Part shown: positions 1-64,000 of the stretch, one piece after another
How the letters are laid out: every line of letters starts with the position of its first letter
How positions within the stretch are numbered: the stretch's first letter is position 1
Source of the DNA: an uncultured bacterium
Lineage (GTDB): Bacteria; JAGOEH01; CAYLKS01
Length of the DNA: 64,000 bases
Direction: 5' to 3'
NCBI GenBank assembly: GCA_964384205.1
Contig: CAYLKS010000004.1
Span: 13,301 to 77,300 of the forward strand
Notes under the pieces: model-generated
Database searches by the model: none
Told to the model about the DNA's origin: nothing
What the model saw: only the letters and a program-made list of their open reading frames with translations
Program-made: the position numbers and the translations under genes

Positions 1-168
1 AATAAAAGCGGGATTTATATATACTGATTCTGAAGATTTTGTAATAATAGCACCATTCCCTGATCTTATAGATGCCGCACCTATTGGAAGATTTAAAATA
101 TTTAAAGTTTTCGGAACAGCATATATTATATTTAATAAAATTATAAGTAGTAAAAAGACTTTTTTCAT
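1..168 (-). CDS. Start of a secreted protein that continues past the left window edge; only the signal-peptide-like N-terminus is visible.
   Basis: The reverse complement has an ATG at 166-168 followed by MKKVFLLLIILLNIIYAVPKTLNILNLPIGAASIRSGNG..., a hydrophobic signal-peptide-like N-terminus. It lies directly downstream of the 171..1634 gene on the same strand. Confidence 0.35.
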   Translation of the reverse strand, partial: MKKVFLLLIILLNIIYAVPKTLNILNLPIGAASIRSGNGAIITKSSESVYINPAFI

Positions 169-170
169 AA

Positions 171-1634
171 CTAATTTAGTATTGTAATTTTATTTGATAT
201 TTTTTCTTTATTCTTTACATCGATTATGTAAAGATAGGTTCCATTAGGGACGTAATCGCCATTATCATCGCGTCCATCCCATTTTACGATAATTTTGTCC
301 GAAGAATCGAAAAATTTATTTTCGAATAAAGTTCGAATTAAATTCATAGACATATCATAAATTTTTAATGTGACATAATTTGAGTTTTTCAATGCAAAAA
401 CAATTTGAGCTTGTTGATTATCCCTTGTGCTAATGGGATTAGGAAATGAGTAAGTTTTTACTAAATCGGAATATGTTACAGGGTATGATTTTTTAAAATA
501 ATCAAAAGATTTTCCATTATTTACAGTATAAGCAAGGCCGTTATATGTTCCAATCCATAGATAAAAATCTATTGCGCATAAAGATGCTATATAATCATCT
601 GGCAATCCGTTTTGTGTGGTAAATTTTTCCAGATTTTTATTATTAAGGTTGAATGAATATAGTGCTCCGTCGGTGCCAAACCATAGTAATGAATCTTTGC
701 CGGTAATTGCTAAAGGTGCTATATCTTGTAATCCATCTATAGAATGCCATGTTTCTCCATTATTGTCTGAATAAATTGCGCCATTAGATTCTCCTGGATT
801 CCCCGAACTTGTACATGAAGCTACGATATATTTTTTATCATTGAAATAATGAATATATAATTCCCATATTTGGTTGCCGAGAAAATTTGGGGTATAACCT
901 GCTCCATACTGCGTAAATGTTTTTCCATTATCTTCTGATTTTTTGATACCAGCAGCTGTGCCGAGCCATATTATCCCTTCTTTATCAATTTTTAAAGAAA
1001 GAGCAATATTATTGAAATTGTTTACATATGTAAAAGACGGTGGATATAAGGTAGTTTCTAATGTATCATTTGTTGAATCTTCATCGGGAATAATTATAGT
1101 CCATATTGAATCTTTTATATTTTTTCTAATAAGATTGCCTCTTAAATAAGCGATAAATATAGAAGAATCTTTAAAAGCAATTTCAAACCCAACTTTTTGT
1201 GGAAATTCATCTGCAAATTTTATTTGTTCGAACTGCCATTCTGAACTATCTTTATGTCTATAGTAAATGCCGGTACCAACAGGTACAGGTTGGGACATAC
1301 TTGCATAATCTCTCATATAGCCAGCAGTAGCATAGTAATAATTATTGTTATATCCTAAAGAAAAGATATACTGATTTATATCGTTATATTTTAATTGATA
1401 GGTCCATGAATTTCCCCAATCTTCTGAAAATGCCGCACCTTCACCTGTCAAAATCCATAGCTGATTATTTAAATAATAAACTTCATATATATCATTGGAT
1501 ATTATTTCCCCCTCAGATTGCACTTTATTCAGTTTTATATTAGGTTTAATGTTATATTTTTTAGGTATTATCAATTCATTTGCATTTATTGAAATTATTA
1601 TGGCAAGAGATAATAAAATGCTTTTTTTTATCAA
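171..1634 (-). CDS. Secreted BNR/Asp-box repeat (beta-propeller) protein with a T9SS C-terminal sorting domain
   Basis: It has an N-terminal signal peptide (MIKKSILLSLAIIISINA). There are four to five Asp-box motifs of the form S-x-D-x-G-x-[ST]-[WF] (SEDWGNSW, SDNNGETW, SEDNGKTF, VNNGKSF). The C-terminal ~80 aa (NPISTRDNQQAQIVFALKNSNYVTLKIYDMSMNLIRTLFENKFF...KWDGRDDNGDYVPNGTYLYIIDV) has the pattern of a Por/T9SS CTD (FlgD Ig-like fold). Confidence 0.6.
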   Translation of the reverse strand: MIKKSILLSLAIIISINANELIIPKKYNIKPNIKLNKVQSEGEIISNDIYEVYYLNNQLWILTGEGAAFSEDWGNSWTYQLKYNDINQYIFSLGYNNNYYYATAGYMRDYASMSQPVPVGTGIYYRHKDSSEWQFEQIKFADEFPQKVGFEIAFKDSSIFIAYLRGNLIRKNIKDSIWTIIIPDEDSTNDTLETTLYPPSFTYVNNFNNIALSLKIDKEGIIWLGTAAGIKKSEDNGKTFTQYGAGYTPNFLGNQIWELYIHYFNDKKYIVASCTSSGNPGESNGAIYSDNNGETWHSIDGLQDIAPLAITGKDSLLWFGTDGALYSFNLNNKNLEKFTTQNGLPDDYIASLCAIDFYLWIGTYNGLAYTVNNGKSFDYFKKSYPVTYSDLVKTYSFPNPISTRDNQQAQIVFALKNSNYVTLKIYDMSMNLIRTLFENKFFDSSDKIIVKWDGRDDNGDYVPNGTYLYIIDVKNKEKISNKITILN

Positions 1635-1639
1635 TTTGT

Positions 1640-3166
1640 TTATTCCTTAATGAGATTTTGTATTTTCTCCTCTATGCCTTTTGACATCTCATTTATATAG
1701 TTAATAAGATTATTAGCTTCTTTAATTAATTCCTGCTCATTATGTTCTTTATCAAACTTAGTATTTACCCATATATTGTATAATGAAGCATTAGCAATAG
1801 ATTTAATCATGTTTATGGCAATTCCCAGATCAGAAATAGCAGCTTTACTGCAATTTTCTACAAGGCTTGCTGTAATTTCCAGTATTGTGCTGCTTAGTTT
1901 GATCAGTTCTAAAGGGGTAAGGCAGGCATTGTGAATAATTTCCATTGCCTTTTCTTTATCTTCATAATTTTTTACAATAGAAAAGTTGTTTAAAAGATAG
2001 GAAAGATTTTGGGCATCTATATCTATACTTTCAAGGAATAAATTTCTAATGTTTTGTAATTTTTCAGTATAAGAAAATAATGACTCTTTCAAGTGGTTAA
2101 ATTTTTTCTTATTTATTGTGGTATCTATAACCAGAAGTATTAAAGATGCTGCCATAGCTCCATTATAAGCCATAGCAGAACCTCCACCAATATGAAATTC
2201 TTTATCAGCTAATAAGTCGCAAAATGTTTCCAGCTGATTAGTTGTATAAGATTCAATATATTGTTCTATAAAGGAATCATAAAAATATTTATCATCAAAA
2301 TTGTTGAGTCTTATATTTATTTTACCAAAATTTATAAATTCTTTATATGCCAAGATTTTTTTAGGATTTTCTATTTTTTGGTAAAAATATAATCCTATAT
2401 TATAAAGAAATTCTTTCTTTATCAAGCTAATAAATTCTGTTTTGTATATTTTTATTGAATGCTTTATAGCTTCATTTTCTAAATATTCAAAAAGCAGAAA
2501 AAATGGTATATTCATAGTATGCGTTTCAATTAGAATAGATGAAAGATTATGTTCTGTTCTATAAAGTTCTGTAGAATAAATATTTAATTTATCATTTGAT
2601 TCAGATAAGAATTTTTTATTTGTTATTGCTTCAGATAGGGCTTTTAGTGATTGTTTATCATGAGTAATAAAAATTATTTCACCAATAAAATGGCTAAACC
2701 CGTAATCTAATATTATATTGTTTTTAGAATTAGAATAATTTTTTTCTTCTAATAGTTCATAATTAATTTTTTCCAGAAGAGTTTGGTATAGGGATATACT
2801 TTTTTTTGTAGTATATAAATTACAATTGATTTTATTTTCTAAGAAAGCATTTTGTAAAATGCTACGATAGACATCAATTTCCTGGAGCAATATTCCTGAA
2901 ACTGAGAATAGATTTATAATTGCTGTATTTTCATTTTCTAATTCAGATATGTATGCATAAAAGTTAAGAATAGAATTCAAAACATTATTTGGGTAACCAG
3001 CGATAGTAAAGAATGAAGTATTTAAATCAAATTGAATATTTGTATCCAATAAAAATACATTGTCTTCAGATTTTAGAATATTAATAACAATATCATAATA
3101 TTTAATATCAAAATAAGATTTAAGCGCAATTTGAGCGCCTAAAATAGGCTTTTTATAAGGAAACAT
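1640..3166 (-). CDS. Formimidoyltransferase-cyclodeaminase (FTCD)-like protein: a confident C-terminal cyclodeaminase/cyclohydrolase (FTCD_C) domain, plus a divergent N-terminal region with possible formiminotransferase-like traces
   Basis: The C-terminal ~190 aa (EFHIGGGSAMAYNGAMAASLILLVIDTTINKKKF ... ISDLGIAINMIKSIANASLYNIWVN) match the FTCD_C consensus (GGGS-A-GA-AA-L--MV--LT-GKK ... GN-NA-SD---A). The N-terminal segment (LLDTNIQFDLNTSFFTIAGYPNNVLNSIL) weakly resembles the formiminotransferase N-subdomain (LLD---------T--T--G-P--V) but lacks the NFSEG motif. The start codon overlaps the rpsT stop (TAATG at 3164-3168, minus strand). Confidence 0.5.
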   Translation of the reverse strand: MFPYKKPILGAQIALKSYFDIKYYDIVINILKSEDNVFLLDTNIQFDLNTSFFTIAGYPNNVLNSILNFYAYISELENENTAIINLFSVSGILLQEIDVYRSILQNAFLENKINCNLYTTKKSISLYQTLLEKINYELLEEKNYSNSKNNIILDYGFSHFIGEIIFITHDKQSLKALSEAITNKKFLSESNDKLNIYSTELYRTEHNLSSILIETHTMNIPFFLLFEYLENEAIKHSIKIYKTEFISLIKKEFLYNIGLYFYQKIENPKKILAYKEFINFGKINIRLNNFDDKYFYDSFIEQYIESYTTNQLETFCDLLADKEFHIGGGSAMAYNGAMAASLILLVIDTTINKKKFNHLKESLFSYTEKLQNIRNLFLESIDIDAQNLSYLLNNFSIVKNYEDKEKAMEIIHNACLTPLELIKLSSTILEITASLVENCSKAAISDLGIAINMIKSIANASLYNIWVNTKFDKEHNEQELIKEANNLINYINEMSKGIEEKIQNLIKE

Positions 3167-3423
3167 TAAGCACTAAGGTTATTTAAATAACGAGCAACTT
3201 TTGATTTTTTTCTATCTACTGTATTTCTATGTAAAACGCCTTTTTTCTTTGCAGTATCAAGCATTCCATATAATTTTTTAACTAACATAGTAGCTTCTTC
3301 TTTATTGGAAGTTTTTATTAATTTTTTGGTAACAGTTCTGATACTTTTTTTAATAATTCTATTTCTTAAACGAGCTTTTTCATTAGTTTTAATTCTTTTT
3401 TTAGCTGATTTATGATGTGCCAA
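3166..3423 (-). CDS. rpsT: 30S ribosomal protein S20
   Basis: This 85-aa basic protein starts MAHHKSAKKRIKTNEKARLRNRIIKKS... and ends ...VARYLNNLSA. That is the typical S20 N-terminal signature and size. Confidence 0.9.
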   Translation of the reverse strand: MAHHKSAKKRIKTNEKARLRNRIIKKSIRTVTKKLIKTSNKEEATMLVKKLYGMLDTAKKKGVLHRNTVDRKKSKVARYLNNLSA

Positions 3424-3624
3424 TTTTTCCTCCTTGGGTTTGTGTGTTTACAGCTTTAAAAACGTGGACTGTTAATATATAATTTTTTAAATCTTTTGTC
3501 AAGAGCTTTCTTATGTAAGTCTAAAAAAATCATATATTTTTCTCTTGTTTTTTGTTAATAAAATTAATATTTTAAATATCATTGTCAAGTAGAAAAAATG
3601 AATTTTTATAGAAGGAGTTTATAA

Positions 3625-4488
3625 ATGAAAGTTGGATTTGTTGGAATTATTGGTAAACCAAATGCAGGTAAATCTACCTTACTAAATGCGATTTTAGGAG
3701 AAGATTTATCTATTGTTACCCCAAAAGCTCAGACTACAAGAAAACAAATTATTGGTATTTATAATGATGATGAATCTCAGATTATTTTTGTAGATACCCC
3801 TGGTATTACAGAGCCAAGGGATAGATTAAATAAATTATTAGTTGAAAATGCAGAGCGGGCTATAAATGATGTTGATATTATTGTTATGATTATTGATGCC
3901 ACAAGATATATGAAGGAATTTTCTGATGATATTAAAAATTTTTTGGAAAATAATAGAAAGCCAATTTTTTTGCTTATTAATAAGATTGATAAAATCAGGA
4001 AAGCTTATATATTACCAATTATAGAATATTATAGACATTTGTATAGTTTTAATGAGATATTGCCTATATCTGCCAAATATAGGGACGGAGTTGATAAATT
4101 AATAGAATTATTAAAAGAATATTTACCGGAGGGAGAGCCTTTTTACGATCAGGATATTATTTCCACGCAAAATGAGAGAACATTTGTGGAGGAATATATT
4201 AGAGAAGGTATTTTTTATTTATTAAAACAGGAGTTGCCGTATTCTATTTATGTAAAAATTAATGAATATAAGGAAAGTGATGAAGAAGCAGAGATTTTTG
4301 CCGATATTTATGTTGAGAAAGACTCTCAGAAGAAAATAGTTGTTGGAAGAAATGGAAGTATGATAAAACAAATTAGAGAATATGCAACAGACAAAATAGC
4401 AAAATTTATTAATAAAAAAGTTAAGTTACATCTTTGGGTTAAAGTAAATAAACATTGGAAGAAAAATATTACTGAAAAACAATTATGA
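3625..4488 (+). CDS. era: GTPase Era
   Basis: G1 motif GKPNAGKST, G3 DTPGI and G4 NKID are present. The C-terminal KH domain and the 287-aa length fit Era. An RBS (GAAGGAG) lies 7 nt upstream of the ATG. Confidence 0.9.
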   Translation: MKVGFVGIIGKPNAGKSTLLNAILGEDLSIVTPKAQTTRKQIIGIYNDDESQIIFVDTPGITEPRDRLNKLLVENAERAINDVDIIVMIIDATRYMKEFSDDIKNFLENNRKPIFLLINKIDKIRKAYILPIIEYYRHLYSFNEILPISAKYRDGVDKLIELLKEYLPEGEPFYDQDIISTQNERTFVEEYIREGIFYLLKQELPYSIYVKINEYKESDEEAEIFADIYVEKDSQKKIVVGRNGSMIKQIREYATDKIAKFINKKVKLHLWVKVNKHWKKNITEKQL

Positions 4489-6164
4489 TTCGTTTTATTA
4501 AAAGAATACCTAAAACATTAGATGACTATAATGTTATTTTTAATGGAAAAGATGAGATAAGGAATCATATAGGACAACTTTGTGAAGAAAGTGTTCCTTT
4601 TGATACAATTATACTACGACGAGATAATAGTAAATTTCAAAAAGAAAGAGCATTTTCTTTTTTTGTGCTTTCCGATAAAAATTATTTTTTGACAGATATA
4701 TTGAATCCTTTGGATACAGGGGCAGAAGTACTGAATTATATTAAGAATTTAGAATTTAAATCAGATTTTGATAAAGAAATATCAAAGAAGCTTGGATTTT
4801 TACAATTTATTTACTCTTTTATGGATATTCAATATACTTTTTTTGCTCTATTAATTGGTTATAAGAATTTGGTTATAGATAATCAGAAAATACAGGCTTT
4901 AAAATTTGCTTATCCAGATTTTATTAAAAAGTTTGAAAAAAGAGATAATTTTCGAGTGAATCTAACTTTAGAATATCCAGTAGAAGTTATTATTGAAGGG
5001 TATAAAACAAGAGCTTTAAATATATCTGCAGGGGGGATAGCAATAAATACGAAGATTCCACGAATTATACATATTGGGGAAATTTTGCCTATGACATTAA
5101 CTTTTCCAAATGGGGGCTCTTGTTTTATAAAAGGAATGGTGAAGTATTTGAGTTCATATCGAGCGGGGATACAATTTATTCCTTCATCAAGAAATAAGAT
5201 TGATATTATAGAATTTAAGCACAATTTAGACATAATAAGGAAATTTGTAATAGCGGAGCAGCTGCGTCAGAAGAAAAAAGAGAAAGATTTTGAAGATTAT
5301 TTACTGGATAAGAAGAAAGTTTATGAAAAAGTAAAAAAATCTGTAAAACAAAAATTGAATATTATAAAAAATCAGGAAGAACGCAAAGCTTTTTATGAAA
5401 TTCATAGGCCTACTATTTTGGTTATTGATAATATACCAGGGACAAATTATGATTTTTTGAAGGCACATTTTAATGTTTATAATACCCACTATATAAAAGC
5501 AGAAGTGAATTTTAAAATAAATAGTATTGAAGCATTAATTTTCAATCCTGATTATTCAAATTATAAAAATATTATTGATTTTTTGGTTAAATACCATATT
5601 GCAAAGATAACACCTAAGATAATAGTTTCCAACCAATTATCTAGAGATTTTATTTTATTTTTAAATAAGAAGATTACATTTGATAATATGTTAAAATTTC
5701 CTCCTAATCCAAGGTTATTAATAAATAGCTTAAAGAAAATTTTTCACTATGATTTAGATGAGAAAACTTTTAAGATAGATCAAAAAATAAAAGATTTAAA
5801 ATTTGCAGTTGTATCTAATGTTCCATTTTTGTTATACCACATAACACATTTGTTATATTCTGCAGGTATTGAGAAAGTTGTTAGGATAGATTCTTCTGGT
5901 AAGATTGCAAATGTCTTATCTAATTTTTCGCCAGAAATTTTAATAATAGATAATATTATAGATACTGTGGATGCTTTGAGGATGGGGTATATTTTAAAGA
6001 AAAATCCAGCTTTTAAAAATATTAAAATTTTCCTTGTTATAACGGAAAAGTTTGATAATTATTTAGAGTTAATTGGGAAATATAATATTGATAGGTTTAT
6101 ATTTTTTCCTTTTAATGAAGAAGAGTTTATTGAGATTCTGGAATCTTTTGCAGTGGAATTTTAG
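4485..6164 (+). CDS. PilZ-domain (c-di-GMP-binding type) protein, 559 aa, translationally coupled to era
   Basis: Its start overlaps the era stop (ATGA at 4485-4488). The central segment has both canonical PilZ motifs: RxxxR (RDNFR, nt 4941-4955) and [DN]xSxGG (NISAGGIAI). The flanking ~150-aa N-terminal and ~300-aa C-terminal regions resemble no family I recognise. Confidence 0.55.
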   Translation: MIRFIKRIPKTLDDYNVIFNGKDEIRNHIGQLCEESVPFDTIILRRDNSKFQKERAFSFFVLSDKNYFLTDILNPLDTGAEVLNYIKNLEFKSDFDKEISKKLGFLQFIYSFMDIQYTFFALLIGYKNLVIDNQKIQALKFAYPDFIKKFEKRDNFRVNLTLEYPVEVIIEGYKTRALNISAGGIAINTKIPRIIHIGEILPMTLTFPNGGSCFIKGMVKYLSSYRAGIQFIPSSRNKIDIIEFKHNLDIIRKFVIAEQLRQKKKEKDFEDYLLDKKKVYEKVKKSVKQKLNIIKNQEERKAFYEIHRPTILVIDNIPGTNYDFLKAHFNVYNTHYIKAEVNFKINSIEALIFNPDYSNYKNIIDFLVKYHIAKITPKIIVSNQLSRDFILFLNKKITFDNMLKFPPNPRLLINSLKKIFHYDLDEKTFKIDQKIKDLKFAVVSNVPFLLYHITHLLYSAGIEKVVRIDSSGKIANVLSNFSPEILIIDNIIDTVDALRMGYILKKNPAFKNIKIFLVITEKFDNYLELIGKYNIDRFIFFPFNEEEFIEILESFAVEF

Positions 6165-6470
6165 CTTTTTTAAAGTATGCCATATCTTTTATTATTATAT
6201 AAAACGGATTAAGTATTTAGATTTATTACCTTATGTTAGCGAGAATTTCTATGCAAAATCAGATACATTTTATTATTATACAAATCAATATTGAAATTCT
6301 AAAGTAAATAAATTTGTTACTTCACTAATATTAAATCAAAAATAATAAATAATTAAAAAATGAAATGTTATAATTTTTTAGTTTAATTTTTTTCAAATTA
6401 TAAATACAATTTTTTTAATTCAAGGGTGATACTATGTTTTATTTTTTTTCAAGTGAAACCTAAAAAAAGC

Positions 6471-6499
6471 TTGACAAAAAATTTTTTGTATCTATATTT
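6471..6499 (+). promoter_or_regulatory. Candidate promoter of the thr operon (TTGACA-N16/17-TATATT)
   Basis: TTGACA at 6471-6476 is followed 16-17 nt later by TATATT/ATATTT at 6493-6499, about 36 nt upstream of the thrA ATG. In an FCB-type sigA organism the real -7 element may instead be the overlapping TAtaTTTa. Confidence 0.3.
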
Positions 6500-6534
6500 A
6501 CTCTTTATATTTTTTCAAAAAAAAGGAATCTGAC

Positions 6535-9003
6535 ATGAAGGGTAAATTTATATTAAAATTTGGTGGTACCTCTGTAGGAACACCTGACAGTATTAAAAAA
6601 GTTAAGAATATTGTCTTTGATTATATTAACAACGGAAATAAAATTGCAGTTGTAGTTTCTGCTTTTGCAAAGGTCACAGATGGTCTTCTTGGACTTGCAG
6701 AACTTGCGGAAAAGGGCAATATTGAGTACAAAAATATGGTAACTATGCTTGAAAATAGGCATTTGGAGGCTATCAATAGTCTAATTGAAGATGCTAATTT
6801 GAAATCGGAGTGTATTAACAAAGTTACTGAAATATTGTTGGAATTAAAAGAAATAGCAGATGGTGTTTTTTTGTTAAAAGAACTATCCAAAAGAACTTTG
6901 GATTTATTTGCTAGTTTTGGAGAAAGGCTTTCAGCCGTAATAATATCATATTATTTTAGACAATTTTTTCCAGATACTGAATATATTGATGCAAGAAATA
7001 TTATAGTTACTAATGATAATTTTACAAATGCAGTTGTGAATTTTTCATTATCTAAACAAAGAATAAAAGAAAAATTAGATGATTTTGATAAATTATATGT
7101 GATAACAGGTTTTATTGCATCTACGCCAGATGGTAAAACCACTACCTTAGGGCGGGGTGGTTCAGATTATACAGCATCTATTATAGGAAATATTGTAGAT
7201 GTTGATGAAATTCATATTTGGACAGATGTAGATGGAATAATGACTTCTGATCCTAAAAAAGTAGATAGGGCTTTTCCAATTGTTGAATTATCTTATGAAG
7301 AAGCAATGGAATTGTCCAATTTTGGGGCAAAAGTTTTGTACCCACCAACGATTCAGCCGGCATTGGATAAAAAAATCCCAATAATTGTAAAAAATGTCTT
7401 TAATCCACATTTTCCAGGCACTAAGGTTTGTATGAATCCTAAACCAACATCTTATATTATAAAAGGGATTTCTTCTATAGATGATATTTGTATTTTACGC
7501 GTTAAAGGTAGTGGTATGGTTGGTATTCCAGGTATTTCGTATAGATTATTTAGAGCATTGAAAGCCGGGAATGTAAATGCCATATTAGTAACACAAACAT
7601 CATCCGAGCATTCCATTTGTGTTGCGATTAAGCCAGAACAAAGTATTATTGCAAAGGATTTGGTTGAAAGAGAGTTTATAGAGGAAATTACTAATCATCA
7701 GATTGATGAGATAAAAATAGAAAATAACCTATCTATTGTAGCTATTGTTGGCAATAATATGAGGATGATTCCCGGTATATCTGGTAAAGTATTTACCGCA
7801 TTGGGCAGGAATGGTATTAATGTTATTGCAATATCACAGGGTTCGTCGGAACTTAATATTTCTATTGTTATTAATAAGAAGAATTTGATTAAAGCATTAA
7901 ATGCAATTCATGATTCATTCTTTTTATCTGATAAAAAAGTCATTCATTTATTTCTTATTGGTACCGGTTTAATTGGTACTACTTTAATGAATATTATAAA
8001 AAATCAATGTGAATATATTCGAAATAAATGCTTCCTTGATTTGCGGGTAGTTGGAATTGCAAATAGTAGAAAAATGTTATTTGATATAAAGGGAATAGAT
8101 TTTGATACATGGAAAAATGATCTGGAAAAATCAGGGTTAAGTATGGAATTGGACAGCTTTGTAGATAAAATGATTGATTTAAATTTATCGAATAGTATTT
8201 TTATTGATTGTACAGCAAGTTATGATGTTCCTAATTATTATGAAAAAATACTTTATCATAGTATTCCAGTTGTTACACCGAATAAAGTTGCTAATATTTT
8301 GAAATATGATTTATATTCAAAATTGAGACATGTTTCGAATAAATATAATGCAGGATTATTTTATGAAACAAATGTTGGCGCTGGTCTTCCTGTAATAAAT
8401 ACTCTTAAGGATTTGATTTTAAGTGGAGATGAGATTTTAAAAATAGAAGGTATTTTTTCTGGAACATTGAGTTATATTTTTAATAATTTTAATTCTAATG
8501 TGAAGTTTAGTGCTCTTGTGAAAGAAGCAATGCAAAAAGGATATACAGAGCCGGATCCTCGGATTGATTTAAAAGGGGAGGATGTTGCAAGAAAATTATT
8601 AATTTTGATAAGGGAGCTTGAAATACCATTGGAATTGGAAGATATACAGATTGAACCATTTTTGCCAAAAGATGTTTTTCAGGCAGAAAGTATTGATGAT
8701 TTTCTTACTATTCTGGAGAAGTATGATGATTATTTTAAAAATCTTGCTTTAGATGCAGAAAAGAAGAGTCATAAGTTAAAATATATTGCGAGTTTTGATG
8801 GTAATATTGCTAAAATTCAGTTGCAAGAGATCCCTGTTATTCATCCATTTTATTTTTTAACAGGAACGGATAATATAATTCTTTTTAGGACTAAAAGATA
8901 TAATAAAACGCCTCTTGTGATAAAAGGTCCTGGCGCTGGGGCAGAGGTTACAGGTGCAGGCGTTTTTGCTGATATTATAAAAGCGGCTAATACTAATTTT
9001 TAA
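6535..9003 (+). CDS. thrA: Bifunctional aspartokinase / homoserine dehydrogenase
   Basis: The N-terminus ILKFGGTSVG is the aspartokinase motif. The central region has ACT domains. The C-terminal half is a homoserine dehydrogenase (LIGTGLIGTTL NAD-binding motif, GAGLPVI, EPDPRIDL). At 822 aa it matches ThrA-type fusions. Confidence 0.85.
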   Translation: MKGKFILKFGGTSVGTPDSIKKVKNIVFDYINNGNKIAVVVSAFAKVTDGLLGLAELAEKGNIEYKNMVTMLENRHLEAINSLIEDANLKSECINKVTEILLELKEIADGVFLLKELSKRTLDLFASFGERLSAVIISYYFRQFFPDTEYIDARNIIVTNDNFTNAVVNFSLSKQRIKEKLDDFDKLYVITGFIASTPDGKTTTLGRGGSDYTASIIGNIVDVDEIHIWTDVDGIMTSDPKKVDRAFPIVELSYEEAMELSNFGAKVLYPPTIQPALDKKIPIIVKNVFNPHFPGTKVCMNPKPTSYIIKGISSIDDICILRVKGSGMVGIPGISYRLFRALKAGNVNAILVTQTSSEHSICVAIKPEQSIIAKDLVEREFIEEITNHQIDEIKIENNLSIVAIVGNNMRMIPGISGKVFTALGRNGINVIAISQGSSELNISIVINKKNLIKALNAIHDSFFLSDKKVIHLFLIGTGLIGTTLMNIIKNQCEYIRNKCFLDLRVVGIANSRKMLFDIKGIDFDTWKNDLEKSGLSMELDSFVDKMIDLNLSNSIFIDCTASYDVPNYYEKILYHSIPVVTPNKVANILKYDLYSKLRHVSNKYNAGLFYETNVGAGLPVINTLKDLILSGDEILKIEGIFSGTLSYIFNNFNSNVKFSALVKEAMQKGYTEPDPRIDLKGEDVARKLLILIRELEIPLELEDIQIEPFLPKDVFQAESIDDFLTILEKYDDYFKNLALDAEKKSHKLKYIASFDGNIAKIQLQEIPVIHPFYFLTGTDNIILFRTKRYNKTPLVIKGPGAGAEVTGAGVFADIIKAANTNF

Positions 9004-9021
9004 ACTGAAAGGGAATGTGCT

Positions 9022-10062
9022 ATGAATAAAATTAAAGTAGGTGTTTTAGGTGCTACCGGTAGTGTAGGGCAAAAATTTATCCAACTTTTGGAAAATCATC
9101 CATGGTTCGAAGTTACAGAAGTAGCAGCGTCTTCACGATCTGCAGGTAAAAAATATAAAGAAGCTGTTAATTGGTTTTTAAATACTCCCATTCCTGAAAA
9201 AATAAAAGATATAATTGTTAAAGAAGCAAAGCCTGATCTTGATTGTAAAATAGTATTTTCTGGTTTAGATGCATCCGTTGCAGGACCTATTGAAGAAGAA
9301 TTTGCAAAAAATGGATATATTGTGGTTTCAAATTCTCGAAATCATAGATTTGATGAAGATGTTCCATTGCTTGTTCCCGAAATAAATGCTGAACATTTGG
9401 AGTTGATAAAAACTCAGAAATATGGAGATGGTTTTATTGTTACTAATCCGAATTGTTCAACAATTGGCATGGTAATGGCTTTGAAACCATTGTATGATAA
9501 TTTTGGAATAGAGTCTGTATCTGTTGTTACAATGCAAGCTTTATCAGGGGCAGGGTATCCGGGGGTTTCTTCTTTAGATATTATTGATAATGTAGTTCCT
9601 TTTATTAAAAGTGAAGAAGAGAAGATGCAAAGTGAACCATTAAAAATACTTGGTGAATATAAAAATGGCAAAATAGAATTTGCTGATATTAAAATTAGCG
9701 CATCCTGTAATAGAGTACCTGTGGTTGATGGACATCTGGAAAGCGTTTCTGTGAAATTAAAAAAGCAAGCAACAGAAGAAGAAATTATTAAAGCATGGCA
9801 AAATTTTAAAGGCATACCGCAGGAATTGGATTTGCCATCAGCTCCTAAACAGCCGGTGCATTATTTTTTTGAAAATAATTTTCCGCAACCAAGGATTCAC
9901 AGAAATTTAGAAAATGGTATGGCAGTTAGTGTCGGTAGGTTGAGGAAATGCCCGGTATTAGATTATAAATTTATGGTATTATCTCATAATACTGTACGTG
10001 GTGCTGCTGGTATTGCAATTTTAAATGCAGAACTCCTGTATAAAAAAGGTTATATAAAATAG
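9022..10062 (+). CDS. asd: Aspartate-semialdehyde dehydrogenase
   Basis: VGVLGATGSVGQ is the Rossmann motif. The active-site region is NPNCSTIGMVMAL, and SGAGYPG and the C-terminal HNTVRGAAG are also present. Length 346 aa. Confidence 0.85.
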   Translation: MNKIKVGVLGATGSVGQKFIQLLENHPWFEVTEVAASSRSAGKKYKEAVNWFLNTPIPEKIKDIIVKEAKPDLDCKIVFSGLDASVAGPIEEEFAKNGYIVVSNSRNHRFDEDVPLLVPEINAEHLELIKTQKYGDGFIVTNPNCSTIGMVMALKPLYDNFGIESVSVVTMQALSGAGYPGVSSLDIIDNVVPFIKSEEEKMQSEPLKILGEYKNGKIEFADIKISASCNRVPVVDGHLESVSVKLKKQATEEEIIKAWQNFKGIPQELDLPSAPKQPVHYFFENNFPQPRIHRNLENGMAVSVGRLRKCPVLDYKFMVLSHNTVRGAAGIAILNAELLYKKGYIK

Positions 10063-10998
10063 ATGAAGAAAAGTGTAAAAGTTTTTGCTCCTGCAACTGT
10101 TGCAAATTTTATTGTTGGTTATGATATAATTGGTTTTGCATTAGAAGAGCCAGGAGATATTGTAGAAGTATCACTTAATAATAAGGATAAGATAGAAATA
10201 ATTGATATTAAAAGTGATTATTCTTTACCATTTGATATTGAAAAAAATACAGCAACTATTCCAATACTTGAGTTGTTAAATGAGCATAATATAAATATTG
10301 GACTTGATATAAAGATTGAAAAAGGCTTGCCAATTGGTAGCGGCTTGGGTTCTTCTGCTGCAAGTGCAGTCGCTGCCATTTATGCTTTAAATCTGTTATT
10401 AGATGAGAGATTTTCAAAAATACAATTGTTGAAATATTTACAGCTATCTGAAAAAATGGTTAGTGGTTCTCCTCATGCTGATAATGTTGCGCCTTCTTTA
10501 TTGGGAGGCATTGTTATAATTCAAAATTATAATCCTCTTAGTGTTAAAAAATTAAATTTAGATTTTGATTATTATGTTTCCATTATTACCCCAGATATAG
10601 CAATAAAAACAAAAGCAGCAAGGAATATGTTGCCTGAAAATGTGAAATTGAAAGATGCGGTTACTCAATGGGCTAATATAGCCGCAATGATTTCTGCTTT
10701 GTATGAACAAGATGATGATTTACTGGGCTTATCTTTGAAAGATATTATAATTGAGCCTGTGAGAGCAAACTTGATACCATATTTTTATGATATGAGAGAT
10801 ATAGCTTTAAAAAAGAGAGCAATATGTTTTGGCATATCTGGTTCAGGCCCATCAGTTTTTTTTCTTAATAGAAACAAAGCAGAAGCAGAAGTGATTATTC
10901 GGGAAATTTCAGAATTTTTATATAAAAAAAATATTAGTCATAAGAAATTTGTTACTAAAATCAATAATATTGGTCCTAAGGTTCTGGATATAAAATAA
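10063..10998 (+). CDS. thrB: Homoserine kinase (GHMP kinase family)
   Basis: The GHMP ATP-binding motif PIGSGLGSSAASAVAA is present. Length is 311 aa. The ATG directly follows the asd stop (TAGATG), and the gene sits between asd and thrC. Confidence 0.8.
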   Translation: MKKSVKVFAPATVANFIVGYDIIGFALEEPGDIVEVSLNNKDKIEIIDIKSDYSLPFDIEKNTATIPILELLNEHNINIGLDIKIEKGLPIGSGLGSSAASAVAAIYALNLLLDERFSKIQLLKYLQLSEKMVSGSPHADNVAPSLLGGIVIIQNYNPLSVKKLNLDFDYYVSIITPDIAIKTKAARNMLPENVKLKDAVTQWANIAAMISALYEQDDDLLGLSLKDIIIEPVRANLIPYFYDMRDIALKKRAICFGISGSGPSVFFLNRNKAEAEVIIREISEFLYKKNISHKKFVTKINNIGPKVLDIK

Positions 10999-11030
10999 TA
11001 AAATTTTTGGATAAAAAAGGATAAAATTAT

Positions 11031-12335
11031 ATGAAATATTATTCAACAAAAAATCCTGCAGTAAAAGTTTCTGAGGAAATAGCTGTTTTAAAAGGCTTAC
11101 CAGAAGATAATGGTTTATTTGTACCGGAGGAGATACCTTTATTAGATGATAATTTTTTTAAAAATATTGAGAAATGGTCTTTTCAAGAGATTTCTTTTGA
11201 AGTGGCAAAAATATTTTTTGATAGTATTGACGAGAAAGAGTTAAAAAATATAATTTATGATGCTATAAATTTTGATGCTCCAGTTGTAAATATAGATAAT
11301 AATATTTTTACATTGGAATTATTTCATGGTCCGACTCTTGCTTTTAAAGATTTTGGTGCGCGCTTTATGTCCAGAGTGATGTCTTATTTTATAAATAAGT
11401 ACAATAAAAAATTGGTTATTTTGGTGGCTACTTCTGGAGATACTGGCAGTGCTGTTGCTAATGGATTTTATGGTATTGACAATATAGATGTTGTAATTCT
11501 TTATCCTTCGAAGAAAATTAGTAATATTCAAGAAAAACAGATAGCTACTCTTGATAAGAATATTATAGCTTTAGAAATTGATGGGACTTTTGACGATTGT
11601 CAGTATCTTGTTAAAACAGCATTTTTAGATAGTCATTTAAACACAAAAATTATGTTATCTTCTGCTAATTCTATAAATGTTGCTCGTTTGATTCCGCAAT
11701 CTTTTTATTATTTTTACGCCTATTCACAATTGCAGAATAAAGATAATGTATATATTTCTGTTCCAAGTGGTAATTTTGGCAATCTTACTGCTGGGCTTTT
11801 TGCTAAAAGAATGGGACTTCCTGTAAAAAAATTTGTTGCTTCTACTAATGCAAATTCTGTGTTTACGGAATATTTAAATACAGGAGAATATAGACCCCGC
11901 CCTTCTATAAAGACTATATCTAATGCTATGGATGTCGGTAATCCAAGCAATTTTGAAAGAATAAAATGGCTATATAAAGATAATATTAATGCAGTTCGTG
12001 AAGATATTGTAAGTTATAGCTTTTCTGATGATGAAACTAAAATTGCAATAAAAGAAGTTTTTGGAAAATCTGGTTATATATTAGATCCTCATGGAGCTGT
12101 TGGTTATTTAGGTCTGATAAATTTTTTCGAAGAAGTTGTACAGGATAATAAAACTGGTATTTTTTTGGAAACTGCCCATCCTGCAAAATTTTTGGATATT
12201 GTAGAACCTGTTATTAATAGCAAAGTGGATGTTCCTAAACGGCTTGGAAAATTTTTAAATAAGGAAAAAAGAGCTTTGAAATTATCTAATAAGTTTGATG
12301 ATTTAAAAAATTATTTATTAAATGTTTATGGATAA
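11031..12335 (+). CDS. thrC: Threonine synthase
   Basis: The PLP lysine motif FHGPTLAFKDFGARF and ATSGDTGSA are present. Length is 434 aa and the gene lies in the thr operon. Confidence 0.85.
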   Translation: MKYYSTKNPAVKVSEEIAVLKGLPEDNGLFVPEEIPLLDDNFFKNIEKWSFQEISFEVAKIFFDSIDEKELKNIIYDAINFDAPVVNIDNNIFTLELFHGPTLAFKDFGARFMSRVMSYFINKYNKKLVILVATSGDTGSAVANGFYGIDNIDVVILYPSKKISNIQEKQIATLDKNIIALEIDGTFDDCQYLVKTAFLDSHLNTKIMLSSANSINVARLIPQSFYYFYAYSQLQNKDNVYISVPSGNFGNLTAGLFAKRMGLPVKKFVASTNANSVFTEYLNTGEYRPRPSIKTISNAMDVGNPSNFERIKWLYKDNINAVREDIVSYSFSDDETKIAIKEVFGKSGYILDPHGAVGYLGLINFFEEVVQDNKTGIFLETAHPAKFLDIVEPVINSKVDVPKRLGKFLNKEKRALKLSNKFDDLKNYLLNVYG

Positions 12336-12798
12336 TTTGAAGATAATTTTTGAAAAAGATTTTAATCCAGCGGAAATTAAAATTTCTCCACGGCCTGTGT
12401 GGAAGTGTAGGAACTGCGTAGAATACAATTTAAATCCATCATGCCCGCCTTATGCACCTGATTGGAGAGAAGCTGAAAAATTTATTAAGTCATATAAAAA
12501 AGCGCGAATTTATAAGTTTGGAGTGGATATAAAATACTATAAAGAGAGTAAAAAGAAAATAGAAAGATATTTAATAGAAGTAGAAAAACAAAATTTTAGA
12601 AAATATAATTATGTTTACGCTATATACCCTGGTTCATGTAATTATTGTGATAAATGTACTTTTGATATGGCAATAGGACGGTGTAAGAATTTTCAATATG
12701 TTCGTCCTTCTATTAATGCTATAGGGATTGAAATATCTTCTATTGTTGATATTGATTTTAATGAGCAAGTTTTATATGGGATTATTTTATTTGAGTAA
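12322..12798 (+). CDS. Small Cys-rich putative metal-binding protein (DUF2284-like?)
   Basis: This 158-aa ORF overlaps the thrC stop by 14 nt. It has spaced Cys clusters (CRNCVEYNLNPSCPPYAP ... CNYCDKC ... C). No closer family assignment is possible by eye. Confidence 0.3.
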   Translation: MFMDNLKIIFEKDFNPAEIKISPRPVWKCRNCVEYNLNPSCPPYAPDWREAEKFIKSYKKARIYKFGVDIKYYKESKKKIERYLIEVEKQNFRKYNYVYAIYPGSCNYCDKCTFDMAIGRCKNFQYVRPSINAIGIEISSIVDIDFNEQVLYGIILFE

Positions 12799-12851
12799 AG
12801 AATTTTTAATTGGTACAATTTTTATGTGAAATTTTTCTGTGGAATAATTTA

Positions 12852-13691
12852 TTAAAATAAAAAGGACTTGTTCTGTAGCTTGAGAAAGTTTTCTAATCCT
12901 TTTATAACAAGGTTTTCTTCAGTTTTAATTATTTTTATTTTGCAAGATTTATACAATTCATCTATGCTAAATTGTTGAGCAGATTTTAAAGCACTTTCAA
13001 TATAATATTTATAATTAGATGTGCCACCACTAATTACGATTAGATTCGGGTTATATAAATTTATTACATTTGCAAGGCCTATGCCGAAATAAAATCCAGT
13101 TTTTTTTATTATTTCAATAGCTGATTGATCATTTATATCCAATAATTTTTTTATTTCTTCAGGTGATTTGTTATTCATAAGTTTAATAATTGCAGCGCCA
13201 CTTGCTACTTGATCCAGAGTTTGTACATTATTAGAGTCAATTATTATGTTTGTAGAACCTAATTCACCGGCCCATCCATTTGCTCCTGTTATTATTTTGT
13301 TATTAGAGAATATCCCCATGCCTATACCAGTTCCTACCATAATTACAATAATTGTATTTAATTTATCGAATTTATCGAATTGTGAAAATAAAGCAGCTGT
13401 TACATCATTTATAAAATGAATTTCTTGATTAGAATCAATAAAATCTGTAGTTAAATCTTTCAAATCTGGAATTACATAAGATAAAATAACATGATTGAAA
13501 TTTTTTACTAAGCCGGGAATTGCTATTCCTATTTTATAATGTTTTGCAGGTATTTCATGCAAAAAATCTTTTATTTGTTTCTTTATAAAATTTTTAGTAC
13601 ATTTTATACCTGTTGGTATTATTTTTTTTATATTTTTATGGGATATTAGCATTTTTGTTCCGCCAATATCGATAAATATATTATTATTCAT
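12852..13691 (-). CDS. ROK-family sugar kinase (glucokinase / N-acetylglucosamine kinase-like)
   Basis: The N-terminus FIDIGGTK is an ATPase motif. The ROK signature region is MVGTGIGMGIFSNNKIITGANGWAGELGST. Length 279 aa. Confidence 0.7.
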   Translation of the reverse strand: MNNNIFIDIGGTKMLISHKNIKKIIPTGIKCTKNFIKKQIKDFLHEIPAKHYKIGIAIPGLVKNFNHVILSYVIPDLKDLTTDFIDSNQEIHFINDVTAALFSQFDKFDKLNTIIVIMVGTGIGMGIFSNNKIITGANGWAGELGSTNIIIDSNNVQTLDQVASGAAIIKLMNNKSPEEIKKLLDINDQSAIEIIKKTGFYFGIGLANVINLYNPNLIVISGGTSNYKYYIESALKSAQQFSIDELYKSCKIKIIKTEENLVIKGLENFLKLQNKSFLF

Positions 13692-13731
13692 AGTTAGTTA
13701 ATATACGAAAAAAAATTTAAATTTCAAATTT

Positions 13732-14523
13732 TTAAATTTTGTTATGAAATATCTTTTTTAGATTATTCTTTATAATTTGACACAATTCCAATTCACTTAT
13801 ATTCAAAATATTTGCAGCTGCTTTATAAACATATTTTATGTTTGTTGGAATATTGTAGTTTTGATTTTTCCCAAAGAGTGGTATATAGGGAGCATCTGTT
13901 TCAAGGAGTAGTTTAGATATAGGTACTTTCAGCAGTTTTTCTCTTAATTTATTTGCTCTTGGAGCAATAATTGCACCATTGAAACTAAAATAAATATTGA
14001 ATTTAAGAAATTCATCGATTATAGCCAGTGGTCCTGAAAAAGAATGAATGATATATGTAATTTCTTTTAAAAAGGGTTTTCTTTTTAATAATTGTAAAAA
14101 TTCGTAATAGGATTTACGAAGGTGTAAAATCATTGGTAAATTATTTTTGTATGCTTCTTGAGCCAATATAAGAAAAAGGTTACTTTGTTCTTTTCTATAT
14201 TTTTGTCCATCTGTGAAATCGAGACCAGTTTCTCCTATAGCAATACAATTTTTATTATTGAGATTTGCGATAGCTGAATCTAAGAATTTTTCATAGCGTA
14301 AGACATCATAAGGATGAATGCCGATTGAATATTTTATATTTTGATATTTTTGTGTTAGAGCTTTATGAAATTCAATTGACGGCGGATCTAATGCAGAAGA
14401 TATCCATAGCTTGATATTTTCAGATTTTGATTGAGTTATAAAATTTTTTATTTTATTATGAAATCTTACATCATCGAAATGGCAGTGTACATCATAGTAT
14501 TCAATTTTCATATAATTGGTCAA
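13732..14523 (-). CDS. TatD-family metal-dependent hydrolase/DNase
   Basis: YYDVHCHFDD is the N-terminal His motif, and GETGLDF and ILHLR are also present. The true start may be the internal Met at 14511 (MKIEYYDVHCH). Confidence 0.75.
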   Translation of the reverse strand: MTNYMKIEYYDVHCHFDDVRFHNKIKNFITQSKSENIKLWISSALDPPSIEFHKALTQKYQNIKYSIGIHPYDVLRYEKFLDSAIANLNNKNCIAIGETGLDFTDGQKYRKEQSNLFLILAQEAYKNNLPMILHLRKSYYEFLQLLKRKPFLKEITYIIHSFSGPLAIIDEFLKFNIYFSFNGAIIAPRANKLREKLLKVPISKLLLETDAPYIPLFGKNQNYNIPTNIKYVYKAAANILNISELELCQIIKNNLKKIFHNKI

Positions 14524-15142
14524 TTATTTTAGTTATTTCATGGATATTGTTTATATGAAAATGGGGTGTGCCATTTTTTTGTTTGTTTACCAGTACTGTT
14601 TTAATATTTAGTTCTTTGGCTTCTTTAAGATATTTCCATATATCATCAAACATAACAAATTCATGAAAATAAGCTTTTTTGTCAATATATTTTGTGACTT
14701 TTATATAAGAGTCCCGATGAATTTTATTTTTGAATTCCATAAACTGTATATCAAAAATTTTTTCTATATATTTTTCAATGCCAAGTGCTTTTACAACTTT
14801 TTGTGCATATTTATAATATGAATTTGTTAAAATAAAGATTGGACATTGTATGGATTCCATGATGAGCTGTAGTTTTTTGTCTTCTTTTGGAAGATATTTA
14901 TCATCGACATCATGGACAAACTCTAAAAAATCATAAGGATTTATTTTAAAATTCACGATTAAACCTTCCATCGTTGTTCCATATTGTTGATAATATTGTT
15001 TTCTTAAATTTTGTGCATCCTCAAAAGAGTAGTTATAATTTTGCACGATATATTCTGTCATTAATCTATCGACTTCTTTAAGAGGCCCTTCATTTGGAGA
15101 ATATAAAGTATTATCAAGGTCAAAAAGAAAGTATTTTATCAT
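14501..15142 (-). CDS. HAD-superfamily hydrolase (pyrimidine 5'-nucleotidase/SSM1-like)
   Basis: Motif I at the N-terminus is FLFDLDNTLY (DxDxT). The C-terminus has FDDI(W). Length 213 aa. Confidence 0.6.
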   Translation of the reverse strand: MIKYFLFDLDNTLYSPNEGPLKEVDRLMTEYIVQNYNYSFEDAQNLRKQYYQQYGTTMEGLIVNFKINPYDFLEFVHDVDDKYLPKEDKKLQLIMESIQCPIFILTNSYYKYAQKVVKALGIEKYIEKIFDIQFMEFKNKIHRDSYIKVTKYIDKKAYFHEFVMFDDIWKYLKEAKELNIKTVLVNKQKNGTPHFHINNIHEITKIIDQLYEN

Positions 15143-16641
15143 GAATATAATTTATATGAAATCTTTTTTAAGTCAAGACTAATCTCTGAATTATTATTGT
15201 ATAAAAGAAAAGGTTTAAAATTTTTTATATAATTACTGATAGATGGATTTTCTCGTACAATCCCTGCAAATTCAATATTTAAATTTAGATAATTTTTGGA
15301 GTATTCTATTACTGCATTTGCAAATTTGATGTCAGAAGCAGTTTTTACTCTGTTAAGTACTAATTTGATTTTGAATTTTTTTATTGTATCGATTACTATT
15401 TGTGAAAATATAGGGTTGATTTTTTGTAATGTTATAATAAATTCTGGAATATTTTTTATTTCATTATTATCAGGATCAATTAATATTTCAATTTTTTTCC
15501 TTATTTCAATATATTTATTTAGGTTATTATTTTTTGTGATTTCTCTAAAAAGTGTTTTTTTTATAAAAGTGCTGACATTCTCAATAGATGTTGGCTCTGG
15601 ATTTATTATCATTAAACCATTTTTTGCAAATCTGAAAAAGTCTATAACATTATATGAAGAACCAGAGCCTAAGTCGAGCAAGATATAATCAGCGTCTAAT
15701 TTTTTTATATTATTGATTAATTTTATTTTTGTGCGATATGGTAAATTTGCTAATTGCAGAATATCTTTTGCGCCTGATATAAATTTTAAGTTTGGGATTT
15801 CTGTATCAATTAGAATTTCATTGATATTTTTTTTGTTTTTATAAAGAAAATCAGATAGAGTTACAGGTGGATATTTTATTCCAAGAAATGTATGTAAGTT
15901 TGCAGCTCCCAGATCGACATCGATGATTATTACCTTTTTGCCTTGATTTGCCAGCAGTATTCCCATACTTGAACATATAAAGCTTTTACCAGTTCCTCCT
16001 TTTGAACCGCCCACTGCAATAAAGTTTTTATTTTCAATATTTAATTCTTCAAAAGGATTTCCATAAGTAATTTCTTTTGTTTCTTCTTGAATATTTGAGG
16101 TAGTTAGTTCTTCAAATTTTTTTATTAAAATTTCTACATTTTCATTTATTTTGAGTGTTTCATTATCATTATAATATTTTTCAACTAAAGCTTTTTCTTG
16201 ATAATATGTTTTTAGATAATCTATAATATTTGCAAAATGTTCTTTTATTTCGAAAAGTAAATCTTTTAACTGATTATTGTTCTCAAAAATAGCACTCAGA
16301 AGTATAAAGTAATTTTTTAAAGAAGTAACATCTTTTTCCATAGAATATAATATTTTAAATATAATTTTTTTTATTCTTTCATCTACAGTTTTATTATTTA
16401 ATGAAAATTTTATGATTTTTAGTAGATTATCTATATTTGAATTGATAGTATTAAATTTTTTTAAAATAATTGAATTTTGTTTTGATAGTTCTGATATGTT
16501 GATTATTTCTTTATTATCGATTCTAAAGTCGTTTGTATTAATATCATTGATTTTTTGATTTAATATATCTGCAATTTTTATTATATATTTGAGTATATCT
16601 TCATAGGATTTTATCTCATAAATTTCTATTTCATTTTTCAT
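15139..16641 (-). CDS. ParA/MinD-family (SIMIBI) P-loop ATPase with a ~200-aa N-terminal coiled-coil extension
   Basis: The deviant Walker A is GGSKGGTGKS, followed by IIIDVDLGAANLHTFLG, which resembles the MinD/FlhG/BY-kinase switch region. There is no C-terminal tyrosine cluster. Its start overlaps the HAD gene by 4 nt. Confidence 0.55.
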   Translation of the reverse strand: MKNEIEIYEIKSYEDILKYIIKIADILNQKINDINTNDFRIDNKEIINISELSKQNSIILKKFNTINSNIDNLLKIIKFSLNNKTVDERIKKIIFKILYSMEKDVTSLKNYFILLSAIFENNNQLKDLLFEIKEHFANIIDYLKTYYQEKALVEKYYNDNETLKINENVEILIKKFEELTTSNIQEETKEITYGNPFEELNIENKNFIAVGGSKGGTGKSFICSSMGILLANQGKKVIIIDVDLGAANLHTFLGIKYPPVTLSDFLYKNKKNINEILIDTEIPNLKFISGAKDILQLANLPYRTKIKLINNIKKLDADYILLDLGSGSSYNVIDFFRFAKNGLMIINPEPTSIENVSTFIKKTLFREITKNNNLNKYIEIRKKIEILIDPDNNEIKNIPEFIITLQKINPIFSQIVIDTIKKFKIKLVLNRVKTASDIKFANAVIEYSKNYLNLNIEFAGIVRENPSISNYIKNFKPFLLYNNNSEISLDLKKISYKLYS

Positions 16642-16673
16642 AATTTAGTTTTTATGCAAAAATTATTCCATAA

Positions 16674-17366
16674 TTAGAGTAAAGATATAAAAATTATATA
16701 GAAAAATCTGATTAAATCGAGCAAGATATTGAAATGTGTACTGTATTCATTGTAAATTGTAGGGATATCAACATAGGAAATATTAAAATTATTTTTTACA
16801 AATTTTATCAAAATCTCAGTTTCTAATTCATATCGTATGCTTTTATAGGTAAATTTTTCCATTTTTTGTATGTTTATTAATCGAAAACCAGATTGGGTAT
16901 CAGGTATATATTTTTGTAATACTAAAGAAACAATAAGATTGCCTAAAAAGTTGCTTAATTTTCTCTGAAATGGCATGTGGTTATCTATTTTACGTTTGCC
17001 TATTATTAAATCAGAATTTGTTTTTTGTAATTTTTTTATAAAGTTTTTGATATATTTTGGCGGGTGCTGAAGGTCAGCATCTATAAATATAGCATATTTA
17101 AAATTATTTTTTCCAGCCCATGATGTGGCTTTAATTAAAGAAAAAGATTTACCTTGATTTTTAGAATTAGTTATAATTGTAATATCAAATTTTTTTATAA
17201 TATTTTCAGTATTATCTGAGCTTCCGTCATTTATAACTATTATTTGTTTTTTATGAAAATTATAGAGAGTAGAGATTTGCTCAAGAAGTTGTTTTATTGT
17301 AAATTGAGCATTATATGCTGGAATTATTATACATATATCATTTGGAATTGGAAACTTTCCAGACAT
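16674..17366 (-). CDS. Family 2 glycosyltransferase (polyprenol-phosphate glycosyltransferase-like)
   Basis: IIIPAYNAQ ... VINDGSSDNT ... IFIDADLQHPP are the GT2 DXD-type motifs. Length 230 aa. Confidence 0.7.
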   Translation of the reverse strand: MSGKFPIPNDICIIIPAYNAQFTIKQLLEQISTLYNFHKKQIIVINDGSSDNTENIIKKFDITIITNSKNQGKSFSLIKATSWAGKNNFKYAIFIDADLQHPPKYIKNFIKKLQKTNSDLIIGKRKIDNHMPFQRKLSNFLGNLIVSLVLQKYIPDTQSGFRLINIQKMEKFTYKSIRYELETEILIKFVKNNFNISYVDIPTIYNEYSTHFNILLDLIRFFYIIFISLL

Positions 17367-17934
17367 GTAATATTCTTTGAATAACTGTAAAATTTGTTGA
17401 GAGTGCGAGGAAGTATAATATATATTGCATACTGCCTGTTGGTAAGAAACAACCTAAGGCAAGTAAGACAACTCTTTCAGGTCTTTGAATAAGTCCCACT
17501 TTGCAGTCTAATCCGAGTCCTTCAGCTCTTGCTCTAACGTAACTTATTAGAAGAGAACCGGATATAGTAAAAAATATTGCAAGTAACACCATAGGATTTT
17601 GTAATTTATAGTAATATATTCCTAACCCTAAAAAAATTATTAGTTCTGAATATCTATCTAAGGTTGAATCTAATAAAGCTCCGAATTTTGTAACTTTATT
17701 TTGGTTTCTGGCAATATATCCATCTAACATATCAAAGAGGCCAGCAAAAAGAATTACAAATCCCGCAATAAAAATTTGTGATTTAGCCAAAAGGTATAAA
17801 ACCGCAAAGTTAATTAGAAAACCAGTTATTGATATAAAATTGGGAGAGGCATTAAAATATTCTAAAATTTTTATAAATGGTTTGAAAATAAAAATTATAA
17901 TATTTCTTAAAAAATCATGTACATTTTTTATCAT
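17338..17934 (-). CDS. CDP-alcohol phosphatidyltransferase (PgsA- or phosphatidylinositol-phosphate-synthase-like)
   Basis: The family signature D-G-x2-A-R-x8-G-x3-D-x3-D is present as DGYIARNQNKVTKFGALLDSTLDR. The 198-aa protein has multiple TM segments. Confidence 0.65.
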   Translation of the reverse strand: MIKNVHDFLRNIIIFIFKPFIKILEYFNASPNFISITGFLINFAVLYLLAKSQIFIAGFVILFAGLFDMLDGYIARNQNKVTKFGALLDSTLDRYSELIIFLGLGIYYYKLQNPMVLLAIFFTISGSLLISYVRARAEGLGLDCKVGLIQRPERVVLLALGCFLPTGSMQYILYFLALSTNFTVIQRILHVWKVSNSK

Positions 17935-18098
17935 TATAAAATAAGTCCTTTTTAGATTGTAAAACTCTCATTATAAAATGATAAATTATTTTTTGCTAAA
18001 AGTCAATAATAAAAAAGAATAATTTGAAGTTTAATATTTTTAATTAATCTTATTGTTATTGTTTAAAATTATTGATTATCAATAGATTAAAGTTATAA

Positions 18099-19553
<1,455 letters not shown>

Positions 19554-19574
19554 TTATAAAATAAATATTTTAAG

Positions 19575-19609
19575 AGGCAGATAGTAATTACGCTATCTGC
19601 CTTTTTTTA
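19575..19609 (+). terminator. Rho-independent terminator after gdhA
   Basis: A perfect 10-bp stem AGGCAGATAG/CTATCTGCCT with an 8-nt loop is followed by TTTTTTT. Confidence 0.7.
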
Positions 19610-19767
19610 TTTATTTAATAATTAAAAATTTTTCTTGATTTTTTTAGTTATCTTTGTAAAATAGAATTATGGACGTTTTTTTTATAATTAACATAAATTA
19701 TGGAAAATCTTAATTTTATATTCACAAAGGTGGTGTAATATTTATCCAAAAAATGGAAGGAGTGAGT

Positions 19768-22545
19768 ATGCGTAAGTTTTTTTCTGTAGTTTTGTTTTTA
19801 TTTTTTTTAGCAAGTAGTATTTGGGCACAACAAGGTAAGGTTCAGGGTAAAGTTGTTGATGTTAATTCCGGAGAACCATTAGTTTCAGCTAATGTTATGA
19901 TTGTTGGTACTAATTTGGGTACTATAACAGATGAAAATGGAAAATTTGTTTTGGAAAACGTTCCTGTAGGTAAGCAAAAAGTTAAGGTAAGCTATATCGG
20001 GTATAAAGAAAAAATTATTGAAATTGATGTGAAAGCAGGAGATGTTGTTACTGTAAATTTTGAACTTGAGGAGAGTGCTATTAAAGGTCAGGAAGTTGTA
20101 ATTGAGGTAAACAGAGCGGTAGAAAGAGAAACCCCGATTGCTTTTAGTAATATTGATCAAGAGAAATTGAAAGAAAAGTATACGGCAGAAGATGTTCCTA
20201 TGTTGATTAGAGAAGTACCAGGTGTTTTTGCAACAACATCAGGTCTTGGCGAATCTGAGGTTTATGTCCGCGGATTTAATGGTGAAAGAGTGCAAATTTT
20301 GATTAATGGCATTCCTGTTAATGATCCTGAAAGTCAGATTGTATATTGGTCAAACTGGACTGGATTATCAAGTAATGCTAAGTCTATACAGGTTCAAAGA
20401 GGTGTTGGTTCTTCTTTATATGGCTCTGGTGCTTTTGGTGGTTCTATTAATATAAGTACAATGGGGCTTTCTCCTAATAAACAAATTATTTTTAGATCTT
20501 CTGTTGGTTATTATACTACAAAAGGTGTTGATGGTGGAGAAAATGACGGTAAAGTTGCTGATGGTAAAGGTGGATTTGAAGATTATAATCCAATCACTTA
20601 TATGACAAGTGTTAGATACAATTCTGGTTTATTATATAATGGTAAACTTAATTTTAGTGTTTCTTTGGAAAGAAAAGGTGGAGAGTACTATATTAATGGT
20701 ACAAAATATGATGGTTGGTCTTTTGGTTTCGAAGCTCAAAGTATTTTAGGAGCGCATACATTATATCTAAGCTTTATTGGTGCACCTCAGCATCATAATC
20801 AAGCAAGAACGGTTCAGGACCCAGATTTATTTAAAACATTAGGTAGAGAATATAATAGAAATAATCATTCATATCAGGAAAATTATTATTTTAAACCTCA
20901 ATTATCTTTGAGAGATGAATGGACTATTAATGAGAATACTTATTTATTAACAAATGTATTTGCAACTATGGGTAGAGGAGGTGGAAAATATTTAAGAAAT
21001 GATTATTTTGATGTTGAAACAGGGGAAAATACTTTTAAAACTGTTAAAGAATATTATGATGATAAATATTTTGGAAGACATGCAAGGTTTGCTTATGAAG
21101 TAACAGGTGGCAAGGCTGTATTAAAGGGTTATGATCCTGATAATCACACTTTTAAAGGCCAGAATGTTTCTTATGGCACAAATTTAATTACAAATACTTA
21201 TAGTCATAGCTGGAGAAATGATAGCCATAATAACCATAAACAAATAGGTTTTAATACTGCTTTTCAACAAAAACTCAATAAACAATTGAAATATGTTGTA
21301 GGTGGTGAGGCAAGATATTGGGTTGCAGATCATTTTGCAGAATCTGAAAATTTTAGATGTTCCGATCCAGACGGAAATGTTATAACTTATAAAGAAGTTC
21401 AGAGAAGATATGATTATACTGGTAAAGTTCTAAATATGTCTGTTTTTGGTAGGGTAAACTATTCTCCAATTGAAAAAGTCAATATTATGGCAGACGTTCA
21501 ATATGCGAGATATTCTTCAAAAATAGAAGAAAATCGTATTAGAATTTTTGATTTTGAAGCCGGTAAATTTACAGATTGGTACTATTATCCAACGAAAGAT
21601 TTAGTTGATGATAATGGCAATAGAAAATATAAAGATAGTGATTATGAAAGAACTTTTAATTTTGTAAGTCCTAAATTTGGTATTAACTATAATCTTTCAA
21701 AATCTGTAAATTTTCTTGCAAATTATTCTATTTCTTATAAAGAACCAAGAGCGGCTGATTGGTATGATAGAACAAGAGGTCCTGGTGCTAACCAACCAGA
21801 TGGAAAGGATTTAGACCCTGAAAAACTTGAAAATATAGAATTCGGTTTTGGTTTTAATAAAAAACAGTTTGGGCAATTTAAAAATGTAAAATTATCTGCT
21901 AATTATTATATTATGAATTTTTCAGATAAGATCGAACGTGTAACTGACATGAGAGATGAAAGAATTACTATAAATGCCGGTAAAGCAAAACATCAGGGGT
22001 TAGAATTGTATGCAACAGCTGATATTTCAAAGTTTTATTTTAGTACCTCTTTAACATTGGCAAAAAATAGATGGCAGAAAATGGATGTAAAAGAAATTTT
22101 TTATGAACCGGCAGATTCTGTTGTTGATAAAGTAGTTCCTTTCTCTCCTGAAAAAATGTTTCATGCTAATGTAGGATATAATATTAGTAAAAAATTAAAG
22201 ATTGGTTTTGCCACAAGATGGTGGGATAATTATTATGCAACATATAGTAATACATATCAAACTTATAAACGAGGTGATGATGGGAAATGGCAAAAAGATA
22301 AAGTTGTTTCCTCAAAAATTGATTCTTATTTCTCTTTAGATGCTTCAATTTCTTATAAAATTAAATTAAAGGGAACAGATGTTAATTTTAGATTGAATTT
22401 GAACAATTTAACAAATCATGAAAATATTGTAAAAGCTGCGTATTCTAAAGATTATAATAGAAATGATTATTATCCGGATTATAAGGTTTATGTTGTTCCA
22501 GGTCCTTTATTTAATGTATTCTTTACCATGGAAGTAGTTTTTTAG
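19768..22545 (+). CDS. TonB-dependent outer-membrane receptor with an N-terminal carboxypeptidase-regulatory-like domain
   Basis: It has a signal peptide. The CarbopepD_reg-like N-terminus is QGKVVDVNSGEPLVSANVMIVGTNLGTITDENGKFVL, followed by a plug region (FVRGFNGERVQILINGIPVND). The large Tyr/Gly-rich barrel ends in an aromatic residue (F). The ATG at 19768 follows the RBS GGAGG. Confidence 0.75.
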   Translation: MRKFFSVVLFLFFLASSIWAQQGKVQGKVVDVNSGEPLVSANVMIVGTNLGTITDENGKFVLENVPVGKQKVKVSYIGYKEKIIEIDVKAGDVVTVNFELEESAIKGQEVVIEVNRAVERETPIAFSNIDQEKLKEKYTAEDVPMLIREVPGVFATTSGLGESEVYVRGFNGERVQILINGIPVNDPESQIVYWSNWTGLSSNAKSIQVQRGVGSSLYGSGAFGGSINISTMGLSPNKQIIFRSSVGYYTTKGVDGGENDGKVADGKGGFEDYNPITYMTSVRYNSGLLYNGKLNFSVSLERKGGEYYINGTKYDGWSFGFEAQSILGAHTLYLSFIGAPQHHNQARTVQDPDLFKTLGREYNRNNHSYQENYYFKPQLSLRDEWTINENTYLLTNVFATMGRGGGKYLRNDYFDVETGENTFKTVKEYYDDKYFGRHARFAYEVTGGKAVLKGYDPDNHTFKGQNVSYGTNLITNTYSHSWRNDSHNNHKQIGFNTAFQQKLNKQLKYVVGGEARYWVADHFAESENFRCSDPDGNVITYKEVQRRYDYTGKVLNMSVFGRVNYSPIEKVNIMADVQYARYSSKIEENRIRIFDFEAGKFTDWYYYPTKDLVDDNGNRKYKDSDYERTFNFVSPKFGINYNLSKSVNFLANYSISYKEPRAADWYDRTRGPGANQPDGKDLDPEKLENIEFGFGFNKKQFGQFKNVKLSANYYIMNFSDKIERVTDMRDERITINAGKAKHQGLELYATADISKFYFSTSLTLAKNRWQKMDVKEIFYEPADSVVDKVVPFSPEKMFHANVGYNISKKLKIGFATRWWDNYYATYSNTYQTYKRGDDGKWQKDKVVSSKIDSYFSLDASISYKIKLKGTDVNFRLNLNNLTNHENIVKAAYSKDYNRNDYYPDYKVYVVPGPLFNVFFTMEVVF

Positions 22546-22563
22546 TTTAGATATTTTTTGTAA

Positions 22564-22598
22564 AAGCCTGCTATTTGAAAAATAGCAGGCTTTTTTTA
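22564..22598 (+). terminator. Rho-independent terminator after the TonB-dependent receptor
   Basis: An 11-bp stem GCCTGCTATTT/AAATAGCAGGC with a 3-nt loop is followed by TTTTTTT. Confidence 0.7.
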
Positions 22599-22634
22599 TT
22601 TGCCATTTTGATAAAAAATTAATATCATCATTTT

Positions 22635-23594
22635 ATGAAACGCATTTTTGTAGATAATACAAAATTAATTTTTTCATTGATAACAAATAACTTTTCTAAA
22701 GTATGTAAAACAGCTATAGTTTTATATAAAATATTAATCCCTGTTTCTATTATTATTGAAATTTTAAAATATTTTCATATAGTTGAATTTATTGGAAAGA
22801 TCCTTAGTCCAATAATGCAATTTATTGGCTTGCCAGGTGAGGCAGGTATCGTATGGGCTACATCTATGCTTACAAATTTATATGGAGGAATTTTATCATA
22901 TATATCAATTTTTGGAAATAATCCATTATCTGTTGGGCAGATTACAATATTAACTTTTATGATGTTGATTGCCCATTCTTTTTTTGTTGAGATTACTATA
23001 GCTAAAAAATCAGGTGTAAAGATTTATCAAACATTTTTAGTTAGGTTCTTAGGTGCTTATTTAGCCGGAATTCTTTTAAGTTTTTTATTTAGTAAATTAC
23101 ATTTTGGATATAAGCCATCAAAACTTATATGGAAAAGTTCAAATGCAGGGGGCGGGGATTCTTTTGTTTTATTGAATTGGTTAATCGTTCAATTAAAAAA
23201 TTATTTATTGATTTTTATTGTTATTTATATTCTGGTTTTAATTATGGAATTTTTGAAAAAAAAGGGAATTTTAGATTTTTTGAATAGAAATTTGTATGTT
23301 TTTTTCAAATATATAGGAATTAGTCAGAGAGGAATCCCTTTACTAATTACAGGATTAATTATGGGAATATCTTATGGAGGAGCCTTTATTATTTCGGAAG
23401 TAGAGAGTGATACTATTACAAAAGAAGAGGCTTTTTTTGTAATAATTTTTTTGAGCTTATGCCATAGTTTGTTTGAAGATTCTTTATTGATGATTTCTTT
23501 GGGAGCTGATTTTTTTATACTTTTATTTGGAAGATTTTTATATTCAACTCTTATTACTTATATTATATTGAAAATATCTAAATACTATCTTTAA
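22635..23594 (+). CDS. Polytopic membrane protein with nucleoside-recognition (Gate)-like domains (SpmA/B or FeoB-gate-like)
   Basis: It has ~8 predicted TM segments. GLPGEAGIVWATSMLTNLYGGI resembles the Gate/nucleoside-recognition motif. Confidence 0.4.
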   Translation: MKRIFVDNTKLIFSLITNNFSKVCKTAIVLYKILIPVSIIIEILKYFHIVEFIGKILSPIMQFIGLPGEAGIVWATSMLTNLYGGILSYISIFGNNPLSVGQITILTFMMLIAHSFFVEITIAKKSGVKIYQTFLVRFLGAYLAGILLSFLFSKLHFGYKPSKLIWKSSNAGGGDSFVLLNWLIVQLKNYLLIFIVIYILVLIMEFLKKKGILDFLNRNLYVFFKYIGISQRGIPLLITGLIMGISYGGAFIISEVESDTITKEEAFFVIIFLSLCHSLFEDSLLMISLGADFFILLFGRFLYSTLITYIILKISKYYL

Positions 23595-23598
23595 TATC

Positions 23599-24771
23599 TT
23601 ATTTAATTTTTATTACAATTAAGGTTATATCATCATCAGGTTTCCGTGTCCCTAAAAAAAGCCCAAGTTCTTTTAATATATTTTCTATAATAGCTTTGGG
23701 GCTTTTATCTTTATTGTTTGATATTGTAGCTTGTAGTCTTTTTTTCCCAAATTGCTCTTTATTATAGTTTTGAGCTTCAATTATTCCGTCAGTGTAAAAC
23801 AATATAATATCTCCTGAATCTATATTAATATCATAATTTTTATATTTACTAGTTGGAAGAAGCCCTAAGAAGAAACTGGGAGCATCAATTTTTAATATTG
23901 TATTTTTTTTTGCACTATAAATTATAGGAGGGTGATGTCCGGCATTGGAAAATAGAAGTTTTTTTTCATTTATGTTTATATCACAATATAATGCGGTTAC
24001 GAAAAAATCGGTACCACCTACTAATTTATATACGTTAGAATTTAGTTTATCTAATAAATTATTTGGGGACATCCCCCCCATATCTAATATACTATTATAG
24101 AATGATTTTATTGCGGCGGTAATTAATGCAGATGGAGTACCATGTCCTGAAACATCTGCTATAAGTAATTGCAATGAATTCTGAAATATATTAAAATCAT
24201 AAAAATCCCCGCCAAGTTGGGTAGATGGTTGATAATAGAATGATATTTCAAAGCCATTATATTCCTGGGGGATATTACTGGGCAAAAGAGTTCTTTGTAA
24301 TTCAGCAGCTAATTCTAATTCTCGTTCTAAAAGTTTTTTTTGTTCTAATATTTTGTTTCTATTTTCTATAGTTGTTTTTAATAAGTTATAATAATTAATA
24401 GCATTTTTTACTTTTAGAGGTAATTGAATATTTAAAATATTATTCGAAAGAGGCTTTTCTAAATAATCAAAGCACCCAAAATTTAATGCCTTTTTTATGG
24501 ATTCTATATCTGATAAGGCTGAACTTACAATAATAGGGATATTTTTATATTCTTTTGTATTTTTTATCCAATTTAAGAACTCAAATCCATCCATAATAGG
24601 CATTGTTAAATCTAATATTATTAGATCAATTGCTTGGTCTTCTGTAATTTTTTTTGCAACCAGACCGTTTTCTGCTTCTAATATATTATAGTTATATTTT
24701 TTTAATGTAAAAAATAAAATTTTTCTATTGAGTTTTTCATCATCTACGATAAGTACACTTTTTTTATTCAT
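23599..24771 (-). CDS. Response-regulator receiver fused to a PP2C-type Ser phosphatase (RsbU/SpoIIE-like)
   Basis: The receiver has the acidic pocket VLIVDDEK, the phospho-Asp context LIILDLTMPIMDG, and the conserved Lys. The C-terminal PP2C motifs are GGDFYDF ... ADVSGHG ... DGIIEA. Confidence 0.75.
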   Translation of the reverse strand: MNKKSVLIVDDEKLNRKILFFTLKKYNYNILEAENGLVAKKITEDQAIDLIILDLTMPIMDGFEFLNWIKNTKEYKNIPIIVSSALSDIESIKKALNFGCFDYLEKPLSNNILNIQLPLKVKNAINYYNLLKTTIENRNKILEQKKLLERELELAAELQRTLLPSNIPQEYNGFEISFYYQPSTQLGGDFYDFNIFQNSLQLLIADVSGHGTPSALITAAIKSFYNSILDMGGMSPNNLLDKLNSNVYKLVGGTDFFVTALYCDININEKKLLFSNAGHHPPIIYSAKKNTILKIDAPSFFLGLLPTSKYKNYDINIDSGDIILFYTDGIIEAQNYNKEQFGKKRLQATISNNKDKSPKAIIENILKELGLFLGTRKPDDDITLIVIKIK

Positions 24772-24783
24772 ACAATATCCTTA

Positions 24784-25662
24784 TTAGAGGTCTTTATATT
24801 TTATTAATGTAATTTGGTTACCTTTATCATTATATTCAAATTTATCAAAAAAAGTTTTTATCATCAGAATGCCTCGTCCATGCTCATTTAATATATTTAT
24901 ATCGTCATTTATTGTTTTTTTCCAGTTAAATCCTTTCCCCTCATCTTTGATAACAAATTTTACATAATTTTCTGTTAAATGGTAATCTATAACAACCTTT
25001 CGTTTTGAGAAAACTGGATGTTTTTTTCTTTCAGATAATAAATCATAATATTTATTATCTTGAATAGCGTGCTTTTTAGTATTCCCATCAATTTCAAAAT
25101 TCCCATGTTCTATAGCATTAATAATTACTTCATAAAGAGCAAGTTCAATTTTTTTTATATTTCGGGTTATTTTTTTTGCATTGAAGGTTAATTGATTGAT
25201 TACACTGGGGATTTTGGATAGATCATTTTCTAAAATTATTCTTTTTTTTTCTTCTATTAATGTTTCAGTATCGTAGAGATTTATTATATTGCGATAGAGA
25301 AAAATAGCTTTATTTATTAAAGTGTTCCATTCTTCTTGTTTATCAGGGATTTCAAAACAATAGAATAATTTTTTAGAATATAGTGTATATAATATATCCT
25401 TTTTGATTTTTTTTACAAGAGCTATAGGGAGTACATCTAATAAAAGATTTCCAGAATGAATCATTTCAAGTAGTTTGGATATATTGGGGAGTGATTCGTT
25501 TTCATAATAATATAATAAGATATTTACTTTTTCTTTAAGAATTATATCAAAAGCTTCTTCTATGTTATTATTTACAATACTTTCTATTTCATATTTATGA
25601 GCATTTTTTTTTATTGTAGTTACTATTGGATGATTTTCTTGAGTGAACAGCAAAACCTTCAT
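24784..25662 (-). CDS. Pseudo-receiver fused to an RsbW-like GHKL Ser-kinase/anti-sigma-factor-type ATPase domain
   Basis: The N-terminal ~120 aa have a receiver-like fold but lack the acidic pocket and phospho-Asp (Y in that position). The C-terminus (LYEVIINAIEHGNFEID ... KDEGKGFNW ... EHGRGILMIK) has the N, G1 and G2 boxes of RsbW/SpoIIAB-type kinases. Confidence 0.55.
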   Translation of the reverse strand: MKVLLFTQENHPIVTTIKKNAHKYEIESIVNNNIEEAFDIILKEKVNILLYYYENESLPNISKLLEMIHSGNLLLDVLPIALVKKIKKDILYTLYSKKLFYCFEIPDKQEEWNTLINKAIFLYRNIINLYDTETLIEEKKRIILENDLSKIPSVINQLTFNAKKITRNIKKIELALYEVIINAIEHGNFEIDGNTKKHAIQDNKYYDLLSERKKHPVFSKRKVVIDYHLTENYVKFVIKDEGKGFNWKKTINDDINILNEHGRGILMIKTFFDKFEYNDKGNQITLIKYKDL

Positions 25663-25682
25663 TTTTTTAACTCACTATTAGT

Positions 25683-26741
25683 TTAGATTTCATTTAATAT
25701 AAAAGGGATTTTAAGTAATGGTACTATTTTTTTGACAGCGTTTAATTTAATTGCTTCTTTAGGCATTCCAAAGACCACACAGCTTTCTTCATCTTGAGCA
25801 ATAGTAAAAGCTCCCTTTTCTTTTAATGCAAGCATTCCTTTAGCTCCATCATCCCCCATACCTGTTAAAATAACTGCAATAGCATTACTACCTGCGGAAT
25901 TAGCTGCAGATTTAAATAAAACATCCACACTCGGTTTATGTCTATTTATAGGTGGTCCATCTTTTACTTCCACATAATAAGTAGTACCTGAGCGTTGCAA
26001 TAACATATGCTTGCCACCGGGAGCAATTAGAGCAAGGCCTTGTTCTAATTTATCACCATTTTCTGCTTCTTTTACTCTAATAGGACAGGTGCTATTTAAT
26101 CTTTCTGCAAAAGCTTTAGTAAATCCAACTGGCATATGTTGTGTAACTACTATTGGTTTGACACCTGTTTTTAATCTTTTGAAAATAGTTTCTATAGCGA
26201 CAGTTCCGCCAGTAGATGCTCCTATAACGATTACAGGATCGGTTTTTATTATTTTAGTTTTATAATCTTTTATATATTCATCTACATCTATTTTTTCTTT
26301 TAACCCGGTTTTAAACTTGCTATCTAATGTTTTTTGTGGAAGTATTTTTGCTTTGACTGCCATTTTCAATTTTTCTATAATTTCATTTTTTAGAGAATGT
26401 AGCTCTATAGGAGCAGAAGGTTTTTTTATGAAGTCTATAGCACCCAGCTCTAAAGCTTTCATTGTTATTTTTGAATGTTTATCTGTTAGAGAACTAACCA
26501 TTATAACCGGGGTTGGATATTTGTCCATAAGTTTTTCCAGAAAAGTAATGCCGTCCATTTTGGGCATCTCTACATCTAAAGTAATAACGTCAGGTTTTCC
26601 TTCTTTTACATATTTTCGAGCTTCATAAGGATTTGACGCTTCTCCAATAACAATAAAATCAGGATCGCTTAAAATAATATTTTTTAAAACAGTTCTTGTT
26701 AAAACTGAATCATCGATAATTAATACTTTTATTTTACTCAT
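25683..26741 (-). CDS. cheB: Chemotaxis response-regulator protein-glutamate methylesterase
   Basis: The receiver is KVLIIDDS ... DVEMPKMDG. The CheB methylesterase domain is GASTGG ... TQHMPVGFTKAFAERLN ... catalytic region. Length 352 aa. Confidence 0.85.
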   Translation of the reverse strand: MSKIKVLIIDDSVLTRTVLKNIILSDPDFIVIGEASNPYEARKYVKEGKPDVITLDVEMPKMDGITFLEKLMDKYPTPVIMVSSLTDKHSKITMKALELGAIDFIKKPSAPIELHSLKNEIIEKLKMAVKAKILPQKTLDSKFKTGLKEKIDVDEYIKDYKTKIIKTDPVIVIGASTGGTVAIETIFKRLKTGVKPIVVTQHMPVGFTKAFAERLNSTCPIRVKEAENGDKLEQGLALIAPGGKHMLLQRSGTTYYVEVKDGPPINRHKPSVDVLFKSAANSAGSNAIAVILTGMGDDGAKGMLALKEKGAFTIAQDEESCVVFGMPKEAIKLNAVKKIVPLLKIPFILNEI

Positions 26742-26744
26742 CTT

Positions 26745-28217
26745 TTATATCCTTTTAGGGTTAACTATTTCAAATATAAAAGTTATTCCATTTTTTTGTT
26801 CATAATAAAATTTTATTTTTAAAATATCTAATAAAAATTTAATTATATATATTCGTAAAGTCTTCAAATCAACCCTTTCTTCTTCTATATTAATATTGTC
26901 CAGTATAGTAAAATCATTAATAAGTTTATTATAAGAGTCTTCATTTATTCCATCTAAATTAAATTTAATATAAATTGCATTTGAGCTTTCGTCAATATTA
27001 ATTTTTATTTTTTTGAAAAAATTTCTGTGAATAATTATTATTTCCATAAAATAAGTTATCAAATAATAAAATAAGTCAAAATCGAATAAAATTTTATTAT
27101 TTGCAATATTTTGTTCTATCGATATTGGAAATTTAGTAATTCTTTCCTTTTCAAGAAAGTTATATATACAATCTTCAACAATTCTTATAACATCTATTTC
27201 TTGAGATTTAGCTTTCGACCTGAAAGAACTTATATTTAGCAGATATAATAGATCTTCTATAAATGAAATCATTTGATTATAAGAAGACATGCTTTGTGTG
27301 AGTGAAATTGTAATATCAGTATGCTCTAAAGTTTTTAAATAATCGAATATATTTGCAATATTTATTAGAGGAATCTTGATATTTTGAGACAAAATAGATA
27401 TAAGCTTTTTTTGAATTAGTAGTAAATTTTCTAATGTCTTATTTGTATTTTTTAGTTCTTTTTCATATAAAAATCTTTTTAAGTGAACATTTATTCTGGA
27501 AATAAATTCCTCATATAAAAATGGTTTTACAATATAGTCATTAATCCCGGCATTGAAAGCATCTAACATATTTTTTTTATCATTGTTGCTTGCTGTCATT
27601 ATAATAGGTGTATTGGTGTACTCTGATTTATTTCGTATTTTTTTGGTTAGTTCAATACCATTAATTTCTGGTAAAAATAAATCTATAATAAAAAGGTCAA
27701 TTTTGTTTTGATTCATAATTTTTATAGCTTCTAAAGGATTATCTGTGGAAAGAGTTTTATATCCATGCCGATCTAATATATATTTTATCATAGAATTTAT
27801 TAAAGGAGAGTTAATGACGACTAATATATTTATATCTTTAGAATTATTTTTAGCATAGAAGAAGTCCCTGACAAAATTATATAAATTATCTTTTATTTCA
27901 TTTTTATTAAAAAAATGAATTGCTCCTACATTAAAGCCTCTTATTCTTGAAAAAAAATTATCTTTACCTGTTATCAATATAACAGGGGTATTGAGCATTT
28001 TTTTATTTTGTTTGATTTTTCTGCACAATTCAAAACCATCCATTCCTTTCATTATAATATTTATAGTTATAAAATCTAAATTTGTTTTGTTGATAATATC
28101 TAAAGCATCAAATCCATTACTTGCCTCTATTATATTTGTGTCTTCCAGTTTTTCTAATTCTTCTTTTATTAGAAAACGAGCTATTTTACTATCATCAACA
28201 ATTAGTACATTTTTCAT
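26745..28217 (-). CDS. Tandem-receiver protein with a degenerate (His-less) histidine-kinase-like C-terminal region
   Basis: REC1 has the Asp pocket (LIVDDSK) but Asn at the phospho-acceptor site (DFITINIIMKGMDG). REC2 keeps the acceptor Asp (LFIIDLFLPEINGIEL) but lacks the DD pocket. The HisKA-like helix reads ILSQNIKIPLINI (Gln where the His of SHELRTPL would be). A poorly conserved ATPase-like tail follows. Confidence 0.55.
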   Translation of the reverse strand: MKNVLIVDDSKIARFLIKEELEKLEDTNIIEASNGFDALDIINKTNLDFITINIIMKGMDGFELCRKIKQNKKMLNTPVILITGKDNFFSRIRGFNVGAIHFFNKNEIKDNLYNFVRDFFYAKNNSKDINILVVINSPLINSMIKYILDRHGYKTLSTDNPLEAIKIMNQNKIDLFIIDLFLPEINGIELTKKIRNKSEYTNTPIIMTASNNDKKNMLDAFNAGINDYIVKPFLYEEFISRINVHLKRFLYEKELKNTNKTLENLLLIQKKLISILSQNIKIPLINIANIFDYLKTLEHTDITISLTQSMSSYNQMISFIEDLLYLLNISSFRSKAKSQEIDVIRIVEDCIYNFLEKERITKFPISIEQNIANNKILFDFDLFYYLITYFMEIIIIHRNFFKKIKINIDESSNAIYIKFNLDGINEDSYNKLINDFTILDNINIEEERVDLKTLRIYIIKFLLDILKIKFYYEQKNGITFIFEIVNPKRI

Positions 28218-28219
28218 TT

Positions 28220-28825
28220 TTATTCAAAAAAGTTTATTCTTTCATTATCTTTATGTGCTGTTTGTTCTTGTTGTAATCGTTTTACATAAGCCTGTTCTTG
28301 TTTTATTTCTTGTTGAATCTCTTTTGATACAGTGCTTCTTAATTTTTTTACAAGAACTTTATAAGTATCTGTGAAAAATAGAATTTTTCTTCCCTGATAA
28401 CCACCAACATCTTGGTTTACAATAGGAATCTTTTCTAATTTTAAAAAGGTTACAGCAAATCTAATATTATTATCTACAACATTCCCTTCTCTTGTTTTGT
28501 AATTTAAAACATGTCCACCACCAAATACTTTTGCTTTTAGATTTTCTTTTTTTCCACCCTTTTTTATAATGTCATTTATTAAAACTTCCATAGCGAAAAT
28601 ACCATAACGTGCTGATGGTTCCATAAATATACGTTCATCTCTGAGATCTCCCACCAGCATAAAATGATTCATTCCTGCAATATTATTCACTTCATCATAT
28701 AAACATACAGCAATGCAAGAGCCAAGTACTGTGGATATTATTTCATTATCCGTAGAAGTATAATATTCACCTGGATTAATGACAACCATTGTTTTGTTAA
28801 ATCTTTTTTCAAACTTTTTATACAT
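28220..28825 (-). CDS. cheD: Chemoreceptor glutamine deamidase CheD, with a ~40-aa charged coiled-coil C-terminal extension
   Basis: The CheD motif GSCIAVCLYD with its catalytic Cys, plus NHFMLVG, is present. The 201-aa length is ~40 aa longer than typical CheD; the tail is KKLRSTVSKEIQQEIKQEQAYVKRLQQEQ. Confidence 0.8.
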   Translation of the reverse strand: MYKKFEKRFNKTMVVINPGEYYTSTDNEIISTVLGSCIAVCLYDEVNNIAGMNHFMLVGDLRDERIFMEPSARYGIFAMEVLINDIIKKGGKKENLKAKVFGGGHVLNYKTREGNVVDNNIRFAVTFLKLEKIPIVNQDVGGYQGRKILFFTDTYKVLVKKLRSTVSKEIQQEIKQEQAYVKRLQQEQTAHKDNERINFFE

Positions 28826-28827
28826 CT

Positions 28828-29658
28828 TTAAACCTTCGTGTATATTGTGCTTTTTATATATTTAAAATTTTTAAAATTTAATAATGATTCACTATGCCCA
28901 ATAAAGATTAATCCATCATCTTTTAGATATTGATAAAATTTGTTTAATACATGTCTTTTCAGGTCATTATCAAAATAAATCATTACATTTCGGAAGAATA
29001 TAAAATCAAATTTTACTTTTATTCTATAGTCTTCTAGTTTAAAATTTAGTTTTCTAAAAGAGATTTTTCCCCTTAATAATGGTTTTACTTTATAATGAAC
29101 TTGCCCATTTAATTCAATTTTTTCAAAATATTTTTGTTTAAATGATTGGGGGACAGGATATAATAGCTGTTCTCTATAAATTCCTTGAGATGCTTTTGTT
29201 AGTATTTCTGTATCTATATCAGTTGCCAATATTTTAAAATCCCAGCCAGAATGCTTTGATAAAAAATTGTCCAGTACCATTGCAATTGTATATGGTTCTT
29301 CTCCAGAAGAACATCCTGCACTCCATACAAGTATTGTATAAGGATTATTGTTGGCAATTATTTTGGGGAGATGCTCTTTTTCTAAAAATTCGAAATGGTG
29401 TTTTTCGCGAAAGAAATCAGTTTTGTTAGTAGTTATTCTATTTATAAAATTGATCATTTCTTCAGAATTGTGCCCCTGATTTTTGATATAGTTTAAATAT
29501 TCAGTAAATGAGTTAATATTTAATTCTTTAAGTCTTCGAGTTAATCTTGCAATTATTAAACTTTTTTTTGCATCGCTTATTTTTATTCCAATATTATCAT
29601 AGATAATTTTTTTAAATTCTTTAAAATCTTTATCAGATATAGTATCTGGAATTAACAT
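28828..29658 (-). CDS. cheR: Chemotaxis protein methyltransferase
   Basis: The N-terminal all-helical domain is followed by the SAM motif WSAGCSSGEEPYTIAMVL. Length 276 aa. Confidence 0.85.
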   Translation of the reverse strand: MLIPDTISDKDFKEFKKIIYDNIGIKISDAKKSLIIARLTRRLKELNINSFTEYLNYIKNQGHNSEEMINFINRITTNKTDFFREKHHFEFLEKEHLPKIIANNNPYTILVWSAGCSSGEEPYTIAMVLDNFLSKHSGWDFKILATDIDTEILTKASQGIYREQLLYPVPQSFKQKYFEKIELNGQVHYKVKPLLRGKISFRKLNFKLEDYRIKVKFDFIFFRNVMIYFDNDLKRHVLNKFYQYLKDDGLIFIGHSESLLNFKNFKYIKSTIYTKV

Positions 29659-29661
29659 GTA

Positions 29662-31017
29662 TTAGGCACCTATTTTTTCACTTATTTCTTCAAAAATGAT
29701 TTCAAATAGTTTCTCAAGATTAATTAATATAATCATTCTTTTATCTTTTTTCCCAACACCGTATAAAAATTCTGTATTAATCTTTGTATGAGCAACTATC
29801 GGCTCCTGTACTTCTTTCATGTCAAATTCAACAATATCTGAGACAGAATCCACAACAATCCCTATAATTTTGTCTAAAACTTCTATTACTATAATTACAG
29901 AATACTTAGTAATTTTTATATTATTCATATTAAATTTTTTTCTTAAATCGAAAATAGGGATAACATTTCCTCTTAAATTTAACATTCCTAATATATAATC
30001 TGGTGTATTAGGTATAATATTAGGTTGATGGAAGCCAATAATTTCTTGTATTTTTAGTATTTCAATACCATATTCTTCATTATCCATAATAACAGTTATG
30101 TATTCTCTTATATCGTTTAATGGTTGCTCTTCTTCAATGTTTTGTACCTCATATTCTTCTGGTATTTTTTCTATTGTTTGTTTTTGAGATTCTTCTAAAT
30201 TTTCTTTTTTAAATTTTAATTCTTTTTTGTCTTGATTTGTTTTTAATATATCTTCTTCTTTTAGTTGTATAATATTATCTTCTTTTATCTTTAGTGTATA
30301 GGCGACCATGTCTTTTTCCATTGGTGAAAAATATAATATAGATATTGGTAAGTGTTCTTCAGTATCTTCAGATAAATCCTGGATTAGATTTATATTTATT
30401 TTATTATCTAAAATTTCACCGAAGTTTGTAGCTTCTTTTACAAAGCTCAAGGGATTAATGCCCTTTTTTTCTAAATCATTAATTAAATCTATATTGATAA
30501 CAAAAACATATCCTGTTTTAAATTTTGTTTTCAAAATAGCAATATTTACATCAAAATTATAAGAACAGTTATCTCTTTCAAATTTGGTGGTTGTATTCAA
30601 TTCTTGAATTAATTCCTTGTCTCCACTTTCCTTCAAAGAATTATCAAGTAATTGAAGGTATTCTGTTATATCCATATTATTGGATTCTTCTACATTATCA
30701 AGTAATTCTTTAAGCCGATCAATAGATTTTAATAAAGCATTCGATATAGAAGATGTCATATTTATTTTTCTATTTCTAATTAAATCAAGAATATCTTCCA
30801 TTTTATGTGATAGTTTTTCTATATTATGAAGTTCAATGAAAGACGCTCCACCTTTTATTGAATGTATTGCTCTGAATATATTATTAATTAAATCAGAATC
30901 AAATTCTCCTGCTTTTAACTGTTGTTCAAATGATAATATATCATTTTCAATATTATTTAAATGTTCAGAAGATTCTGCAACAAAGTCTGGTATTAAATAG
31001 GAAAAATCTTCAGCCAT
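29662..31017 (-). CDS. Hpt(P1)-linker-CheW(P5-like) protein lacking the CheA dimerisation and ATPase domains
   Basis: The N-terminal Hpt helix has the phosphorylatable His in FRAIHSIKGGASF (canonical HTLKG). An acidic/coiled linker of ~170 aa follows. The C-terminal CheW-like domain is GIEILKIQEIIGFHQPNIIPNTPDYILGMLNLRGNVIPIFDLRKKF. No H-box-independent ATPase motifs are present. Confidence 0.65.
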   Translation of the reverse strand: MAEDFSYLIPDFVAESSEHLNNIENDILSFEQQLKAGEFDSDLINNIFRAIHSIKGGASFIELHNIEKLSHKMEDILDLIRNRKINMTSSISNALLKSIDRLKELLDNVEESNNMDITEYLQLLDNSLKESGDKELIQELNTTTKFERDNCSYNFDVNIAILKTKFKTGYVFVINIDLINDLEKKGINPLSFVKEATNFGEILDNKININLIQDLSEDTEEHLPISILYFSPMEKDMVAYTLKIKEDNIIQLKEEDILKTNQDKKELKFKKENLEESQKQTIEKIPEEYEVQNIEEEQPLNDIREYITVIMDNEEYGIEILKIQEIIGFHQPNIIPNTPDYILGMLNLRGNVIPIFDLRKKFNMNNIKITKYSVIIVIEVLDKIIGIVVDSVSDIVEFDMKEVQEPIVAHTKINTEFLYGVGKKDKRMIILINLEKLFEIIFEEISEKIGA

Positions 31018-31030
31018 AATATCCCCCTGT

Positions 31031-31498
31031 CTATAATAAGTCTAATTCTTCTTGAAATAAAATTTTGTCAATATTAACAATTAGTACAAAATAATTCTCT
31101 TTTTTTATTACGCCAGCAATATATTCTCTATCTATATTGGAATTTGTAATTAGGCTAGGTGTTGGTTGAATATCTTCCTTACTAAAATTGATTATATCGG
31201 AAACAGAATCAACAATTATACCTATTAATTTATTTTTAATACTTAAAATTAAAATAACAGTGAATTTATCATATTCTTTTTCAGGGAGATTAAATCTACT
31301 CCTGATATCTATAATCGGTACTGCTTCTCCACGTAAATCTATAATTCCTTTCACAAATGGAGGCGAATTTGGAATTCTTGTTATAGGTTTATATCCGATA
31401 ACTTCTCTTATTTTTAATACTTCAACAGCATAATATTCATTATCTAAAGTAAAAATAATATACTGTGATGTTTCTTTTATAACATCATTGGATTGCAT
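31031..31498 (-). CDS. cheW: Chemotaxis coupling protein CheW
   Basis: At 155 aa it is a single CheW domain: YAVEVLKIREVIGYKPITRIPNSPPFVKGIIDLRGEAVPIIDIRSRF. Confidence 0.8.
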   Translation of the reverse strand: MQSNDVIKETSQYIIFTLDNEYYAVEVLKIREVIGYKPITRIPNSPPFVKGIIDLRGEAVPIIDIRSRFNLPEKEYDKFTVILILSIKNKLIGIIVDSVSDIINFSKEDIQPTPSLITNSNIDREYIAGVIKKENYFVLIVNIDKILFQEELDLL

Positions 31499-33605
31499 AG
31501 TTCCCCCTATTTATATTTACAAAGGCTAAATTTTCCAGACCGTAGATATCAAGGATTAGTGAAAGATTGCCATCTCCTAAAATGGTAACACCAGCAGTGC
31601 CTGGTAGCTGCATAAAATTTTTATCCAGAGATTTTATAACAGCTTGTTGTTCTCCAATTATATCATCAACCATTAATCCAAACTTTTTATTTCTGCTTCC
31701 TTCTATAATAATGATCAATGCTTTTGCAGGATCTGTTTTTTCTGTTTCTAAATTGAATAATTTATGTAATCTTACTAATGGTAAATATTCTCCTCTTACT
31801 TCTATCAATTCGCCTTCTTTTTCTATTGATTTTATATTTTCTTGCTGAGGTTTTATGCTTTCTATAATAGACATTAGGGGGATCGTAATATATTCTTTAC
31901 CAACTTTTACGATCATACCATCGATAATTGCTAATGTTAGAGGAAGTTTTATTTTAAATGTAGTTCCTATATCTTTTTGAGATTCTACTATAATTGAACC
32001 TTTTAAATCTTCAATATTCTTTCTTACTACATCTAATCCAACGCCTCTACCACTAATTTCTGTGACTTTTTCAGCTGTAGAAAATCCAGGCATAAATAGA
32101 AAACTATAAATATCTTCATCGGAAAATTTTTGATTAGGAGAAATGAGCCCTTTTGATATCGCTTTTTGATATACTTTTTCTTTATCTATACCTCTGCCGT
32201 CATCTTTTATTTCTATAAATATACTGCCCTCTTGTTGATATGCTTTTAATTGAATTAATCCTTCTTCTGGTTTTCCTTTTTTTCTTCTTTCTTCAGGGGA
32301 TTCTATGCCATGATCTACAGAATTCCTAATTAAATGTTTTAGAGGATCTCCCAGTTGTTCAATAACATTTTTATCTAATTCTGTTTCTGTTCCATACATT
32401 TCTAATCTAATTTTTTTATTTAATTCTTTTGACATATCTCTTACTATTCTATAAAATCTGTTGAATGTCCCCTCCACAGGAATCATTCTGACTTTCATTA
32501 CCTGTTCTTGAATTTCTCTTGAAAATCTAATAAGATCCTCTAATGCATTTGCCATATCATGATTTTTAATAAAATGATTATCTTTGGAAATCTGGTTTAG
32601 CCTTGCCATAGCTATAACCATTTCGCTAACTAAATTAACTAATTTGTCAAGTTTTTGTGTATCTACTCTGATAGTAGAAGCCTTTTTTATTTTTTGTCCA
32701 GTTTTTTTTATGACTTTATTACTCATAGGCTTCTCCTTTATAGGAATTTGTTTTGTTTTGTTCTGGTTATTATCATTTATATTAGTTTGTGGCTGAACTT
32801 GGACTGTTACAGACTCTTGAGTTTTCGCAGGAATATCTTGAGTTTTTGTAATATCTTCTTTTTTTTCTATATTTTTAAGATATTCATTTGTTATATCTGA
32901 TATTTTAATTTTATTATTATCATCCATTACAAAAATAAATATATTTTCAATTTGACTTATCGGTTCTTCAGATTTTAGAATTATTTCCCACGATATATAA
33001 TGTTTATATATATCAATTTGATCAAAAGCTGGCAGATTATCAATATTTGTTATTGTTTGGACAATTTCTCCCACTTCTTCAAGTTCATAGAAAAACATAA
33101 TAGGATTTGTACCTGTTTCATATATATGATTATTTAAAGAAATATTTATTTTATAGAACTTTAAACCCTTATCAGTTTTTTTGTCGATTTTAATATTTGT
33201 TTTCTCTTCTTTTTGTTCATTTGTTCCCAGAAAATTATTTGCTTGTTTTATTAATTCATTAAATGTTGGTTCTAATTTTGTAAAATCTTCGTTGAAATTC
33301 TTATCTGTTACAAATTTTAAGACATCTTCCACCTGAAATAGAAGATTGATTATTTCTTCATTTAAAGGAAGTTCGCCATTTCTTATAACATCTAATAAAT
33401 TTTCTATATGGTGGCAAAAATCTGACAATTTTGTATAACCAACCAATGCCGTACTGCTTTTGAAAGTGTGAATCGCTCGGAATAATGCATTTATGTTTTC
33501 GTTAAAATCTATATTTTGTTCTAAATTAAGGATTGCTTCCTCATACTGATTTAGTAAATCTTCTGCTTCCTGAAAAAAAATTTCTTTAATTTGATCCTGG
33601 TTCAT
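31485..33605 (-). CDS. cheA: Chemotaxis histidine kinase CheA (P1-P5 complete)
   Basis: The P1 Hpt has His in FRAIHTFKSS. There is a P3 dimerisation helix and a P4 GHKL domain (IRNSVDHGIE ... IKDDGRGID ... SGRGVGLDVV). The C-terminus is a P5 CheW-like domain. Length 706 aa. Confidence 0.9.
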   Translation of the reverse strand: MNQDQIKEIFFQEAEDLLNQYEEAILNLEQNIDFNENINALFRAIHTFKSSTALVGYTKLSDFCHHIENLLDVIRNGELPLNEEIINLLFQVEDVLKFVTDKNFNEDFTKLEPTFNELIKQANNFLGTNEQKEEKTNIKIDKKTDKGLKFYKINISLNNHIYETGTNPIMFFYELEEVGEIVQTITNIDNLPAFDQIDIYKHYISWEIILKSEEPISQIENIFIFVMDDNNKIKISDITNEYLKNIEKKEDITKTQDIPAKTQESVTVQVQPQTNINDNNQNKTKQIPIKEKPMSNKVIKKTGQKIKKASTIRVDTQKLDKLVNLVSEMVIAMARLNQISKDNHFIKNHDMANALEDLIRFSREIQEQVMKVRMIPVEGTFNRFYRIVRDMSKELNKKIRLEMYGTETELDKNVIEQLGDPLKHLIRNSVDHGIESPEERRKKGKPEEGLIQLKAYQQEGSIFIEIKDDGRGIDKEKVYQKAISKGLISPNQKFSDEDIYSFLFMPGFSTAEKVTEISGRGVGLDVVRKNIEDLKGSIIVESQKDIGTTFKIKLPLTLAIIDGMIVKVGKEYITIPLMSIIESIKPQQENIKSIEKEGELIEVRGEYLPLVRLHKLFNLETEKTDPAKALIIIIEGSRNKKFGLMVDDIIGEQQAVIKSLDKNFMQLPGTAGVTILGDGNLSLILDIYGLENLAFVNINRGNYAIQ

Positions 33606-33617
33606 AACTGCTACCTT

Positions 33618-34001
33618 TTATGTTCTGATAAATTTTTTTGCTACTTTTATTAACATTTCAGGAGAAAAGGGTTTTAAAAGCCATCCCGCTGCTCCAGCTT
33701 CTTTTCCTTTCATTTTCATTTCGTTTTGGGATTCTGTTGTTAGTACTATAATCGGAATGAATTTAAATTCACTTTGTTTTACAGTTTTGATAAATTCAAT
33801 TCCATCCATTACAGGCATATAAATATCACTGAAAATTAGTGATACCTTTTCATTATTTGCATATATTTCTTTTAATTTCTCGATTCCTTTTTGACCATTT
33901 TCTGCCTCATATACTTTATAACCAGAGGATTCTAATATAGCTCTAACACTGGCTCTTAAAGTAACCGAATCATCAACAATTAAAATTATAGGTTTATCCA
34001 T
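33618..34001 (-). CDS. cheY: Single-domain response regulator CheY
   Basis: The 127-aa protein has ILIVDDS, the acceptor region FSDIYMPVMDG, T in VLTTES and K in LLKPF. It lies directly downstream of cheA. Confidence 0.85.
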   Translation of the reverse strand: MDKPIILIVDDSVTLRASVRAILESSGYKVYEAENGQKGIEKLKEIYANNEKVSLIFSDIYMPVMDGIEFIKTVKQSEFKFIPIIVLTTESQNEMKMKGKEAGAAGWLLKPFSPEMLIKVAKKFIRT

Positions 34002-34014
34002 ATAAATATCCTTT

Positions 34015-34278
34015 TTAAATAAAAAACTTCAACAACCCCATTTTTTTTAATAATTCTTGAAAATTATTATCTTTAATATCAAATTTAGTTTTTGGATACG
34101 TCTTTTTAAAAGACATCAAGATCTGTAAATTTGCCATATGTATTTCTTTTATTTTATCAATTATTATTAAACAGGCATCTTTGTTCTTTATTTCAGCTAA
34201 ATTTTTATAAAGTGTATCGACATCTTCTATTGCTAAAGAATCATGCAGTCGAATATTATTAGCCTCTATTTCTATCAT
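34015..34278 (-). CDS. Small STAS-like (anti-sigma-antagonist-like) protein lacking the phosphorylatable Ser
   Basis: This 87-aa protein (MIEIEANNIRLHDSLAIEDVDTLYKNLAEIKNKDACLIIIDKIKEIHMANLQILM) has the hydrophobic periodicity of a STAS/SpoIIAA fold but no DSSG motif. Its stop overlaps the upstream gene by 4 nt. Confidence 0.3.
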   Translation of the reverse strand: MIEIEANNIRLHDSLAIEDVDTLYKNLAEIKNKDACLIIIDKIKEIHMANLQILMSFKKTYPKTKFDIKDNNFQELLKKMGLLKFFI

Positions 34279-35489
34279 TGTTTCTTCCTTAGGGTAAATA
34301 ATTTATCAAGTCTAAACGAAGAAAATAACATATAAATATCATCATTGAGATTTACAATTTCTATTTTGATCCCTTTTGAATCCAGAGTTTTATAAAGAGA
34401 TAATATTTTGCCAATACCAGAGCTTCCAATAAAAGGAACTCCTCCGAAGTCTAAAACTAAAGTAGATTCAACCTCATCAACTATCTCAGTAAGATATTTT
34501 TTTAGAGTTTCTGATTGAGAATTATCAATTTCTCCTTTGATTTTTACTATTAACTGATCTCCTATTTTTTCTTTGTTAATTACCATATTATAACTCCTTT
34601 TTGGATTAATTTTTTTTATTAATTTTACTTCATTTCCTTTGTTATTATAAACAATTTCATCAAAGGCGTATCTCATTATTCTTATACCACGCCCATTAAA
34701 CTGATCGGAATCAATATCCGATTCATATAAATATTTTTGCCAGTCAAAGCCTTCCCCTTGATCCTTTATACTAAAGATAAGAGTACTATCTTTTTTATTG
34801 AACTCCATTGTAATTGTAATTTGTTTATTTATAGTATCGTCATTTAACAAACGCGATATTATTAACTCGTCAAAATTTCCATTTTGTAAAGCTTTTCGTT
34901 TTGTTTCATAATCTATTTCTAAGTTGCCATGTTCAATAGCATTCATCAATGCTTCAAATAGTCCCACTCGTATTTTTTCTGCTTCATCTTTTAATATATG
35001 TTTAAATAGGAAAAGAAGTTGGTTTATTGTAGGATGTATTAGATTAATATCATTGTTTATACTAACAATTCTTTTTTCATATTCTATTGATTGGGTATCA
35101 ATGGTAGACATATCTATATACTGCCTTTGCAATATTATCTTGCTAAATAAGTCTTTTAGTTCACTAAAATTAAATGGTTTTGATAAAAAGAATGTTGCTC
35201 CACATTCCATTGCTTTTATTATATTTTCTTTATTTGAATATCCACTTAATCCTACAATTGTGATGTAATTATCTATTATTTTTGTTTCTTCAATAATTTC
35301 AAAGCCAATTTTATTATTATTTAAAATCAAATCAATTATTACTGTTTCTGGAGAGAATTGTTTAACTTTTTTAAAAAAATCTTTAGGCTCATTAGATAAT
35401 ATTGGATTGAAACCTAATTTAATTAAATATTTTTTCATAATATTTAGAATGTTTATATCATCATCTAATACTATCACATTTTTTTTCAT
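34275..35489 (-). CDS. Three-domain fusion: receiver + RsbW-like GHKL Ser kinase + STAS (anti-sigma-factor antagonist) with a phospho-Ser motif
   Basis: The receiver is canonical (VIVLDDDI, VIIDLIL, LSKPF). The GHKL region is LFEALMNAIEHGNLEID ... KDQGEGFDW ... GRGIRIMR. The C-terminal STAS carries FGGVPFIGSSGIGKIL, matching the SpoIIAA/RsbV DSSGLG phospho-Ser site. The start was chosen at the Met preceding KKNVIVLDDD; the listed ORF begins 16 codons upstream. Confidence 0.65.
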   Translation of the reverse strand: MKKNVIVLDDDINILNIMKKYLIKLGFNPILSNEPKDFFKKVKQFSPETVIIDLILNNNKIGFEIIEETKIIDNYITIVGLSGYSNKENIIKAMECGATFFLSKPFNFSELKDLFSKIILQRQYIDMSTIDTQSIEYEKRIVSINNDINLIHPTINQLLFLFKHILKDEAEKIRVGLFEALMNAIEHGNLEIDYETKRKALQNGNFDELIISRLLNDDTINKQITITMEFNKKDSTLIFSIKDQGEGFDWQKYLYESDIDSDQFNGRGIRIMRYAFDEIVYNNKGNEVKLIKKINPKRSYNMVINKEKIGDQLIVKIKGEIDNSQSETLKKYLTEIVDEVESTLVLDFGGVPFIGSSGIGKILSLYKTLDSKGIKIEIVNLNDDIYMLFSSFRLDKLFTLRKKQ

Positions 35490-35729
35490 ATATTTTCTCT
35501 CCATTAATATAATAAGTATATAAATAAATATTGTCAAGTTTTTTTGTAGAAATTATTTTTCTTTAGAGATTAATGTTTTAAAAGAATTGTATGGTACTTG
35601 ACTTATTTATATTTAGTAGCTATATTAAAATTATGTTGATAGTTAAAGTAGTATGTATATGGAACAATTACTTAGTGTATATCAAAAAATAGTAATGGTA
35701 AAAATTGTTTAAATTGGAGTGTATGGAAT

Positions 35730-36086
35730 ATGCGTTTTTTTAAAAAAAAAGATGATAGAAATTTAATGGACTTTATACCTGAGAAACTTGTTCAATCTCA
35801 AACAAATGAAGAAAATTTAGAAGTGTTAATTGTGCCTAAATTTAGAGATTTCTTTTTTGGCAAATTGTTACAACCTAAATTGCCTGAAAAAAAAGCTTAT
35901 TTTAGAATTAGTCTTGATGAATTTGGCACTTTCGTATGGAACTTGATTGATGGTAAGAGAACAGTTTTTGATATTTATAAAGAGTTTGAGAAAAAATATC
36001 CAGAAGAAGAGCAAAGTTTGCAAAGATTATCAAGATTTATTCAACTTTTGAAAGAAAGTAAATTTATAAAATATAACAATGTATAG
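35730..36086 (+). CDS. PqqD-like RiPP-recognition-element (RRE) family small protein
   Basis: This 118-aa ORF has a core (RISLDEFGTFVWNLIDGKRTVFDIYKEFEKKYPEEEQSLQRLSRFIQLLKESKFI) that aligns well with the PqqD consensus (LNETAAxIWELxDGxRTVxEIxxxLxxxYP ... VxxFLxxLxxxGLI). Its stop overlaps the rlmI start by 8 nt. Confidence 0.5.
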   Translation: MRFFKKKDDRNLMDFIPEKLVQSQTNEENLEVLIVPKFRDFFFGKLLQPKLPEKKAYFRISLDEFGTFVWNLIDGKRTVFDIYKEFEKKYPEEEQSLQRLSRFIQLLKESKFIKYNNV

Positions 36087-37257
36087 AGTAATAGTCAATT
36101 CTAATGGTAAAAGAAGGATTTTATCAGGATATTTATGGGTTTTTAGTAATGAACTTCATCATGATAAATCTATACCCCCAGGAGAGATTGTAGATGTTTA
36201 TGATAGCAATAGTAATTTTTTAGCCATTGCTTTTTATAATTATCAAAGTTTAATATCATTAAAAATTTTATCATTTAATAAAATTTTTGAATTAGATTCA
36301 TATATTAAAAAACGGATCATAGAAGCATATAAATACAGACTTCAATTTTTTGATAAAAATGAAAGTTTTAGACTTGTTTATTCAGAAGGGGATTTTTTGC
36401 CTGGCCTTATTATTGATAAATTTAATAACACTTTTCTTATTCAGGTAAATTCTATAGGAATTTATAAAATTTTGGATATTGTAAAAAATGTTTTAATAAA
36501 GCAGTTTAATCCTGATTCCATTTTTTTGAAAATCCATAAAAATATCAATCAAAATGAGTCTTTAAGTTCAGAATTTAAGCTTTTGTATGGTAAAGATAAT
36601 TCGAAATTAGTTATTTTAGAAAATGGAATAAAATATAATGTTGATTTAGCTATAGGCCAGAAAACAGGCTTTTTTTTTGATCAGCGGGAAAATAGAAGAT
36701 TGCTTAATAGATTAAGCCTGCAAAATAAAATAGGAATAGATGCTTTTTCTTATATCGGTGCATGGGGATTAAATGCTTTGAAAAATGGTGCTCAAAATGT
36801 TATTTTTATTGATTCTTCAAAGGATGCCTGTAATTTTATAGAAGAAAATATAAAGATTAATAATTTTTCCTTGTCTAATACAGAGATTATTAATGAAGAA
36901 GTGGTAAAAGTATTAAAAAAGTTTAAAGATTCAGGGGAAAAGTTCGATTTTATAATATTAGATCCTCCTGCATTGATAAAACGGAAAAGGGATATATCGC
37001 AAGGACAGAAAGGATATTATAATTTGAACAAACTGGCTTTGGATGTTCTTAAAGATAATGGATATTTGATTACATGCAGTTGTTCGTATCACCTTTCAGA
37101 AGCAAAGTTTCGAGAAATTGTTTTTACAATTTCCAGAAAGAAAAAAATAAAATTGTATCATCTTTTTCATGGAATTCAATCTTATGATCATCCTTTTTAT
37201 ATTCTTCATCCGGAAACAAAATATTTAAAATGTGATTTTTATATAAAAAGAGGTTAA
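36079..37257 (+). CDS. rlmI: 23S rRNA m5C methyltransferase RlmI-like (PUA + class I SAM methyltransferase)
   Basis: The N-terminal PUA-like segment is GKRRILSGYLWVFSNEL ... IVDVYDSNSNFLAIAFYN. The central motif is GQKTGFFFDQRENRRLL. The SAM fold has FDFIILDPPAL and LITCSCS. The architecture and 392-aa length match RlmI/YccW. Confidence 0.75.
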   Translation: MYRVIVNSNGKRRILSGYLWVFSNELHHDKSIPPGEIVDVYDSNSNFLAIAFYNYQSLISLKILSFNKIFELDSYIKKRIIEAYKYRLQFFDKNESFRLVYSEGDFLPGLIIDKFNNTFLIQVNSIGIYKILDIVKNVLIKQFNPDSIFLKIHKNINQNESLSSEFKLLYGKDNSKLVILENGIKYNVDLAIGQKTGFFFDQRENRRLLNRLSLQNKIGIDAFSYIGAWGLNALKNGAQNVIFIDSSKDACNFIEENIKINNFSLSNTEIINEEVVKVLKKFKDSGEKFDFIILDPPALIKRKRDISQGQKGYYNLNKLALDVLKDNGYLITCSCSYHLSEAKFREIVFTISRKKKIKLYHLFHGIQSYDHPFYILHPETKYLKCDFYIKRG

Positions 37258-37261
37258 TTTT

Positions 37262-37633
37262 ATGTTATTTAATAAAAAGAAAACTTATGATAAATTGAAA
37301 AAAAGTACTAAAAAAATAGATCAAACTACTTTATATTTGAAATTTCAAAAATATTTGAAATTAGTGCGGGCTAATGATAAGGAGCAAATTAATAAGCTAT
37401 TTTCCAAAAAAGAACAGGAATATTTTAAGCAATTGTTGAGGAAAAAGAAATACAATACAGAGTATAAATCTTTAAAGGAAATAAATAAATTAATAGATAA
37501 ATTTCAGCCTTATTTTGAGAAATCTCGACAATTAAATGATAATATAAAATTTTTAATAAAATATTCTGAAAAAAATCCTAAAAAAACAGCTCAGCTTTTG
37601 AAATCGGTAATGAAATTTCCAGCTAAAAAATAA
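37262..37633 (+). CDS. Lys-rich hypothetical protein
   Basis: This 123-aa ORF has an RBS, is ~30% Lys and is predicted helical. I recognise no motif. Confidence 0.3.
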   Translation: MLFNKKKTYDKLKKSTKKIDQTTLYLKFQKYLKLVRANDKEQINKLFSKKEQEYFKQLLRKKKYNTEYKSLKEINKLIDKFQPYFEKSRQLNDNIKFLIKYSEKNPKKTAQLLKSVMKFPAKK

Positions 37634-37649
37634 ATTTGGGAGGCATGTA

Positions 37650-38291
37650 TTGACTATTCGGGGAAAAGTAAAGAAAATTATAGAAATATTAGAAAAAAAA
37701 TATCCGGATGCAAAAACAGCTTTGCATTATGAGACTCCATTTGAATTGCTTGTGGCTACAATTTTATCAGCCCAATGTACCGACAAAAGAGTTAATATGG
37801 TAACAAAAGAATTGTTTAAGAATTATAGAACACCAAAAGATTTTGCAGAAATAGAAATAGAAAAATTAGAGGAATTAATAAGGCCTACAGGTTTTTTTAG
37901 AAATAAAGCTAAAAATATCAAAAAGTTATCTATTGAGTTGATAGAAAAATATGAAGGAGAAGTTCCTCTTGAGATGGACAAGATGGTTAGATTGCCGGGT
38001 ATTGGTAGAAAAACGGCTAATGTTGTTTTAACAAATGTGAAAAAAGAGCCAGGAATTGTTGTTGATACCCATGTAAAGCGAATTTCCAATAGATTGGGGT
38101 TAACAAAAGAGCAGGATCCTGTTAAAATAGAATTTGATTTACAGAAGAAAATTCCTAAAGATAAATGGATTGTGTTTTCTCATGTTATAATTTTTCATGG
38201 TCGTAATACTTGCAAAGCGAGAAAACCAAAATGTGAAAGTTGTGAAATAAAGGAATATTGTGATTTTTATAAAGGAAATGGAGTCTTTTAA
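37650..38291 (+). CDS. nth: Endonuclease III (DNA glycosylase/AP lyase)
   Basis: The HhH-GPD fold has LVATILSAQCTDKRVN and the HhH loop LPGIGRKTANVVL with the catalytic Lys context. The C-terminal 4Fe-4S cluster is C-x6-C-x2-C-x5-C (CKARKPKCESCEIKEYC). Confidence 0.85.
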   Translation: MTIRGKVKKIIEILEKKYPDAKTALHYETPFELLVATILSAQCTDKRVNMVTKELFKNYRTPKDFAEIEIEKLEELIRPTGFFRNKAKNIKKLSIELIEKYEGEVPLEMDKMVRLPGIGRKTANVVLTNVKKEPGIVVDTHVKRISNRLGLTKEQDPVKIEFDLQKKIPKDKWIVFSHVIIFHGRNTCKARKPKCESCEIKEYCDFYKGNGVF

Positions 38292-39100
38292 TGGATGCTA
38301 TTAAAGGATATAATCCAATTTTATTAGCATTGCTGGGGACAATATTTACATGGTTAATGACAGCAGCAGGAGCAGCTGTTGTTTTATTGAAAAAAGATAT
38401 TAGCAAGAAATTTTTAGATTTAATGCTGGGGTTTGCAAGCGGCGTGATGATTGCGGCGAGTTATTGGTCTTTGCTTGCTCCGGCTATTGAAATTTCTGAG
38501 GAACTTGGTTTTGTAAAATGGTTTCCGCCGCTTGTTGGTTTTTTAGCCGGTGGCTTTTTTTTAAGATTAGTTGATAAAATTTTGCCACATCTTCATCCTA
38601 ATCTTAATACAGATGAACCAGAAGGTATTAAAACAAGTTTAAAAAAGACAACTCTTTTAATATTGGCAATAACATTGCATAATTTTCCCGAAGGATTGGC
38701 AGTTGGAGTTGCTTTTGGTTCAATTGCTTATGGATTGCCGGGGGCAACATTCGCAGGGGCTATTGCACTTACAATAGGAATCGGTATTCAAAATTTACCG
38801 GAGGGTTCCGCTGTTTCTTTCCCTTTGAGAAGAGAAGGTTTTTCACCATGGAAAAGTTTTTTTTATGGACAATTATCCGGGATTGTTGAACCTATTGCTG
38901 GTGTTATTGGGGCATTGTTTGTTATATTGGCAAGGCCTCTGCTGCCATTTGCATTGAGCTTTGCAGCAGGAGCAATGATTTTTGTTGTTATAGAAGATAC
39001 AATTCCTGAATCTCAATCTTCTGGTAATACAGATTTGGCAACAATGGGAAGTATTGTTGGATTCGCTATTATGATGCTTCTGGATGTAGCTTTAGGATAA
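38291..39100 (+). CDS. zupT: ZIP-family zinc/iron permease (ZupT-like)
   Basis: It has 8 TM segments. HNFPEGLAVG and the IQNLPEG metal-binding motifs are present. Length 269 aa. Confidence 0.8.
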   Translation: MDAIKGYNPILLALLGTIFTWLMTAAGAAVVLLKKDISKKFLDLMLGFASGVMIAASYWSLLAPAIEISEELGFVKWFPPLVGFLAGGFFLRLVDKILPHLHPNLNTDEPEGIKTSLKKTTLLILAITLHNFPEGLAVGVAFGSIAYGLPGATFAGAIALTIGIGIQNLPEGSAVSFPLRREGFSPWKSFFYGQLSGIVEPIAGVIGALFVILARPLLPFALSFAAGAMIFVVIEDTIPESQSSGNTDLATMGSIVGFAIMMLLDVALG

Positions 39101-39521
39101 CTGTTGTATATTTGTTTAAAAATTCTGAAAGTCATTAAATAGAATTTGATTTTCTATATTAATCATTGGCCTTTGTTTTTGTGTTTTTTTATCTTAATAT
39201 TTTATATTTTTGTTAATCTATGGAGTTGCAATTAACATAAAATTATAAATTTTAATAGGTTGAGCTATTTTGTTTATAATTTTAATATAAGTATTCACTA
39301 AGTGTTTATGAAGAAATATATTTATGAAATATAAATTATTCCTTTTGTTGTTTTATATTTTAAATAGCTAAATTTTGTTTTAAACATCTTATCATATATA
39401 TAATGGAGTATTTTATATAGCAAAATTTTGTTGTTTTATTAAATTATTTTATATGGTACTATTAAAAATTATTTTTTTATTTCATCTGAGGTTTGGCTTA
39501 AGTGTATAATTAATTGTGGTG

Positions 39522-39580
39522 CCTCCTTGAAGGAAGAGATGCTTTTGTGTAGCTTCTCTTTAAGGATTCCTTCAAGGAGG
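39522..39580 (+). other. Long imperfect hairpin (14-bp perfect stem + 7-bp distal stem) whose 3' arm contains the RBS of a 30-codon ORF (39588..39680)
   Basis: CCTCCTTGAAGGAA (39522-39535) pairs perfectly with TTCCTTCAAGGAGG (39567-39580). Inside it, GAGATGC/GCTTCTC forms a 6/7 stem with a 9-nt loop. The GGAGG at 39576-39580 sits 7 nt before the ATG at 39588, which opens MNKLIIEQFNDCTFSNFVNPLLYFFINKKC*. A TATAAT-like element lies at 39505-39510. Confidence 0.4.
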
Positions 39581-39704
39581 TGAACCAATGAATAAATTAA
39601 TTATTGAGCAATTTAATGATTGCACATTTTCAAATTTTGTCAACCCATTGTTATATTTTTTTATAAATAAAAAATGTTAAATTATATTTTTTTTATAAAA
39701 TTAC

Positions 39705-39733
39705 TTGACAATAAGTTTTGTTATTTATATAAT
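39705..39733 (+). promoter_or_regulatory. Candidate promoter of the arg operon (TTGACA-N17-TATAAT, perfect sigma70-type consensus)
   Basis: TTGACA is at 39705-39710, then a 17-nt spacer, then TATAAT at 39728-39733, about 30 nt upstream of the argF' ATG. An FCB-type TAnnTTTG-like element (TAAGTTTT, 39736-39743) overlaps just downstream, so the sigma recognition mode is ambiguous. Confidence 0.4.
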
Positions 39734-39765
39734 AATAAGTTTTTTCCTTAAAAAGGAGAGGAATT

Positions 39766-40770
39766 ATGAGACATTTTTTGGCAATAGAGGATTTTTCGTT
39801 TCAAGAAATTGAAGAGCTAATAAGTATAGCAAATGAATTAAAAAAAGATAGATATGCTTATTCTAATAGTTTAAAAAATAAAACACTGGTTTCTATGTTT
39901 TTGAATCCGTCAACACGTACCAGAATATCATTTGATCTTGCAATAACAGAACTCGGGGGACATTGCATTACAATTGAACCTGGAAAAGGTTCATGGGGCA
40001 TAGAGATAAAAGAAGGCACTATAATGGATAAAGATGCAGAGGAACATTTAAAAGATGCTGTTAATGTTTTATCTCGTTATGCTGATTTTATTGCGTTGAG
40101 AGCTTTCCCTGCTTTTCAAAATTGGGAAGAAGAGAAAAAAGATTTGATTTTAAATAATATGGCAAAATGGTCAAAAGTTCCAGTAATAAATATGGAGACC
40201 ATTACACATCCATGTCAGGCGCTTGCTATGATGCAAACTATAAAGTCTAAATTTGATAATTTAAAAAAGAAAAAATTTGTTTTAACATGGGCATATCATC
40301 CTAAGCCTTTAAATACAGCTGTTGCAAATTCTGCAGGTGTGATCGCAAGTATGAGTGGCATGGATGTTGTTGTAGCACATCCTGAAGGGTATGATTTAGA
40401 TCCATATTTTATAGATATTATGAAAAAAAATTGTGATGCGAATGGTTCTTCTTTTGAAATTGTTAATGATATGGACCGAGCTTTTGAAGATGCTGATTTT
40501 GTATATGCAAAAAGTTGGGGGGCTTTAAATCAATACAGCAATTTTCAACCAGAAATACATAATCGATATAGAAATTGGATTGTAAATTTAGAAAAAATGA
40601 AAAAAACAAATAATGCATATTTTAGCCATTGTTTACCTATTAGAAGAAATATGATAGCAACAGATGAAGTATTGGATAGTCCTAATTCATTAATTTATGA
40701 TGAAGCAGAAAATAGGTTGCATGTGCAAAAGGCTGTGCTTTTAAAATTAGATAAAGAGAGGGAGTTATGA
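39766..40770 (+). CDS. argF': N-acyl-L-ornithine carbamoyltransferase (N-acetyl- or N-succinyl-ornithine transcarbamylase, ArgF'-type), transcarbamylase fold
   Basis: STRTR carbamoyl-phosphate motif, HPCQ and HCLP motifs are present. The context supports the N-acyl type: an ArgE-like deacylase and an ArgB-GNAT fusion sit in the same operon, and no argJ is present. Confidence 0.65.
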   Translation: MRHFLAIEDFSFQEIEELISIANELKKDRYAYSNSLKNKTLVSMFLNPSTRTRISFDLAITELGGHCITIEPGKGSWGIEIKEGTIMDKDAEEHLKDAVNVLSRYADFIALRAFPAFQNWEEEKKDLILNNMAKWSKVPVINMETITHPCQALAMMQTIKSKFDNLKKKKFVLTWAYHPKPLNTAVANSAGVIASMSGMDVVVAHPEGYDLDPYFIDIMKKNCDANGSSFEIVNDMDRAFEDADFVYAKSWGALNQYSNFQPEIHNRYRNWIVNLEKMKKTNNAYFSHCLPIRRNMIATDEVLDSPNSLIYDEAENRLHVQKAVLLKLDKEREL

Positions 40771-41960
40771 ATAAAGTTATTTTGGCATTTTCAGGAGGAC
40801 TTGATACATCTTTTGCAACATTGTATCTGAGAGAAAATAACTACGATGTAATAACTGTATGCGTTAATACTGGCGGTTTTAGTGAGAAAAAATTAAAGCA
40901 GATAGAAGAAAGGGCTTATCAATTAGGAAGTAAAAAACATTATAATATTGATGCTCAGGAGAAAATATTTTCTACAATTATTCAATATGTTATAAAATTT
41001 AATGCTTTATATCAGGATGATTATCCTCTTATGTGTGCAGATAGATATGTTATTGCAGAAGAAATTTTGAATATTGCAAAGAAAGAAAATGCAAAAGCAG
41101 TTGCGCATGGCAGTACTTCTATTGGTAATGATCAGGTTAGGTTTAATTCAGCTTTTTTAAGTCTTGATCCTAATATCACTATCTTAGAACCTATAAAGGA
41201 ATTAGGTATTACAAGAGATAAAGAAATTGAATATCTGGAACAACGAGGTTTTGAAGTTCCTGTATCTACCAGTAAATATTCTATTAATGAAAATATTTTT
41301 GGTAGAACAGTTTCCGGAAGTGAGGTTGATGAAAATAAAGAACCTGATAATATTGCTTATGAGCTTTCTAAGATTTCAAATGATATTTCTATAAATGATA
41401 AAGAATATGTTAGTATAGAATTTGATAAAGGGATTCCCGTTAAAATAGATGGAATTGAATATTCTGGCATAGAAATGATTCAATTATTGAATAAAAAAGC
41501 CGGTAAATTTGGCATTGGTTCAAGAATTTATACAGGTGATTGTATCATTGGTATAAAAGGCAGAATAATGTTTGAAGCCCCTGGACTTTTTACATTGATT
41601 GAAGCCCATAGGAAATTACAACAATTGACGTTGACTAAAAAACAGCAGGAATTTTTAAAGTTTGCTTCTTCTTATTGGACTGATCTTGTGTATAGTGGTT
41701 TATACTTTGAGCCACTTACTAAAAATTTAGAAATTTTCGTTGATTCTATGGAGTCTATGGTTTCTGGTATTGTAAAAGTTAAATTACAACCTAATAAAGT
41801 AGAAGTTGTGGAATATGAAAGTGAAAACTCTTTAATAGATTTTGATATTGCAACCTATGCTCAAAAATCGAGTTGGGATGCTCAGCAGGTGAATGGCTTT
41901 ATTAAGTTATATACCTTGGGAGAAGTTATTGCTAATAAAAGGATGAAAAAAAATGATTGA
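40767..41960 (+). CDS. argG: Argininosuccinate synthase
   Basis: The N-terminal PP-loop is AFSGGLDTS, followed by AHGSTSIGNDQVRF. Length 397 aa. Confidence 0.9.
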   Translation: MNKVILAFSGGLDTSFATLYLRENNYDVITVCVNTGGFSEKKLKQIEERAYQLGSKKHYNIDAQEKIFSTIIQYVIKFNALYQDDYPLMCADRYVIAEEILNIAKKENAKAVAHGSTSIGNDQVRFNSAFLSLDPNITILEPIKELGITRDKEIEYLEQRGFEVPVSTSKYSINENIFGRTVSGSEVDENKEPDNIAYELSKISNDISINDKEYVSIEFDKGIPVKIDGIEYSGIEMIQLLNKKAGKFGIGSRIYTGDCIIGIKGRIMFEAPGLFTLIEAHRKLQQLTLTKKQQEFLKFASSYWTDLVYSGLYFEPLTKNLEIFVDSMESMVSGIVKVKLQPNKVEVVEYESENSLIDFDIATYAQKSSWDAQQVNGFIKLYTLGEVIANKRMKKND

Positions 41961-42966
41961 TTTTGAACTGTTTAAGCTCCTTTTAGTTGACTCTTCTATG
42001 GGTGATTATAGAAATATAGTTGACAATATAAAATTATACATTGATAAAAATATAAGTGCAGATGTAATTATTGATGAGTATGAAAAAAATAAATTTAATA
42101 TGATAATTAAACGGGGCGAGCCTAAATTTTTAGTCAATTGTCATTTAGATACAGTATTACCTCTTGATGGATGGGAAACCAATCCTTTTGAACCGATTAT
42201 TGTTGAGAATAAAATTTATGGGCTTGGCACATCAGATACGAAAGGTAATATTTATTCAGTTTTAAAAGCCTTTGAATCTATTTTACCAGATAATATGATG
42301 ATTTTATTATCTTTTGATGAAGAAATTGGCACTGAAGTATCAGGAGTGAAATATTTCTTAGAATCTGATTTTGCTCGACAAATTGAATATGCTATTGTTT
42401 GTGAGCCTACTGAAAATGAATTGGTATATAAACATAAAGGATATTATTCCTTTGAAATTAAAACATTTGGAGAATCCGGGCATAGTAGTGCTTCCAATTT
42501 ATTTGATAATGCAATAGTAAAAGCAGCTGAGATTATTCCAAATCTTGCTAAAAATGGTTTTAATGTTGGCAAAATTGAAGGTGGTAAAGGGGGAAATATT
42601 ATTTCTGATGAATGTGTTGCAAGGGTTTCTATCAGAAGTTATGAAGATTTTAATTTTGTTATGAATAAATTGAAATATATTATTTCAAATAAGTTAAAAA
42701 TTAATGATTTTATAATAAATAAAAGATTTGTAGGGGATGCTTTTGTTAATCCTGAATATCAAAATTTTCCATTTTTGGGGGGGAGAGATTTCAAAGAAGT
42801 TGGGTTTTGGACTGAAGCCGCGTTATTCCAGAAAAAAGGAATAAAATCAATCGTATATGGAGCAGGTTCAATTGAACAAGCTCATAAAAAAAATGAGTTT
42901 GTCTTAATTGAACAGATAGAAAAAGCAGTTTCTTTTTTTGAAGATTTTTTCAGGAAATTCAAATGA
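41953..42966 (+). CDS. argE: M20-family deacylase (acetylornithine/acetylcitrulline deacetylase ArgE-like)
   Basis: The M20 metal-binding motifs are HLDTV ... GTSDTKG ... CEPTE ... ESGHSS. Length is 337 aa and the gene lies inside the arg operon. Confidence 0.7.
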   Translation: MIDFELFKLLLVDSSMGDYRNIVDNIKLYIDKNISADVIIDEYEKNKFNMIIKRGEPKFLVNCHLDTVLPLDGWETNPFEPIIVENKIYGLGTSDTKGNIYSVLKAFESILPDNMMILLSFDEEIGTEVSGVKYFLESDFARQIEYAIVCEPTENELVYKHKGYYSFEIKTFGESGHSSASNLFDNAIVKAAEIIPNLAKNGFNVGKIEGGKGGNIISDECVARVSIRSYEDFNFVMNKLKYIISNKLKINDFIINKRFVGDAFVNPEYQNFPFLGGRDFKEVGFWTEAALFQKKGIKSIVYGAGSIEQAHKKNEFVLIEQIEKAVSFFEDFFRKFK

Positions 42967-44228
42967 GAAATTTTGTTTTTGATTTTATAAGAAAAATTGG
43001 TAAAGAAGAAGAATTTAGATTGTTTTTAGATTCTTTTAAACAGCTACCGTCGTATAAATTTGCTGTTATTAAAATAAGTGGACAGACTATAGAAAATAAT
43101 CTTGATATTATTGCTCAGGATATTGCTTTTTTGAATAAACTTGAGATTTTTCCAATTATCATACATGGTGCCGGCAGTGCTCTTGATAAAAAATTAAAGA
43201 ATACGTATAAAGTCAATGGCTATAGATATACTAAAAGGGAAGATATACCTGTTATTAAGAAAATTTTTTCAGATATAGCTAATTCGTTATCTAATAAAAT
43301 AATTGAAATGGGAGGAAATGCCACTGTTGTAGATAATGTCTTTTATTGTAAGAGAATTGAACAATTGGGATATGTTGGAAATATTCAAAAGATTGATAAA
43401 AATAAAATTATAGAAGCAGTAGAGTCTGATAAAACAGTTATAATTAGTCCTATTGGCAGTGATGGGAAGAATTTGTTAAATATAAATGCTGATACAGCAG
43501 CAAAAGCTATTGTAAAAGAATTAGGTGTTAAAAAATTTATTCTTTTGACAGAAACAGGTGGTGTTTTAGATACAGCTGGGAATATAATATCTTTTATTAA
43601 CATCTCAGATATTGATGAAATGAGTTTTATCTCTGGAGGAATGAAATTAAAACTTTATGAAATAAGAGATTTTTTAAAGGAGAATCCTTTTTGTGAAGTT
43701 GTTATAACGTCTGCTGATAAAATACTACAGGAAATTTTTACTATTAAAGGTTCTGGTACATTTATTAAATTTTATAGAATATTCTCCACAAGACATATAA
43801 AAGAAGTTGGTGTGGATATTGCAAAACAAGTCTTAGAAAATTCCTTTAATAAAGAATTGGTGCATGATTATTTGAAATCTGATTTTAAAGAAATTTTTTA
43901 TCATGAGGAAAAAGACGGTATTGCAATTATTAAAGAGGTAGATGGAGTCCCTTATCTTGATAAAATTGCTGTTAGAAGAGAAAAACAGGGAACAGGTTTA
44001 GGAAAAAGTCTCTGGGATGCTGTTATCAAAAAATATAATACATTAACATGGAGATCTGCAATTGATAATATTTTTAATAAATTTTATTTTAAGAATTGTG
44101 ATGGAATGATAAAGAAAAACAATTGGATTGTTTATTGGAAGAACCTTCCAGATGAAAAAATTTTGGATATTGTAAATAAAATATCTTCAATAAAAAAAAC
44201 TTTGATAAAAAGAGGTAAAAATGATTAA
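42963..44228 (+). CDS. argB: Acetylglutamate kinase fused to a C-terminal GNAT (N-acetylglutamate synthase-like) domain
   Basis: The N-terminal amino-acid-kinase fold has VIKISGQ ... IIHGAGS ... NINADTAA. The C-terminal ~150 aa have an acetyl-CoA-binding-like RREKQGTGLGKSLW segment typical of GNAT. The 421-aa length exceeds the ~260-300 aa of plain ArgB. Confidence 0.75.
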   Translation: MRNFVFDFIRKIGKEEEFRLFLDSFKQLPSYKFAVIKISGQTIENNLDIIAQDIAFLNKLEIFPIIIHGAGSALDKKLKNTYKVNGYRYTKREDIPVIKKIFSDIANSLSNKIIEMGGNATVVDNVFYCKRIEQLGYVGNIQKIDKNKIIEAVESDKTVIISPIGSDGKNLLNINADTAAKAIVKELGVKKFILLTETGGVLDTAGNIISFINISDIDEMSFISGGMKLKLYEIRDFLKENPFCEVVITSADKILQEIFTIKGSGTFIKFYRIFSTRHIKEVGVDIAKQVLENSFNKELVHDYLKSDFKEIFYHEEKDGIAIIKEVDGVPYLDKIAVRREKQGTGLGKSLWDAVIKKYNTLTWRSAIDNIFNKFYFKNCDGMIKKNNWIVYWKNLPDEKILDIVNKISSIKKTLIKRGKND

Positions 44229-45135
44229 TGTCGGGATTATTGGAGCATCTGGATTTGTTGGAAGCAATATTTTAAAGCTTTTATTAAATCATAGCAAAAT
44301 TGCTAATATTGAATTATTTTCTAATACATATTGTGGTAAAAAAATATCAGATTTATACCCGGAAATAAAATCAGATTTAGTTTTAAAATCTGTTTGTTAT
44401 TCTCTTATTAATAAATTAGATGTTGTTTTTCTTGCAGTACCTCATGGTAAAGCAAAAGAGCATGTGGATAAAATTGAAACAAAGATTATAGATATGACTT
44501 CTGATCATAGGACAGAATGGGTATATGGTTTGCCAGAGATTTTTGGAAATGAAATAACAAAAGCAAGTAAAGTAGCAAATCCTGGATGCTATGCCACCTC
44601 TTGTATTTTAAATGTTTATCCTATAATAGATAATGTTGAGTTTGTTGTTTTTGATTCAATTAGTGGGTATTCTGGCGGCGGTAAAAATCATGGCTATGAT
44701 ATTGATGAAAATATTATTACCTATAAGATATTCAATCATAGGCATATTGATGAAATGAGAAAGGTTTTATCTGATAAATTTTCTTTTACTCCTCATGTTG
44801 TTAATGCTTTTCGAGGAATTATGACTACTTCTCATATAAAGTTGAAAACATCTATGGATAAGAACGAAATCATTGAAATATATAAAAAATTTTATGATAA
44901 TACTTTTACTAAAGTATTGGATAAAATTCCAGATACCAAAAGTGTGGCTAATACTCCATTCTGCTTTATTGGAGGATTTGAGTTTGACTATACTGGAACT
45001 TTGATAATTATTTCCGTGCTTGATAATTTATTAAAGGGAGCAGCTTCACAGGCAGTTGAGAATATGAATTTGATTTTTGGTTTACCACACTATTTCTCTT
45101 TAGATGATAGGGGGGAAAATGAAATTATGGGATAA
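44221..45135 (+). CDS. argC: N-acetyl-gamma-glutamyl-phosphate reductase
   Basis: VGIIGASGFVGSNILKLL is the Rossmann motif. The catalytic Cys sits in NPGCYATS. Length 304 aa. Confidence 0.85.
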   Translation: MINVGIIGASGFVGSNILKLLLNHSKIANIELFSNTYCGKKISDLYPEIKSDLVLKSVCYSLINKLDVVFLAVPHGKAKEHVDKIETKIIDMTSDHRTEWVYGLPEIFGNEITKASKVANPGCYATSCILNVYPIIDNVEFVVFDSISGYSGGGKNHGYDIDENIITYKIFNHRHIDEMRKVLSDKFSFTPHVVNAFRGIMTTSHIKLKTSMDKNEIIEIYKKFYDNTFTKVLDKIPDTKSVANTPFCFIGGFEFDYTGTLIIISVLDNLLKGAASQAVENMNLIFGLPHYFSLDDRGENEIMG

Positions 45136-46309
45136 AGGTTATAATCTTGATAAAATAGTGGAAAAATATACAGTTGGCATAGATTATATTCTGGATAAGA
45201 GGCTGTTTTATTTTGACTGTATTGCAAGTATTGCTCATGCTAAAATGCTTAATAAGGTTAGAATATTAACAGATGATGAGACTAATAAGATAATCGGTGT
45301 CTTGAAAAAACTTATTGAGTTGGACAAAAAGGGAGAAATTGAAATAAAACCAGAAGATGAGGATTGTCATACTGTTATTGAAAAATTTTTAGTAGATGAA
45401 TGTGGTGAAATTGGAAAAAAAATTCATACAGGTAGATCAAGGAACGATCAGGTTTTAGTTGCTTTAAGATTATATCAAAAACAAGAATTGATTTTAATTT
45501 TTGAGAAAATAAAAAAGATAATTGCTAAATTTGAAGAAAAAGGTAAAAAATTTCATTCTATCGAATTTGCAGGCTATACTCATACTCGTAAAGCTATGCC
45601 GATGTCTGCAGAAATATGGTTGGGAGCATTTAAAGATGCTTTTATTGATAATAGAGAATTGGTTAAAAATGTATTGCAACTTATTGATAAATCACCACTT
45701 GGAACTGCGGCAGGATTTGGAGTCCCTGTTATAGATATTGATAGAAATTTTACAGCAAAAGAATTAGGATTTTCTGAAATTTTAAAAAATCCAGTCTATG
45801 CTCAGAATTCAAGAGGTAAATATGATAGTATTATAATAGATGTTTTATCTTATATTATGTTTGATTTAAATAAATTTGCTACAGATATGATTTTATTTTC
45901 TTCTGAAGAATTTGGATATATTGTGCTGGAAGATAAAATAACTACTGGTAGTTCAATCATGCCTCAGAAAAAAAATCCTGATTTATTTGAGATATTAAGA
46001 GGAAACTATCATATTGTTTTAGGAGAATCTATTAAAGTTAAAAGCTTGATTGGCAATCTGATAAGTGGGTATCATAGAGATATTCAGCTAATTAAGGAAC
46101 CACTAATAAAAGTTTTTGATATAACAAAAGATTCTCTTGATATAACTTTCCATTCTTTGGATAATTTTTATTTTGATGAAAAAAGATGTAAACAGAGTTT
46201 AACCCACGATATTTATGCAACTCATAGAGCTTATAAACTTGTAAAAGATTATAATATTCCTTTTCGAGAAGCCTATAAAAAGATAGCGGAAGATTTAAAA
46301 TTTAGTTAG
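45119..46309 (+). CDS. argH: Argininosuccinate lyase
   Basis: TGRSRNDQV and the fumarate-lyase signature GSSIMPQKKNPD are present. The start was chosen at the ATG at 45119 (MKLWDKG), 4 nt after an AGGGGGG RBS. Confidence 0.85.
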   Translation: MKLWDKGYNLDKIVEKYTVGIDYILDKRLFYFDCIASIAHAKMLNKVRILTDDETNKIIGVLKKLIELDKKGEIEIKPEDEDCHTVIEKFLVDECGEIGKKIHTGRSRNDQVLVALRLYQKQELILIFEKIKKIIAKFEEKGKKFHSIEFAGYTHTRKAMPMSAEIWLGAFKDAFIDNRELVKNVLQLIDKSPLGTAAGFGVPVIDIDRNFTAKELGFSEILKNPVYAQNSRGKYDSIIIDVLSYIMFDLNKFATDMILFSSEEFGYIVLEDKITTGSSIMPQKKNPDLFEILRGNYHIVLGESIKVKSLIGNLISGYHRDIQLIKEPLIKVFDITKDSLDITFHSLDNFYFDEKRCKQSLTHDIYATHRAYKLVKDYNIPFREAYKKIAEDLKFS

Positions 46310-46343
46310 TGCTGGTCTTTTTTGCATAAAATTTTGAGAATAA

Positions 46344-47783
46344 TTATTGATAGTATTTCCAGAATCTAAATTTTTTAATTTCTGGTTTTGTGCGTTCTTT
46401 TTTTATTATTTCCATTATCTTATTTACAATATCAGGGTGTTGATTTGCAATATTGTTTTTCTCATAAGGATCTTGTTCAAGATCATATAGTTCTAATTTT
46501 GCATCTGGATTTTTTTTAAGGTTTTTTAATATTCCTTTATATTTTCCATATCTAACAGCAATTTGTCCTCCATATCCTGCAAAATCCCAGAATAAAAATT
46601 CATGAAATTTTTGTTTATTCTTATTCCCCGCTAAAAGAGGTAAAAAACTTAATCCATCTATATTTTGAGGTATTTTAATACCTGCTATATCTGCAATTGT
46701 AGGCATAATATCGTAGAATGCAAAAGGATTATTGATTATTCGGCCCTCTTTAATTTTTCCTTTCCATCTTACAATTAGAGGTACTTTTAATCCCCCTTCG
46801 TAAACAGAGCCTTTGAGCCCTTTAAGTCCTTTAGTGGAATTAAAGAATTCGTAATCAACTTCATCTTTTAAGTAAGTAGTGCCATTATCAGATGTAAATA
46901 TTATAATAGTATTTTCGTCTAAGTTTAATTTTTGTAAAGTTTCCATTATCCTGCCAACATTTTTGTCAAGAAATGAAATCATAGCTGCATAAGTAGCTCG
47001 AGGTGTTTTATCAGGTAAATATGCTTTTCCATTATAAGGTTTTTCCTCCCATTTGCCAAGATATTGCTTTTTTTCATCTTCGGGAACTTGTAACGGTAGA
47101 TGAGGTATTATAGTGGGATAATATAGAAAGAAAGGATTATTTCTGTTTTCTTTTATAAATTCTATAGCTTTATCGGCAATTAGTTTTGGAGCATAATGTT
47201 TTCCTGTTTTACTTCTATTGTTTCCATCTAAGAATATTTTTTCTTTATTATGAATTAAATATTTAGGATAATAATTGTGGGCATGTCTTTGACAATTATA
47301 ACCGAAAAATGTGTCAAATCCCTGATTTAAAGGATCTCCGGAAGAATTAACTCTACCTAAACCCCATTTACCGAAAGCACCTGTTTTATATCCAGCTTTT
47401 TTTAATAATTCAGCAATAGTAATTTCTTTATCAGGTAATGGAAGTTGCCCCTGGAATGATTCCCATGTACCTACCTCATAATTATCACGTACATAAGCAT
47501 GTCCGCCGTGTTTTCCTGTCATTAATACACATCTGGATGGTGCACATACAGGGGAACCTGCATAAAAATTTATAAATTTTACCCCTTCCGTAGCGAGCTT
47601 ATCTATATTTGGAGTTTTTATTTTTTGTTGTCCATAACAACCTAATTCTCCATAACCCAGATCATCAGCAACAATTAATATGATATTAGGTTTATTTTTG
47701 GTTTTTGCACATAATAAATGATTGAATAGTATAATAGAAGCAGCTGCTGTAGTAAATTTTTTAATAAATTTTCGTCTATTCAT
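46344..47783 (-). CDS. Cys-type sulfatase (arylsulfatase family) with a Tat-like signal peptide
   Basis: The signal peptide is MNRRKFIKKFTTAAASIILF. The formylglycine motif C-A-P-S-R is present (SPVCAPSRCVLMTGKHGGH). The metal ligands DDLGYGE and the 479-aa length fit the family. Confidence 0.8.
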   Translation of the reverse strand: MNRRKFIKKFTTAAASIILFNHLLCAKTKNKPNIILIVADDLGYGELGCYGQQKIKTPNIDKLATEGVKFINFYAGSPVCAPSRCVLMTGKHGGHAYVRDNYEVGTWESFQGQLPLPDKEITIAELLKKAGYKTGAFGKWGLGRVNSSGDPLNQGFDTFFGYNCQRHAHNYYPKYLIHNKEKIFLDGNNRSKTGKHYAPKLIADKAIEFIKENRNNPFFLYYPTIIPHLPLQVPEDEKKQYLGKWEEKPYNGKAYLPDKTPRATYAAMISFLDKNVGRIMETLQKLNLDENTIIIFTSDNGTTYLKDEVDYEFFNSTKGLKGLKGSVYEGGLKVPLIVRWKGKIKEGRIINNPFAFYDIMPTIADIAGIKIPQNIDGLSFLPLLAGNKNKQKFHEFLFWDFAGYGGQIAVRYGKYKGILKNLKKNPDAKLELYDLEQDPYEKNNIANQHPDIVNKIMEIIKKERTKPEIKKFRFWKYYQ

Positions 47784-48050
47784 TTGTTACTCCTGTAATG
47801 GTTGTTTTGAATATTAAATATTTTAAATACTTTCTCATTTTTTTCTTTAAAATTTTGTTAATTTTTGCAAAAAATTATTTTTTTTCATAAGTATAATCCT
47901 ATTTTTCTGATATAGCTTGTAGAATATTTGCATTTTTGCTGTTTTTTTTAAAGTTATGAAAAATTTTTTTTATATCAAGTGTTAATTATATTTTTTTTAA
48001 ATAATATAGAGGAAGTTTTTATAATGATTTTTGTATTATAATTTTTGTTC

Positions 48051-48088
48051 AAATAAAAAAAGCCGCTTTTTTTAAAAAAGCGGCTTTA
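48051..48088 (-). terminator. Hairpin terminator downstream of tRNA-Gln, palindromic and possibly bidirectional
   Basis: The stem AAAGCCGC/GCGGCTTT is flanked by A/T runs. On the minus strand the hairpin is followed by a T-run. Confidence 0.55.
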
Positions 48089-48094
48089 AAGAAG

Positions 48095-48165
48095 CTGGGG
48101 AACAGGGACTCGAACCCCGATTCTACGGTCCAGAGCCGCATGTCCTGCCATTGGACGATTCCCCA
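48095..48165 (-). tRNA. tRNA-Gln (anticodon CUG)
   Basis: The reverse complement is TGGGGAATCGTCCAATGGCAGGACATGCGGCTCTGGACCGTAGAATCGGGGTTCGAGTCCCTGTTCCCCAG. It folds as a cloverleaf with a 7-bp acceptor stem, D-arm GTCC/GGAC, anticodon loop CTCTGGA (CUG), T-loop TTCGAGT and discriminator G. The 5' TGGGG start is typical of tRNA-Gln. No CCA is encoded. Confidence 0.8.
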
Positions 48166-48193
48166 GTACATTTAAAATTATATAATAAAATTT

Positions 48194-49411
48194 TTATTTT
48201 GTCAATAAAATTTTTAAAAATTTTCTTTTCCCAACTTTAATAATATATTCATCTTTATCTGGAGTTATATCAAAATTTATATCATTTATTTTAAGATTGT
48301 TTACAGTTACAGCATTTTGTTTAATTAATCTTCTTGCTTCACTATTGGAAGCTACTATCTTGGCTTCTGATAAAATATTGGTAAGTCTGAGAGGCAACCT
48401 GGATATATTTATTTTAATTTCTGGAATATCTTCTGGAATTTCTTTATTTTTAAAAACTTTATTGAAATGCTCTTCTGCAGCTTTTGCAGCTTCTTTACCA
48501 TGATACATTTCGACAATGGTTTTACCTAATAATCTTTTAAAAATTGAAGGGTTTTCTCCTTTACTCATTTTTATTTGTATATTTTTTATATCTGACATTG
48601 GAACATCTGTTAAAAGTTCAAAGTATTTTATAATAAGAGAATCAGGTATGGACATAATTTTCCCGAACATATCTTCAGGAGCATCGTTAATTCCTATATA
48701 ATTGCCATAGCTTTTACTCATTTTTTCAATACCATCAGTTCCTTCAAGAATAGGCAATGTCATAATAACCTGTGGTTCAACTCCGTATTCCCTTTGTATA
48801 TCTCTTCCTATTAATAAATTAAATGTCTGATCGGTTCCACCTAATTCTACATCTGCTTTTAATGCTACAGAATCATAAGCCTGGGCAAGAGGATATAAAA
48901 ATTCTATTATGCTTATTGGTATACCTTTTTTAAATCTTTTTGAGAAATCATCACGTTCTAACATTCGAGCTACAGTATATTTGCTTGTTAAAATTAATAC
49001 ATCTTTAAATGACATTTTGCCCAACCATTTACTATTAAATTCAATGATAGTTTTTTCAGGATTAAGTATTTTAAAAATTTGCATTTTGTAGGTTTCTGCA
49101 TTTTGTTTTACCTCTTCTGGAGTAAGTTGTTTCCTTGTTTTGCTTCTACCAGTGGGATCTCCTATCATTCCTGTAAAATCTCCAATTAAAAAAACAACAG
49201 TATGACCTAAATCCTGAAACTGTTTTAATTTTCTTATAGAAACTGTATGGCCAAGATGAAGATCAGGAGCTGTTGGGTCGAAACCCTGTTTAATTATAAG
49301 TGGTTTATTTTCTTTATATGAACGTTCTAATTTTTTTAATAATTCTCCTTCTGATACTAAATCTACAATACCTCTTTTTAAAATTTCTAATTGTTCTTCT
49401 GGCCTTAACAT
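48194..49411 (-). CDS. tyrS: Tyrosyl-tRNA synthetase
   Basis: The class I HIGH motif is DLHLGH and KMSKS is present. There is a C-terminal S4 RNA-binding domain. Length 405 aa. Confidence 0.9.
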
Positions 49412-49427
49412 ACTTTTTCCTTTCTAT

Positions 49428-50378
49428 TTATTTTTTAATAGATTTCCATATTTTTATTTTTTTAGGAGTGTAATCGATAATTTCAATAACATTATTATAT
49501 TTTGATAATGTCACATGAACTGGCAGCAAAATAGTATCTTTTATTTCTTTATTTATAAAACATGAAATCTTGAAATCATTGCTATTAATTGAATCAATTA
49601 TTCCAGCAGGTCCTGATATATCTATGTTGCACTTCAGAATATCTGTTTCTAAATAACTACCTTTAATTTTTAATTTATTACTAATTTCGAGATTAATAGG
49701 AATGTTATAAAAAGATCTAATATCTATTTTCTCTAAAGTAACGATTAGATTTGTGTATTTAGGATTGATTTTAGTTCCTTGAGGAGCAATTAGTTTGATT
49801 TTATATTTGGTGTCATCATCTAAATTCAATATATTTAAAGTTTCAGTTTCTACATAGGTTATATTTTTTACTATATATTCTGGACCTTCAATGAATGTGT
49901 AATCTGGTGTAAAATTTATATCTTTTATTTTATAATTTTTATTTGTTTTGATATTAACATTTGATTTAATTTTTATTTTTTTGGTACTTTTTTTTGTGAG
50001 ATAAATTGGAATTGTGTCAGGACTAATTTTTAATATCCCCACATTTTGAATATCTTCAGGACCATTTAGTATATCTTTATTGAGATGAATCAAATATTTT
50101 TTATTTATAGGCGTGTTTTTAAGATCTATTGTAAAGTTCAACTTATTTGAAAAATATATTTTTATTAATTTCTTCCCAATCCCATAAAAATCAACTTTTG
50201 TTGTTTTAGGTACATTACCTATTAAGACATATTGTGTGGTATCAATGTTTATAATATCTATTGGAATTTCTAATGTTAATTTAAATTTTTTTGAAATACT
50301 TACACTTAACCATAATATTATAGCGAATAAAACAGAAATAAATTTTATATATATTTTATTTAAAAATAAATTTCCCAT
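49428..50378 (-). CDS. YbbR-like (CdaR-type) repeat protein with an N-terminal TM anchor
   Basis: An N-terminal hydrophobic segment is followed by ~4 repeated ~80-aa beta-rich modules with the YbbR pattern. Length 316 aa. Confidence 0.45.
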   Translation of the reverse strand: MGNLFLNKIYIKFISVLFAIILWLSVSISKKFKLTLEIPIDIINIDTTQYVLIGNVPKTTKVDFYGIGKKLIKIYFSNKLNFTIDLKNTPINKKYLIHLNKDILNGPEDIQNVGILKISPDTIPIYLTKKSTKKIKIKSNVNIKTNKNYKIKDINFTPDYTFIEGPEYIVKNITYVETETLNILNLDDDTKYKIKLIAPQGTKINPKYTNLIVTLEKIDIRSFYNIPINLEISNKLKIKGSYLETDILKCNIDISGPAGIIDSINSNDFKISCFINKEIKDTILLPVHVTLSKYNNVIEIIDYTPKKIKIWKSIKK

Positions 50379-50384
50379 TACTAA

Positions 50385-51242
50385 TTAGGTAAGGTAAGGG
50401 CGGAGTTTTTTGCTTCTTCTGGTGTGTCTTAATCTTTTTATTGCCTTTTCTTTTATTTGTCTTACTCTCTCCCTTGTTAAACCATAGTTTTCACCGATTT
50501 CTTCTAATGTGTAAGATCTTTCTCTATTTATACCAAAGTATAGACAAATGACATCGCGTTCTCTTTCATCCAATTCATTTAGAACTTTCTCAATTTCTTC
50601 TTTTAATGAATTTTCCATAAGATTTTCATCTGGTAAAGGTTGTGATGAATCTTCAATAACATCCATAAGACTATTGTCTTCACCATCATTAAAAGGAGCA
50701 TCTAAAGAGCAGTGTTTACTGGAAAACCTTAATGCATCACTTACTTCACCACTTTTTATGGAAAGTTGTTCTGCAATTTCATGCGCATCTGGCTCTCTTC
50801 CAAATTGCTGCTGTAAATCATTTGTAGTTTTGCTAATTTTGTGGATAACACCAACTTTATTTAGTGGAAGTCTTACGATTCTTGATTGTTCTGCTAAAGC
50901 CTGAAGAATTGCCTGTCTTATCCACCAGACTGCATAAGAAATGAATTTGAAACCGCGGGTTTCATCAAAACGTTTTGCCGCTTTGATCAAACCAAGATTT
51001 CCTTCATTAATTAAATCTGCTAAAGATAATCCCTGGTTTTGATATTGCTTTGCTACAGCAACAACAAACCTTAAATTAGCTTTTGTTAATTGTTCTAATG
51101 CTTCTTGATCGCCTTTTTTTATTCTTTTAGCTAATTCAACTTCTTCTTCCGGCGTGAGAAGACTCTCCTCGCCTATCTCTTTTAAATACAAATCTAAAGA
51201 TTTTTCTTCGAACCTAAAAAACTTTTTTGCATACTTTGCCAA
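50385..51242 (-). CDS. sigA: Primary-type sigma-70 factor, FCB/Bacteroidota-style short SigA lacking region 1.1
   Basis: Region 2 is [58 protein letters not shown]. Regions 3 and 4.2 are present ([17 protein letters not shown]). The 285-aa length and near-identity of region 2 to Bacteroidota RpoD fit a short primary sigma. Confidence 0.75.
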
Positions 51243-51445
51243 TTTAAAACCCCTTTTTAAATTGGTTTAGATTTTCAATATAAAAATAAAATTTTACTTT
51301 GTCAAGTAAAAAATATTTTTTATATTTTTTTACATATATTATATACTCATTTTTTGCTTCTATTGTTCCATTTTTTTGTTGACAAATAAAATATTTTTCT
51401 TAAATTAAATATGACTGACTGGTTAGTCATGTATTAAAAAGGAGT

Positions 51446-52033
51446 TTGATTATGATAAATATTAAATCTTCTGAACATAAAAAGAAAGTAAGAGAAAAGA
51501 TTATTGAATCTGCTTTTGAACTTTTTGCGCAATTCGGATTTCATAAAACTACAATAGATATGGTGGCATCTAAAGCCAATATTTCAAAAGGGCTTATTTA
51601 TAATTATTTTGAAAATAAAGAACATCTGCTTGAAGAAACAATTCATTTTATTTTTTTTAAGATTGAAGAAAAATTTTTTAGTAAACTTGACTTACAAAAT
51701 TCAGATAATATTTTCAAAGATATAATTGATATCTATTTTGATGAAATTATAAAAGATGAAAATTTTTGGTTTTTTTTTGCTTCAATTTTATTCCAACCCG
51801 ATATAGCTAATATCGCAAGAAAAATAGCAGCTCCTTTTATCAAAAATATAATAGATGAAATAGAAAATTTGTTTAAAATGAAAAATAGTAAAAATCCCAG
51901 AGAGGAAGCCTTTTTATTTGGAGCTTTATTAGATGGTATCTTTTTCGATTATTTTATAATGAAACCGTCATATCCTATAAAAAAAATAAAAGAATTTTTG
52001 ATAAAAAAATATTCAATAGGGGGTACGATATGA
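51446..52033 (+). CDS. TetR-family transcriptional regulator
   Basis: The N-terminal HTH is IIESAFELFAQFGFHKTTIDMVASKANISKGLIYNYFENKEHLL. Length 195 aa. Confidence 0.8.
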   Translation: MIMINIKSSEHKKKVREKIIESAFELFAQFGFHKTTIDMVASKANISKGLIYNYFENKEHLLEETIHFIFFKIEEKFFSKLDLQNSDNIFKDIIDIYFDEIIKDENFWFFFASILFQPDIANIARKIAAPFIKNIIDEIENLFKMKNSKNPREEAFLFGALLDGIFFDYFIMKPSYPIKKIKEFLIKKYSIGGTI

Positions 52034-52782
52034 AAAAAGTAGCTTTTTTTTACTTTCTTATTATTGGTTATCTTTTAGCTCAGAATTTGACAGCACTGGA
52101 TATTATGAAAAAAGTAATTGATATTTTAACTCCTAAAACTGCATATACCAAATCGAAAATGATTATAACAACTACAGGTGGAGAGAAAAGAACTTTTATC
52201 ACAGAATCTTATGCCAAAAATAATGGAGAAAAAATGTTACTGAAATATTTAGCTCCTGCTCAAGTCAAAGGACAGAAAACCCTGCTTTTAAATAATGCAG
52301 ATGATATATGGGTATATTTCCCTGTTACAAATAGAGTGAGAAAACTTGCCACACATGCTAAAAAAAGAAAAGTGCAGGGTAGTGACTTTTCTTACGAGGA
52401 TATGGGGACTGGGAAATCTTTTATATCAGATTATAATAGTAAAATTATAAAAGATACAGTTTACAATGACAAAAAATGCTATTTAATTGAACTTATTCCA
52501 AAAAAAGGCATTATTACTTCTTATAGTAAATTGAGATTTGTAATAGATAAAAAAAACTTTTATCCTTATGAAATTCAATATTTTGATGAGAAAGCACCAG
52601 ATATTATGTTGAAGAAATTAATTTCTTATAATATTAAAATTGTAGATAATATCCCCACAGCTTATAAAATGGTTATGTACAACTTGATAGATAATACAAA
52701 TACTCAAATAGAATTAATAGATGTAAAATATAATATAAAAATACCTGATGCTATGTTTTCTGAAAGGGGATTGAAAAGATGA
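52030..52782 (+). CDS. LolA-like outer-membrane lipoprotein-sorting / lipid-carrier fold protein (secreted)
   Basis: It has a signal peptide, is ~250 aa and beta-rich, with an overall LolA/DUF4367-like pattern. Its start overlaps the TetR stop by 4 nt, and it is followed by an OM barrel and an MMPL transporter. Confidence 0.45.
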   Translation: MKKVAFFYFLIIGYLLAQNLTALDIMKKVIDILTPKTAYTKSKMIITTTGGEKRTFITESYAKNNGEKMLLKYLAPAQVKGQKTLLLNNADDIWVYFPVTNRVRKLATHAKKRKVQGSDFSYEDMGTGKSFISDYNSKIIKDTVYNDKKCYLIELIPKKGIITSYSKLRFVIDKKNFYPYEIQYFDEKAPDIMLKKLISYNIKIVDNIPTAYKMVMYNLIDNTNTQIELIDVKYNIKIPDAMFSERGLKR

Positions 52783-53891
52783 TTTTGATATTATTTTTTC
52801 TTTTGTGCTCAACTTTATTTGGTCAGACCGGCTATTATGAAAATAATCTGGTATTTTATAAGCTTAAAAATAAAGATATTATAATGCAATCCAATAAATT
52901 GCGCGTGGATTTAGAAAAGAGAATAAATAGAATAGAATTTAAGGCTAATGTTAATTTTTATAATTATAATGGTACTACAGTATTCGATTTTAAAGATTAT
53001 TTGCCAGATTTTTTTGAAAGTTATCCTTATGGAGTTTTTTCTCAAACTTATAAAGATACATACAAATTGGATAATATTTATCTTAAGTTTAGTTTGTCAA
53101 ATGTTGATTTTACAATTGGTAAACAACAAATATCCCCTGGCACTGGATATTTTTTAAATCCCGTTGATATTTTTAATCAAAAAGATTATACAGACCCTGC
53201 ATATGAACAACCAGGGTACAATGCTTTTAAAATAGATTATTTTATGACATTAAATTCACAATTAATATTTATTTTTTCGCCAGATAGCACCTTTGATTTT
53301 TCTACAATATTTGTAAGATATAAACATAACTTCAGTAAATTTGATGTTAGTTTATATTTATCTCGATATTATAAACATCAATTGGATAAATTTTTTAATG
53401 ATGAATATTTTTGCAGTAAGATGCTGGGGCTTTCGTTTGCTGGAGAATTTATCGGACTTGGTGTGTGGGGTGAATTTGCCTTTTTTGATCCTGAATCTCA
53501 TAAAAATTATTTAGAATATCTTATAGGTTTTGATTATACATTTGAAAATGGATTATATATTTTAAATGAATTTTATTATAATAGTGAAAATGATAAAAAG
53601 CTTTTTTCTTTTGAATGGATTAATTATTTTTCGGGAGCCATTAAATCACCAATGAAAATGTTGGATTTTTCATATATTGATTATCCATTAACAGATTTGA
53701 TAAGTTTGGGCATATCTTCATTATATTCTATGGATGATAACAGTTTCTCTATTATTCCTCATTTTATATGGAATATTTTTGAAAATACAGAATTAACTTT
53801 TAGGTTTGTTTTTAATAGCGGCAAAAAACGTTCTTTTTTATCTTCTTCTATGGGTGAGGCTTTATTTTGTAGATTAAAGTATTATTTTTGA
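52779..53891 (+). CDS. Predicted outer-membrane beta-barrel protein (hypothetical)
   Basis: It has a signal peptide, alternating aromatic/hydrophilic beta-strand periodicity with abundant Tyr/Phe, and a C-terminal ...LKYYF ending in Phe, as in OMPs. It is operonic with the MMPL gene. Confidence 0.35.
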   Translation: MILILFFLLCSTLFGQTGYYENNLVFYKLKNKDIIMQSNKLRVDLEKRINRIEFKANVNFYNYNGTTVFDFKDYLPDFFESYPYGVFSQTYKDTYKLDNIYLKFSLSNVDFTIGKQQISPGTGYFLNPVDIFNQKDYTDPAYEQPGYNAFKIDYFMTLNSQLIFIFSPDSTFDFSTIFVRYKHNFSKFDVSLYLSRYYKHQLDKFFNDEYFCSKMLGLSFAGEFIGLGVWGEFAFFDPESHKNYLEYLIGFDYTFENGLYILNEFYYNSENDKKLFSFEWINYFSGAIKSPMKMLDFSYIDYPLTDLISLGISSLYSMDDNSFSIIPHFIWNIFENTELTFRFVFNSGKKRSFLSSSMGEALFCRLKYYF

Positions 53892-53907
53892 ATATATGGG
53901 GGGTTTT

Positions 53908-56568
53908 ATGAAAGATAGACTTTTAAAAAATATTGCAAAATTACAGGTACATCGGCCGTATCTGGTTGTTTTTTCTTTTATTATTTTATCTATAGTTGGT
54001 TTATATATGGGATCTAAATTAAAGGTTACTATGCGATGGTCCGACCTTTTACCAACAAATCGTCCATCAGTTAAAGAATTTAATAAAATCATTGAAAAAT
54101 ATAAATCAGCATCAACTGTTATTGTTGCAGTCGAGGGGGCCGATAGAGAGAATATAGAGAATTTTGTTGAAGATTATGTTAAAAAGATTAAAAGGCATAA
54201 GCTTATAAAAAGGATAGATTATATCATAGATACTACTTTTTACCTTAATCATGGATTAATGATAATGAAAACTAAAGATCTTAAAAATTCTACTGATTTA
54301 TTTAAAACTACAGATTTTGTGGACTTTGTGAAGAATTTAAATCATACTATGGAAAAGACATATATATATTCAGAGGATGAAGAGGTTTTATCTAATAAGG
54401 AAAAAACAGATAAAGCAATTATGTTAGTTGATGCTATCCGTGATTTTGTTGGTGATTTGAATAGTTTAAAAAATATGAAACAATTAGATACTAATAGAGT
54501 TTTCGAAAATATTGATAAATTTTTTATAGGGGAAAAGTATTTTTATTCTTATGATAAAAAGATGGTGTTGATAAATATTATTCCAACTTTTACAATTGTT
54601 GATTTAGAAAAATGTATAGAATTAACACATTTTTTAAGAAATACCGGGAAAATTGTAAATAAAAAATACCCCTCTGTCAAATTTGGATTAACAGGTTTTA
54701 TCGCTATGGGTAGTGATGAAATGGATTCTATTGAACCTTATATGTTGCCAATTACATTAATTACTTTTATTTTGATAATATTAATTTTTATAATTTTTTT
54801 CAAAATGTGGATTTCTCCAATTTTGGCAGGGGTTGTTCTTATAGTATCTGTTATTTTAAGTTCTGCTTTAGCATATGTTTTTTATGGTCATTTAAATATT
54901 ATGACATCAATGTTCGCTGTTATTTTATTAGGACTTGGAATTGATTTTTCTATACATATAATATCAAATATGTTGGAATCTTTATCTAATGGATATAGTG
55001 TAGAAGATTCTATTTATTCTGCATTGAATAAAGTTGGTGGAGGAATTATTACAGGAGCAATGACCACAGGTTTTGCTTTTTTGGTTTTATTAGTTTCAGA
55101 AAATAGAGGAATGAAAGAATTTGGCGCTGTTGTAGGAATAGGTGTTATTGTTGCTATGGCTGTTACAATAATGTTATTGCCAGCTTTGTTATCGATTTAT
55201 TTTAAGAAAAAAAAGGATGTGAAAAAGAAAATTTCTGATTTTAAATTATTAGGCAGAATCGGGCAATCATTCGCTGATAATAGAATTGTGATGATTGTTA
55301 TTATTGTTATATTAAGTGTTATTTTTATGAGATATACTCTTAATTTGCGGTTTGATTATAAAATGTTGAATATGGAACCTAAAGATATGGAATCTGTAAT
55401 TTATAATGATAAAATAATAGAAAAATATGAGATTAGTCCAGACTATGCATTATTTTCTTCCTCAAGTCTTGATACTTTGAAAGAAGTGGCAAGTTTTTTA
55501 AAACGTTATAAAATAATAGCTAATGTAACCTCAATAACAGATATAATAAAGGATAGTATAACATATAAAAATAATAAAGAAATTATATTGAATATTAAGA
55601 AATATTTTGAAAATAGACAAATTCCTAAACTCAACTCAAAAAGATTTAAATTATTATTGAAATATCTTGATACTTTATGGATGAATGTTTATGAGATGGG
55701 AAACCTTGCTTTTACAAATGGTCAATCTAAGCTTGAAAAAAGATGTTTTGATATTGTAAAAAAACAAGAAGATAGAGATAGTGATTTAATTAAAATGACA
55801 AAGGCATCTCTTCAATATACTTGGCAGAATAATAAGAATATTTTGGCAAAATATTCGGAGATATTTTTAAAACATTATAATAAAAGAGTATCTAATTTGT
55901 TAAATACAGAGATTGTTACGATAGAGAATTTGCCTGTTTCTATTAAACAGCAATATATTAGTGATGACGGGAAAGAATTTTTAATGACAATTTATGCAAA
56001 GGATGATGTTTGGGATTTAAAGAGATTGAAAGTATTTACTAAAATTTTAAAAAATGCAAATCCAAGAATAACAGGTACTCCGCCATTATATGTTGATCTT
56101 ATTGATATGATATCTGCAGATGGCAAAAAAGCCATAATTTTATCTATTATAATAATTTTCATTTTTCTTATGCTTGATTTTAAAAATATTTATATAGCAT
56201 TAATAACACTTATCCCTTTGGGGGTTAGTTTAGTTACCCTTGGTTTTGTAATGAATATAATGGGAATTATGATAAACGTAAATAATATTATTGCCTTTCC
56301 TTTATTATTGGGAATAGGAATTGATGATGGAGTTCATTTTGTCCATCGATATTTAAAAGAAGGAAATAATATTTATAAAGCGTATTCTTCCACAGGCAAA
56401 GCTGCTTTGCTTACTACTATAACTACTGTAATAGGATTTGGAGCTTTGATTATTTTTCCACATAGAGGAATGGCGAGCATGGGGCTTGTATTAGCTATTG
56501 GAATTTCTATTTGTTGGATTTCAACTGTTCTTATAGTTGCACCATTTATTTCTTTGATAAAAAAATGA
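53908..56568 (+). CDS. MMPL/RND-superfamily exporter (12 TM, two large periplasmic loops)
   Basis: Two 6-TM bundles are each preceded by a large soluble domain. RND/MMPL-like motifs are present (GLGIDFSIH, LGIGIDDGVHFVHRY). Length ~890 aa. An alternative start lies at 53896. Confidence 0.75.
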   Translation: MKDRLLKNIAKLQVHRPYLVVFSFIILSIVGLYMGSKLKVTMRWSDLLPTNRPSVKEFNKIIEKYKSASTVIVAVEGADRENIENFVEDYVKKIKRHKLIKRIDYIIDTTFYLNHGLMIMKTKDLKNSTDLFKTTDFVDFVKNLNHTMEKTYIYSEDEEVLSNKEKTDKAIMLVDAIRDFVGDLNSLKNMKQLDTNRVFENIDKFFIGEKYFYSYDKKMVLINIIPTFTIVDLEKCIELTHFLRNTGKIVNKKYPSVKFGLTGFIAMGSDEMDSIEPYMLPITLITFILIILIFIIFFKMWISPILAGVVLIVSVILSSALAYVFYGHLNIMTSMFAVILLGLGIDFSIHIISNMLESLSNGYSVEDSIYSALNKVGGGIITGAMTTGFAFLVLLVSENRGMKEFGAVVGIGVIVAMAVTIMLLPALLSIYFKKKKDVKKKISDFKLLGRIGQSFADNRIVMIVIIVILSVIFMRYTLNLRFDYKMLNMEPKDMESVIYNDKIIEKYEISPDYALFSSSSLDTLKEVASFLKRYKIIANVTSITDIIKDSITYKNNKEIILNIKKYFENRQIPKLNSKRFKLLLKYLDTLWMNVYEMGNLAFTNGQSKLEKRCFDIVKKQEDRDSDLIKMTKASLQYTWQNNKNILAKYSEIFLKHYNKRVSNLLNTEIVTIENLPVSIKQQYISDDGKEFLMTIYAKDDVWDLKRLKVFTKILKNANPRITGTPPLYVDLIDMISADGKKAIILSIIIIFIFLMLDFKNIYIALITLIPLGVSLVTLGFVMNIMGIMINVNNIIAFPLLLGIGIDDGVHFVHRYLKEGNNIYKAYSSTGKAALLTTITTVIGFGALIIFPHRGMASMGLVLAIGISICWISTVLIVAPFISLIKK

Positions 56569-57114
56569 TATTGAGTCAGTAGTGCTATGAAATTTTAATT
56601 GTATTTGCCGGTAATTTTATTAATAAATTTGGTTCTTTTTAATATATAAAGTGGAGAGTATTTGATTTTTTTAAATATTTATTTTTTTTGTCAAAAAAAT
56701 GTAAAATTTTATGTTATCTTTTTGACGCTTTTTTATATAATTTAATTATTTTAATATTCTTAAATGTGATCTATTTTTTTTATTTAAAAAGCTGCAAAAT
56801 TTATTCAATCTTTACTTTTTTTATAAATATTTTTAGGAATTTAGAGTTAAAATAAATATGATATTATAAGTTTTTGTTTTTTATTGAGTTAAGTTTTTAA
56901 TATTAAAATTTGTATAATTATTAAAAAAAAATCTTGACACGTTAGATTTTATTTATATATTTAAAATATGAGTAAAAATTATTTAAAATAATAAGAAAAT
57001 TACTTAAAAATATTAAACAGGAGGAGTGAATGGTATATTCTTTCAGTCCGTTAAGTTGTGTTAATGTATTAAGTTATATTATTGTTTCATGATAAGAGGA
57101 GGATGTATAATTGT

Positions 57115-60100
57115 ATGAAAAAAAGTAAGTTATTTTTAATTCTTCTTGTTTTATTTTTAATTTCTTCCCGTGTCTTTGCAGGTACAACGGGAAAAATTGC
57201 CGGTAAAATTGTTGATGCAACTACTGGAGAAGCATTGGTAGGGGCAAATGTAATTATTACTTCTATATGGATGGAAGGTATTGAAATTGATTTACCAGAT
57301 AAGATGGGAGCAGCAACAGATATTGATGGATATTTTGTTATATTAAATATTCCTCCAGGTGTTTATACAGTAAAAGTTAGTATGATAGGTTATGAAGCTA
57401 AGATTGTTAATGATGTAAGAGTGGAAATTGATAGAACTACTACATTGAATTTAAAATTACAAGAAACAGCCATTCAGGGGAAGGAAGTTATTGTTGTTGC
57501 TAAAAGAGAAATTATTAAAAAAGATGTTGGTGCTTCTCAAAGAAGTTTAAATGCTGATGAAATTAAGGATATGCCGGTTTCTGATGTGGGTGATGTTGTA
57601 GGTCTTCAGGCTGGTATTACCTCCGGTTTAAGTATTAGAGGAAGTGGTAGTGATCAAACATTATTTATGGTAGATGGCATCTCTTTAAGAGATGAGCGTA
57701 CTAATCAGCCTATTACATTAGTGCCTATGAGTGCTATTCAGGCTGTTTCTGTGCAAACTGGCGGTTTTAATGCTGAATATAATAATGTTAGATCTGGTGT
57801 TGTTAATGTGGTTACAAGAGAAGGTAGTGAAAATAGATATACTTTTAATTTAACATATAGAAATAGTCAGCCTGCTAAAAAACATTTTGGCATCTCTCCT
57901 TATGATCCAAATTCATTTTGGCTAAGACCTTATTTAGATGATGCTGTTTGTTGGACCGGTACCGATAATGGTGCCTGGGATTATTATACGAGAAGGCAGT
58001 ATCCAGAATTTAAAGGATGGAATAGTATTTCTGCTACTACTGTAAAAGATGATGACCCAAATAATGATTTAACTCCTTATGGAGCGCAGAGATTATTTAA
58101 ATGGCAAAGAAGAAAGCAGGGCGATATAAAAAGACCTGATTATACAATAGATGGTGGATTTGGAGGACCAGTTCCTTTTATAGGTAAAAAACTTGGTAAT
58201 CTCAGGTTCTTCTTATCTTTTAGAAAAGAACAAAATATGTATTTGTATCAGTTAAATACAGACGGTATAACCAAAAATGCTTTGATGTTAAAATTAGTCT
58301 CTGATTTAACTTCATCAACAAAATTAACATTAATCGGTTTGTATGGTGAATTATTTGCTACGGCTACTTATGGCGGATATACCGGATACTATGAAAGTGT
58401 TTATGGTGTTGCCACTTCTCTTAATAGAATCGGGCACACTTCTAACTGGAGACTTTTTACTAATGATTATTTTTCAAGAACTTCACAATATAGTAATACT
58501 ATCTCCGCTAAAATTACTCATGTTTTTGACCCTGGTACTTTTATGGAAGTTGTTTTAAAAAGAGATTATAGAAATTATAATACAGGCCCCGGCAGAGTAA
58601 GGGATACTACTAAAAGGTATGAAATTTTTCCAGGATATTTTGTAGATGAAGCTCCTTTTGGATTTGAAGATGATCCTGTTTTTGCTATTGATGGTATGGG
58701 TATGGGAGGCTCCTTTTCTCAAAAAAGAGATTATAGTAATTTTACAACATGGACTTTTAAAGCAGATTATACAACTCAGTACAATAAATATAATCAGATT
58801 AAAACTGGTTTCAATTTTGTAATGAATAGATTTGATTTAAGTTTCGGTTCTGTTAATAAAGCTTTGCCGGAAGGTAATTATTGGACTACTATGAAAAGAG
58901 ATCCTTACAGAACCAGTATTTATATTCAGGATAAATTAGAATTTGAAGGTATGATCGCAACTATAGGATTAGTTGGCGATTATATGGATCCTACTGGAAC
59001 ATGGTACGAAGTGGAGCCTTATGATGAGAAATTTTTCTCTACTGATTACAATCAATTAGTAGAAGATACTGTAAGTAAAAAAGATGCAGCACCAAGATTT
59101 ACATTGAGTCCAAGATTTACTATATCTCATCCTATTAGTGTTAATTCAAAAATATATTTTAACTATGGTCATTTTAGGCAACAGCCTACTTCCGAAAGAA
59201 TGTATATGGTAAGGCGTGGGGTAGGAGAAAAAGTTCAATATTTCGGTAACCCAACTTTATCTCTTGCAAGGACTATCTCTTATGAATTAGGATATGACCA
59301 TGCTTTATTTGATAATTATCTTGTGCATATTTCTGGTTATTATAAAGATATCAGCGATGAAGAAAGATGGGTTAGATATATTAGTATCGATGGAAAAGTG
59401 AATTATTATAGACTTACAAATAATAATTATGAAGATATTAGAGGGCTTGAAATTGATATTGCTAAAATTAAAGGTGATTGGTTTACAGGAGATATCAATT
59501 ATGAATATAGAGTAAATACAAATGGTTATTTTGGAACTGCATATTACTATCAAAATCCAGCAGAACAAAGAGATTATTTAAGAAGGAATGTTTATCAAGA
59601 AAAACCAAAACCTATTCCACGAGTTAAGGCTAATTTCGATTTACATACTCCTGCTAAGTTTGGGCCAAAATTTTTTGATAATCATATCCTTGGTGCATGG
59701 CATGCTAATTTTATTTTCTATTATACTGGTGGTTCATGGTTTACATGGAACCCCAATGATAAGCCAGGTATCCAATATAATGTAAAATGGAGAGATTCTT
59801 TCTCTTCTGATCTTAAAATTTCTAAAGTTTTTAGATATAAAAGTGCATCTATTAAATTTTTCGTAGATTTTTATAATTTGTTTAATAATAAAAACTTCTC
59901 AGGCATATCTTTCTATGATATTCATGATTATTATGATTATATGAAATCATTGCATTTATCTGAAAAAACAATAAAAGAATTAGGTTATAATGCAATAACT
60001 GGAGATGATAAACCTGGTGATTATAGAAAAACAGGAGTACCTTTCCAGCCTATGGAATGGACAAATTCTGTTTATGAAATTCCAAATCCTAATACTTCTG

Positions 60101-60297
60101 TTATTTATTATGATAACTCTACAAAAACTTATATGCAATATGATGGTGAAAACTGGAATCAGGTTTCAAAATCAAAAATTGATAAGATATTAAAAGATAA
60201 GGCTTATATTGACATGCCAAATTTAAGTTATTTTACTTTCCTTAATCCTCGTGATATTTTCTTTGGTATTAGTATTAGTTTTGATTTAAAAAAATAA
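57115..60297 (+). CDS. Large TonB-dependent-receptor-like outer-membrane protein with an N-terminal carboxypeptidase-regulatory-like domain; paralogue of 19768..22545
   Basis: It has a signal peptide. The CarbopepD_reg-like N-terminus is TGKIAGKIVDATTGEALVGANVII ... TDIDGYFVILNIPPGVYTVKV, followed by a plug-like segment (LFMVDGISLRDE) and a long Tyr/Gly/Asn-rich barrel. Length ~1060 aa. Confidence 0.65.
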   Translation: MKKSKLFLILLVLFLISSRVFAGTTGKIAGKIVDATTGEALVGANVIITSIWMEGIEIDLPDKMGAATDIDGYFVILNIPPGVYTVKVSMIGYEAKIVNDVRVEIDRTTTLNLKLQETAIQGKEVIVVAKREIIKKDVGASQRSLNADEIKDMPVSDVGDVVGLQAGITSGLSIRGSGSDQTLFMVDGISLRDERTNQPITLVPMSAIQAVSVQTGGFNAEYNNVRSGVVNVVTREGSENRYTFNLTYRNSQPAKKHFGISPYDPNSFWLRPYLDDAVCWTGTDNGAWDYYTRRQYPEFKGWNSISATTVKDDDPNNDLTPYGAQRLFKWQRRKQGDIKRPDYTIDGGFGGPVPFIGKKLGNLRFFLSFRKEQNMYLYQLNTDGITKNALMLKLVSDLTSSTKLTLIGLYGELFATATYGGYTGYYESVYGVATSLNRIGHTSNWRLFTNDYFSRTSQYSNTISAKITHVFDPGTFMEVVLKRDYRNYNTGPGRVRDTTKRYEIFPGYFVDEAPFGFEDDPVFAIDGMGMGGSFSQKRDYSNFTTWTFKADYTTQYNKYNQIKTGFNFVMNRFDLSFGSVNKALPEGNYWTTMKRDPYRTSIYIQDKLEFEGMIATIGLVGDYMDPTGTWYEVEPYDEKFFSTDYNQLVEDTVSKKDAAPRFTLSPRFTISHPISVNSKIYFNYGHFRQQPTSERMYMVRRGVGEKVQYFGNPTLSLARTISYELGYDHALFDNYLVHISGYYKDISDEERWVRYISIDGKVNYYRLTNNNYEDIRGLEIDIAKIKGDWFTGDINYEYRVNTNGYFGTAYYYQNPAEQRDYLRRNVYQEKPKPIPRVKANFDLHTPAKFGPKFFDNHILGAWHANFIFYYTGGSWFTWNPNDKPGIQYNVKWRDSFSSDLKISKVFRYKSASIKFFVDFYNLFNNKNFSGISFYDIHDYYDYMKSLHLSEKTIKELGYNAITGDDKPGDYRKTGVPFQPMEWTNSVYEIPNPNTSVIYYDNSTKTYMQYDGENWNQVSKSKIDKILKDKAYIDMPNLSYFTFLNPRDIFFGISISFDLKK

Positions 60298-60309
60298 AAG
60301 GGATGAGCT

Positions 60310-62346
60310 ATGAGAAAAAACTTAATAATACTTTCTTTGCTACTAATTTTTTCTATAACCTTTGCTGATAAAACAACATGGATGTCCATAGGTTCTCTTC
60401 ATGATTGGTATTCAAGTGCTGGTTGTGAAGTTGAAGTAGGTAGAAGACATGTTATTTCTGATCAGCAAGATGGTTTAAGGTGGAATGCTCAATTTAGATA
60501 TCAGGATATAAAAGCAGCAAAGGCTTTATGGATCGGTGCCAAAAATTATTACGATCCTTTGGTTGAAAAAACTTTTAATTATAAAGTAGTTCATGCAGGC
60601 CCTCGTGTTTTAGATGATCGGTCTGAGTTTATGCCTGTTGAATTTAAAATGTATGGAAAATTTGATAAACCAATGGTTATTGTTGATGGTATTCTTGCTG
60701 GAAGAATACAATATATGGATGATGTAGATGAAGTAGTTGATACATTAAAAGCAGATAGAATGTTGTATAATGTAGTAAATACTTCTATCGGTATTACAAT
60801 GACCCGTAAAATTTATGCTTTTTCCAATCCATATTATGATAATTTCTTTATTTATGATTATGTATTCAAGAATACAGGAATTATAGATAAAAATGGTACT
60901 GTTTATGAACAGACTTTAAATGATGTTTACTTTCTCTGGATGTATAGATATGCTCCTACAAGAGAAGTTTCTGTTTACGGTTATGGTTATCTACCACAAT
61001 CTGTAAGCTGGGGGCATAGTGTTATAAATGATGCTATGGGAGAAGATCCAAATGCTGGAGATCCTTTTAGATGTCAGTTTGCATGGTTAGGTAAACATTC
61101 GAAAGCTGGATTTGACAATATAGGTGGCCCATGGTATAATTTTGATGGAAGATTGGGAGCACCGCAATATGTTGGTAATGTTGTTTTGCATGCTGATAAA
61201 TCTGCTACAGATAAAACAGATGATCCTTATCAACCTATTTCAACTCAATATATCAGTTCTGACGCTCCAATAACTTCTAACAATAATCAATTTAATGAGC
61301 AACAAATGTCTGAAGAATATAACTTTATGATGTCAGGTCATCCTGATCAAACACATGCAGAACTTGTTGGTGATGATTATGCCGATATTGTTGGTGGTTC
61401 TCCCGGAGGATTTTCAGAAAGCGCAGGATTTGGACCATATCAATTAGCGCCTGGGGATAGTATTCATATTGTTATTGCTGAAGGTGTTTCTGGACTTTCA
61501 CGAAGTGAAGCTTTCCGTATTGGTGATATATGGTTAAATGGTGCAGGTCCTTTTAAATTGCCTGATGGTTCTACCACAAATGATAGAGATGAATATAAAG
61601 ATCAATGGGTCTATACTGGTCGTGATTCCATTTTACAAACTTTTGCAAGAGCAATGGAGGTTTATCAAAATGATTTTGAAGTGCCATCGCCTCCACCTCC
61701 ACCTGATCTTTTTGAGGTTAAATCTGGTGGTGATAGAATCAAATTAAAATGGTCAAATAATGCTGAAAGCTGGCCAAATTTTGCCGGATATAGAATTTAC
61801 AGAGCTATTCATGTGCCGGATACTACTTATGAATTGATTTTCGAATGCGGTAAAGGTACAGCCCATCCAGATATAGTTAATGAGTATGATGATATGACTG
61901 CTATCAGAGGTTTTAATTATTATTACTATATAACATCCTTTGATGACGGTTCTACAAACAATATCGAACCAGGTGTTCCTTTAGAAAGTAGTAAATTTTA
62001 TACTATGACCAGTGAACCTGCATATTTAAGAAGACCTCCTTCAAATGATTTAGATGGTATTAGAATAGTTCCTAATCCTTATAATATTAGAGCGCGTGAT
62101 CTTCAGTTCGGTGAAGGTGGTAAAGATAGATTAATGTTTTATAATTTACCTCCTGAGTGTACAATTAAAATTTTTACAGTTAGAGGAGATTTAATAACTA
62201 CTATTGAGCATAATGACGGTAGTGGTGATGAAGAATGGAATTCAATTACTCAATATCGTCAGGTTGTTGTAAGTGGTGTATATATTGCTCATATAGAAAC
62301 ACCAGATGGTAGATCCGTGAATAAGAAATTTATTATTATTCGTTAA
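60310..62346 (+). CDS. Secreted protein with a fibronectin-III-like module and a T9SS C-terminal sorting domain (function unknown)
   Basis: It has a signal peptide. An Fn3-like segment follows a PPPPP linker (DLFEVKSGGDRIKLKWSNNAESWPNFAGYRIYRA). The C-terminal ~90 aa (CTIKIFTVRGDLITTIEHNDGSGDEEWN ... VSGVYIAHIETPDGRSVNKKFIIIR) fit the Por/T9SS CTD pattern. Confidence 0.5.
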   Translation: MRKNLIILSLLLIFSITFADKTTWMSIGSLHDWYSSAGCEVEVGRRHVISDQQDGLRWNAQFRYQDIKAAKALWIGAKNYYDPLVEKTFNYKVVHAGPRVLDDRSEFMPVEFKMYGKFDKPMVIVDGILAGRIQYMDDVDEVVDTLKADRMLYNVVNTSIGITMTRKIYAFSNPYYDNFFIYDYVFKNTGIIDKNGTVYEQTLNDVYFLWMYRYAPTREVSVYGYGYLPQSVSWGHSVINDAMGEDPNAGDPFRCQFAWLGKHSKAGFDNIGGPWYNFDGRLGAPQYVGNVVLHADKSATDKTDDPYQPISTQYISSDAPITSNNNQFNEQQMSEEYNFMMSGHPDQTHAELVGDDYADIVGGSPGGFSESAGFGPYQLAPGDSIHIVIAEGVSGLSRSEAFRIGDIWLNGAGPFKLPDGSTTNDRDEYKDQWVYTGRDSILQTFARAMEVYQNDFEVPSPPPPPDLFEVKSGGDRIKLKWSNNAESWPNFAGYRIYRAIHVPDTTYELIFECGKGTAHPDIVNEYDDMTAIRGFNYYYYITSFDDGSTNNIEPGVPLESSKFYTMTSEPAYLRRPPSNDLDGIRIVPNPYNIRARDLQFGEGGKDRLMFYNLPPECTIKIFTVRGDLITTIEHNDGSGDEEWNSITQYRQVVVSGVYIAHIETPDGRSVNKKFIIIR

Positions 62347-62368
62347 CTATAATATACAGGAGTATTCG

Positions 62369-63088
62369 ATGAAACGACAATTTAATTTTTTAGGCTTATT
62401 TTTTGCTCTCTTTGCAATACTAAGCTTTGCTTTTATGTATTGCTCTGATTACAAAGATGAGACTTATACTATCTCAAAAAATGACGGCACAGCTTGTGAA
62501 AACTTTACCTCAGCTTTTAGAATAGATACTATAGTGGATACTACAGAAGCAACTACTACATATGATACCGTTTATTTAGTTGATACTTTGGTTTCTTTTA
62601 CATTGAATGAATTAGATGACGCCTGGAAAGAAGATACTGTATCTTCTGATTCTGCTATTATCACAAATGAATTTGATAAATTAATTAGCAAATTAACAGA
62701 AAAAGATACAGCATTTGTTCAGGATTCCGCTTCAGATTATAAAAGCCATTCTTCTTTTCAAATTGAAATGGGGAACGCATTATTGAAACTTTCTGAATCT
62801 GAAGATGATACTTCTTATATTATTTTTGATAATAGCAGTAATTCCAATGAAAGTGATGTTATGTTATATTTTGCTGATTATATTGAAGTGAATCTTTGGT
62901 CTTCTTCTGGTAAAGTTATGCCTTATGAAAAAGATAGATTAGACCCTGAAACTGTTGCTTATTGTGATTTTATAAAAACTAAACTTTCTTTCCATGTGGA
63001 AGCTACACAATATATCATTCAGATTATCAGACATGATAAGACATTGAGTAATATCTTTTTAATGGTGTGTTTAAATAAAAATAATTAG
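62369..63088 (+). CDS. Hypothetical secreted/lipoprotein-like protein
   Basis: This 239-aa protein has an N-terminal hydrophobic signal with a Cys (LSFAFMYC), is acidic and Thr/Ser-rich, and has no recognisable motif. Confidence 0.3.
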   Translation: MKRQFNFLGLFFALFAILSFAFMYCSDYKDETYTISKNDGTACENFTSAFRIDTIVDTTEATTTYDTVYLVDTLVSFTLNELDDAWKEDTVSSDSAIITNEFDKLISKLTEKDTAFVQDSASDYKSHSSFQIEMGNALLKLSESEDDTSYIIFDNSSNSNESDVMLYFADYIEVNLWSSSGKVMPYEKDRLDPETVAYCDFIKTKLSFHVEATQYIIQIIRHDKTLSNIFLMVCLNKNN

Positions 63089-63106
63089 CTTTACAGGAGA
63101 TAAATG

Positions 63107-64000
63107 ATGAAAAAGGTTGTTTTATTAATTCTTATATTTTCTATAGCTTTAAGTCTTACTACTGAAGCTAAGGAAAAGCTTGCACAGACTGGTATGCAGT
63201 TTTTAAGTGTTTCTACTGATTCTCGTGCTGCCGGTATGGGAGAAGCTGTTTCTACATTAAATCTTAAATCTACCTCTTTGTTTTTTAATCCTGCTGCAAT
63301 GGCAAATTTAGGTGCTTTGTTTGACGTTACTTTTTCTCAGGTAGGATGGATAGCTGATATAAAAATAAATTCTTTTTCTGCTGCTTTTAGTCCTGCTAAC
63401 GGTATGTATGGCGTTTTCGGCATTACTGTTACAAGTATTGATTACGGCGAAATTGAAGGTACAATGGTATGGTCTAACCCGCAAGGTTATATTGATACAG
63501 AAATTCTAAAACCTTCTGCTTTAGCTGTGGGACTTGGCTATGCTCGAGCTTTATCTGATAAATTCTCTATTGGCGGCCAGGTTAGAATGGTTAAAGAATA
63601 TTTGGGCAAAAGTGTTGTTCCTATTGGTGAAACCGGTGATTATAAAGTAAAGAAAAATTTAGCAAATGCTGTTGCTTTTGATTTCGGTACATTATATAAG
63701 ACAGGTTTCAAAAGTTTAACCATTGGTATGAATATCAGAAATTTTTCAAATGAAATTACCTACGAAGATGAAGGTTTTCAGTTGCCTTTGACTTTCAAAA
63801 TCGGTATATCAATGAATCTTGTAGATCTTATGGATCAGGAAAAATATAAAGCTCATGAACTATATTTATCCATTGATGCAATACACCCGCGCTCTCATTC
63901 AGAACAATTAAATGTTGGTATGGAATACGGATTTTTAAAAACCTTCTATGCAAGATTTGGATATATGTATAATTATGACGAATATGGCATAACTTACGGT
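63107..64000 (+). CDS. FadL/OMPP1-family outer-membrane beta-barrel protein (PorV-like?), with the 3' end outside the window
   Basis: An RBS (CAGGAG) precedes it and it has a signal peptide. The N-terminal GMQFLSVSTDSRAAGMGEAVS ... FFNPAAMANL matches the FadL/TodX/PorV family hallmark (G-x-Q-x ... SARAxGMGGA ... NPAAL). The ORF runs to the window end without a stop. Confidence 0.45.
   Translation, partial: MKKVVLLILIFSIALSLTTEAKEKLAQTGMQFLSVSTDSRAAGMGEAVSTLNLKSTSLFFNPAAMANLGALFDVTFSQVGWIADIKINSFSAAFSPANGMYGVFGITVTSIDYGEIEGTMVWSNPQGYIDTEILKPSALAVGLGYARALSDKFSIGGQVRMVKEYLGKSVVPIGETGDYKVKKNLANAVAFDFGTLYKTGFKSLTIGMNIRNFSNEITYEDEGFQLPLTFKIGISMNLVDLMDQEKYKAHELYLSIDAIHPRSHSEQLNVGMEYGFLKTFYARFGYMYNYDEYGITYG

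Follow-up and report, generated by a model that had tools for sequence, protein, structure and literature searches.

Gene arrangement at the rpsT locus

In the 64,000-nucleotide stretch of DNA that was analyzed (the window), the gene for ribosomal protein S20, rpsT (3166..3423, minus strand; 85 aa, TTG start), is followed by an open reading frame of 508 aa (1640..3166, minus strand) related to formiminotransferase-cyclodeaminase (FTCD). The S20 assignment was supported by Pfam Ribosomal_S20p (PF01649; E = 5e-22, 78.7 bits against a cut-off of 29.5) and by TIGR00029 (83.3 bits against a cut-off of 33). As the initial annotation had described, the rpsT stop codon and the ATG of the next gene overlap as TAATG, with base 3166 belonging to both the TAA and the ATG (minus-strand sequence ...CTT AGT GCT TAATG TTT CC...). 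The assigned start codon of the FTCD-like gene is supported by the N termini of the homologs, which align from residue 1 or 2 (MFPYKKPILGAQ, MMFHYHKPILGIQ, MLFHFKRPLLGCQ, and MPFKKPVIGAQ). The next gene starts 5 nt past the FTCD-like stop codon and encodes a beta-propeller/BNR-like protein of 487 aa that carries a C-terminal domain for type IX secretion (T9SS) (171..1634, minus strand; Pfam Reg_prop, FlgD_ig, and CHU_C). The purM gene was seen three genes downstream, in the window organism only.

The rpsT leader (3424..3510, minus strand) carries an AGGAGG Shine-Dalgarno sequence 7 nt upstream of the TTG start and a putative sigma-70-like promoter, TTGACA-17-TATATT (3502..3474), which is a consensus match only (11/12 positions) and the best such match of the region. 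A terminator-like hairpin of 9 bp, containing GC and followed by a T-rich tract, was observed within codons 8 to 16 of the FTCD-like gene (3119..3143, minus strand), and the junction folded with z = -1.9 in the window. The hairpin was private to the window genome, with nothing comparable in the relatives L002, L008, and L004. Folding of the four rpsT/FTCD-like junctions gave no common structure, no conserved terminator was found in these intergenic junctions, and an Rfam search of window positions 1 to 7000 returned no match. On the Rfam and folding results, the idea that the junction contains a conserved terminator, attenuator, or other RNA element was rejected.

The downstream gene encodes a highly diverged FTCD

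Residues 311 to 508 (1643..2236, minus strand) were assigned to a cyclodeaminase/cyclohydrolase (CD; FTCD_C) domain from Pfam, the PDB match, Foldseek, and conservation counts. Pfam FTCD_C (PF04961) matched residues 312 to 482 with E = 4.3e-31 and 108.5 bits, far over the threshold of 24.5 and in agreement with the C-terminal domain proposed in the initial annotation. The best PDB sequence match of the domain was 7vg4 (E = 6e-16), and its predicted all-helical fold gave Foldseek TM-scores of 0.79 to 7vg4 (normalized to target) and 0.77 to 1o5h. The core residues G327-G329, D384, P418, D446, N464, and N468 were present in 4/4 family members, with GGGS occupying residues 327 to 330 of the window protein. 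Judging from this conserved core, the CD domain looks intact and is most likely an active folate enzyme; against activity stands the replacement, in the window protein alone, of the otherwise universal Pro of PGGGS by Ile (I326). Attempts to tell a cyclodeaminase from a cyclohydrolase by sequence failed, the best PDB match being FchA and the best database matches being hut-type cyclodeaminases. The protein is not an FchA ortholog, since the NCBIfam FchA equivalog model NF045657 gave it 79.4 bits where 275 are required.

The N-terminal residues 1 to 310 (2237..3166, minus strand) correspond to a formiminotransferase (FT) domain that has diverged but retains its linker and its two subdomains; the His82 loop is missing from it, as is the NFSEG motif. 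Neither PF07837 (FTCD_N) nor PF02971 (FTCD) matched the window protein at E <= 1, and the sole FT trace on it was with TIGR02024 FtcD (24.1 bits against a cut-off of 221.25, residues 26 to 71), consistent with the earlier impression that the N-terminal ~320 aa recall an FT only faintly. PF07837 was passed by 0/4 family members (best, 14.8 bits; cut-off, 27), while PF02971 was passed by 3/4, which scored 43, 49, and 30 bits (cut-off, 24). A profile of the family's N-terminal region, however, matched rat FTCD (1tt9) and the FT domain of the pig enzyme (1qd1), the two matched stretches being colinear, with E = 4e-12 and 3e-9. Structure prediction for the full-length protein gave an AlphaFold model with a pLDDT of 80, for which the top Foldseek match was 1tt9 (E = 5e-20). 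The FT part superposed on 1qd1 over 278/310 residues, and the N terminus has the two-subdomain formiminotransferase fold. Two origins had been suggested for this region, namely, extreme divergence of an FTCD or recruitment of a new N-terminal domain to a cyclohydrolase module. The profile matches and the superposition refute the latter, and a new, unrelated N-terminal domain was rejected. The 508-aa protein is a true, highly diverged FTCD descended from a fused bacterial FTCD.

A small family with a conserved gene order

The family comprised 4 clusters among 1.84 billion representatives, five sequences in all, with one member named Candidatus Delongbacteria. The only named family member found, MBP7461449.1, is annotated as "cyclodeaminase/cyclohydrolase family protein." A scan of the GTDB species representatives with the single sequence found no close relatives, and a scan with the alignment found two loci only. 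Metagenome contigs scanned with CD-domain patterns yielded no further family members, the matches being canonical FTCDs or stand-alone FTCD_C proteins at 19 to 30% identity; these loci were reused as a control set. In these searches, the family is a very small, lineage-restricted subfamily of FTCD.

At all of the family loci, representing four lineages, the FTCD-like gene immediately followed rpsT, with gaps of -1, -1, +12, and +20 nt. The S20 proteins encoded upstream of the family members were 54 to 61% identical to that of the window, and the link to rpsT is stronger than the first reading of the sequence could have revealed. No S20 gene was found in 80 other FTCD/FTCD_C loci from metagenomes. 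A strong Shine-Dalgarno sequence preceded rpsT in 4/4 lineages, while the FTCD-like gene was without one in all four. The T9SS propeller gene is part of the conserved block, its product being 47 to 54% identical to that of the same-position gene of all family loci, and a weakly PorQ-like gene follows it in 3/4 lineages, wherever the contig extends that far. The propeller and weakly PorQ-like proteins have no evident tie to folate metabolism, a point that counts against the explanation favored below. Upstream of rpsT, the neighbor differs by lineage (Era, a GH63-like gene, an adenylate cyclase-like gene, or an abhydrolase), and therefore the gene order around the block is not generally preserved.

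Neither the 64-kb window nor any family locus contained hutH, hutU, or hutI, and no hut or folate genes were found among the ~50 window ORFs scanned. The initial annotation had held that FTCD normally lies beside hut genes. This was true only of the split FT and CD genes in Firmicutes-type hut operons; of the fused canonical FTCD loci from metagenomes, none had hutH, hutU, or hutI closer than about 4 kb. Therefore, the missing hut neighbors are not unusual in themselves.

A literature search turned up nothing relevant to an FT pseudoenzyme or to a link between rpsT and a cyclodeaminase, and no biochemical link between S20 and folate enzymes is known. This lends some weight to the possibility that the position behind rpsT is functionally meaningless, the gene order having been inherited within one lineage and the gene being read through from a strong promoter. 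It is also consistent with the origin of all members from one related lineage, as reflected in the S20 identities, and with the inclusion of two unrelated downstream genes in the block. However, the turnover of upstream neighbors, the operon-like gaps, and the conserved absence of a Shine-Dalgarno sequence speak for more than inherited order, and we regard a meaningless adjacency as possible but on the unlikely side.

Loss of the formiminotransferase motifs

In the pig enzyme, His82 within the GxHPRxGA loop has been proposed as the catalytic base (PMC12622545). The segment aligned to this loop carried a deletion of 8 to 11 residues in 4/4 family members. The NFSEG motif, which the initial annotation had already described as absent, is replaced along with the rest of canonical CVPNxSEG (CVPNFSEG) by KKPxLGxQ in 4/4 members, and the canonical HPT.G, GAR, and AYN motifs are also lost. 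Columns conserved at >=90% in 60 canonical fused FTCDs (116 in FT, 38 in CD) were then used as a reference. All four family members kept 6/116 FT columns and 16/38 CD columns, whereas 66/116 FT columns and 5/38 CD columns were kept in none. The FT positions invariant in both the family and canonical FTCDs were D41, T54, G57, P59, E244, and F290. Mean within-family identity was 44% for CD but 30% for one FT subdomain and 21% for the other, the reverse of the canonical FTCDs, where the FT half is better conserved than the CD half. The alignments thus indicate an FT half that kept its fold and lost its catalytic motifs, joined to a conserved CD half, a point missed in the initial annotation. From the motif loss, the FT domain is most likely inactive in formimino transfer.

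An AT-rich genome had been suggested as the background to this divergence. The family genes span 25 to 49% GC, and AT bias is therefore not the cause. Every motif loss was common to relatives at 31%, 41%, and 49% gene GC, and an AT-bias artifact was rejected.

The family's two most conserved short stretches, KKPxLGxQ and LLDT(N/H)IQF(D/E), fall in the FT-like domain, at the exact sites of the canonical CVPNFSEG and LLD..D.NR motifs. Polar residues Q12, H159, R203, and E214, invariant in the four sequences and specific to the family, lie on predicted beta-strands. These stretches and residues fit a dead scaffold and a site that was remodeled but still works equally well. They speak for a reading in which the FT-like domain acquired a new function, its remodeled inter-sheet pocket binding another ligand or partner. 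Examples would be the ribosome itself, S20, a regulatory metabolite, or a different one-carbon donor, and the protein would then tie the state of the one-carbon pool to translation or the neighboring envelope genes. The retention of the full-length domain in all lineages and the strict linkage to rpsT and the propeller and PorQ-like genes would also suit such a role. However, the invariance is seen across only four sequences, and the 21 to 30% mean identity of the subdomains is low for a strongly selected site, making a new function rather improbable.

Considerably less probable still is a more specific proposal, in which the remodeled FT domain serves as a new module for binding or catalysis and S20-coupled expression links the one-carbon pool to the small ribosomal subunit or translation initiation. 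Coexpression with S20 by termination-reinitiation would then be obligatory, the link would be physical or regulatory, and the 10-formyl-THF pool of these Delongbacteria-like bacteria would serve initiator-tRNA formylation and purines.

A fully functional bifunctional FTCD, aberrant through fast drift and with other residues catalyzing formimino transfer from formiminoglutamate, was given a similarly small chance. The complete predicted FT fold, the six positions invariant in both groups, and an architecture and length matching canonical fused FTCDs (503 to 523 aa) would allow it. The deleted His82 loop, the 66 canonical columns kept by no member, the failure of FTCD_N in 4/4 members and the weak TIGR02024 score (24 bits against 221), the faster evolution of FT than of CD, and the absence of hut genes from 64 kb argue against it. 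Decay to a pseudogene or functionless relic, which might be suspected from a GC content that is the lowest of the gene's neighborhood and from within-family identities of 29 to 35% against 47 to 61% for S20 and the propeller, i.e., much faster evolution, is very improbable given the intact ORFs of 508 to 523 aa in all four lineages, colinear and without frameshifts, the retention of all universally conserved FTCD_C residues in the CD domain, and the confident structure predictions.

Proposed function and significance

The favored explanation, considered probable, is that the protein has a single function, that of a cyclodeaminase/cyclohydrolase, with its FT part a vestigial scaffold, and is coexpressed with S20. 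The methenyl/10-formyl-THF pool would be fed by the CD domain, working as a 5,10-methenyl-THF cyclohydrolase, a 5-formimino-THF cyclodeaminase, or both. The noncatalytic FT domain would most likely have been kept as a scaffold that holds the oligomer together, perhaps still binding folate. The gene would be cotranscribed with rpsT from the rpsT promoter, and ribosomes ending at the rpsT stop codon would probably reinitiate at the AUG that overlaps it or lies close by, making expression of the gene track that of S20.

If this is correct, the family represents a natural bifunctional substrate-channeling enzyme in which one half has turned into a pseudoenzyme domain while being retained at full length, and it may help to show the noncatalytic contribution of the FT domain to FTCD assembly. 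The strict rpsT linkage and the lack of its own Shine-Dalgarno sequence make the gene a clean candidate for studying how translation of one gene is coupled to that of a ribosomal protein. Its scope is limited, with five sequences from one candidate lineage. For annotation, the existing label of MBP7461449.1 overlooks the FT-derived half, and such automated labels are corrected here; it would be wrong to label these genes "glutamate formiminotransferase" and then to infer histidine catabolism in their uncultivated hosts.

Comparison with known systems

The window protein shares only 19 to 25% identity with fused bacterial and mammalian FTCDs (PDB 1tt9/2pfd; FT domain, 1qd1). It differs from them in lacking the His82 loop and the NFSEG, HPT.G, GAR, and AYN motifs, in the inverted conservation of its family (CD above FT), and in the constant position of the family behind rpsT, where 0/80 other FTCD/FTCD_C loci are placed.

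Its CD domain resembles the stand-alone FTCD_C proteins of about 210 aa, which include the hut-operon formimino-THF cyclodeaminases of Clostridia and Fusobacteria, Thermotoga maritima TM1560 (1o5h), and the methenyl-THF cyclohydrolase FchA of M. extorquens (7vg4). The likeness extends to 25 to 31% identity (profile E down to 1e-29), a common all-helical fold with TM-scores of 0.77 to 0.80, and the common GGG, D, P, D, N..N core. Unlike the window protein, these proteins, including FchA at about 207 aa, are without the 310-aa FT-like region, and the closest of them sit in hutH-hutU-FT-hutI-CD operons. Conversely, monofunctional glutamate formiminotransferases of about 300 to 320 aa (e.g., P0009, P0010, and the hut-operon FT) are homologous to window residues 1 to 300, with profile E values of 9e-11 and 8.5e-8. 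They keep all catalytic motifs and have no CD domain, and the window protein is the reverse.

The FTCD-like gene overlaps rpsT and encodes a genuine formiminotransferase domain

The 85-aa open reading frame at 3166..3423 on the reverse strand was identified as rpsT, encoding ribosomal protein S20 (Pfam, E = 5e-22; TIGR00029, 83 bits against a cut-off of 33). Directly 3' of it on the same strand lies a 508-aa open reading frame (1640..3166), and base 3166 is common to the rpsT stop codon and the downstream ATG (...GCT TAATG TTT...), as the initial annotation had stated. That annotation had also described a C-terminal cyclodeaminase (CD) domain preceded by about 320 residues faintly resembling formiminotransferase (FT). 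This was accurate: residues 312 to 482, the C-terminal third, matched Pfam FTCD_C (E = 4.3e-31), residues 1 to 310 matched no Pfam FT model above threshold, and the sole trace of FT was a 24-bit match of residues 26 to 71 to TIGR02024 (FtcD). Solved structures matched by the CD part were the FchA cyclohydrolase 7vg4 (E = 6e-16), T. maritima cyclodeaminase 1o5h, and rat FTCD 1tt9.

Two readings had been offered, a diverged FTCD in an AT-rich genome or a new N-terminal domain recruited to a cyclohydrolase module. A phmmer search of 1.84 billion representative proteins with residues 1 to 310 recovered only three further clusters (P0006, P0007, and P0008; E = 1e-29 to 2e-12), whose 518- to 523-aa proteins all carry FTCD_C and all score above threshold for PF02971, the Pfam model of the C-terminal FT subdomain. 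A profile built from the four N-terminal sequences matched rat FTCD (E = 4e-12) and the pig FT domain (E = 3e-9) in the PDB, in two colinear stretches spanning both subdomains and the inter-domain linker, and it also matched monofunctional formiminotransferases. The top Foldseek match of the full-length AlphaFold model (pLDDT 80) was whole FTCD. Because these lines of evidence agree, residues 1 to 310 are a genuine FT domain. The diverged-FTCD reading therefore stands, and the recruited domain is refuted by the FT profile matches, which cover both subdomains and the linker, and by the Foldseek match. An AT-rich genome was not the cause of the divergence, since the GC content of the family genes runs from 25% to 49%.

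The transferase half is degenerate and the CD core conserved

In alignments with canonical sequences, the N-terminal CVPN(F/I)SEG reads KKPxLGxQ in the family, and the GxHPRxGA loop is lost through a deletion of 8 to 11 residues, with which HMMER alignment to 1tt9 and 1qd1 agrees. The LY..AA, HPT.G, GAR, and AYN motifs are absent from the family FT domain, and the Asn of QVSMN is Glu in all four members. A passage of PMC12622545 describes His82 of the pig enzyme, at the position of the deleted loop, as adjoining N5 of bound folate and as the proposed catalytic base.

Conservation was compared with that of 60 full-length fused FTCDs from the canonical FTCD loci of the metagenome scan (pairwise identity, median 59% and minimum 38%), using columns at least 90% conserved in these controls. 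Of 116 such columns in the FT half, 6 were kept in all four members, 21 in the window protein, and 66 in none, against 16, 22, and 5, respectively, of the 38 columns in the CD half. Relative to 38 mostly stand-alone FTCD_C proteins, the family keeps every 100%-conserved column (GGG, D384, P418, D446, N464, and N468) but M345; the universal Pro326 is Ile in the window protein alone. Mean pairwise identity within the family was 44% for CD, 30% for the FT N-subdomain, and 21% for the FT C-subdomain. This reverses the pattern of canonical FTCDs, in which conservation is higher in the FT half.

The main alternative to a dead FT domain is a remodelled one. Within the family, the short stretches of highest conservation coincide exactly with the canonical motif positions, and family-specific invariant polar residues, in a comparison of only four sequences, lie on predicted strands.

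Linkage to rpsT and a wider conserved block

In a collection of about 15 billion sequences, the family is represented by five, one being MBP7461449.1, labelled a "cyclodeaminase/cyclohydrolase family protein"; one family locus is on a Ca. Delongbacteria MAG contig. In every family locus the FTCD-like gene lies directly 3' of rpsT, with gaps of -1, -1, +12, and +20 nt, and the S20 proteins are 54 to 61% identical. No S20 gene was found in 80 other FTCD/FTCD_C loci or in other comparison loci, even at E <= 50.

The linkage extends to a four-gene block of rpsT, the FTCD-like gene, a beta-propeller gene, and a weakly PorQ-like gene (post-rpsT block at 1-1634, reverse strand, in the window; L001, 11533-13925; L004/L005, 9733-12079; L008, 7754-9600). 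A gene for a ~480-aa beta-propeller protein bearing a type IX secretion (T9SS) C-terminal domain (47 to 54% identical) follows the FTCD-like gene at all family loci. The ~305-aa protein encoded next (33 to 44% identical; NF033711, 32.7 bits, far under the cut-off of 220) was seen in three of the four lineages, those of the window organism, P0007, and P0008, because the P0006 contig stops before that position. The FTCD-like gene is the fastest-evolving member. The gene 5' of the block differs per lineage (Era, GH63-like, adenylate cyclase-like, or abhydrolase). The block is thus preserved as a unit, since downstream genes are conserved while upstream neighbors vary. That rpsT adjacency is merely inherited gene order without meaning is the less likely reading, given these varying neighbors and the operon-like spacing, which is conserved.

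A strong Shine-Dalgarno sequence (3424-3440, reverse strand, in the window) precedes rpsT in each of the four lineages, and the gene opens with a non-AUG codon, TTG in three and GTG in one (3421-3423, reverse strand, in the window; L002, 4438; L008, 5728; L004, 7702). This arrangement resembles that of E. coli rpsT, whose UUG start is linked to autoregulation of the gene. The FTCD-like gene has an AUG start with no Shine-Dalgarno sequence within 30 nt in any of the four, a pattern that would be expected for termination-reinitiation. The best promoter-like match in the region, TTGACA-17-TATATT (3502..3474), lies 5' of rpsT. No conserved terminator or RNA structure was found between the two genes. 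A terminator-like hairpin at 3119-3143 (reverse strand; 9-bp stem, then a T-rich tract) lies within codons 8 to 16 of the FTCD-like frame and could attenuate read-through from rpsT in the window genome; the hairpin is not shared by the three relatives.

Gene neighborhood

No hut or folate genes were found in the 64-kb window. The expectation that FTCD accompanies hut genes held for split FT and CD genes: the closest stand-alone CD proteins are encoded within classical hutH-hutU-FT-hutI-CD operons. It did not hold for the canonical fused bacterial FTCDs (metagenome loci L014-L093; 503 to 523 aa, a range shared by the window protein), which had no hutH, hutU, or hutI within about 4 kb, so the hut-less surroundings are not unusual for a fusion.

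Just beyond the window start, three genes 3' of the FTCD-like gene, lies purM (L001, 13936-14958; TIGR00878, 385 bits). It is near the FTCD-like gene in the window organism only; an association with purine synthesis is weak and not conserved. At 3625-6164 (forward strand), era (287 aa) shares an ATGA overlap with a gene for a 559-aa protein with PilZ as its only recognized domain and no NCBIfam match, an unusual partner for Era. A threonine operon (6535-12335, forward) encodes a fused aspartokinase-homoserine dehydrogenase, asd, thrB, and thrC, and an arginine biosynthesis cluster (39766-46309, forward) encodes OTCase, argG, an M20 deacetylase, a fused AA-kinase/NAT, argC, and argH. The large chemotaxis/partner-switching cluster at 23599-35537 (reverse) encodes a response regulator-SpoIIE phosphatase, a HATPase_c_2 anti-sigma-like kinase, CheB, a double-receiver protein, CheD, CheR, an Hpt+CheW protein without a kinase domain (29662-31017), CheW, CheA, CheY, and a receiver-HATPase_c_2-STAS fusion. 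Four forward-strand frames of 123 to 678 aa (37262-37633, 52779-53891, 60310-62346, and 62369-63088) had no Pfam match at E <= 1e-5, and a TonB-dependent-receptor-like gene (57082-60297) precedes the last two.

Likely function

The best-supported reading is that the window protein acts as a monofunctional folate cyclodeaminase/cyclohydrolase and that its FT domain has probably become a non-catalytic scaffold. A functional bifunctional FTCD is unlikely because the catalytic loop is deleted, and decay to a pseudogene is unlikely too, as every lineage has an intact frame (508 to 523 aa) and a conserved CD core. Co-expression with S20 would couple the level of the FTCD-like protein to ribosome synthesis; a speculative rationale is the demand for 10-formyl-THF in fMet-tRNA formylation and purine synthesis.

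The FTCD subfamily is rare and lineage-restricted; its transferase half is degenerate, and its place in an rpsT operon is strictly conserved. It is neither mechanistically surprising nor widely distributed, but it is relevant to annotation and is an example of a pseudoenzyme domain that was retained. For the CD domain, the best PDB match was FchA and the best database matches were hut-type cyclodeaminases, and sequence comparison does not separate 5-formimino-THF deamination from 5,10-methenyl-THF hydrolysis. The window protein fails the FchA equivalog model, scoring 79 bits where the cut-off is 275. In mammalian FTCD, the 1tt9 octamer is a ring of alternating FT-FT and CD-CD dimer interfaces, and by analogy a catalytically dead FT domain could be retained to hold such an assembly together.

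Follow-up and report, generated by a model that had tools for sequence, protein, structure and literature searches.

The window, by which we mean the whole 64,000-nt stretch that was analysed, carries an era gene followed directly by a gene for a 559-aa protein containing a PilZ domain (Table 1). The upstream ORF is a bona fide Era, scoring 347 bits against NCBIfam NF000908 (cut-off 237), and the start of the 559-aa ORF is confirmed by an N-terminal MIRFI/MIQFL sequence conserved among the homologues. Both this ORF and its overlap with era were present as the earlier note had described them. The overlap itself is not unusual, because 4-nt overlaps are the most frequent type of same-strand junction in the 64-kb window (6 of 42 junctions). 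No Shine-Dalgarno-like motif was found within 25 nt upstream of position 4485, which is compatible with re-initiation coupling to era. On the downstream side thrA follows after a 370-nt gap, where a search for a riboswitch or terminator gave no Rfam match at E up to 1 and an RNA fold z-score of -0.01. A near-identical strain carries the same locus and differs by just 2 nt across the PilZ gene, which is not enough to test for selection.

Table 1. Features of the era-PilZ locus and of the chemosensory cluster in the window
Feature	Position	Strand	Residues	Basis or remark
Shine-Dalgarno-like AGGAG upstream of era	3613..3617	+		read in sequence; the two-gene unit has no other
era (GTPase Era, 287 aa)	3625..4488	+		NCBIfam NF000908, Pfam MMR_HSR1 and KH_2
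ATGA stop/start overlap	4485..4488	+		era TGA (4486-4488) with PilZ-gene ATG (4485-4487)
xPilZ-PilZ-linker-REC-REC protein gene (both receivers degenerate)	4485..6164	+	559 aa	ORF call
N-terminal xPilZ (YcgR-N-like) beta-barrel, predicted	4530..4934	+	16-150	AF2 strands, Foldseek, family profile
Canonical PilZ domain	4935..5195	+	151-237	PF07238; predicted beta-barrel, then C-terminal helix
RxxxR motif, R153-D-N-F-R157, inter-barrel linker	4941..4955	+	153-157	read in sequence
[D/N]xSxxG motif, N179-I-S-A-G-G184	5019..5036	+	179-184	read in sequence
Lys/Glu-rich helical linker	5196..5402	+	238-306	AF2, alignment; length and sequence variable
REC1, receiver-fold pseudo-receiver	5403..5759	+	307-425	AF2 alternating beta/alpha fold; hhalign
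REC2, CheY-fold degenerate receiver	5796..6161	+	438-559	
Chemosensory cluster: CheY, CheA, CheW, CheR, CheD, CheB and partner-switching proteins	23599..35537	-		Pfam

The PilZ domain scored 32.8 bits against the Pfam profile (PF07238; gathering score 22.5), aligning over aa 151-238 with profile positions 1-92 of 102, and the full-length homologues scored 26.7 and 27.2 bits. The RDNFR and NISAGG motifs noted previously proved intact, with NISAGG starting 21 residues beyond RDNFR, in agreement with the expected spacing of about 20-30 residues. R153, R157 and G184 were invariant in all six family members aligned. The counterpart motifs of two full-length homologues read KRNDYR/DFSSGG and FRNENR/NISCGG, and both RxxxR and [D/N]xSxxG were also retained in a distant group of proteins with the same architecture. 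In the AF2 model, residues 167-232 form strands and a helix starts at 238 (pLDDT 82-92), giving the six-stranded barrel and C-terminal helix of a predicted PilZ fold, which Foldseek matched to the Alg44 PilZ domain (4rt0, TMt 0.74); the loop around RxxxR (152-155) had pLDDT below 50. Judging from the motifs, we infer that the 559-aa protein would bind c-di-GMP.

The flanks of the PilZ domain, in which the earlier note had recognised no family, were assigned by profiles and structure prediction to an N-terminal xPilZ barrel and two C-terminal receiver folds. The N-terminal domain was modelled as strands spanning 16-150, and the best Foldseek matches were the two-domain receptors PP4397 (3kyf), MotI (5vx6), YcgR (5y6f), MrkH (5ejl) and VCA0042 (2rde), with 235-271 columns aligned on targets of 209-235 aa. 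The family profile matched MotI/YpfA (E 1.4e-10) over profile positions 74-227, that is, into the N-terminal domain. When aa 1-152 were scanned against Pfam, no PilZN-type family (PF07317 YcgR, PF12945 PilZNR and similar) was hit up to E 10, and hhalign detected no profile similarity between the N-terminal domain and the PilZ domain (probability 0.05%); for this reason the putative xPilZ assignment depends on the predicted structure. A role as a MrkH-like transcription factor was considered and rejected, since the 559-aa protein showed neither a DNA-binding domain nor an HTH and MrkH was matched only via the common two-barrel fold.

The linker was predicted by AF2 to be helical over 238-293, with pLDDT of about 61-74 in its second half. 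Just 6 of its 69 positions were invariant among three homologues, and the distant group lacks about 33 linker residues. The two domains that follow were predicted to have the (beta-alpha)5 CheY fold and resemble each other by hhalign (probability 96%, E 1.7e-9). When they were aligned by MAFFT with CheY of E. coli and with the CheY, CheB and RsbU receivers encoded in the window, the positions of CheY D12, D13, D57, T/S87 and K109 were occupied by D, N, N, S and F in REC1, where the phospho-acceptor is Asn, and by S, N, D, I and F in REC2, where the acceptor Asp (D489) is kept. Neither domain has an intact receiver quintet, and the pattern was the same in all close family members. REC1 had no Pfam match; against Response_reg (PF00072, gathering score 30.2 bits) REC2 scored 20.6 bits in the window protein, 40.5 in the homologue P0005 and 30.1 in P0006. 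The AF2 model had a pTM of 0.38 and speaks for the folds of the single domains, not for the domain arrangement or a relay between domains; prediction from the single sequence alone gave pLDDT 37.6. A REC-REC protein of the che cluster (26745..28217) was examined as a possible paralogue of the C-terminal half and set aside, its similarity being generic and insignificant.

The family is tiny, with three full-length species-level members and one fragment among 1.84 billion representatives, and the source record of one member is a Candidatus Delongbacteria MAG. Relatives were recovered only by exhaustive phmmer. Word-indexed searches with the single sequence and with two alignments returned the query itself or generic receiver proteins only, probably due to the dominance of AT-rich, low-complexity words. 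A scan of genome contigs with the single protein found nothing, the alignment-based scan found just two MAGs that were already known, and two metagenome contig scans yielded no further members.

In both full-length relatives (L001 and L002) the gene order is era, a PorZ-like propeller gene, the PilZ gene, cheR, cheB and gpsA. The PorZ-like gene (744 aa; PorZ_N beta-propeller/Reg_prop) overlaps era as well as the PilZ gene, so that the ATGA overlap of the PilZ gene in these genomes is with the PorZ-like gene and not with era. It is absent from the window locus, and elsewhere only a similarity to its 89-aa C-terminal tail was found. Because this gene intervenes in both full-length relatives, what is conserved is the link to the era operon, not a direct coupling to era. 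Absence of the gene from the era locus of all relatives, which would have pointed to an incidental arrangement, was not what we observed, both full-length homologues lying in the era operon. The PilZ gene lies downstream of era in all three genomes with known upstream sequence, although common descent, and not function, may account for the shared order in a close-family sample of only three genomes. The suggestion of a local operon quirk in the earlier note comes closer to the evidence, yet the quirk is lineage-wide rather than local.

The three remoter proteins that share this architecture are each encoded after cheX, and the fragmentary fourth family member has mreB next downstream. In the window no chemotaxis gene adjoins the PilZ gene; the chemosensory cluster, with CheA at 31485..33605, lies 17 kb away on the opposite strand. 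Its CheR (28828..29658) and CheB (25683..26741) share 42% and 45% identity with the products of the cheR and cheB that come immediately after the homologous gene in L002. We regard the cluster as a candidate, non-adjacent partner pathway. The 64-kb window showed no genes for flagella or pili and none for GGDEF/EAL proteins.

Two-barrel receptors of the YcgR type are associated with motility and chemotaxis. YcgR, FlgZ (PP4397), MotI (DgrA, YpfA) and PlzD (VCA0042) have a PilZ-like barrel at the N-terminus, then a canonical PilZ domain, and carry RxxxR at the hinge, and the Foldseek matches together with the profile match to MotI suggest the same two-domain fold for the window protein. These receptors are about 210-250 aa long and end after the PilZ helix, whereas the window protein continues for an extra ~320 aa of linker and receiver folds, and its N-terminal barrel has no match among the PilZN and PilZNR families of Pfam. 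In PleD, the first receiver is phosphorylated and the second is a non-phosphorylated adaptor. The REC1-REC2 stem of PleD (about 278 columns aligned by Foldseek) and tandem-receiver proteins such as Xanthomonas DrdR likewise have two consecutive CheY-fold domains. Unlike PleD, the window protein has no GGDEF output and no acceptor Asp in REC1, and its input would probably be c-di-GMP via the PilZ domain, not phosphorylation. DrdR works by direct protein contacts (PMC13507683).

PixA of Myxococcus xanthus also places PilZ N-terminal to a receiver within one polypeptide. It has a single PilZ domain from residue ~9 and one receiver with all phosphorylation residues, including D180 (PMC8316039), whereas the window protein has the extra xPilZ barrel and two receivers, both degenerate. 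A further likeness is to Cle of Caulobacter, MapZ-CheR1 and HapZ-REC, where an adaptor with a CheY fold or a PilZ domain lets c-di-GMP act on the output of chemotaxis or the motor independently of phosphorylation. The Cle proteins are CheY-like c-di-GMP effectors that bind via a short Arg-rich tail (PMC5677366), in place of which the window protein has a PilZ domain predicted to bind. MapZ and HapZ consist of a single PilZ domain and act in trans, whereas the sensor here is fused to CheY-like domains; the neighbourhood link of the relatives to CheR may be seen as parallel to MapZ-CheR1. PilZ-REC fusions have been catalogued since 2006, and every domain found here is well known, but full-text literature searches found no characterised example of the xPilZ-PilZ-REC-REC architecture with degenerate receivers. 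The gene product, formerly an unknown 559-aa protein, can now be described as a YcgR-type sensor joined to CheY-like pseudo-receivers, and is likely a c-di-GMP sensor in which well-known signalling domains are combined in an uncommon way.

The reading we favour, to which we give about an even chance, is that the protein is a receptor for c-di-GMP that signals in a chemosensory or motility pathway through CheY-like protein contacts, and that its placement in the era operon reflects no partnership with Era. The product would be a cytoplasmic four-domain signalling adaptor. Its YcgR-type module, the divergent xPilZ barrel and the canonical PilZ barrel with RxxxR in the hinge, would come first and be connected by the variable helical linker to two CheY-fold domains devoid of most phosphotransfer residues. 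Clamping of the two barrels driven by c-di-GMP is established for YcgR, PP4397 and VCA0042. Here, c-di-GMP bound at the RxxxR hinge and the NxSxxG face would likewise clamp the barrels together, and the change could be relayed via the PilZ C-terminal helix and the linker to the pseudo-receiver pair, which may offer a phosphorylation-independent, CheY-like interaction surface for a chemosensory or motility component, be it CheR, CheB, CheX or a target of CheY. Carriage of the PilZ gene in the era operon, with translation here presumably by re-initiation after era, would be an inherited trait of a Delongbacteria-like lineage that provides steady co-expression with a housekeeping gene. If so, c-di-GMP may act on chemotaxis adaptation or CheY-phosphatase steps both in this uncultured lineage and in the unrelated cheX-linked homologue group, which offers a testable lead.

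A bolder and distinctly unlikely version is a lineage-specific "c-di-GMP-gated pseudo-CheY", in which the YcgR-type sensor would toggle a phosphorylation-dead CheY-like pair, so that c-di-GMP mimics or blocks CheY-P or controls CheR/CheB adaptation or the CheX phosphatase, with synthesis tied to Era translation. Were this true, a motility decision would scale with ribosome-biogenesis capacity in a candidate phylum, and the protein would be a fused counterpart to the Cle and MapZ mechanisms.

REC2 may conceivably undergo atypical phosphorylation, since its acceptor Asp is kept, and the protein could then be a genuine response regulator in which a histidine kinase or CheA phosphorylates D489 and the signal is integrated with c-di-GMP, as proposed for PixA. 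Neither the family members nor the distant relatives show any change at D489, and REC2 of the latter also keeps K109 in 3/3 and T/S87 in 2/3 cases; the REC2 of P0005 passes the Pfam Response_reg threshold, and PixA provides a precedent. We nevertheless consider it rather unlikely. By established receiver biochemistry, phosphotransfer requires the two acidic residues that bind Mg2+, the hydroxyl of T87 and the lysine K109. None of these is present in REC2 of the four close members (S-N for D-D at the acidic pair), and REC1 lacks even the acceptor Asp. The opposite doubt concerns the sensor, as some PilZ proteins, for example M. xanthus PlpA, do not bind c-di-GMP. A constitutive scaffold whose PilZ domain has lost binding despite its motifs would fit the modest Pfam score, the 26% identity to P0005, at which PilZ is the least conserved folded domain, and the window's lack of a visible GGDEF/EAL gene. 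This is unlikely given that neither motif is damaged, that their spacing is correct, that both persist in the distant group and in homologues with about 34% identity, and that binding is invariably kept in YcgR- and MotI-type proteins (Galperin and Chou).

The proposal of the earlier note that c-di-GMP is linked to ribosome maturation would have the protein bind Era or pre-30S particles and connect c-di-GMP with control of the cell cycle or with the Era-dependent maturation of the 30S subunit, with the coupling setting its stoichiometry to Era. Besides the overlap and the missing Shine-Dalgarno site, its constant position downstream of era would favour this, era and the PilZ gene being the only pair among 12 L002 genes tested that is still adjacent in the window. 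The two products have, however, evolved at very different rates (57% identity for Era and 34% for the PilZ-gene product between the window and L002), the PorZ-like gene separates them in both relatives, and the recurring signalling neighbours are cheR-cheB and cheX. The domains present, including the CheY-fold C-terminal half, are those typically seen in adaptors for motility and chemotaxis; none of the domains found in the 559-aa protein is related to RNA binding or to ribosomes, and a full-text literature search found no paper connecting Era with c-di-GMP. We regard such a link as very improbable and have dropped it as unsupported. Because the relatives adjoin chemotaxis genes, a role in tuning chemotaxis or motility signalling is more probable for the protein than one in ribosome assembly. 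Regulation of type IX secretion, gliding or another cell-surface process together with the PorZ-like propeller protein, instead of chemotaxis, is suggested by the overlaps of that gene in L001 and L002 and by the C-terminal T9SS sorting domains of proteins encoded in the window, such as 171..1634 with CHU_C, but appears improbable: the PorZ-like gene is missing from the window locus, its product is presumably exported, judging from its family, whereas the 559-aa protein is predicted to be cytoplasmic, and the distant proteins of the same architecture adjoin cheX, not T9SS genes.

The PilZ gene overlaps the end of era in DNA of ~27% G+C, with three bases common to the PilZ-gene ATG and the era TGA. 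The ORF coordinates, the ATGA overlap and the PilZ motifs in the earlier note all agreed with our ORF calls and Pfam search, and the upstream gene is indeed era by profile match. The overlap as such is ordinary; 4-nt overlaps form the commonest single class among same-strand junctions in the window (6 of 42). AGGAG lies 8 nt 5' of the era start and no such motif precedes the PilZ gene, so translation of the latter by re-initiation after era is plausible. With rpsT divergent upstream and, downstream, a 370-nt gap carrying a sigma-70-like promoter site (TTGACA-16-TATATT, 6471-6498) ahead of thrA-asd-thrB-thrC, era and the PilZ gene look like a bicistronic operon. Rfam (E up to 1) found nothing in this AT-rich gap (6165..6534), nor was an intrinsic terminator predicted there, and the one segment folded, 6150-6300, was no more stable than shuffled controls.

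Pfam PilZ (PF07238) matched aa 151-238 of the product at 32.8 bits, above the gathering score of 22.5, and RDNFR (aa 153-157) and NISAGG (aa 179-184) are canonically spaced. An AlphaFold2 model built on a 12-sequence alignment had a mean pLDDT of 80.4 and a pTM of 0.38; at this pTM the predicted single domains can be taken as reliable but their mutual arrangement cannot. In the model, aa 16-150 form a beta-barrel with two helices and aa 157-237 a second barrel, which is followed by a long helix (aa 238-293). The top ranks of a Foldseek search against the PDB were two-barrel c-di-GMP receptors, namely PP4397/FlgZ (3kyf, 2.7e-12), MotI/DgrA (5vx6), YcgR (5y6f), MrkH and VCA0042, in alignments of 235-271 columns each that span both barrels. 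The N-terminal barrel matched no Pfam PilZN family and had no detectable profile similarity to PilZ, so its assignment as a putative xPilZ domain is based on the predicted structure and a MotI profile match. The RxxxR hinge of PilZ proteins is flexible without ligand, and the low pLDDT of loop 152-155 (<50, one of only three such segments) would fit a flexible, ligand-free hinge.

At the sequence level the C-terminus resembled receivers weakly (PleD NF007135, E 7e-4; RR468, E 0.09). AlphaFold2 predicted two (beta-alpha)5 domains, REC1 and REC2, at about aa 308-420 and 438-555, and the Foldseek ranks below the two-barrel receptors were taken by the PleD REC-REC pair (278 columns), then CheY and RR468 at TMt 0.85-0.90. 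Both flanks, described in the earlier note as of no recognisable family, thus proved recognisable, and we regard the xPilZ-PilZ-REC-REC architecture as very probably correct. Both receivers were aligned to E. coli CheY and to the window's own CheY, CheB and RsbU-type receivers. At positions D12, D13, D57, T87 and K109 (E. coli CheY numbering), REC1 has D, N, N, S/T and F/I and REC2 has S, N, D, I/L/V and F/Y, respectively, a pattern identical in every close family member. REC2 of the distant cheX-linked group keeps D57 and K109 in 3/3 proteins and T/S87 in 2/3. Among the three full-length proteins, identity is 25-35% in the linker, whose length varies within the family, and 26-49% in the folded domains.

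An exhaustive phmmer search of 1.84 billion representatives returned only two full-length homologues, P0005 (555 aa) and P0006 (560 aa), each 34% identical to the window protein, together with a C-terminal fragment, which is followed by mreB, and weak partial matches. Among these representatives the close family amounts to three 50%-identity clusters and one fragment, limited to a small number of Delongbacteria-like genomes. The source of P0005 is a Candidatus Delongbacteria MAG (JAGOEH010000003); P0006 is encoded in one uncultured-bacterium MAG and in three metagenome contigs. Colinearity with the window protein across the PilZ region was seen for three of the weak matches (P0011, P0015 and P0019, 479-485 aa), and for P0011 and P0015 it extends to the receiver regions; in P0019 the receiver stretches are not significant and colinearity there comes from the alignment. 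Each gene for these three distant proteins, which share the window protein's architecture, directly follows cheX, and at one locus (L008) the two genes share an ATGA overlap.

In both relatives with full-length homologues (loci L001 and L002), the gene order is era, a PorZ_N/Reg_prop propeller gene, the PilZ gene, cheR, cheB and gpsA. The propeller gene overlaps the end of era and is joined to the PilZ gene by an ATGA overlap; the window's era-pilZ locus has none, and that locus is shared by a near-identical strain recovered from a different sample. Synteny therefore upheld the earlier note in part: membership of the era operon is conserved in 3/3 genomes with known upstream sequence, but direct coupling to era is peculiar to the window genome. 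A comparison of 12 L002 genes against the window left era and the PilZ gene as the only ones still adjacent. For L002 cheR and cheB the best matches (42% and 45%) lie on the opposite strand, in the window's che cluster (23.6-35.5 kb), and an 89-aa C-terminal tail alone of the propeller resembles the CHU_C-tailed ORF 171..1634 (31% identity); the remaining genes had no match within the 64-kb window. Chemotaxis enzymes are the only recurrent signalling neighbours. Downstream of gpsA, both relatives have a conserved minus-strand trio with overlapping starts and stops (L001 7172..9754; L002 12661..15270), encoding a radical SAM protein, a small cNMP-binding protein and a K+ channel (Ion_trans, TrkA_N/RCK).

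The simplest interpretation of these data is that the protein is a c-di-GMP receptor with a CheY-like protein-binding output. The sensing half would act as in YcgR, PP4397 and VCA0042, c-di-GMP clamping the two barrels via the RxxxR hinge, and the output half may be two CheY-like domains that engage other proteins independently of phosphorylation. The protein would work like a YcgR-type receptor joined to a PleD-like tandem receiver stem. With double the length and no PilZN match it is not a classical YcgR family member. We consider c-di-GMP binding probable; a scaffold that does not bind it is disfavoured by the conserved PilZ motifs. Normal phosphotransfer needs a Mg2+-binding acidic pair and a Lys, which both receivers of the window protein lack, so it appears unlikely here. 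A true response regulator phosphorylated on D489 is possible but disfavoured: invariant D489 may leave a small door open, but D12, D13, T87 and K109 are missing. With these residues not intact, the protein is not a PixA-type response regulator.

An output in chemosensory or motility signalling has close to an even chance, with CheR or CheB (close relatives) and CheX (distant relatives) as candidate partners suggested by gene neighbourhoods. Each element of this reading has several precedents. Proteins that fuse PilZ to REC and CheC domains have been described, and the PilZ-REC protein PixA controls motility (PMC8316039). MapZ engages CheR1, and HapZ a REC domain, at high c-di-GMP; CheY-like Cle proteins are activated by c-di-GMP without phosphorylation (PMC5677366), and the tandem-receiver protein DrdR acts on motility ATPases by direct contact (PMC13507683). 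A T9SS or surface function via the PorZ-like neighbour is a weak alternative, since that gene is absent from the window locus and from the distant group. The functional link to Era and ribosome maturation proposed earlier is very improbable. Conserved era-operon membership speaks for it, but the intervening propeller gene in relatives, the domain content of the PilZ protein and very unequal evolutionary rates (identity 57% for Era, 34% for the PilZ protein) speak against it, and a full-text literature search found no paper tying Era to c-di-GMP.

Location and annotation of genes in the window and of the propeller genes of two relatives
Feature	Location	Strand	Annotation
508-aa ORF downstream of rpsT	1640..3423 (with rpsT, 3166..3423)	-	one base common to both
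rpsT	3166..3423	-	divergent, upstream of era
era	3625..4488	+	NCBIfam NF000908 347 bits (cut-off 237); Pfam MMR_HSR1 + KH_2
PilZ gene	4485..6164	+	ORF of 559 aa
Chemosensory and partner-switching cluster	23599..35537	-	includes CheY, CheA, CheW, CheR, CheD, CheB
REC-SpoIIE PP2C phosphatase	23599..24771	-	in cluster
RsbW-like HATPase_c_2 protein	24784..25662	-	in cluster; ~165-aa N-terminus without assigned domain
490-aa protein	26745..28217	-	two good receiver domains; between cheD and cheB
451-aa protein	29662..31017	-	Hpt aa 11-104, CheW aa 305-439, only domains at E up to 1e-5
REC-HATPase_c_2-STAS fusion	34275..35537	-	in cluster
PorZ_N beta-propeller/Reg_prop genes (744-745 aa)	L001 330..2567; L002 5770..8004		between era and PilZ gene

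The chemosensory cluster has no MCP gene within it. Its combination with partner-switching parts suggests that the Che pathway puts out to a sigma-factor or partner-switch module, instead of or besides a motor. The 451-aa protein resembles CheA but lacks a recognisable kinase domain, and it adjoins a full CheA; ~200 aa in its middle had no domain match at E up to 1e-5. In the 490-aa protein the C-terminal ~250 aa matched nothing in Pfam (E up to 1); compared with the receiver pair of the PilZ protein, it was not detectably paralogous. The ORF beside rpsT has an FTCD_C cyclodeaminase domain in its C-terminal third only, its N-terminal ~310 aa having no assignment. Pfam matched none of the ORFs 37262..37633, 52779..53891, 60310..62346 and 62369..63088 significantly; 60310..62346 faintly resembles the T9SS Por_Secre_tail (E 0.057). 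A 665-nt intergenic gap (39101..39765) precedes the arginine-biosynthesis operon.

Follow-up and report, generated by a model that had tools for sequence, protein, structure and literature searches.

The locus studied here raises the question of what a set of chemosensory genes does when it shares a gene run with a phospho-Ser partner switch, that is, whether it signals to a motor or to a STAS protein. The genes lie in the window (the whole 64,000-nucleotide stretch of DNA that was analysed) as a co-directional minus-strand run spanning 23599..35489 or, with the alternative start of its first gene, 23599..35537. We consider it reasonably probable that the whole run forms a single operon for a chemosensory pathway of ancestral 'stage 1' F7-type layout, and that this pathway acts, in all likelihood, chiefly by setting how far a STAS domain is phosphorylated. 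The che/partner-switch run comprised 12 genes (g1 to g12); the earlier note, whose own list also names 12, had claimed 13, and no intergenic gap is big enough for another gene. The domain content named there was borne out for all 12 gene products by Pfam and profile searches.

The chemosensory part of the run, all on the minus strand, starts with a single-domain CheY whose active site is complete (g3, 33618..34001; Pfam Response_reg, 2.9e-27), followed by CheA (g4, 31485..33605), in which Pfam identified Hpt, H-kinase_dim, HATPase_c and CheW, giving P1 with His46, P3, P4 and P5. The best NCBIfam match of g4 was a CheA model (8.5e-156, under the equivalog cutoff), and the nearest CheAs outside the Hpt-CheW class were just 33-37% identical. 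CheW (g5, 31031..31498; Pfam CheW, 1.9e-39), the methyltransferase CheR (g7, 28828..29658; Pfam CheR, 2.3e-60, and CheR_N), CheD (g8, 28220..28825; Pfam CheD, 2.1e-26) and, by Pfam, the methylesterase CheB with an intact receiver (g10, 25683..26741) were also found. The gene between cheW and cheR (g6, 29662..31017; Pfam Hpt and CheW) codes for Hpt-CheW, a rare protein represented by about 15 clusters in a word-based search of 5.8 billion clusters. It consists of a P1 domain with the invariant His52, an alpha/beta middle domain (residues ~143-260), a disordered linker and a CheW/P5 domain, and its residues 9-283 align to CheA 7-267 in the NCBIfam CheA models. Its AF2 model (pLDDT 79) matched in Foldseek CheW (8c5v_E, TMt 0.88) and the P1 domains of CheA (1i5n, TMt 0.84) and of R. 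sphaeroides CheA3 (3kyi, TMt 0.76). Hpt-CheW is thus a kinase-less P1-P2-like-P5 derivative of CheA.

Partner-switch genes were found at both che ends. At the 5' end, g1 (34275..35489, minus strand; 404 aa) is a REC-GHKL-STAS fusion (Pfam Response_reg, HATPase_c_2 and STAS) that scored over the cutoff (62.9 bits) of the NCBIfam anti-sigma antagonist model TIGR00377. Its kinase retains the N-box NAIEHGN (183), G1 DQGEGF (243) and G2 GRGI (266), and its STAS domain has the conserved Ser in GSSGIG (355), Ser356 being the proposed phospho-site; the phospho-Ser is invariant in the g1-type STAS family. This fusion occurs otherwise in one protein cluster only, P0001, which is 99% identical and comes from an independent ENA assembly. 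At the 3' end, g11 (24784..25662, minus strand) resembles a GHKL Ser kinase or anti-sigma factor (Pfam HATPase_c_2, 3.3e-16; weak NCBIfam match to RsbW) with N, G1 and G2 boxes kept; its N-terminus had no Pfam assignment and by residue check is a degenerate receiver (DD 9-10, D53 and K are all intact in that of g1). The two kinases are paralogs (34% identity, E 4e-29). The last gene, g12 (23599..24771, minus strand), encodes a REC-PP2C protein of the SpoIIE/RsbU type (Pfam Response_reg and SpoIIE, 8.6e-48), with all four metal-binding motifs (GGDFYD 187, DVSGHG 206, TDG 327, DDDIT 379), which aligned full-length to the REC-PP2C protein RssB of Pseudomonas (4.7e-39, under that model's cutoff). 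The receivers of g12 and g1 both keep the phospho-acceptor Asp, acidic pocket, Ser/Thr and Lys, and therefore both could be phosphotransfer targets, as had been suggested.

The small STAS-like protein between g1 and cheY (g2, 34015..34278, minus strand; 87 aa) is a divergent STAS-only protein. Although g2 itself had no Pfam match, 6 of the 7 members of its family match STAS or STAS_2, the family profile matches RsbV (6m36_B, 4e-8), and hhalign aligned this family with the g1-type STAS family at 95.7%, so that the earlier assignment to STAS stands. A role as kinase substrate is not supported, since HMAN (47-50) replaces DSSG and the phospho-Ser is lost. Profile scores told two STAS lineages apart, and g2 groups with the STAS proteins encoded directly upstream of cheY (the CheS position), apart from the g1-type kinase substrate; the g2-family profile matched CheS-position ORFs of Rhizobium-type loci at 20-32 bits, a weak similarity.

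The combination of Che proteins and a partner switch has been described before, in ancestral F7 systems from Vibrio and Shewanella, and what is new here is a variant of it in an FCB-group bacterium. Stage-1 F7 clusters of Vibrio, such as V. cholerae cluster III and V. vulnificus che2, carry this combination (Ortega et al. 2020, PMC7184735; PMC10107281). Compared by layout rather than by formal class, the order of the shared genes matches the published Vibrio cluster minus two receptor genes, and the same order is seen in the Roseibium loci L042 and L043. In both systems the two STAS proteins belong to different lineages, and a putative function tied to a stress response instead of a motor is a further likeness. 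In contrast to the gammaproteobacterial clusters, the aer2-like and mcpA-like receptors are missing here, the second cheW-like gene bears Hpt (P1) and a P2-like region, the substrate-type STAS lies 5' and is fused to REC-GHKL, and the pseudo-kinase g9 is extra. In S. oneidensis, CrsR/CrsA from the che1 locus have been characterised as a partner switch that acts on RpoS, in which a REC-PP2C/GHKL regulator works with a STAS antagonist and Che feeding of the receiver is suspected (PMC9855816; PMC6482189). However, CrsR is a single REC-PP2C-GHKL protein, whereas in the present run the phosphatase and the kinase each have a receiver protein to themselves, and the kinase occurs twice; moreover, no RpoS-like gene was identified here, and Che1 includes two MCP genes. 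[quoted passage not shown] HptB, however, is free and fed by hybrid kinases, while the Hpt here is fused to CheW/P5 and presumably CheA-fed, and HsbR is a three-domain fusion, a difference in domain split that the earlier note had rightly pointed out.

We infer from domain content and synteny every transfer step of the following pathway. The catalytic and phospho-acceptor motifs have been preserved in CheA and Hpt-CheW, in four of the receivers, in the PP2C and the two GHKL domains and in the STAS domain of g1. CheA would be controlled by at least one methyl-accepting receptor encoded elsewhere and would autophosphorylate on its own P1 and probably also phosphorylate, in trans, the P1 of Hpt-CheW, a protein that could occupy the array in CheW fashion. 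R. sphaeroides CheA3/CheA4 offer a precedent, since an array-resident P1...P5 protein that is no kinase itself receives its phosphate in trans (PMC10782961); in that pair the CheA3 linker spans 794 aa and still includes degenerate P3/P4, and CheA4 has no P1, whereas g6 has a linker of ~200 aa that includes a P2-like domain, and its partner CheA is complete. The phosphoryl group could then pass to four competent receivers, those of CheY, CheB, g12 and g1. CheY and the CheS-like g2 would probably bind CheA together and serve there as sink or modulator, on the model of S. meliloti, where CheS binds CheA (PMC12654446). In S. meliloti and A. fabrum, a small STAS-only gene also lies directly 5' of cheY-cheA, making g2 a candidate counterpart, although the similarity is weak and g2 coexists with a second, phosphorylatable STAS. 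The PP2C would dephosphorylate Ser356 of g1 and the GHKL kinases g1 and g11 would phosphorylate it; as phosphatase and kinase both have receivers, CheA activity could push them in opposite ways. Lastly, unphosphorylated STAS or freed GHKL may bind a target encoded elsewhere, whether a sigma factor, an anti-sigma factor or an enzyme.

Alternatively, the locus could serve conventional taxis, with CheY acting on a motor, flagellar or otherwise, whose genes lie elsewhere, and STAS, GHKL and PP2C modulating CheA/CheY like CheS, with no output branch. An intact single-domain CheY adjoins CheA and may serve a motor or other CheY-mediated output, which we counted against the proposed pathway. The adaptation machinery is complete, g2 groups with CheS-position proteins, of which CheS acts on CheA/CheY1 (PMC12654446), and a CheA2-RsbU interaction was not found by two-hybrid for the V. 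vulnificus F7 system (PMC10107281). Nevertheless, we regard this explanation as unlikely. The g1-type STAS keeps its phospho-Ser, kinase and phosphatase retain catalytic motifs and their own receivers, and published Aer2-containing F7 systems of the same layout have no direct control of flagellar motility (PMC10107281). In agreement with the earlier note, window ORFs of at least 110 aa yielded no flagellar or pilus families, and flagellar, pilus and motor genes were absent from the 64 kb and ~7 kb past each end. Partner switching as the output instead of a motor, put forward in the earlier note, was overstated, given the normal CheY and the negative two-hybrid result; transfer from CheA to REC-PP2C is putative even in the model F7 systems.

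With respect to the input, no MCP signalling domain was detected in window ORFs of at least 50 aa, either by phmmer with the Tsr signalling domain or by Pfam, as previously noted, nor ~7 kb beyond either end. This result, the loss of both F7 stage-1 receptor genes and the lack of MCPs within 10 kb at 10 distinct loci with an Hpt-CheW gene (0/10) would fit a receptor-independent phosphorelay, in which array proteins were co-opted without MCP and the STAS proteins or g9 regulate CheA/Hpt-CheW. We find this highly unlikely, as all these loci preserve intact CheR, CheD and CheB, for which MCPs are the only known substrates, receptor-coupling CheW and P5 domains are retained, and MCP genes are often scattered, with 24 orphan MCP genes in S. 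oneidensis (PMC9855816); the presence of all three adaptation proteins therefore implies a methyl-accepting substrate. A sigma factor, which had been reported as absent from the 64 kb, is encoded at 50385-51242 (minus strand; 285 aa, sigma-70 regions 1.2, 2, 3 and 4); its relatives go by the names RpoD/SigA or primary sigma, and it looks like a housekeeping factor. The lack in reach of a receptor and of a plausible dedicated target, this sigma factor being only housekeeping-like, was also counted against the proposed pathway.

Regarding the unity of the operon, the junctions along the 12 genes measured -4, 13, 12, -14, 13, 3, 2, 2, 3, 20 and 12 nt, and no terminator-like site was found between genes, the sole minus-strand match lying inside the g12 gene; a separate Rsb-like operon, which the earlier note had allowed for, was thus not seen. 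A promoter-like site 5' of g1 (35509..35537, minus strand; TTGACA-17-TATTAT), followed by a Shine-Dalgarno-like GGAGAG, was the best minus-strand site in 14 kb (11/12), as a consensus match only and in an AT-rich region. Of the two g1 start candidates, ATG 35489 is most likely correct, because TTG 35537 falls in the -35 hexamer of this site and P0001 also has 404 aa. Comparison of neighbourhoods within 10 kb of the Hpt-CheW genes, found in Desulfarculales, other Thermodesulfobacteriota and MAGs (GC 26% to 69%), confirmed that the Che/partner-switch linkage is kept. A GHKL gene lies 3' of cheB, directly or after REC-PP2C, at 10/10 loci, STAS and small STAS lie 5' of cheY at all seven loci that include the upstream side, and REC-PP2C, separate or fused, occurs at 8/10; L005 and L007 have no PP2C within 10 kb, therefore the phosphatase arm is not universal. 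This recurrence at 10 distinct loci of several lineages indicates that the arrangement exceeds chance. The module split around the che genes, its spacing of at most 20 nt without terminator-like sites and its conservation across lineages support the partner-switch genes as part of the che operon, and we give hardly any credence to a chance neighbourhood of a che operon and an Rsb-like stress module that takes its phosphate from another kinase, even though ~300-aa REC-GHKL proteins exist outside che clusters (L002) and the phosphodonor of CrsR/RsbU-type receivers is not established in model organisms (PMC9855816, PMC10107281).

Special to the class or lineage are Hpt-CheW, the REC-GHKL-STAS fusion and g9 (26745..28217, minus strand). 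The latter has two Pfam Response_reg domains and a C-terminus without Pfam assignment that is a degenerate HisKA and HATPase_c. REC1 is a pseudo-receiver (D57 to N), REC2 lacks the acidic pocket (DD to IN), the H-box reads SQNIKIP without His, and no N, G1 or G2 box is left. Found in the 99% twin locus only and missing from every other related locus, g9 is, judged by this distribution, a lineage-specific insertion, and the protein, a catalytically dead kinase with defective receivers, most likely serves as a scaffold or competitor.

The chemosensory genes belong to a run of 12 co-directional genes on the minus strand, from 23599 to about 35489 (g1 to g12, numbered 5' to 3'), with successive gene-to-gene junctions of -4, 13, 12, -14, 13, 3, 2, 2, 3, 20 and 12 nt. 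The top sigma-70-like promoter match of that strand (TTGACA-17-TATTAT, 35537-35509, 11/12) lies just upstream of the first gene, and no terminator-like site was found between the genes of the operon, the sole minus-strand match (24080-24064) being located within g12. Since the TTG at 35537 is part of the -35 hexamer of this promoter match, it was rejected as the start of g1 (34275..35489) and the ATG at 35489 was taken instead, giving a 404-aa protein of the same length as its twin from an independent ENA assembly (P0001). A thirteenth gene, counted in an earlier note made from the sequence of this stretch, was also rejected because every gap is too small to hold it and the note itself names just 12.

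Pfam searches upheld the domain assignments of the earlier note, PP2C, GHKL and STAS included, with the small STAS protein g2 (34015..34278) recognised by a family profile. The elements of a Che core are all encoded: a CheA (g4; Hpt, H-kinase_dim, HATPase_c and CheW in Pfam) with P1 (His46), dimerisation, kinase and P5 domains, a CheW (g5) and a CheY (g3) with the phospho-acceptor Asp. The methylation-adaptation enzymes CheR (g7; CheR, 2.3e-60), CheD (g8; CheD, 2.1e-26) and CheB (g10; CheB_methylest, 1.5e-66) are present as well. The remaining genes code for a REC-GHKL-STAS protein (g1; Response_reg, HATPase_c_2 and STAS), an Hpt-CheW protein (g6; Hpt and CheW), a protein with two Response_reg domains and 250 residues without assignment (g9), a GHKL protein whose N-terminus has no assignment (g11; HATPase_c_2) and a REC-PP2C protein (g12, 23599..24771; Response_reg and SpoIIE, 8.6e-48). 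No Pfam match was found at E up to 5 for the linkers of g4 and g6 or for the g11 N-terminus. Alignment to E. coli CheY showed intact receiver residues in CheY, g1, CheB and g12, an Asn at the acceptor position of the first g9 receiver, the loss of the acidic pocket in the second (IN replaces DD) and a pseudo-receiver at the g11 N-terminus. The His is kept in both Hpt domains (CheA and Hpt-CheW), the N, G1 and G2 boxes in the GHKL domains of both g1 and g11, and the metal-binding motifs GGDFYD, DVSGHG, TDG and DDDIT in the g12 phosphatase. The two GHKL proteins are paralogs (34% identity, E 4e-29), and g11 has weak RsbW/SpoIIAB matches in NCBIfam.

The unassigned C-terminus of g9 gave nothing in a PDB sequence search or in Pfam at E up to 5, and a search of 1.84 billion representatives yielded just eight relatives, all weak (E 2e-5 to 8e-4). 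Each of these is a HisKA+HATPase_c kinase whose alignment extends over the two domains. In g9 the H-box reads SQNIKIP, without His, and neither the Asn of the N-box nor either G box is retained, so this region appears to be a dead kinase, its histidine-kinase nature being judged from the eight weak HMMER matches. An AF2 model from the single sequence (pLDDT 51) was left out of the fold search. The protein is probably a scaffold or decoy that lacks catalysis and is specific to this lineage.

The Hpt-CheW protein g6 belongs to a family that numbers only about 15 clusters, and an exact look-up returned no match for it. In the NCBIfam CheA models its residues 9-283 are collinear with CheA 7-267, and it is 31% identical to the CheA of the operon across P1 and the region after it. 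In the AF2 model (15 sequences, pLDDT 79), a P1 bundle is followed by an alpha/beta domain (about 143-260) and, after a disordered linker, by a CheW fold. For this model Foldseek found E. coli CheW (TMt 0.88) and the P1 domains of Salmonella CheA (0.84) and R. sphaeroides CheA3 (0.76), together with a weak match to the P1-P2 chain 2lp4. On these alignments and models, g6 is best described as a derivative of CheA that lacks P3 and P4, and its middle domain is tentatively P2-like. R. sphaeroides CheA3 likewise has a P1 with His and a P5 and no functional P3/P4, and its phosphorylation in trans by CheA4 (PMC10782961) is the functional precedent for g6. The comparison with this split CheA ends there, since the partner in R. 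sphaeroides lacks P1 whereas the partner CheA here has its own.

Hpt-CheW neighbourhoods were collected through database look-ups and by scanning 185,579 species genomes, among which the best match was 36% identical, and their genes were labelled by phmmer with the domains of the window. Ten distinct loci were obtained, the window included, with GC contents from 26% to 69% and hosts including the isolate Dethiosulfatarculus sandiegensis SPR, Desulfarculales, other Thermodesulfobacteriota MAGs and one MAG labelled Clostridia. The consensus arrangement begins with a STAS of about 102 aa and a small STAS of about 95 aa, followed by CheY, CheA, (CheW), Hpt-CheW, CheR, CheD, CheB, REC-PP2C and REC-GHKL, some loci having a simple GHKL of RsbW size or a REC-GHKL-PP2C fusion in place of the last two. 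GHKL genes occur in 10/10 loci, PP2C genes in 8/10, and both STAS genes in all seven whose upstream side is included. The linkage of che and partner-switch genes is therefore kept in 10 distinct loci, and because, in distant lineages, the latter lie on either side of the che genes, chance adjacency is ruled out. The reading of the Rsb-like genes as an independent operon was rejected on the same grounds and for the lack of terminator-like sites between the genes. The fusion of a REC-GHKL copy to STAS and the insertion of g9 are specific to the window, and receiver degeneration in g11 is shared with one other locus (L003). The fusion has a single 99% twin, P0001, whose look-up revealed a near-identical operon; the other g1 matches (at most 31% identity) are REC-GHKL proteins that are about 300 aa long and lack STAS. 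The best of these homologs (P0003) was rejected as an anchor for che clusters, its neighbourhood (L002) not being one.

Individual loci of this class also showed genes of other kinds. In two of them (L005 5327-6367 and L007 5374-6426), the gene immediately before the STAS gene codes for a 346/350-aa all-helical protein that is missing from the window; it had no Pfam match at E up to 5 in the L005 version and may serve as an input or scaffold component not yet recognised. No PP2C gene lies within 10 kb in these two loci, and in L005 a REC-PatA_N-TPR protein (663 aa, 14504-16495) follows the GHKL kinase in the place of REC-PP2C. A PilZ gene was seen 5 kb upstream in L007 (1191-1604), and in the Dethiosulfatarculus locus (L012) a 142-aa PilZ ORF (6188-6616) immediately precedes the STAS gene; this may reflect a loose c-di-GMP tie to this class of clusters or a coincidence. 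In the Clostridia-labelled MAG (57% GC; L010 14211-15905), REC, GHKL and PP2C are fused in one 564-aa protein, in an order that differs from the REC-PP2C-GHKL of HsbR and CrsR.

The two STAS proteins of the operon seem to belong to separate lineages. The 87-aa g2 has no Pfam match of its own and none among PDB sequences when searched alone, but it forms a family with the small ORFs that take its place in six related loci, and 6/7 members of that family match STAS or STAS_2 (best 2.5e-13). The profile of this family matches solved anti-sigma antagonists (RsbV 6m36_B, 4e-8; TM1442, 2.8e-6) and aligns with the g1-type STAS family at an hhalign probability of 95.7%. Given these matches and the presence of HMAN at the site where phosphorylatable STAS proteins have DSSG, g2 is predicted to be a STAS fold lacking the phospho-site. 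The STAS domain of g1 scores above the cutoff of NCBIfam TIGR00377 (62.9 vs 53.45 bits) and carries a Ser in GSSGIG that is invariant across 7 family members. Furthermore, the two profiles match different STAS positions in other che clusters. In Rhizobium-type clusters, Roseibium and other Alphaproteobacteria, the g2-family HMM gives weak matches (20-32 bits, E 5e-8 to 3e-4) to the small ORF that immediately precedes cheY, the CheS position, and the g1-type profile scores 0 on these ORFs; the likeness to CheS was judged on the ORFs at that position. The g1-type profile matches the 3'-end STAS beside GHKL/REC-PP2C in Azospirillum and Roseibium clusters (32-48 bits). On this basis, g1 STAS is most likely the kinase/phosphatase substrate and g2 a CheS-type CheA accessory, being similar to CheS in position (a small STAS-only protein immediately upstream of cheY-cheA) and fold family, with weak profile similarity. 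In S. meliloti, CheS binds CheA and changes CheY1 handling (PMC12654446).

The coupling of a che core to a partner switch is already known, as it has been described for the stage-1 F7 clusters of Vibrio and the che1 locus of S. oneidensis, so the interpretation of the earlier note was reasonable and not novel in kind. [quoted passage not shown] This layout recurs in V. vulnificus che2, where RsbU/RsbV are encoded, and a two-hybrid assay saw no CheA2-RsbU interaction (PMC10107281). The window has the shared genes in the same order, but both MCP genes are missing and the second antagonist is at the 5' end. The full stage-1 layout was found in Roseibium (L042/L043) as CheS-like, CheY, CheA, CheW, MCP, CheR, CheD, CheB, MCP, STAS, REC-PP2C and GHKL. 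These data suggest that the window encodes a variant Che/partner-switch system of ancestral-F7-like type; the closest CheAs from outside the class (33-37% identical) do not discriminate as to the formal F class. The variant is set apart by the Hpt-CheW protein, the absence of receptors within the cluster, receivers on both kinase and phosphatase, the unique kinase-substrate fusion and a host outside the Proteobacteria. In S. oneidensis, CrsR (REC-PP2C-GHKL) and CrsA (STAS) form a partner switch on RpoS, in whose regulation Che1 "could be involved" (PMC9855816; PMC6482189). The HptB-HsbR-HsbA system is more distant, with a three-domain REC-PP2C-GHKL protein and a free single-domain Hpt; here, as had been pointed out before, different proteins carry the phosphatase and the kinase, and the Hpt forms part of a CheW fusion.

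Regarding the input, no MCP signalling domain was found in any window ORF of at least 50 aa by phmmer, queried with the signalling domain of Tsr, or by Pfam, as the earlier note had stated for the 64 kb, with detection in another locus (L060) as positive control. MCPs were also missing from about 7 kb past each window end, in sequence from a 99%-identical ENA assembly, and 0/10 loci of the Hpt-CheW class, the window among them, have one within 10 kb. Other che cluster types in the same scan (Holophaga, Planctomycetota and Desulfobulbaceae types and Azospirillum/Roseibium types) have STAS, GHKL and PP2C genes too, but with MCPs. Regarding the output, the observation that opened this analysis was largely right apart from its gene count and its statement that the 64 kb held no sigma factor: a sigma-70 gene (50385-51242, minus strand) lies 15 kb from the che operon and encodes a 285-aa protein with regions 1.2, 2, 3 and 4. 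Its relatives are 285-aa proteins of Latescibacterota and Zixibacteria named RpoD/SigA or "primary sigma factor" (72-73% identity), and its top NCBIfam matches are RpoD models, so it is probably a housekeeping sigma, the short primary sigma factor of FCB type. This RpoD/SigA-like factor is the only sigma in the 64 kb, and neither an alternative sigma nor a FlgM or GGDEF family turned up there.

Starting from the domain content, motif integrity, operon structure and conserved synteny observed here, a signalling route can be proposed. Receptors encoded elsewhere would control CheA, which would load its own P1 and, in trans, that of Hpt-CheW. CheY, CheB, REC-PP2C and the receiver of g1 would then accept the phosphate, and on the CheY side the CheS-like g2 would act as sink or modulator. 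Phosphorylation of Ser356 in g1 would be set by the PP2C versus the GHKL kinases, and the free STAS or GHKL domain would bind a target. A bolder version, which we consider rather unlikely, makes Hpt-CheW the missing link of F7-type stress pathways: an array-embedded HptB-equivalent shuttle, loaded in trans by CheA, would pass phosphate specifically to the PP2C and kinase-STAS receivers, in a push-pull switch gating a global target in an FCB bacterium poor in alternative sigma factors, with receptors elsewhere or an unconventional input. That target might be the primary sigma factor, as has been proposed for the Rsb system of Chlamydia. The CheA to REC-phosphatase step has not been demonstrated in F7-type systems, one two-hybrid test being negative (PMC10107281), and Hpt-CheW together with functional receivers on kinase and phosphatase offers a concrete, testable route for this missing phosphotransfer, an idea that is the main value of the system. 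Additionally, the natural kinase-substrate fusion REC-GHKL-STAS could be handy for structural work on the switch. Since the linkage of che and partner-switch genes reaches past the Proteobacteria, to Desulfarculales and an FCB-group lineage, partner switching is arguably an old and recurrent Che output.

The placement of the host in the FCB group, made from gene content, is suggested by the sigma-factor relatives and by T9SS domains (CHU_C, PorV, Por_Secre_tail), and also supported by the SusC-like TonB receptors. A CHU_C-tailed protein is encoded at 171-1634 (minus strand), PorV-like, TIG and Por_Secre_tail proteins lie past the window end (L089 10739-14508), and the SusC-like receptors are at 19753-22545 and 57082-60297. 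The GC content of the window is about 27%, and the neighbours of the che operon are housekeeping genes (glutamate dehydrogenase, SusC-like TonB receptors, EndoIII, ZIP transporter, TyrRS, MMPL transporter). Amino-acid biosynthesis clusters on the plus strand flank it at 6535-12335 and 39766-46309, one for threonine (thrA-asd-thrB-thrC) and one for arginine (argF-like, argG, M20 peptidase, argB/NAT, argC, argH). A 500-aa ParA/MinD-type P-loop ATPase (CbiA, AAA_31; 15139-16641, minus strand), with 200 N-terminal residues without assignment, adjoins glycosyltransferase and CDP-alcohol phosphatidyltransferase genes and has no evident link to the che operon. Lastly, the window also encodes a 559-aa PilZ-domain protein (4485-6164, plus strand).

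Follow-up and report, generated by a model that had tools for sequence, protein, structure and literature searches.

An Hpt-CheW fusion protein without a kinase core, encoded in a chemosensory operon with partner-switch genes

Results

The Hpt-CheW gene and its operon

The window, i.e. the whole stretch of 64,000 nucleotides of DNA that was analysed, contains a che-type cluster encoded on the minus strand (Table 1). One of its genes codes for a protein that we refer to as Hpt-CheW; the strand of this ORF was missing from an earlier sequence-only reading. As stated in that reading, the gene lies between cheW and cheR, and all three are on the same strand with gaps of 13 nt to cheW and 3 nt to cheR. 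An identical protein is present in a public collection (P0001).

Table 1. Features of Hpt-CheW and of the surrounding cluster in the window
Feature	Coordinates	Strand	Basis or remark
Hpt-CheW ORF, 451 aa: P1 (Hpt), P2-position domain, disordered tether, CheW-type domain	29662..31017	minus	complete, ATG start
P1/Hpt five-helix domain, residues 6-131	30625..31002	minus	Pfam Hpt E 4e-14; AF2 helices 6-131, pLDDT 84-95
His52 codon, predicted phospho-accepting His, equivalent to E. coli CheA His48	30862..30864	minus	alignment and sequence reading
Alpha/beta domain at P2 position, residues 143-252	30262..30591	minus	beta-alpha-beta-beta-alpha-beta core plus N-terminal hairpin and helix
Disordered charged tether, residues 253-302	30112..30261	minus	pLDDT ~30; length and composition vary across family
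CheW-type coupling domain, residues 303-450	29668..30111	minus	Pfam CheW E 5e-35
Shine-Dalgarno GGGGGA of Hpt-CheW gene	31022..31027	minus	4 nt upstream of ATG, read from sequence
REC-PP2C (SpoIIE) phosphatase response regulator, proposed main acceptor	23599..24771	minus	domain scan
RsbW-like anti-sigma kinase (HATPase_c_2), receiver-like N-terminus without acidic site	24784..25662	minus	domain scan
CheB methylesterase with receiver domain	25683..26741	minus	domain scan
490-aa protein, two atypical receiver domains, C-terminal tail like a degenerate histidine kinase (by eye)	26745..28217	minus	
CheD	28220..28825	minus	domain scan
CheR methyltransferase	28828..29658	minus	domain scan
Stand-alone CheW, 155 aa	31031..31498	minus	domain scan
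Full CheA, 706 aa: Hpt, P2-position domain, H-kinase_dim, HATPase_c, P5; presumed kinase	31485..33605	minus	domain scan
CheY-like single-domain receiver	33618..34001	minus	domain scan
87-aa ORF at position of relatives' divergent second STAS protein	34015..34278	minus	no Pfam match here
REC, RsbW-like kinase, STAS fusion, 420 aa, part of partner-switch module	34275..35537	minus	domain scan

The Hpt domain of the neighbouring CheA (E 2.5e-16) has all P1 network residues (His, Lys, His, Glu), and its motif reads HTFKSS vs the consensus HSIKGG. The cluster had been credited with at least five receiver acceptors; Pfam identifies six receiver domains, but by eye canonical acidic sites are present in only four, i.e. 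those of CheY, CheB, REC-SpoIIE and REC-RsbW-STAS. In the 490-aa protein, which has no counterpart in the relatives' clusters examined, REC1 has N at the phospho-site and REC2 is missing the DD pair. The positional equivalents of the 87-aa ORF match STAS_2 in two relatives, weakly in L084 and also in L087. Among the 12 cluster ORFs scanned, no homologues of CheZ, CheC, CheX or FliY were found. A six-frame motif scan of the window for a receptor gene was negative; the large ORFs near the cluster encode TonB-dependent receptors and no MCPs.

Hpt-CheW belongs to a rare family with ~13 clusters at 50% identity among 1.84 billion representatives. The operon order STAS, CheY, CheA, (CheW), Hpt-CheW, CheR, CheD, CheB, REC-PP2C/RsbW is kept in all 11 distinct relatives' loci examined, and no receptor gene was seen in any Hpt-CheW locus examined. 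The operon ends with REC-PP2C in 10 of 11 complete relatives, and in L084 a PatA-type receiver protein is found in place of the terminal REC-PP2C. Some relatives' clusters encode a fused REC, HATPase_c_2, SpoIIE protein. In every relative where this could be checked by Pfam domains or HMM match, the adjacent CheA carries an Hpt domain. A separate cheW is missing from the clusters of Dethiosulfatarculus (L004) and a Desulfarculales MAG (L043) and, thus, these two operons would encode no coupling protein other than Hpt-CheW. L004 belongs to Dethiosulfatarculus sandiegensis SPR, and no other cultured carrier was found. The match of the ~505-aa 'CheW' proteins of Holophagae/Mesoterricola (P0016-P0034) is limited to the CheW domain.

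Hpt-CheW has a CheA-type P1 domain and a folded domain at the P2 position

Pfam supports the proposed N-terminal Hpt domain (residues 11-104) and C-terminal CheW-like domain (residues 305-439). The His in AIHSIKGG, which had been singled out previously, is His52 in the motif FRAIHSIKGG, and the segment agrees with CheA P1 in that H52, K55, H71 and E74 align with E. coli H48, K51, H67 and E70. The family profile matches the CheA P1 structures 2ld6, 1tqg and 1i5n with E 1e-20 to 1e-24 and the CheA3 P1 structure 3kyi with E 5.5e-15. All four network residues are invariant in a 15-sequence family alignment in which members are only 30-53% identical, and the family adheres more closely than the cognate CheAs to the P1 consensus FRA[IV]HSIKGG. 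Invariance at this level of divergence, together with the better kept consensus, indicates selection on phosphorylation. Judged from the alignment, the predicted phospho-accepting His of Hpt-CheW and its network are intact. Because the neighbouring CheA has its own Hpt, the cluster would have two Hpt donors, as had been anticipated.

The region between the P1 and CheW-type domains had been described as an acidic linker. This holds in part for residues ~253-304, which form a disordered charged tether with 16 D/E and 10 K/R among 52 residues, while residues 143-252 are instead a folded and conserved domain of ~110 aa. In relatives, the tether is acidic/K-rich or Pro/Ala-rich and ~45-110 aa long. 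The folded domain aligns with the post-P1 domain of CheAs (hhalign probability 96%, E 2.7e-9), its HMM matches CheA and CheA-REC kinases from several phyla over the full length, and NCBIfam CheA profiles align on Hpt-CheW through residue ~280. It lies directly after P1 and is, by these profile comparisons, a homologue of the domain at this position in many CheA kinases. The Pfam models for P2 (PF07194) and the CheY-binding domain (PF09078), which have low sensitivity (PMC10542144), gave no match in 13 members at E<=10. Searches of PDB sequences with the middle-domain profile returned chance matches only, and a Foldseek search of the PDB with the domain gave no significant match. The fold of its core, with four strands and two helices, may resemble that of P2. 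We suggest that this domain is P2-like and probably a docking domain. The P1+middle module scores higher on CheA and CheA-REC kinases from other phyla (hpt 100-140 bits, mid 54-76 bits) than on the cognate adjacent CheA (hpt 49-75 bits, mid 17-34 bits), which suggests that its docking specificity may be distinct from that of the cognate CheA.

The C-terminal domain is of the CheW type

The C-terminal domain had been read as a P5 domain; by all comparisons made here it is of the CheW type instead. It has 38% identity to the neighbouring CheW (E 3e-35) vs E 0.004 to the P5 domain of the neighbouring CheA, and scores 144 bits on an HMM of stand-alone CheW vs 32 bits on a P5 HMM. Similarly, the C-terminal domains in the 15-sequence alignment score 130-162 bits and 18-32 bits on the two HMMs, respectively, and in the PDB E. 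coli CheW (2ho9) is matched with E 1e-47 vs E 1e-5 for CheA P5 structures. E325, G344, R349, G350 and G386 are invariant in the family. Mapped by hand onto the E. coli CheW sequence, these residues presumably correspond to E38, G57, R62, G63 and G99, which we take to be sites important for receptor and P5 binding. Thus, in terms of sequence relationships, Hpt-CheW is best described as a CheW with a grafted P1-P2 module and not as a kinase-deleted CheA.

Hpt-CheW has no kinase core and is not a broken CheA

The reported absence of P3 and P4 was borne out by a Pfam domain scan and by a P3+P4 HMM that we built from ~90 CheAs. H-kinase_dim and HATPase_c had no Pfam match in Hpt-CheW at E<=0.1, while both were detected in the adjacent 706-aa CheA; the P3+P4 HMM gave negative scores only in all six frames of 29362-31317 with filters off. 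Neither search gave a sign of a hidden P3/P4, be it in the linker or in a different reading frame. The stretch from P1 to the CheW-type domain is only ~200 aa, 110 of which are the alpha/beta domain. Berry, Andrianova & Zhulin define the CheA core as Hpt, dimerisation, HATPase_c and CheW domains; from this core Hpt-CheW has the P1 Hpt domain with its His and K/H/E network and lacks P3, P4 and a P5-type domain.

We give practically no credence to the idea that Hpt-CheW is an annotation or assembly artefact, i.e. a frameshifted or truncated CheA. The frame is uninterrupted and preceded by a strong Shine-Dalgarno sequence, no frame has a P3/P4 signal, and orthologues are conserved. The 430-500 aa architecture was seen in 14 loci and in ~13 clusters at 50% identity and, because the same length and architecture recur in independent assemblies from several phyla, a frameshift does not explain it.

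Discussion

A model for Hpt-CheW as a second phosphodonor

Based on these data, we suggest a model in which Hpt-CheW is an array-anchored second phosphodonor that is charged in trans by CheA and feeds partner-switch receivers; on balance, we favor this reading. In this model, the CheW-type domain would insert Hpt-CheW into the receptor/CheA/CheW lattice, while the flexible ~50-aa tether would carry the CheA-type P1 and the putative docking domain at the P2 position. P4 of the neighbouring full-length CheA, in trans, is the most plausible source of phosphate for His52. The P2-position domain, which is probably of another lineage than that of the cognate CheA, would recruit a subset of the receivers in the operon, with the partner-switch regulators REC-PP2C and REC-RsbW as the most likely candidates, and P1~P of Hpt-CheW would then pass phosphate to these receivers. 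As a result, one receptor-controlled kinase would have two outputs, i.e. CheY/CheB via the P1 of CheA and the STAS/RsbW/PP2C switch via the tethered P1, in a scheme that resembles HptB feeding HsbR in P. aeruginosa. Thus, Hpt-CheW probably relays phosphate from the neighbouring CheA to stress-type regulators encoded in the same operon. Incorporation into arrays, phosphorylation in trans and the choice of acceptors are inferred. In E. coli, a liberated P1 works in trans (Garzon & Parkinson 1996, as cited in PMC10542144).

A stricter version of this model, which we put forward tentatively and which may well be wrong, holds that the CheW-anchored P1-P2 module is a branch point selective for REC-PP2C/REC-RsbW, that the P1 of CheA serves CheY and CheB so that one array has two donors, and that Hpt-CheW takes the place of CheW altogether in some Desulfarculales. 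Several observations speak against the model. P1 and a P2-position domain are already present in the cognate CheA and, therefore, an extra donor has no obvious need to meet. The acceptor is a guess, and the PatA-type protein of L084 takes the place of the REC-PP2C that the model would have as acceptor. S. oneidensis couples its Che system to CrsR/CrsA without an Hpt-CheW. Finally, the window has no receptor gene.

Alternative roles

The tethered P1 could instead function as a phosphate buffer or sink that mainly accepts phosphate by back-transfer from CheY~P or another receiver, hands it on and so speeds up signal termination. The intact P1 and the overall anatomy fit this reading as well as they fit a second donor, the CheZ, CheC, CheX and FliY homologues sought among the cluster ORFs are absent, and in S. 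meliloti phosphate is established to flow back through CheA-P1 to a sink CheY (as cited in PMC10542144). However, a dedicated docking domain from another lineage would be superfluous in a sink, the P1 of CheA could do the same job, and nothing separates reverse from forward transfer. We, therefore, consider a sink unlikely, if still a reading to reckon with.

The sequence-only reading had modelled Hpt-CheW on CheA3. As in CheA3/CheA4, it would then be the obligatory half of a split CheA, and the neighbouring kinase would depend on it for a functional P1. At the level of Pfam domains, CheA3 likewise combines an Hpt and a CheW-like domain and has no kinase, a bipartite case exists in L089, where a CheA without Hpt is encoded beside a 319-aa Hpt-CheW, and the P1 of the window CheA deviates from the consensus motif. 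Nevertheless, the neighbouring CheA has its own Hpt in the window, with the P1 network present, and in every relative for which its Pfam domains or an HMM match are available. Moreover, CheA3 keeps degenerate P3/P4 (PMC10542144), of which Hpt-CheW has none, and the CheA3 architecture class is described by Vass et al. (10.1101/2022.05.07.491035) as having a P5-type domain vs the CheW-type domain here. With no P3/P4 left and a partner CheA with its own P1, Hpt-CheW fits an extra donor rather than an obligatory half, and we regard the split kinase as improbable. We see only a slight chance that Hpt-CheW is essentially a second CheW with a structural or vestigial N-terminal module that, e.g., spaces or stabilises a cytoplasmic array. 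The CheW domain is the best-conserved part by score, the protein is the sole CheW in the clusters of L004 and L043, and an operon without a receptor gene leaves room for an unusual array; yet such a role does not account for a His52 and three network partners that are invariant among 30-53% identical proteins, or for a P1 motif better kept than in the cognate CheAs.

Significance

How phosphate is routed to the right receiver in non-motility Che-type pathways is poorly understood. To our knowledge, CheA3 is the only kinase-less CheA-like protein that has been studied experimentally. The Hpt-CheW family offers a simpler and cleaner case, in which a true CheW bears a functional-looking P1 and a putative docking domain and a complete CheA is encoded alongside. 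The output of the operon is a partner switch of STAS, RsbW and PP2C proteins, as in HsbR/CrsR systems. Should the tethered P1 be a second donor that is selective for certain receivers, it would represent a new way of splitting the output of one chemoreceptor array and would supply the phosphodonor that is so far missing between Che systems and the control of sigma factors by partner switches. In the sources, Hpt-CheW proteins are nameless or generically labelled, and they escape surveys in which HATPase_c is the defining feature of CheA.

Comparison with known systems

Hpt-CheW resembles CheA3 of Rhodobacter (Cereibacter) sphaeroides, a protein of an estimated ~1,100 aa, in having an N-terminal CheA-type P1, a C-terminal CheW-like domain and no active kinase; the che operon of CheA3 also encodes a kinase that phosphorylates it in trans. 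By contrast, Hpt-CheW has 451 aa, no P3/P4 remnant, a CheW-type and not a P5-type domain, and a complete CheA alongside. Porter et al. are said to have attributed, in 2008, the CheY6-P phosphatase activity to the CheA3 spacer. Because this spacer is absent from Hpt-CheW, the CheY-P phosphatase role suggested by analogy to CheA3 is without support. Nor is CheA3 exactly P1+P5, as had been assumed: its 794-aa spacer holds two degenerate Hpt domains and degenerate P2, P3 and P4 (PMC10542144). The partner of CheA3, CheA4, has no P1 (PMC10542144), which makes CheA3 obligatory. Thus, of the split-CheA features, neither a P1-less partner nor retained degenerate P3/P4 was found for Hpt-CheW.

In the texts of Vass, Bourret & Foster (10.1101/2022.05.07.491035 and 491037), CheA.XI, CheA.XII and a rare 'CheW-like fused to Hpt' group are likewise described as having a CheW-like domain and no HATPase_c, and these architectures are read as split CheAs. 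Going by these text descriptions, they would be set apart from Hpt-CheW by a Class 3 (CheA type) CheW-like domain and, for CheA.XII, by a tie to F4 systems, whereas Hpt-CheW has a CheW-type domain and is encoded in a distinct partner-switch operon. The 319-aa P0040 of the metagenomic locus L089 also fuses a CheA-type P1 (FRCIHSIKGD) to a CheW-type domain (CheW HMM 106 bits vs P5 HMM 27 bits) and is encoded directly after cheA. Because that CheA has no Hpt, the L089 system is truly bipartite, and a CheA can thus have its sole encoded phosphorylation site in a P1 that is carried by a CheW-type domain. Unlike Hpt-CheW, P0040 has no middle domain, and its cluster encodes an MCP, CheY and CheX and lacks a partner switch.

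HptB is a free single-domain Hpt protein charged by hybrid sensor kinases, whereas the Hpt of Hpt-CheW is of the CheA-P1 type and fused to a putative docking domain and CheW. The HptB/HsbR/HsbA and CrsR/CrsA systems are otherwise similar in combining an Hpt protein, a REC-PP2C-anti-sigma-kinase regulator, for which the fused proteins of some relatives provide a counterpart, and a STAS antagonist. The gene order of the window cluster resembles that of F7 clusters such as S. oneidensis che1, which has two receptor genes (SO_2117 and SO_2123/Aer2) and no Hpt-CheW. One of these receptor genes presumably lies at about the position of Hpt-CheW in the operon. In P. aeruginosa, the REC domain of HsbR (REC-PP2C-kinase) is phosphorylated by HptB, and HsbR in turn controls HsbA, a STAS protein; in S. 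oneidensis che1 (F7) CrsR/CrsA are encoded in the CheY-CheA-CheW-CheR-CheD-CheB locus (PMC6482189, PMC9855816). Finally, Hpt-CheW is comparable to CheV (CheW-REC), in which a CheW-type domain is fused to a phosphorelay domain, so that a phosphotransfer partner of CheA becomes part of the array. In CheV the phosphorelay domain is a C-terminal receiver, while in Hpt-CheW it is an N-terminal, predicted phosphodonor.

Results

The Hpt-CheW gene is intact and lacks a kinase core

The coordinates proposed for the Hpt-CheW gene from the sequence alone are exact, with the minus strand as coding strand (Table). GGGGGA lies 4 bases upstream of the ATG, and the proposed position between cheW and cheR is borne out by gaps of 13 nt (cheW stop to Hpt-CheW start) and 3 nt (Hpt-CheW stop to cheR start). 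The protein matches Hpt (residues 11-104, E 4e-14) and CheW (residues 305-439, E 5e-35) and no further Pfam domain; in the same Pfam run, the adjacent 706-aa protein has Hpt, H-kinase_dim, HATPase_c and CheW. Two readings that would undo this architecture, a cryptic kinase core and a frameshifted fragment of a longer CheA, were examined. A P3 (dimerisation)+P4 (HATPase_c) HMM made from ~90 CheAs gave negative scores only in all six frames of 29362-31317, even with every heuristic filter disabled, and the ORF is uninterrupted. Thus, the observation of an Hpt and a CheW-like domain without a kinase core is confirmed.

Features of the window, of the Hpt-CheW protein and of related loci
Feature	Location	Strand	Details
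SusC-like TonB-dependent receptor	19753-22545	+	CarboxypepD_reg, Plug, beta-barrel
che operon	23599-35537	-
RsbW-like kinase	24784-25662	-	292 aa; receiver-like N-terminus without acidic site
490-aa protein	26745-28217	-	Two receiver domains; between cheD and cheB
Hpt-CheW	29662-31017	-	451 aa; uninterrupted ORF
REC-RsbW-STAS	34275-35537	-	Triple fusion at operon head
PqqD-family small protein	35730-36086	+	Divergent from che operon
SusC-like TonB-dependent receptor	57082-60297	+	CarboxypepD_reg, Plug
P1, helical	Residues 6-131		AlphaFold2 model
Middle domain, folded alpha/beta	Residues 143-252		pLDDT 70-89 (AlphaFold2)
Disordered stretch	Residues 260-299		pLDDT ~30 (AlphaFold2)
CheW fold	Residues 303-450		AlphaFold2 model
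Hpt-CheW of L004	9995-11377		Directly after cheA
Hpt-CheW of L043	9995-11380		Directly after cheA
cheA of L081	7316-9534		Called as two genes: 161 aa (no Pfam match), 561 aa (without Hpt)
cheA of L082/L083	7375-9534		Same sequence; single 719-aa CheA with Hpt
Tandem ORFs of L009 (Desulfobacteraceae MAG)	9227-11130		362 and 272 aa, each Hpt + middle domain; no kinase, no CheW domain
Apparent bipartite locus L089	6330-8936		MCP, CheA, Hpt-CheW, CheY, CheX

A P1 module and a folded middle domain are tethered to a true CheW

P1 residues H52, K55, H71 and E74 align with H48, K51, H67 and E70 of E. coli CheA and are invariant in the 15-sequence family alignment at only 30-53% identity; from these residues, P1 looks functional. 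The sequence-only reading placed an acidic linker after P1. An AlphaFold2 model based on 15 sequences of the family (mean pLDDT 79) shows residues 143-252 as a folded domain instead; the charged linker comprises residues ~253-304 only (16 D/E and 10 K/R among 52 residues). We regard residues ~253-304 as a flexible tether because length (about 45-110 aa) and acidic or Pro/Ala-rich composition in the family alignment are those of a tether.

The middle domain (110 aa) is conserved in the family, with G169 and G200 invariant among the 15 sequences. Modelled alone (pLDDT 86.5, pTM 0.80), it has a hairpin and a helix followed by a beta-alpha-beta-beta-alpha-beta core. As judged by alignment, it is homologous to the post-P1 segment of CheA kinases: BLASTP pairs Hpt-CheW residues 12-210 with 10-189 in the neighbouring CheA (31% identity, E 2e-15), the alignment with NCBIfam CheA profiles extends through residue ~280, and hhalign matches the middle-domain alignment to the corresponding post-P1 region in 89 CheAs with 96% probability and E 2.7e-9. 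The middle-domain HMM also finds full-length matches in bona fide CheA and CheA-REC kinases of Holophaga, Planctomycetota, Desulfobulbaceae, Melainabacteria, Calditrichaceae and Lentisphaerae.

The C-terminal domain had been read as P5, the CheW-like domain of CheA; by profile comparison, it is CheW-type. All 15 family sequences score 130-162 bits with a stand-alone-CheW HMM vs 18-32 bits with a P5 HMM. The domain shares 38% identity with the CheW encoded next to it (E 3e-35) and matches P5 of the neighbouring CheA at E 0.004 (BLASTP), and the family profile finds E. coli CheW at 1e-47 vs T. maritima CheA P5 at about 1e-5. E325, G344, R349, G350 and G386 are invariant in the family alignment; we take them to correspond to E38, G57, R62, G63 and G99 of E. 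coli CheW.

The family is rare and chimeric

Apart from one identical protein, a word-indexed search returned a relative with 52% identity and about a dozen with 32-42% (local BLASTP); all are Hpt+CheW proteins of 428-507 aa that are unnamed or carry only a generic label in their sources. The family is rare: a HMMER search of 1.84 billion representatives (50% identity) gave only ~13 full-length single-stretch matches (460-487 aa) among the best 150, which is a lower bound, and the other matches are a few fragments and multi-CheW proteins. Across GTDB (one genome per species), Hpt-middle-CheW proteins devoid of P3/P4 are encoded in Thermodesulfobacteriota, Desulfarculus, Desulfarculales, a MAG that is labelled Clostridia, and the cultured isolate Dethiosulfatarculus sandiegensis.

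On cognate CheAs, the family HMMs reach 49-75 bits for P1 and 17-34 bits, as partial matches, for the middle domain; on CheA and CheA-REC kinases of other phyla, they reach 100-140 bits (P1) and 54-76 bits (middle), at full length. Because the module scores higher on kinases of other phyla, we reject a CheA that lost its kinase; on this HMM-score argument, which is distinct from a phylogeny, the P1-middle module did not arise by recent copying from the N-terminus of the neighbouring CheA, and Hpt-CheW is a chimera of a CheA-type P1-P2 module of one lineage and a CheW.

The tandem ORFs of L009 may be free P1-P2 proteins or reflect misassembly close to the end of the contig.

The conserved operon lacks a receptor gene

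In relatives, the strikingly conserved gene order is one to three STAS genes, cheY, cheA (full, with its own Hpt), cheW, Hpt-CheW, cheR, cheD, cheB, an RsbW-like kinase and REC-PP2C, the last two being fused as REC-HATPase_c_2-SpoIIE in some genomes. The partner-switch module of the window, which also has a separate REC-SpoIIE, differs in arrangement from that of relatives, in which the STAS proteins are free and, in some cases, the single REC-HATPase_c_2-SpoIIE protein is present. The clusters of Dethiosulfatarculus sandiegensis (L004) and a Desulfarculales MAG (L043) have no separate cheW and, therefore, Hpt-CheW is the sole operon-encoded coupling protein there. The receptor-acting CheR, CheD and CheB are encoded in the window operon, yet no MCP gene was found anywhere in the 64-kb window or in the relatives' loci examined (L001-L006, L043, L081-L087); the cognate receptor must be encoded elsewhere. 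L081-L083 are assemblies of the 52%-identical relative, and the two-gene cheA of L081, which could falsely suggest a split CheA, is a gene-calling or assembly difference.

At least five receiver acceptors had been proposed. Pfam identifies six receiver domains in the cluster; by eye, canonical acidic sites are present in four (CheY, CheB, REC-SpoIIE and REC-RsbW-STAS). The 490-aa protein is absent from every relative's cluster examined. By eye, its REC1 carries Asn in place of the phospho-acceptor (ITINIIM), its REC2 lacks the DD metal-binding pair, and its C-terminal half looks like a degenerate HisKA/HATPase without a conserved His (LSQNIKIPL).

Elsewhere, the window (27.8% G+C) encodes two SusC-like receptors and the PqqD-family protein, whose gene adjoins one for an RlmI-like 23S rRNA methyltransferase. 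TyrS of the window has no match above 74% identity in the collection searched, and its best named match, at 70%, is from 'Candidatus Delongbacteria'; together with the G+C content and the SusC-like receptors, this makes the source probably an uncultured bacterium of the FCB group.

Discussion

We narrowly favor a model in which Hpt-CheW is an array-anchored phosphodonor. The CheW domain would place it in the receptor/CheA/CheW lattice, and the tether would bring P1 to the P4 domain of the neighbouring CheA, which would phosphorylate His52 in trans. The P2-position domain would dock a subset of the operon's receivers, to which P1~P would transfer phosphate; by analogy to HptB and HsbR, the REC-PP2C and REC-RsbW regulators would be the most attractive acceptors. 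We favor this model because the phospho-site and the CheW interface are conserved, Hpt-CheW is the sole CheW in some clusters, the putative docking domain is of a different lineage, and a liberated P1 is functional in trans, according to work cited in PMC10542144. An apparent natural bipartite system also argues for it: in the metagenomic locus L089, a 547-aa CheA without any Hpt lies beside an Hpt-CheW of 319 aa, which has a CheW-type domain but no middle domain and, from its domain content, appears to hold the sole P1 of a bipartite CheA.

A plausible alternative is that Hpt-CheW is a phosphate sink operating by reverse transfer; the same anatomy is compatible with this function, and the cluster lacks CheZ, CheC and CheX. 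The neighbouring CheA has an intact P1, which contradicts the reading of Hpt-CheW as the obligatory half of a split CheA, just as the invariant phospho-site contradicts a mere second CheW whose N-terminus is vestigial. An artefact is refuted by the uninterrupted ORF and the six-frame result.

In the catalogue of Vass, Bourret & Foster, two architectures lack HATPase_c, CheA.XI and CheA.XII, with CheW-like domains of the CheA class, and Hpt-fused CheW-like domains appear only among rare, unanalysed architectures (10.1101/2022.05.07.491035). The CheA survey, the only match of a full-text literature search for Hpt-CheW fusions, defines CheA by the presence of HATPase_c and hence misses proteins like Hpt-CheW. 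Thus, the parts and the trans-phosphorylation principle are known already; a true CheW that carries P1 and a P2-position domain, beside a complete CheA in a receptor-less partner-switch operon, appears undescribed and uncharacterised. The main value of the family is as a tractable model in which one chemoreceptor array might feed two outputs.

R. sphaeroides CheA3, which is also a CheY6-P phosphatase, matches Hpt-CheW only loosely. It had been invoked as exactly P1 and P5; however, its 794-aa spacer holds degenerate domains, namely two Hpt, P2, P3 and P4, and P1 is missing from its partner CheA4 (PMC10542144). Overall, the observation made from the sequence stands, and its interpretation is partly supported. 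The operon, with the order CheY-CheA-CheW-[X]-CheR-CheD-CheB, a STAS antagonist and a REC/PP2C/anti-sigma-kinase regulator, recalls S. oneidensis che1 (F7), and the REC-HATPase_c_2-SpoIIE protein of relatives is like CrsR/HsbR. In che1, a receptor presumably lies roughly at the position held here by Hpt-CheW. P. aeruginosa HptB phosphorylates the receiver of HsbR (REC-PP2C-kinase), governing the STAS protein HsbA (PMC6482189), and the che1 locus contains CrsR/CrsA together with genes for two receptors, of which one is Aer2 (PMC9855816).
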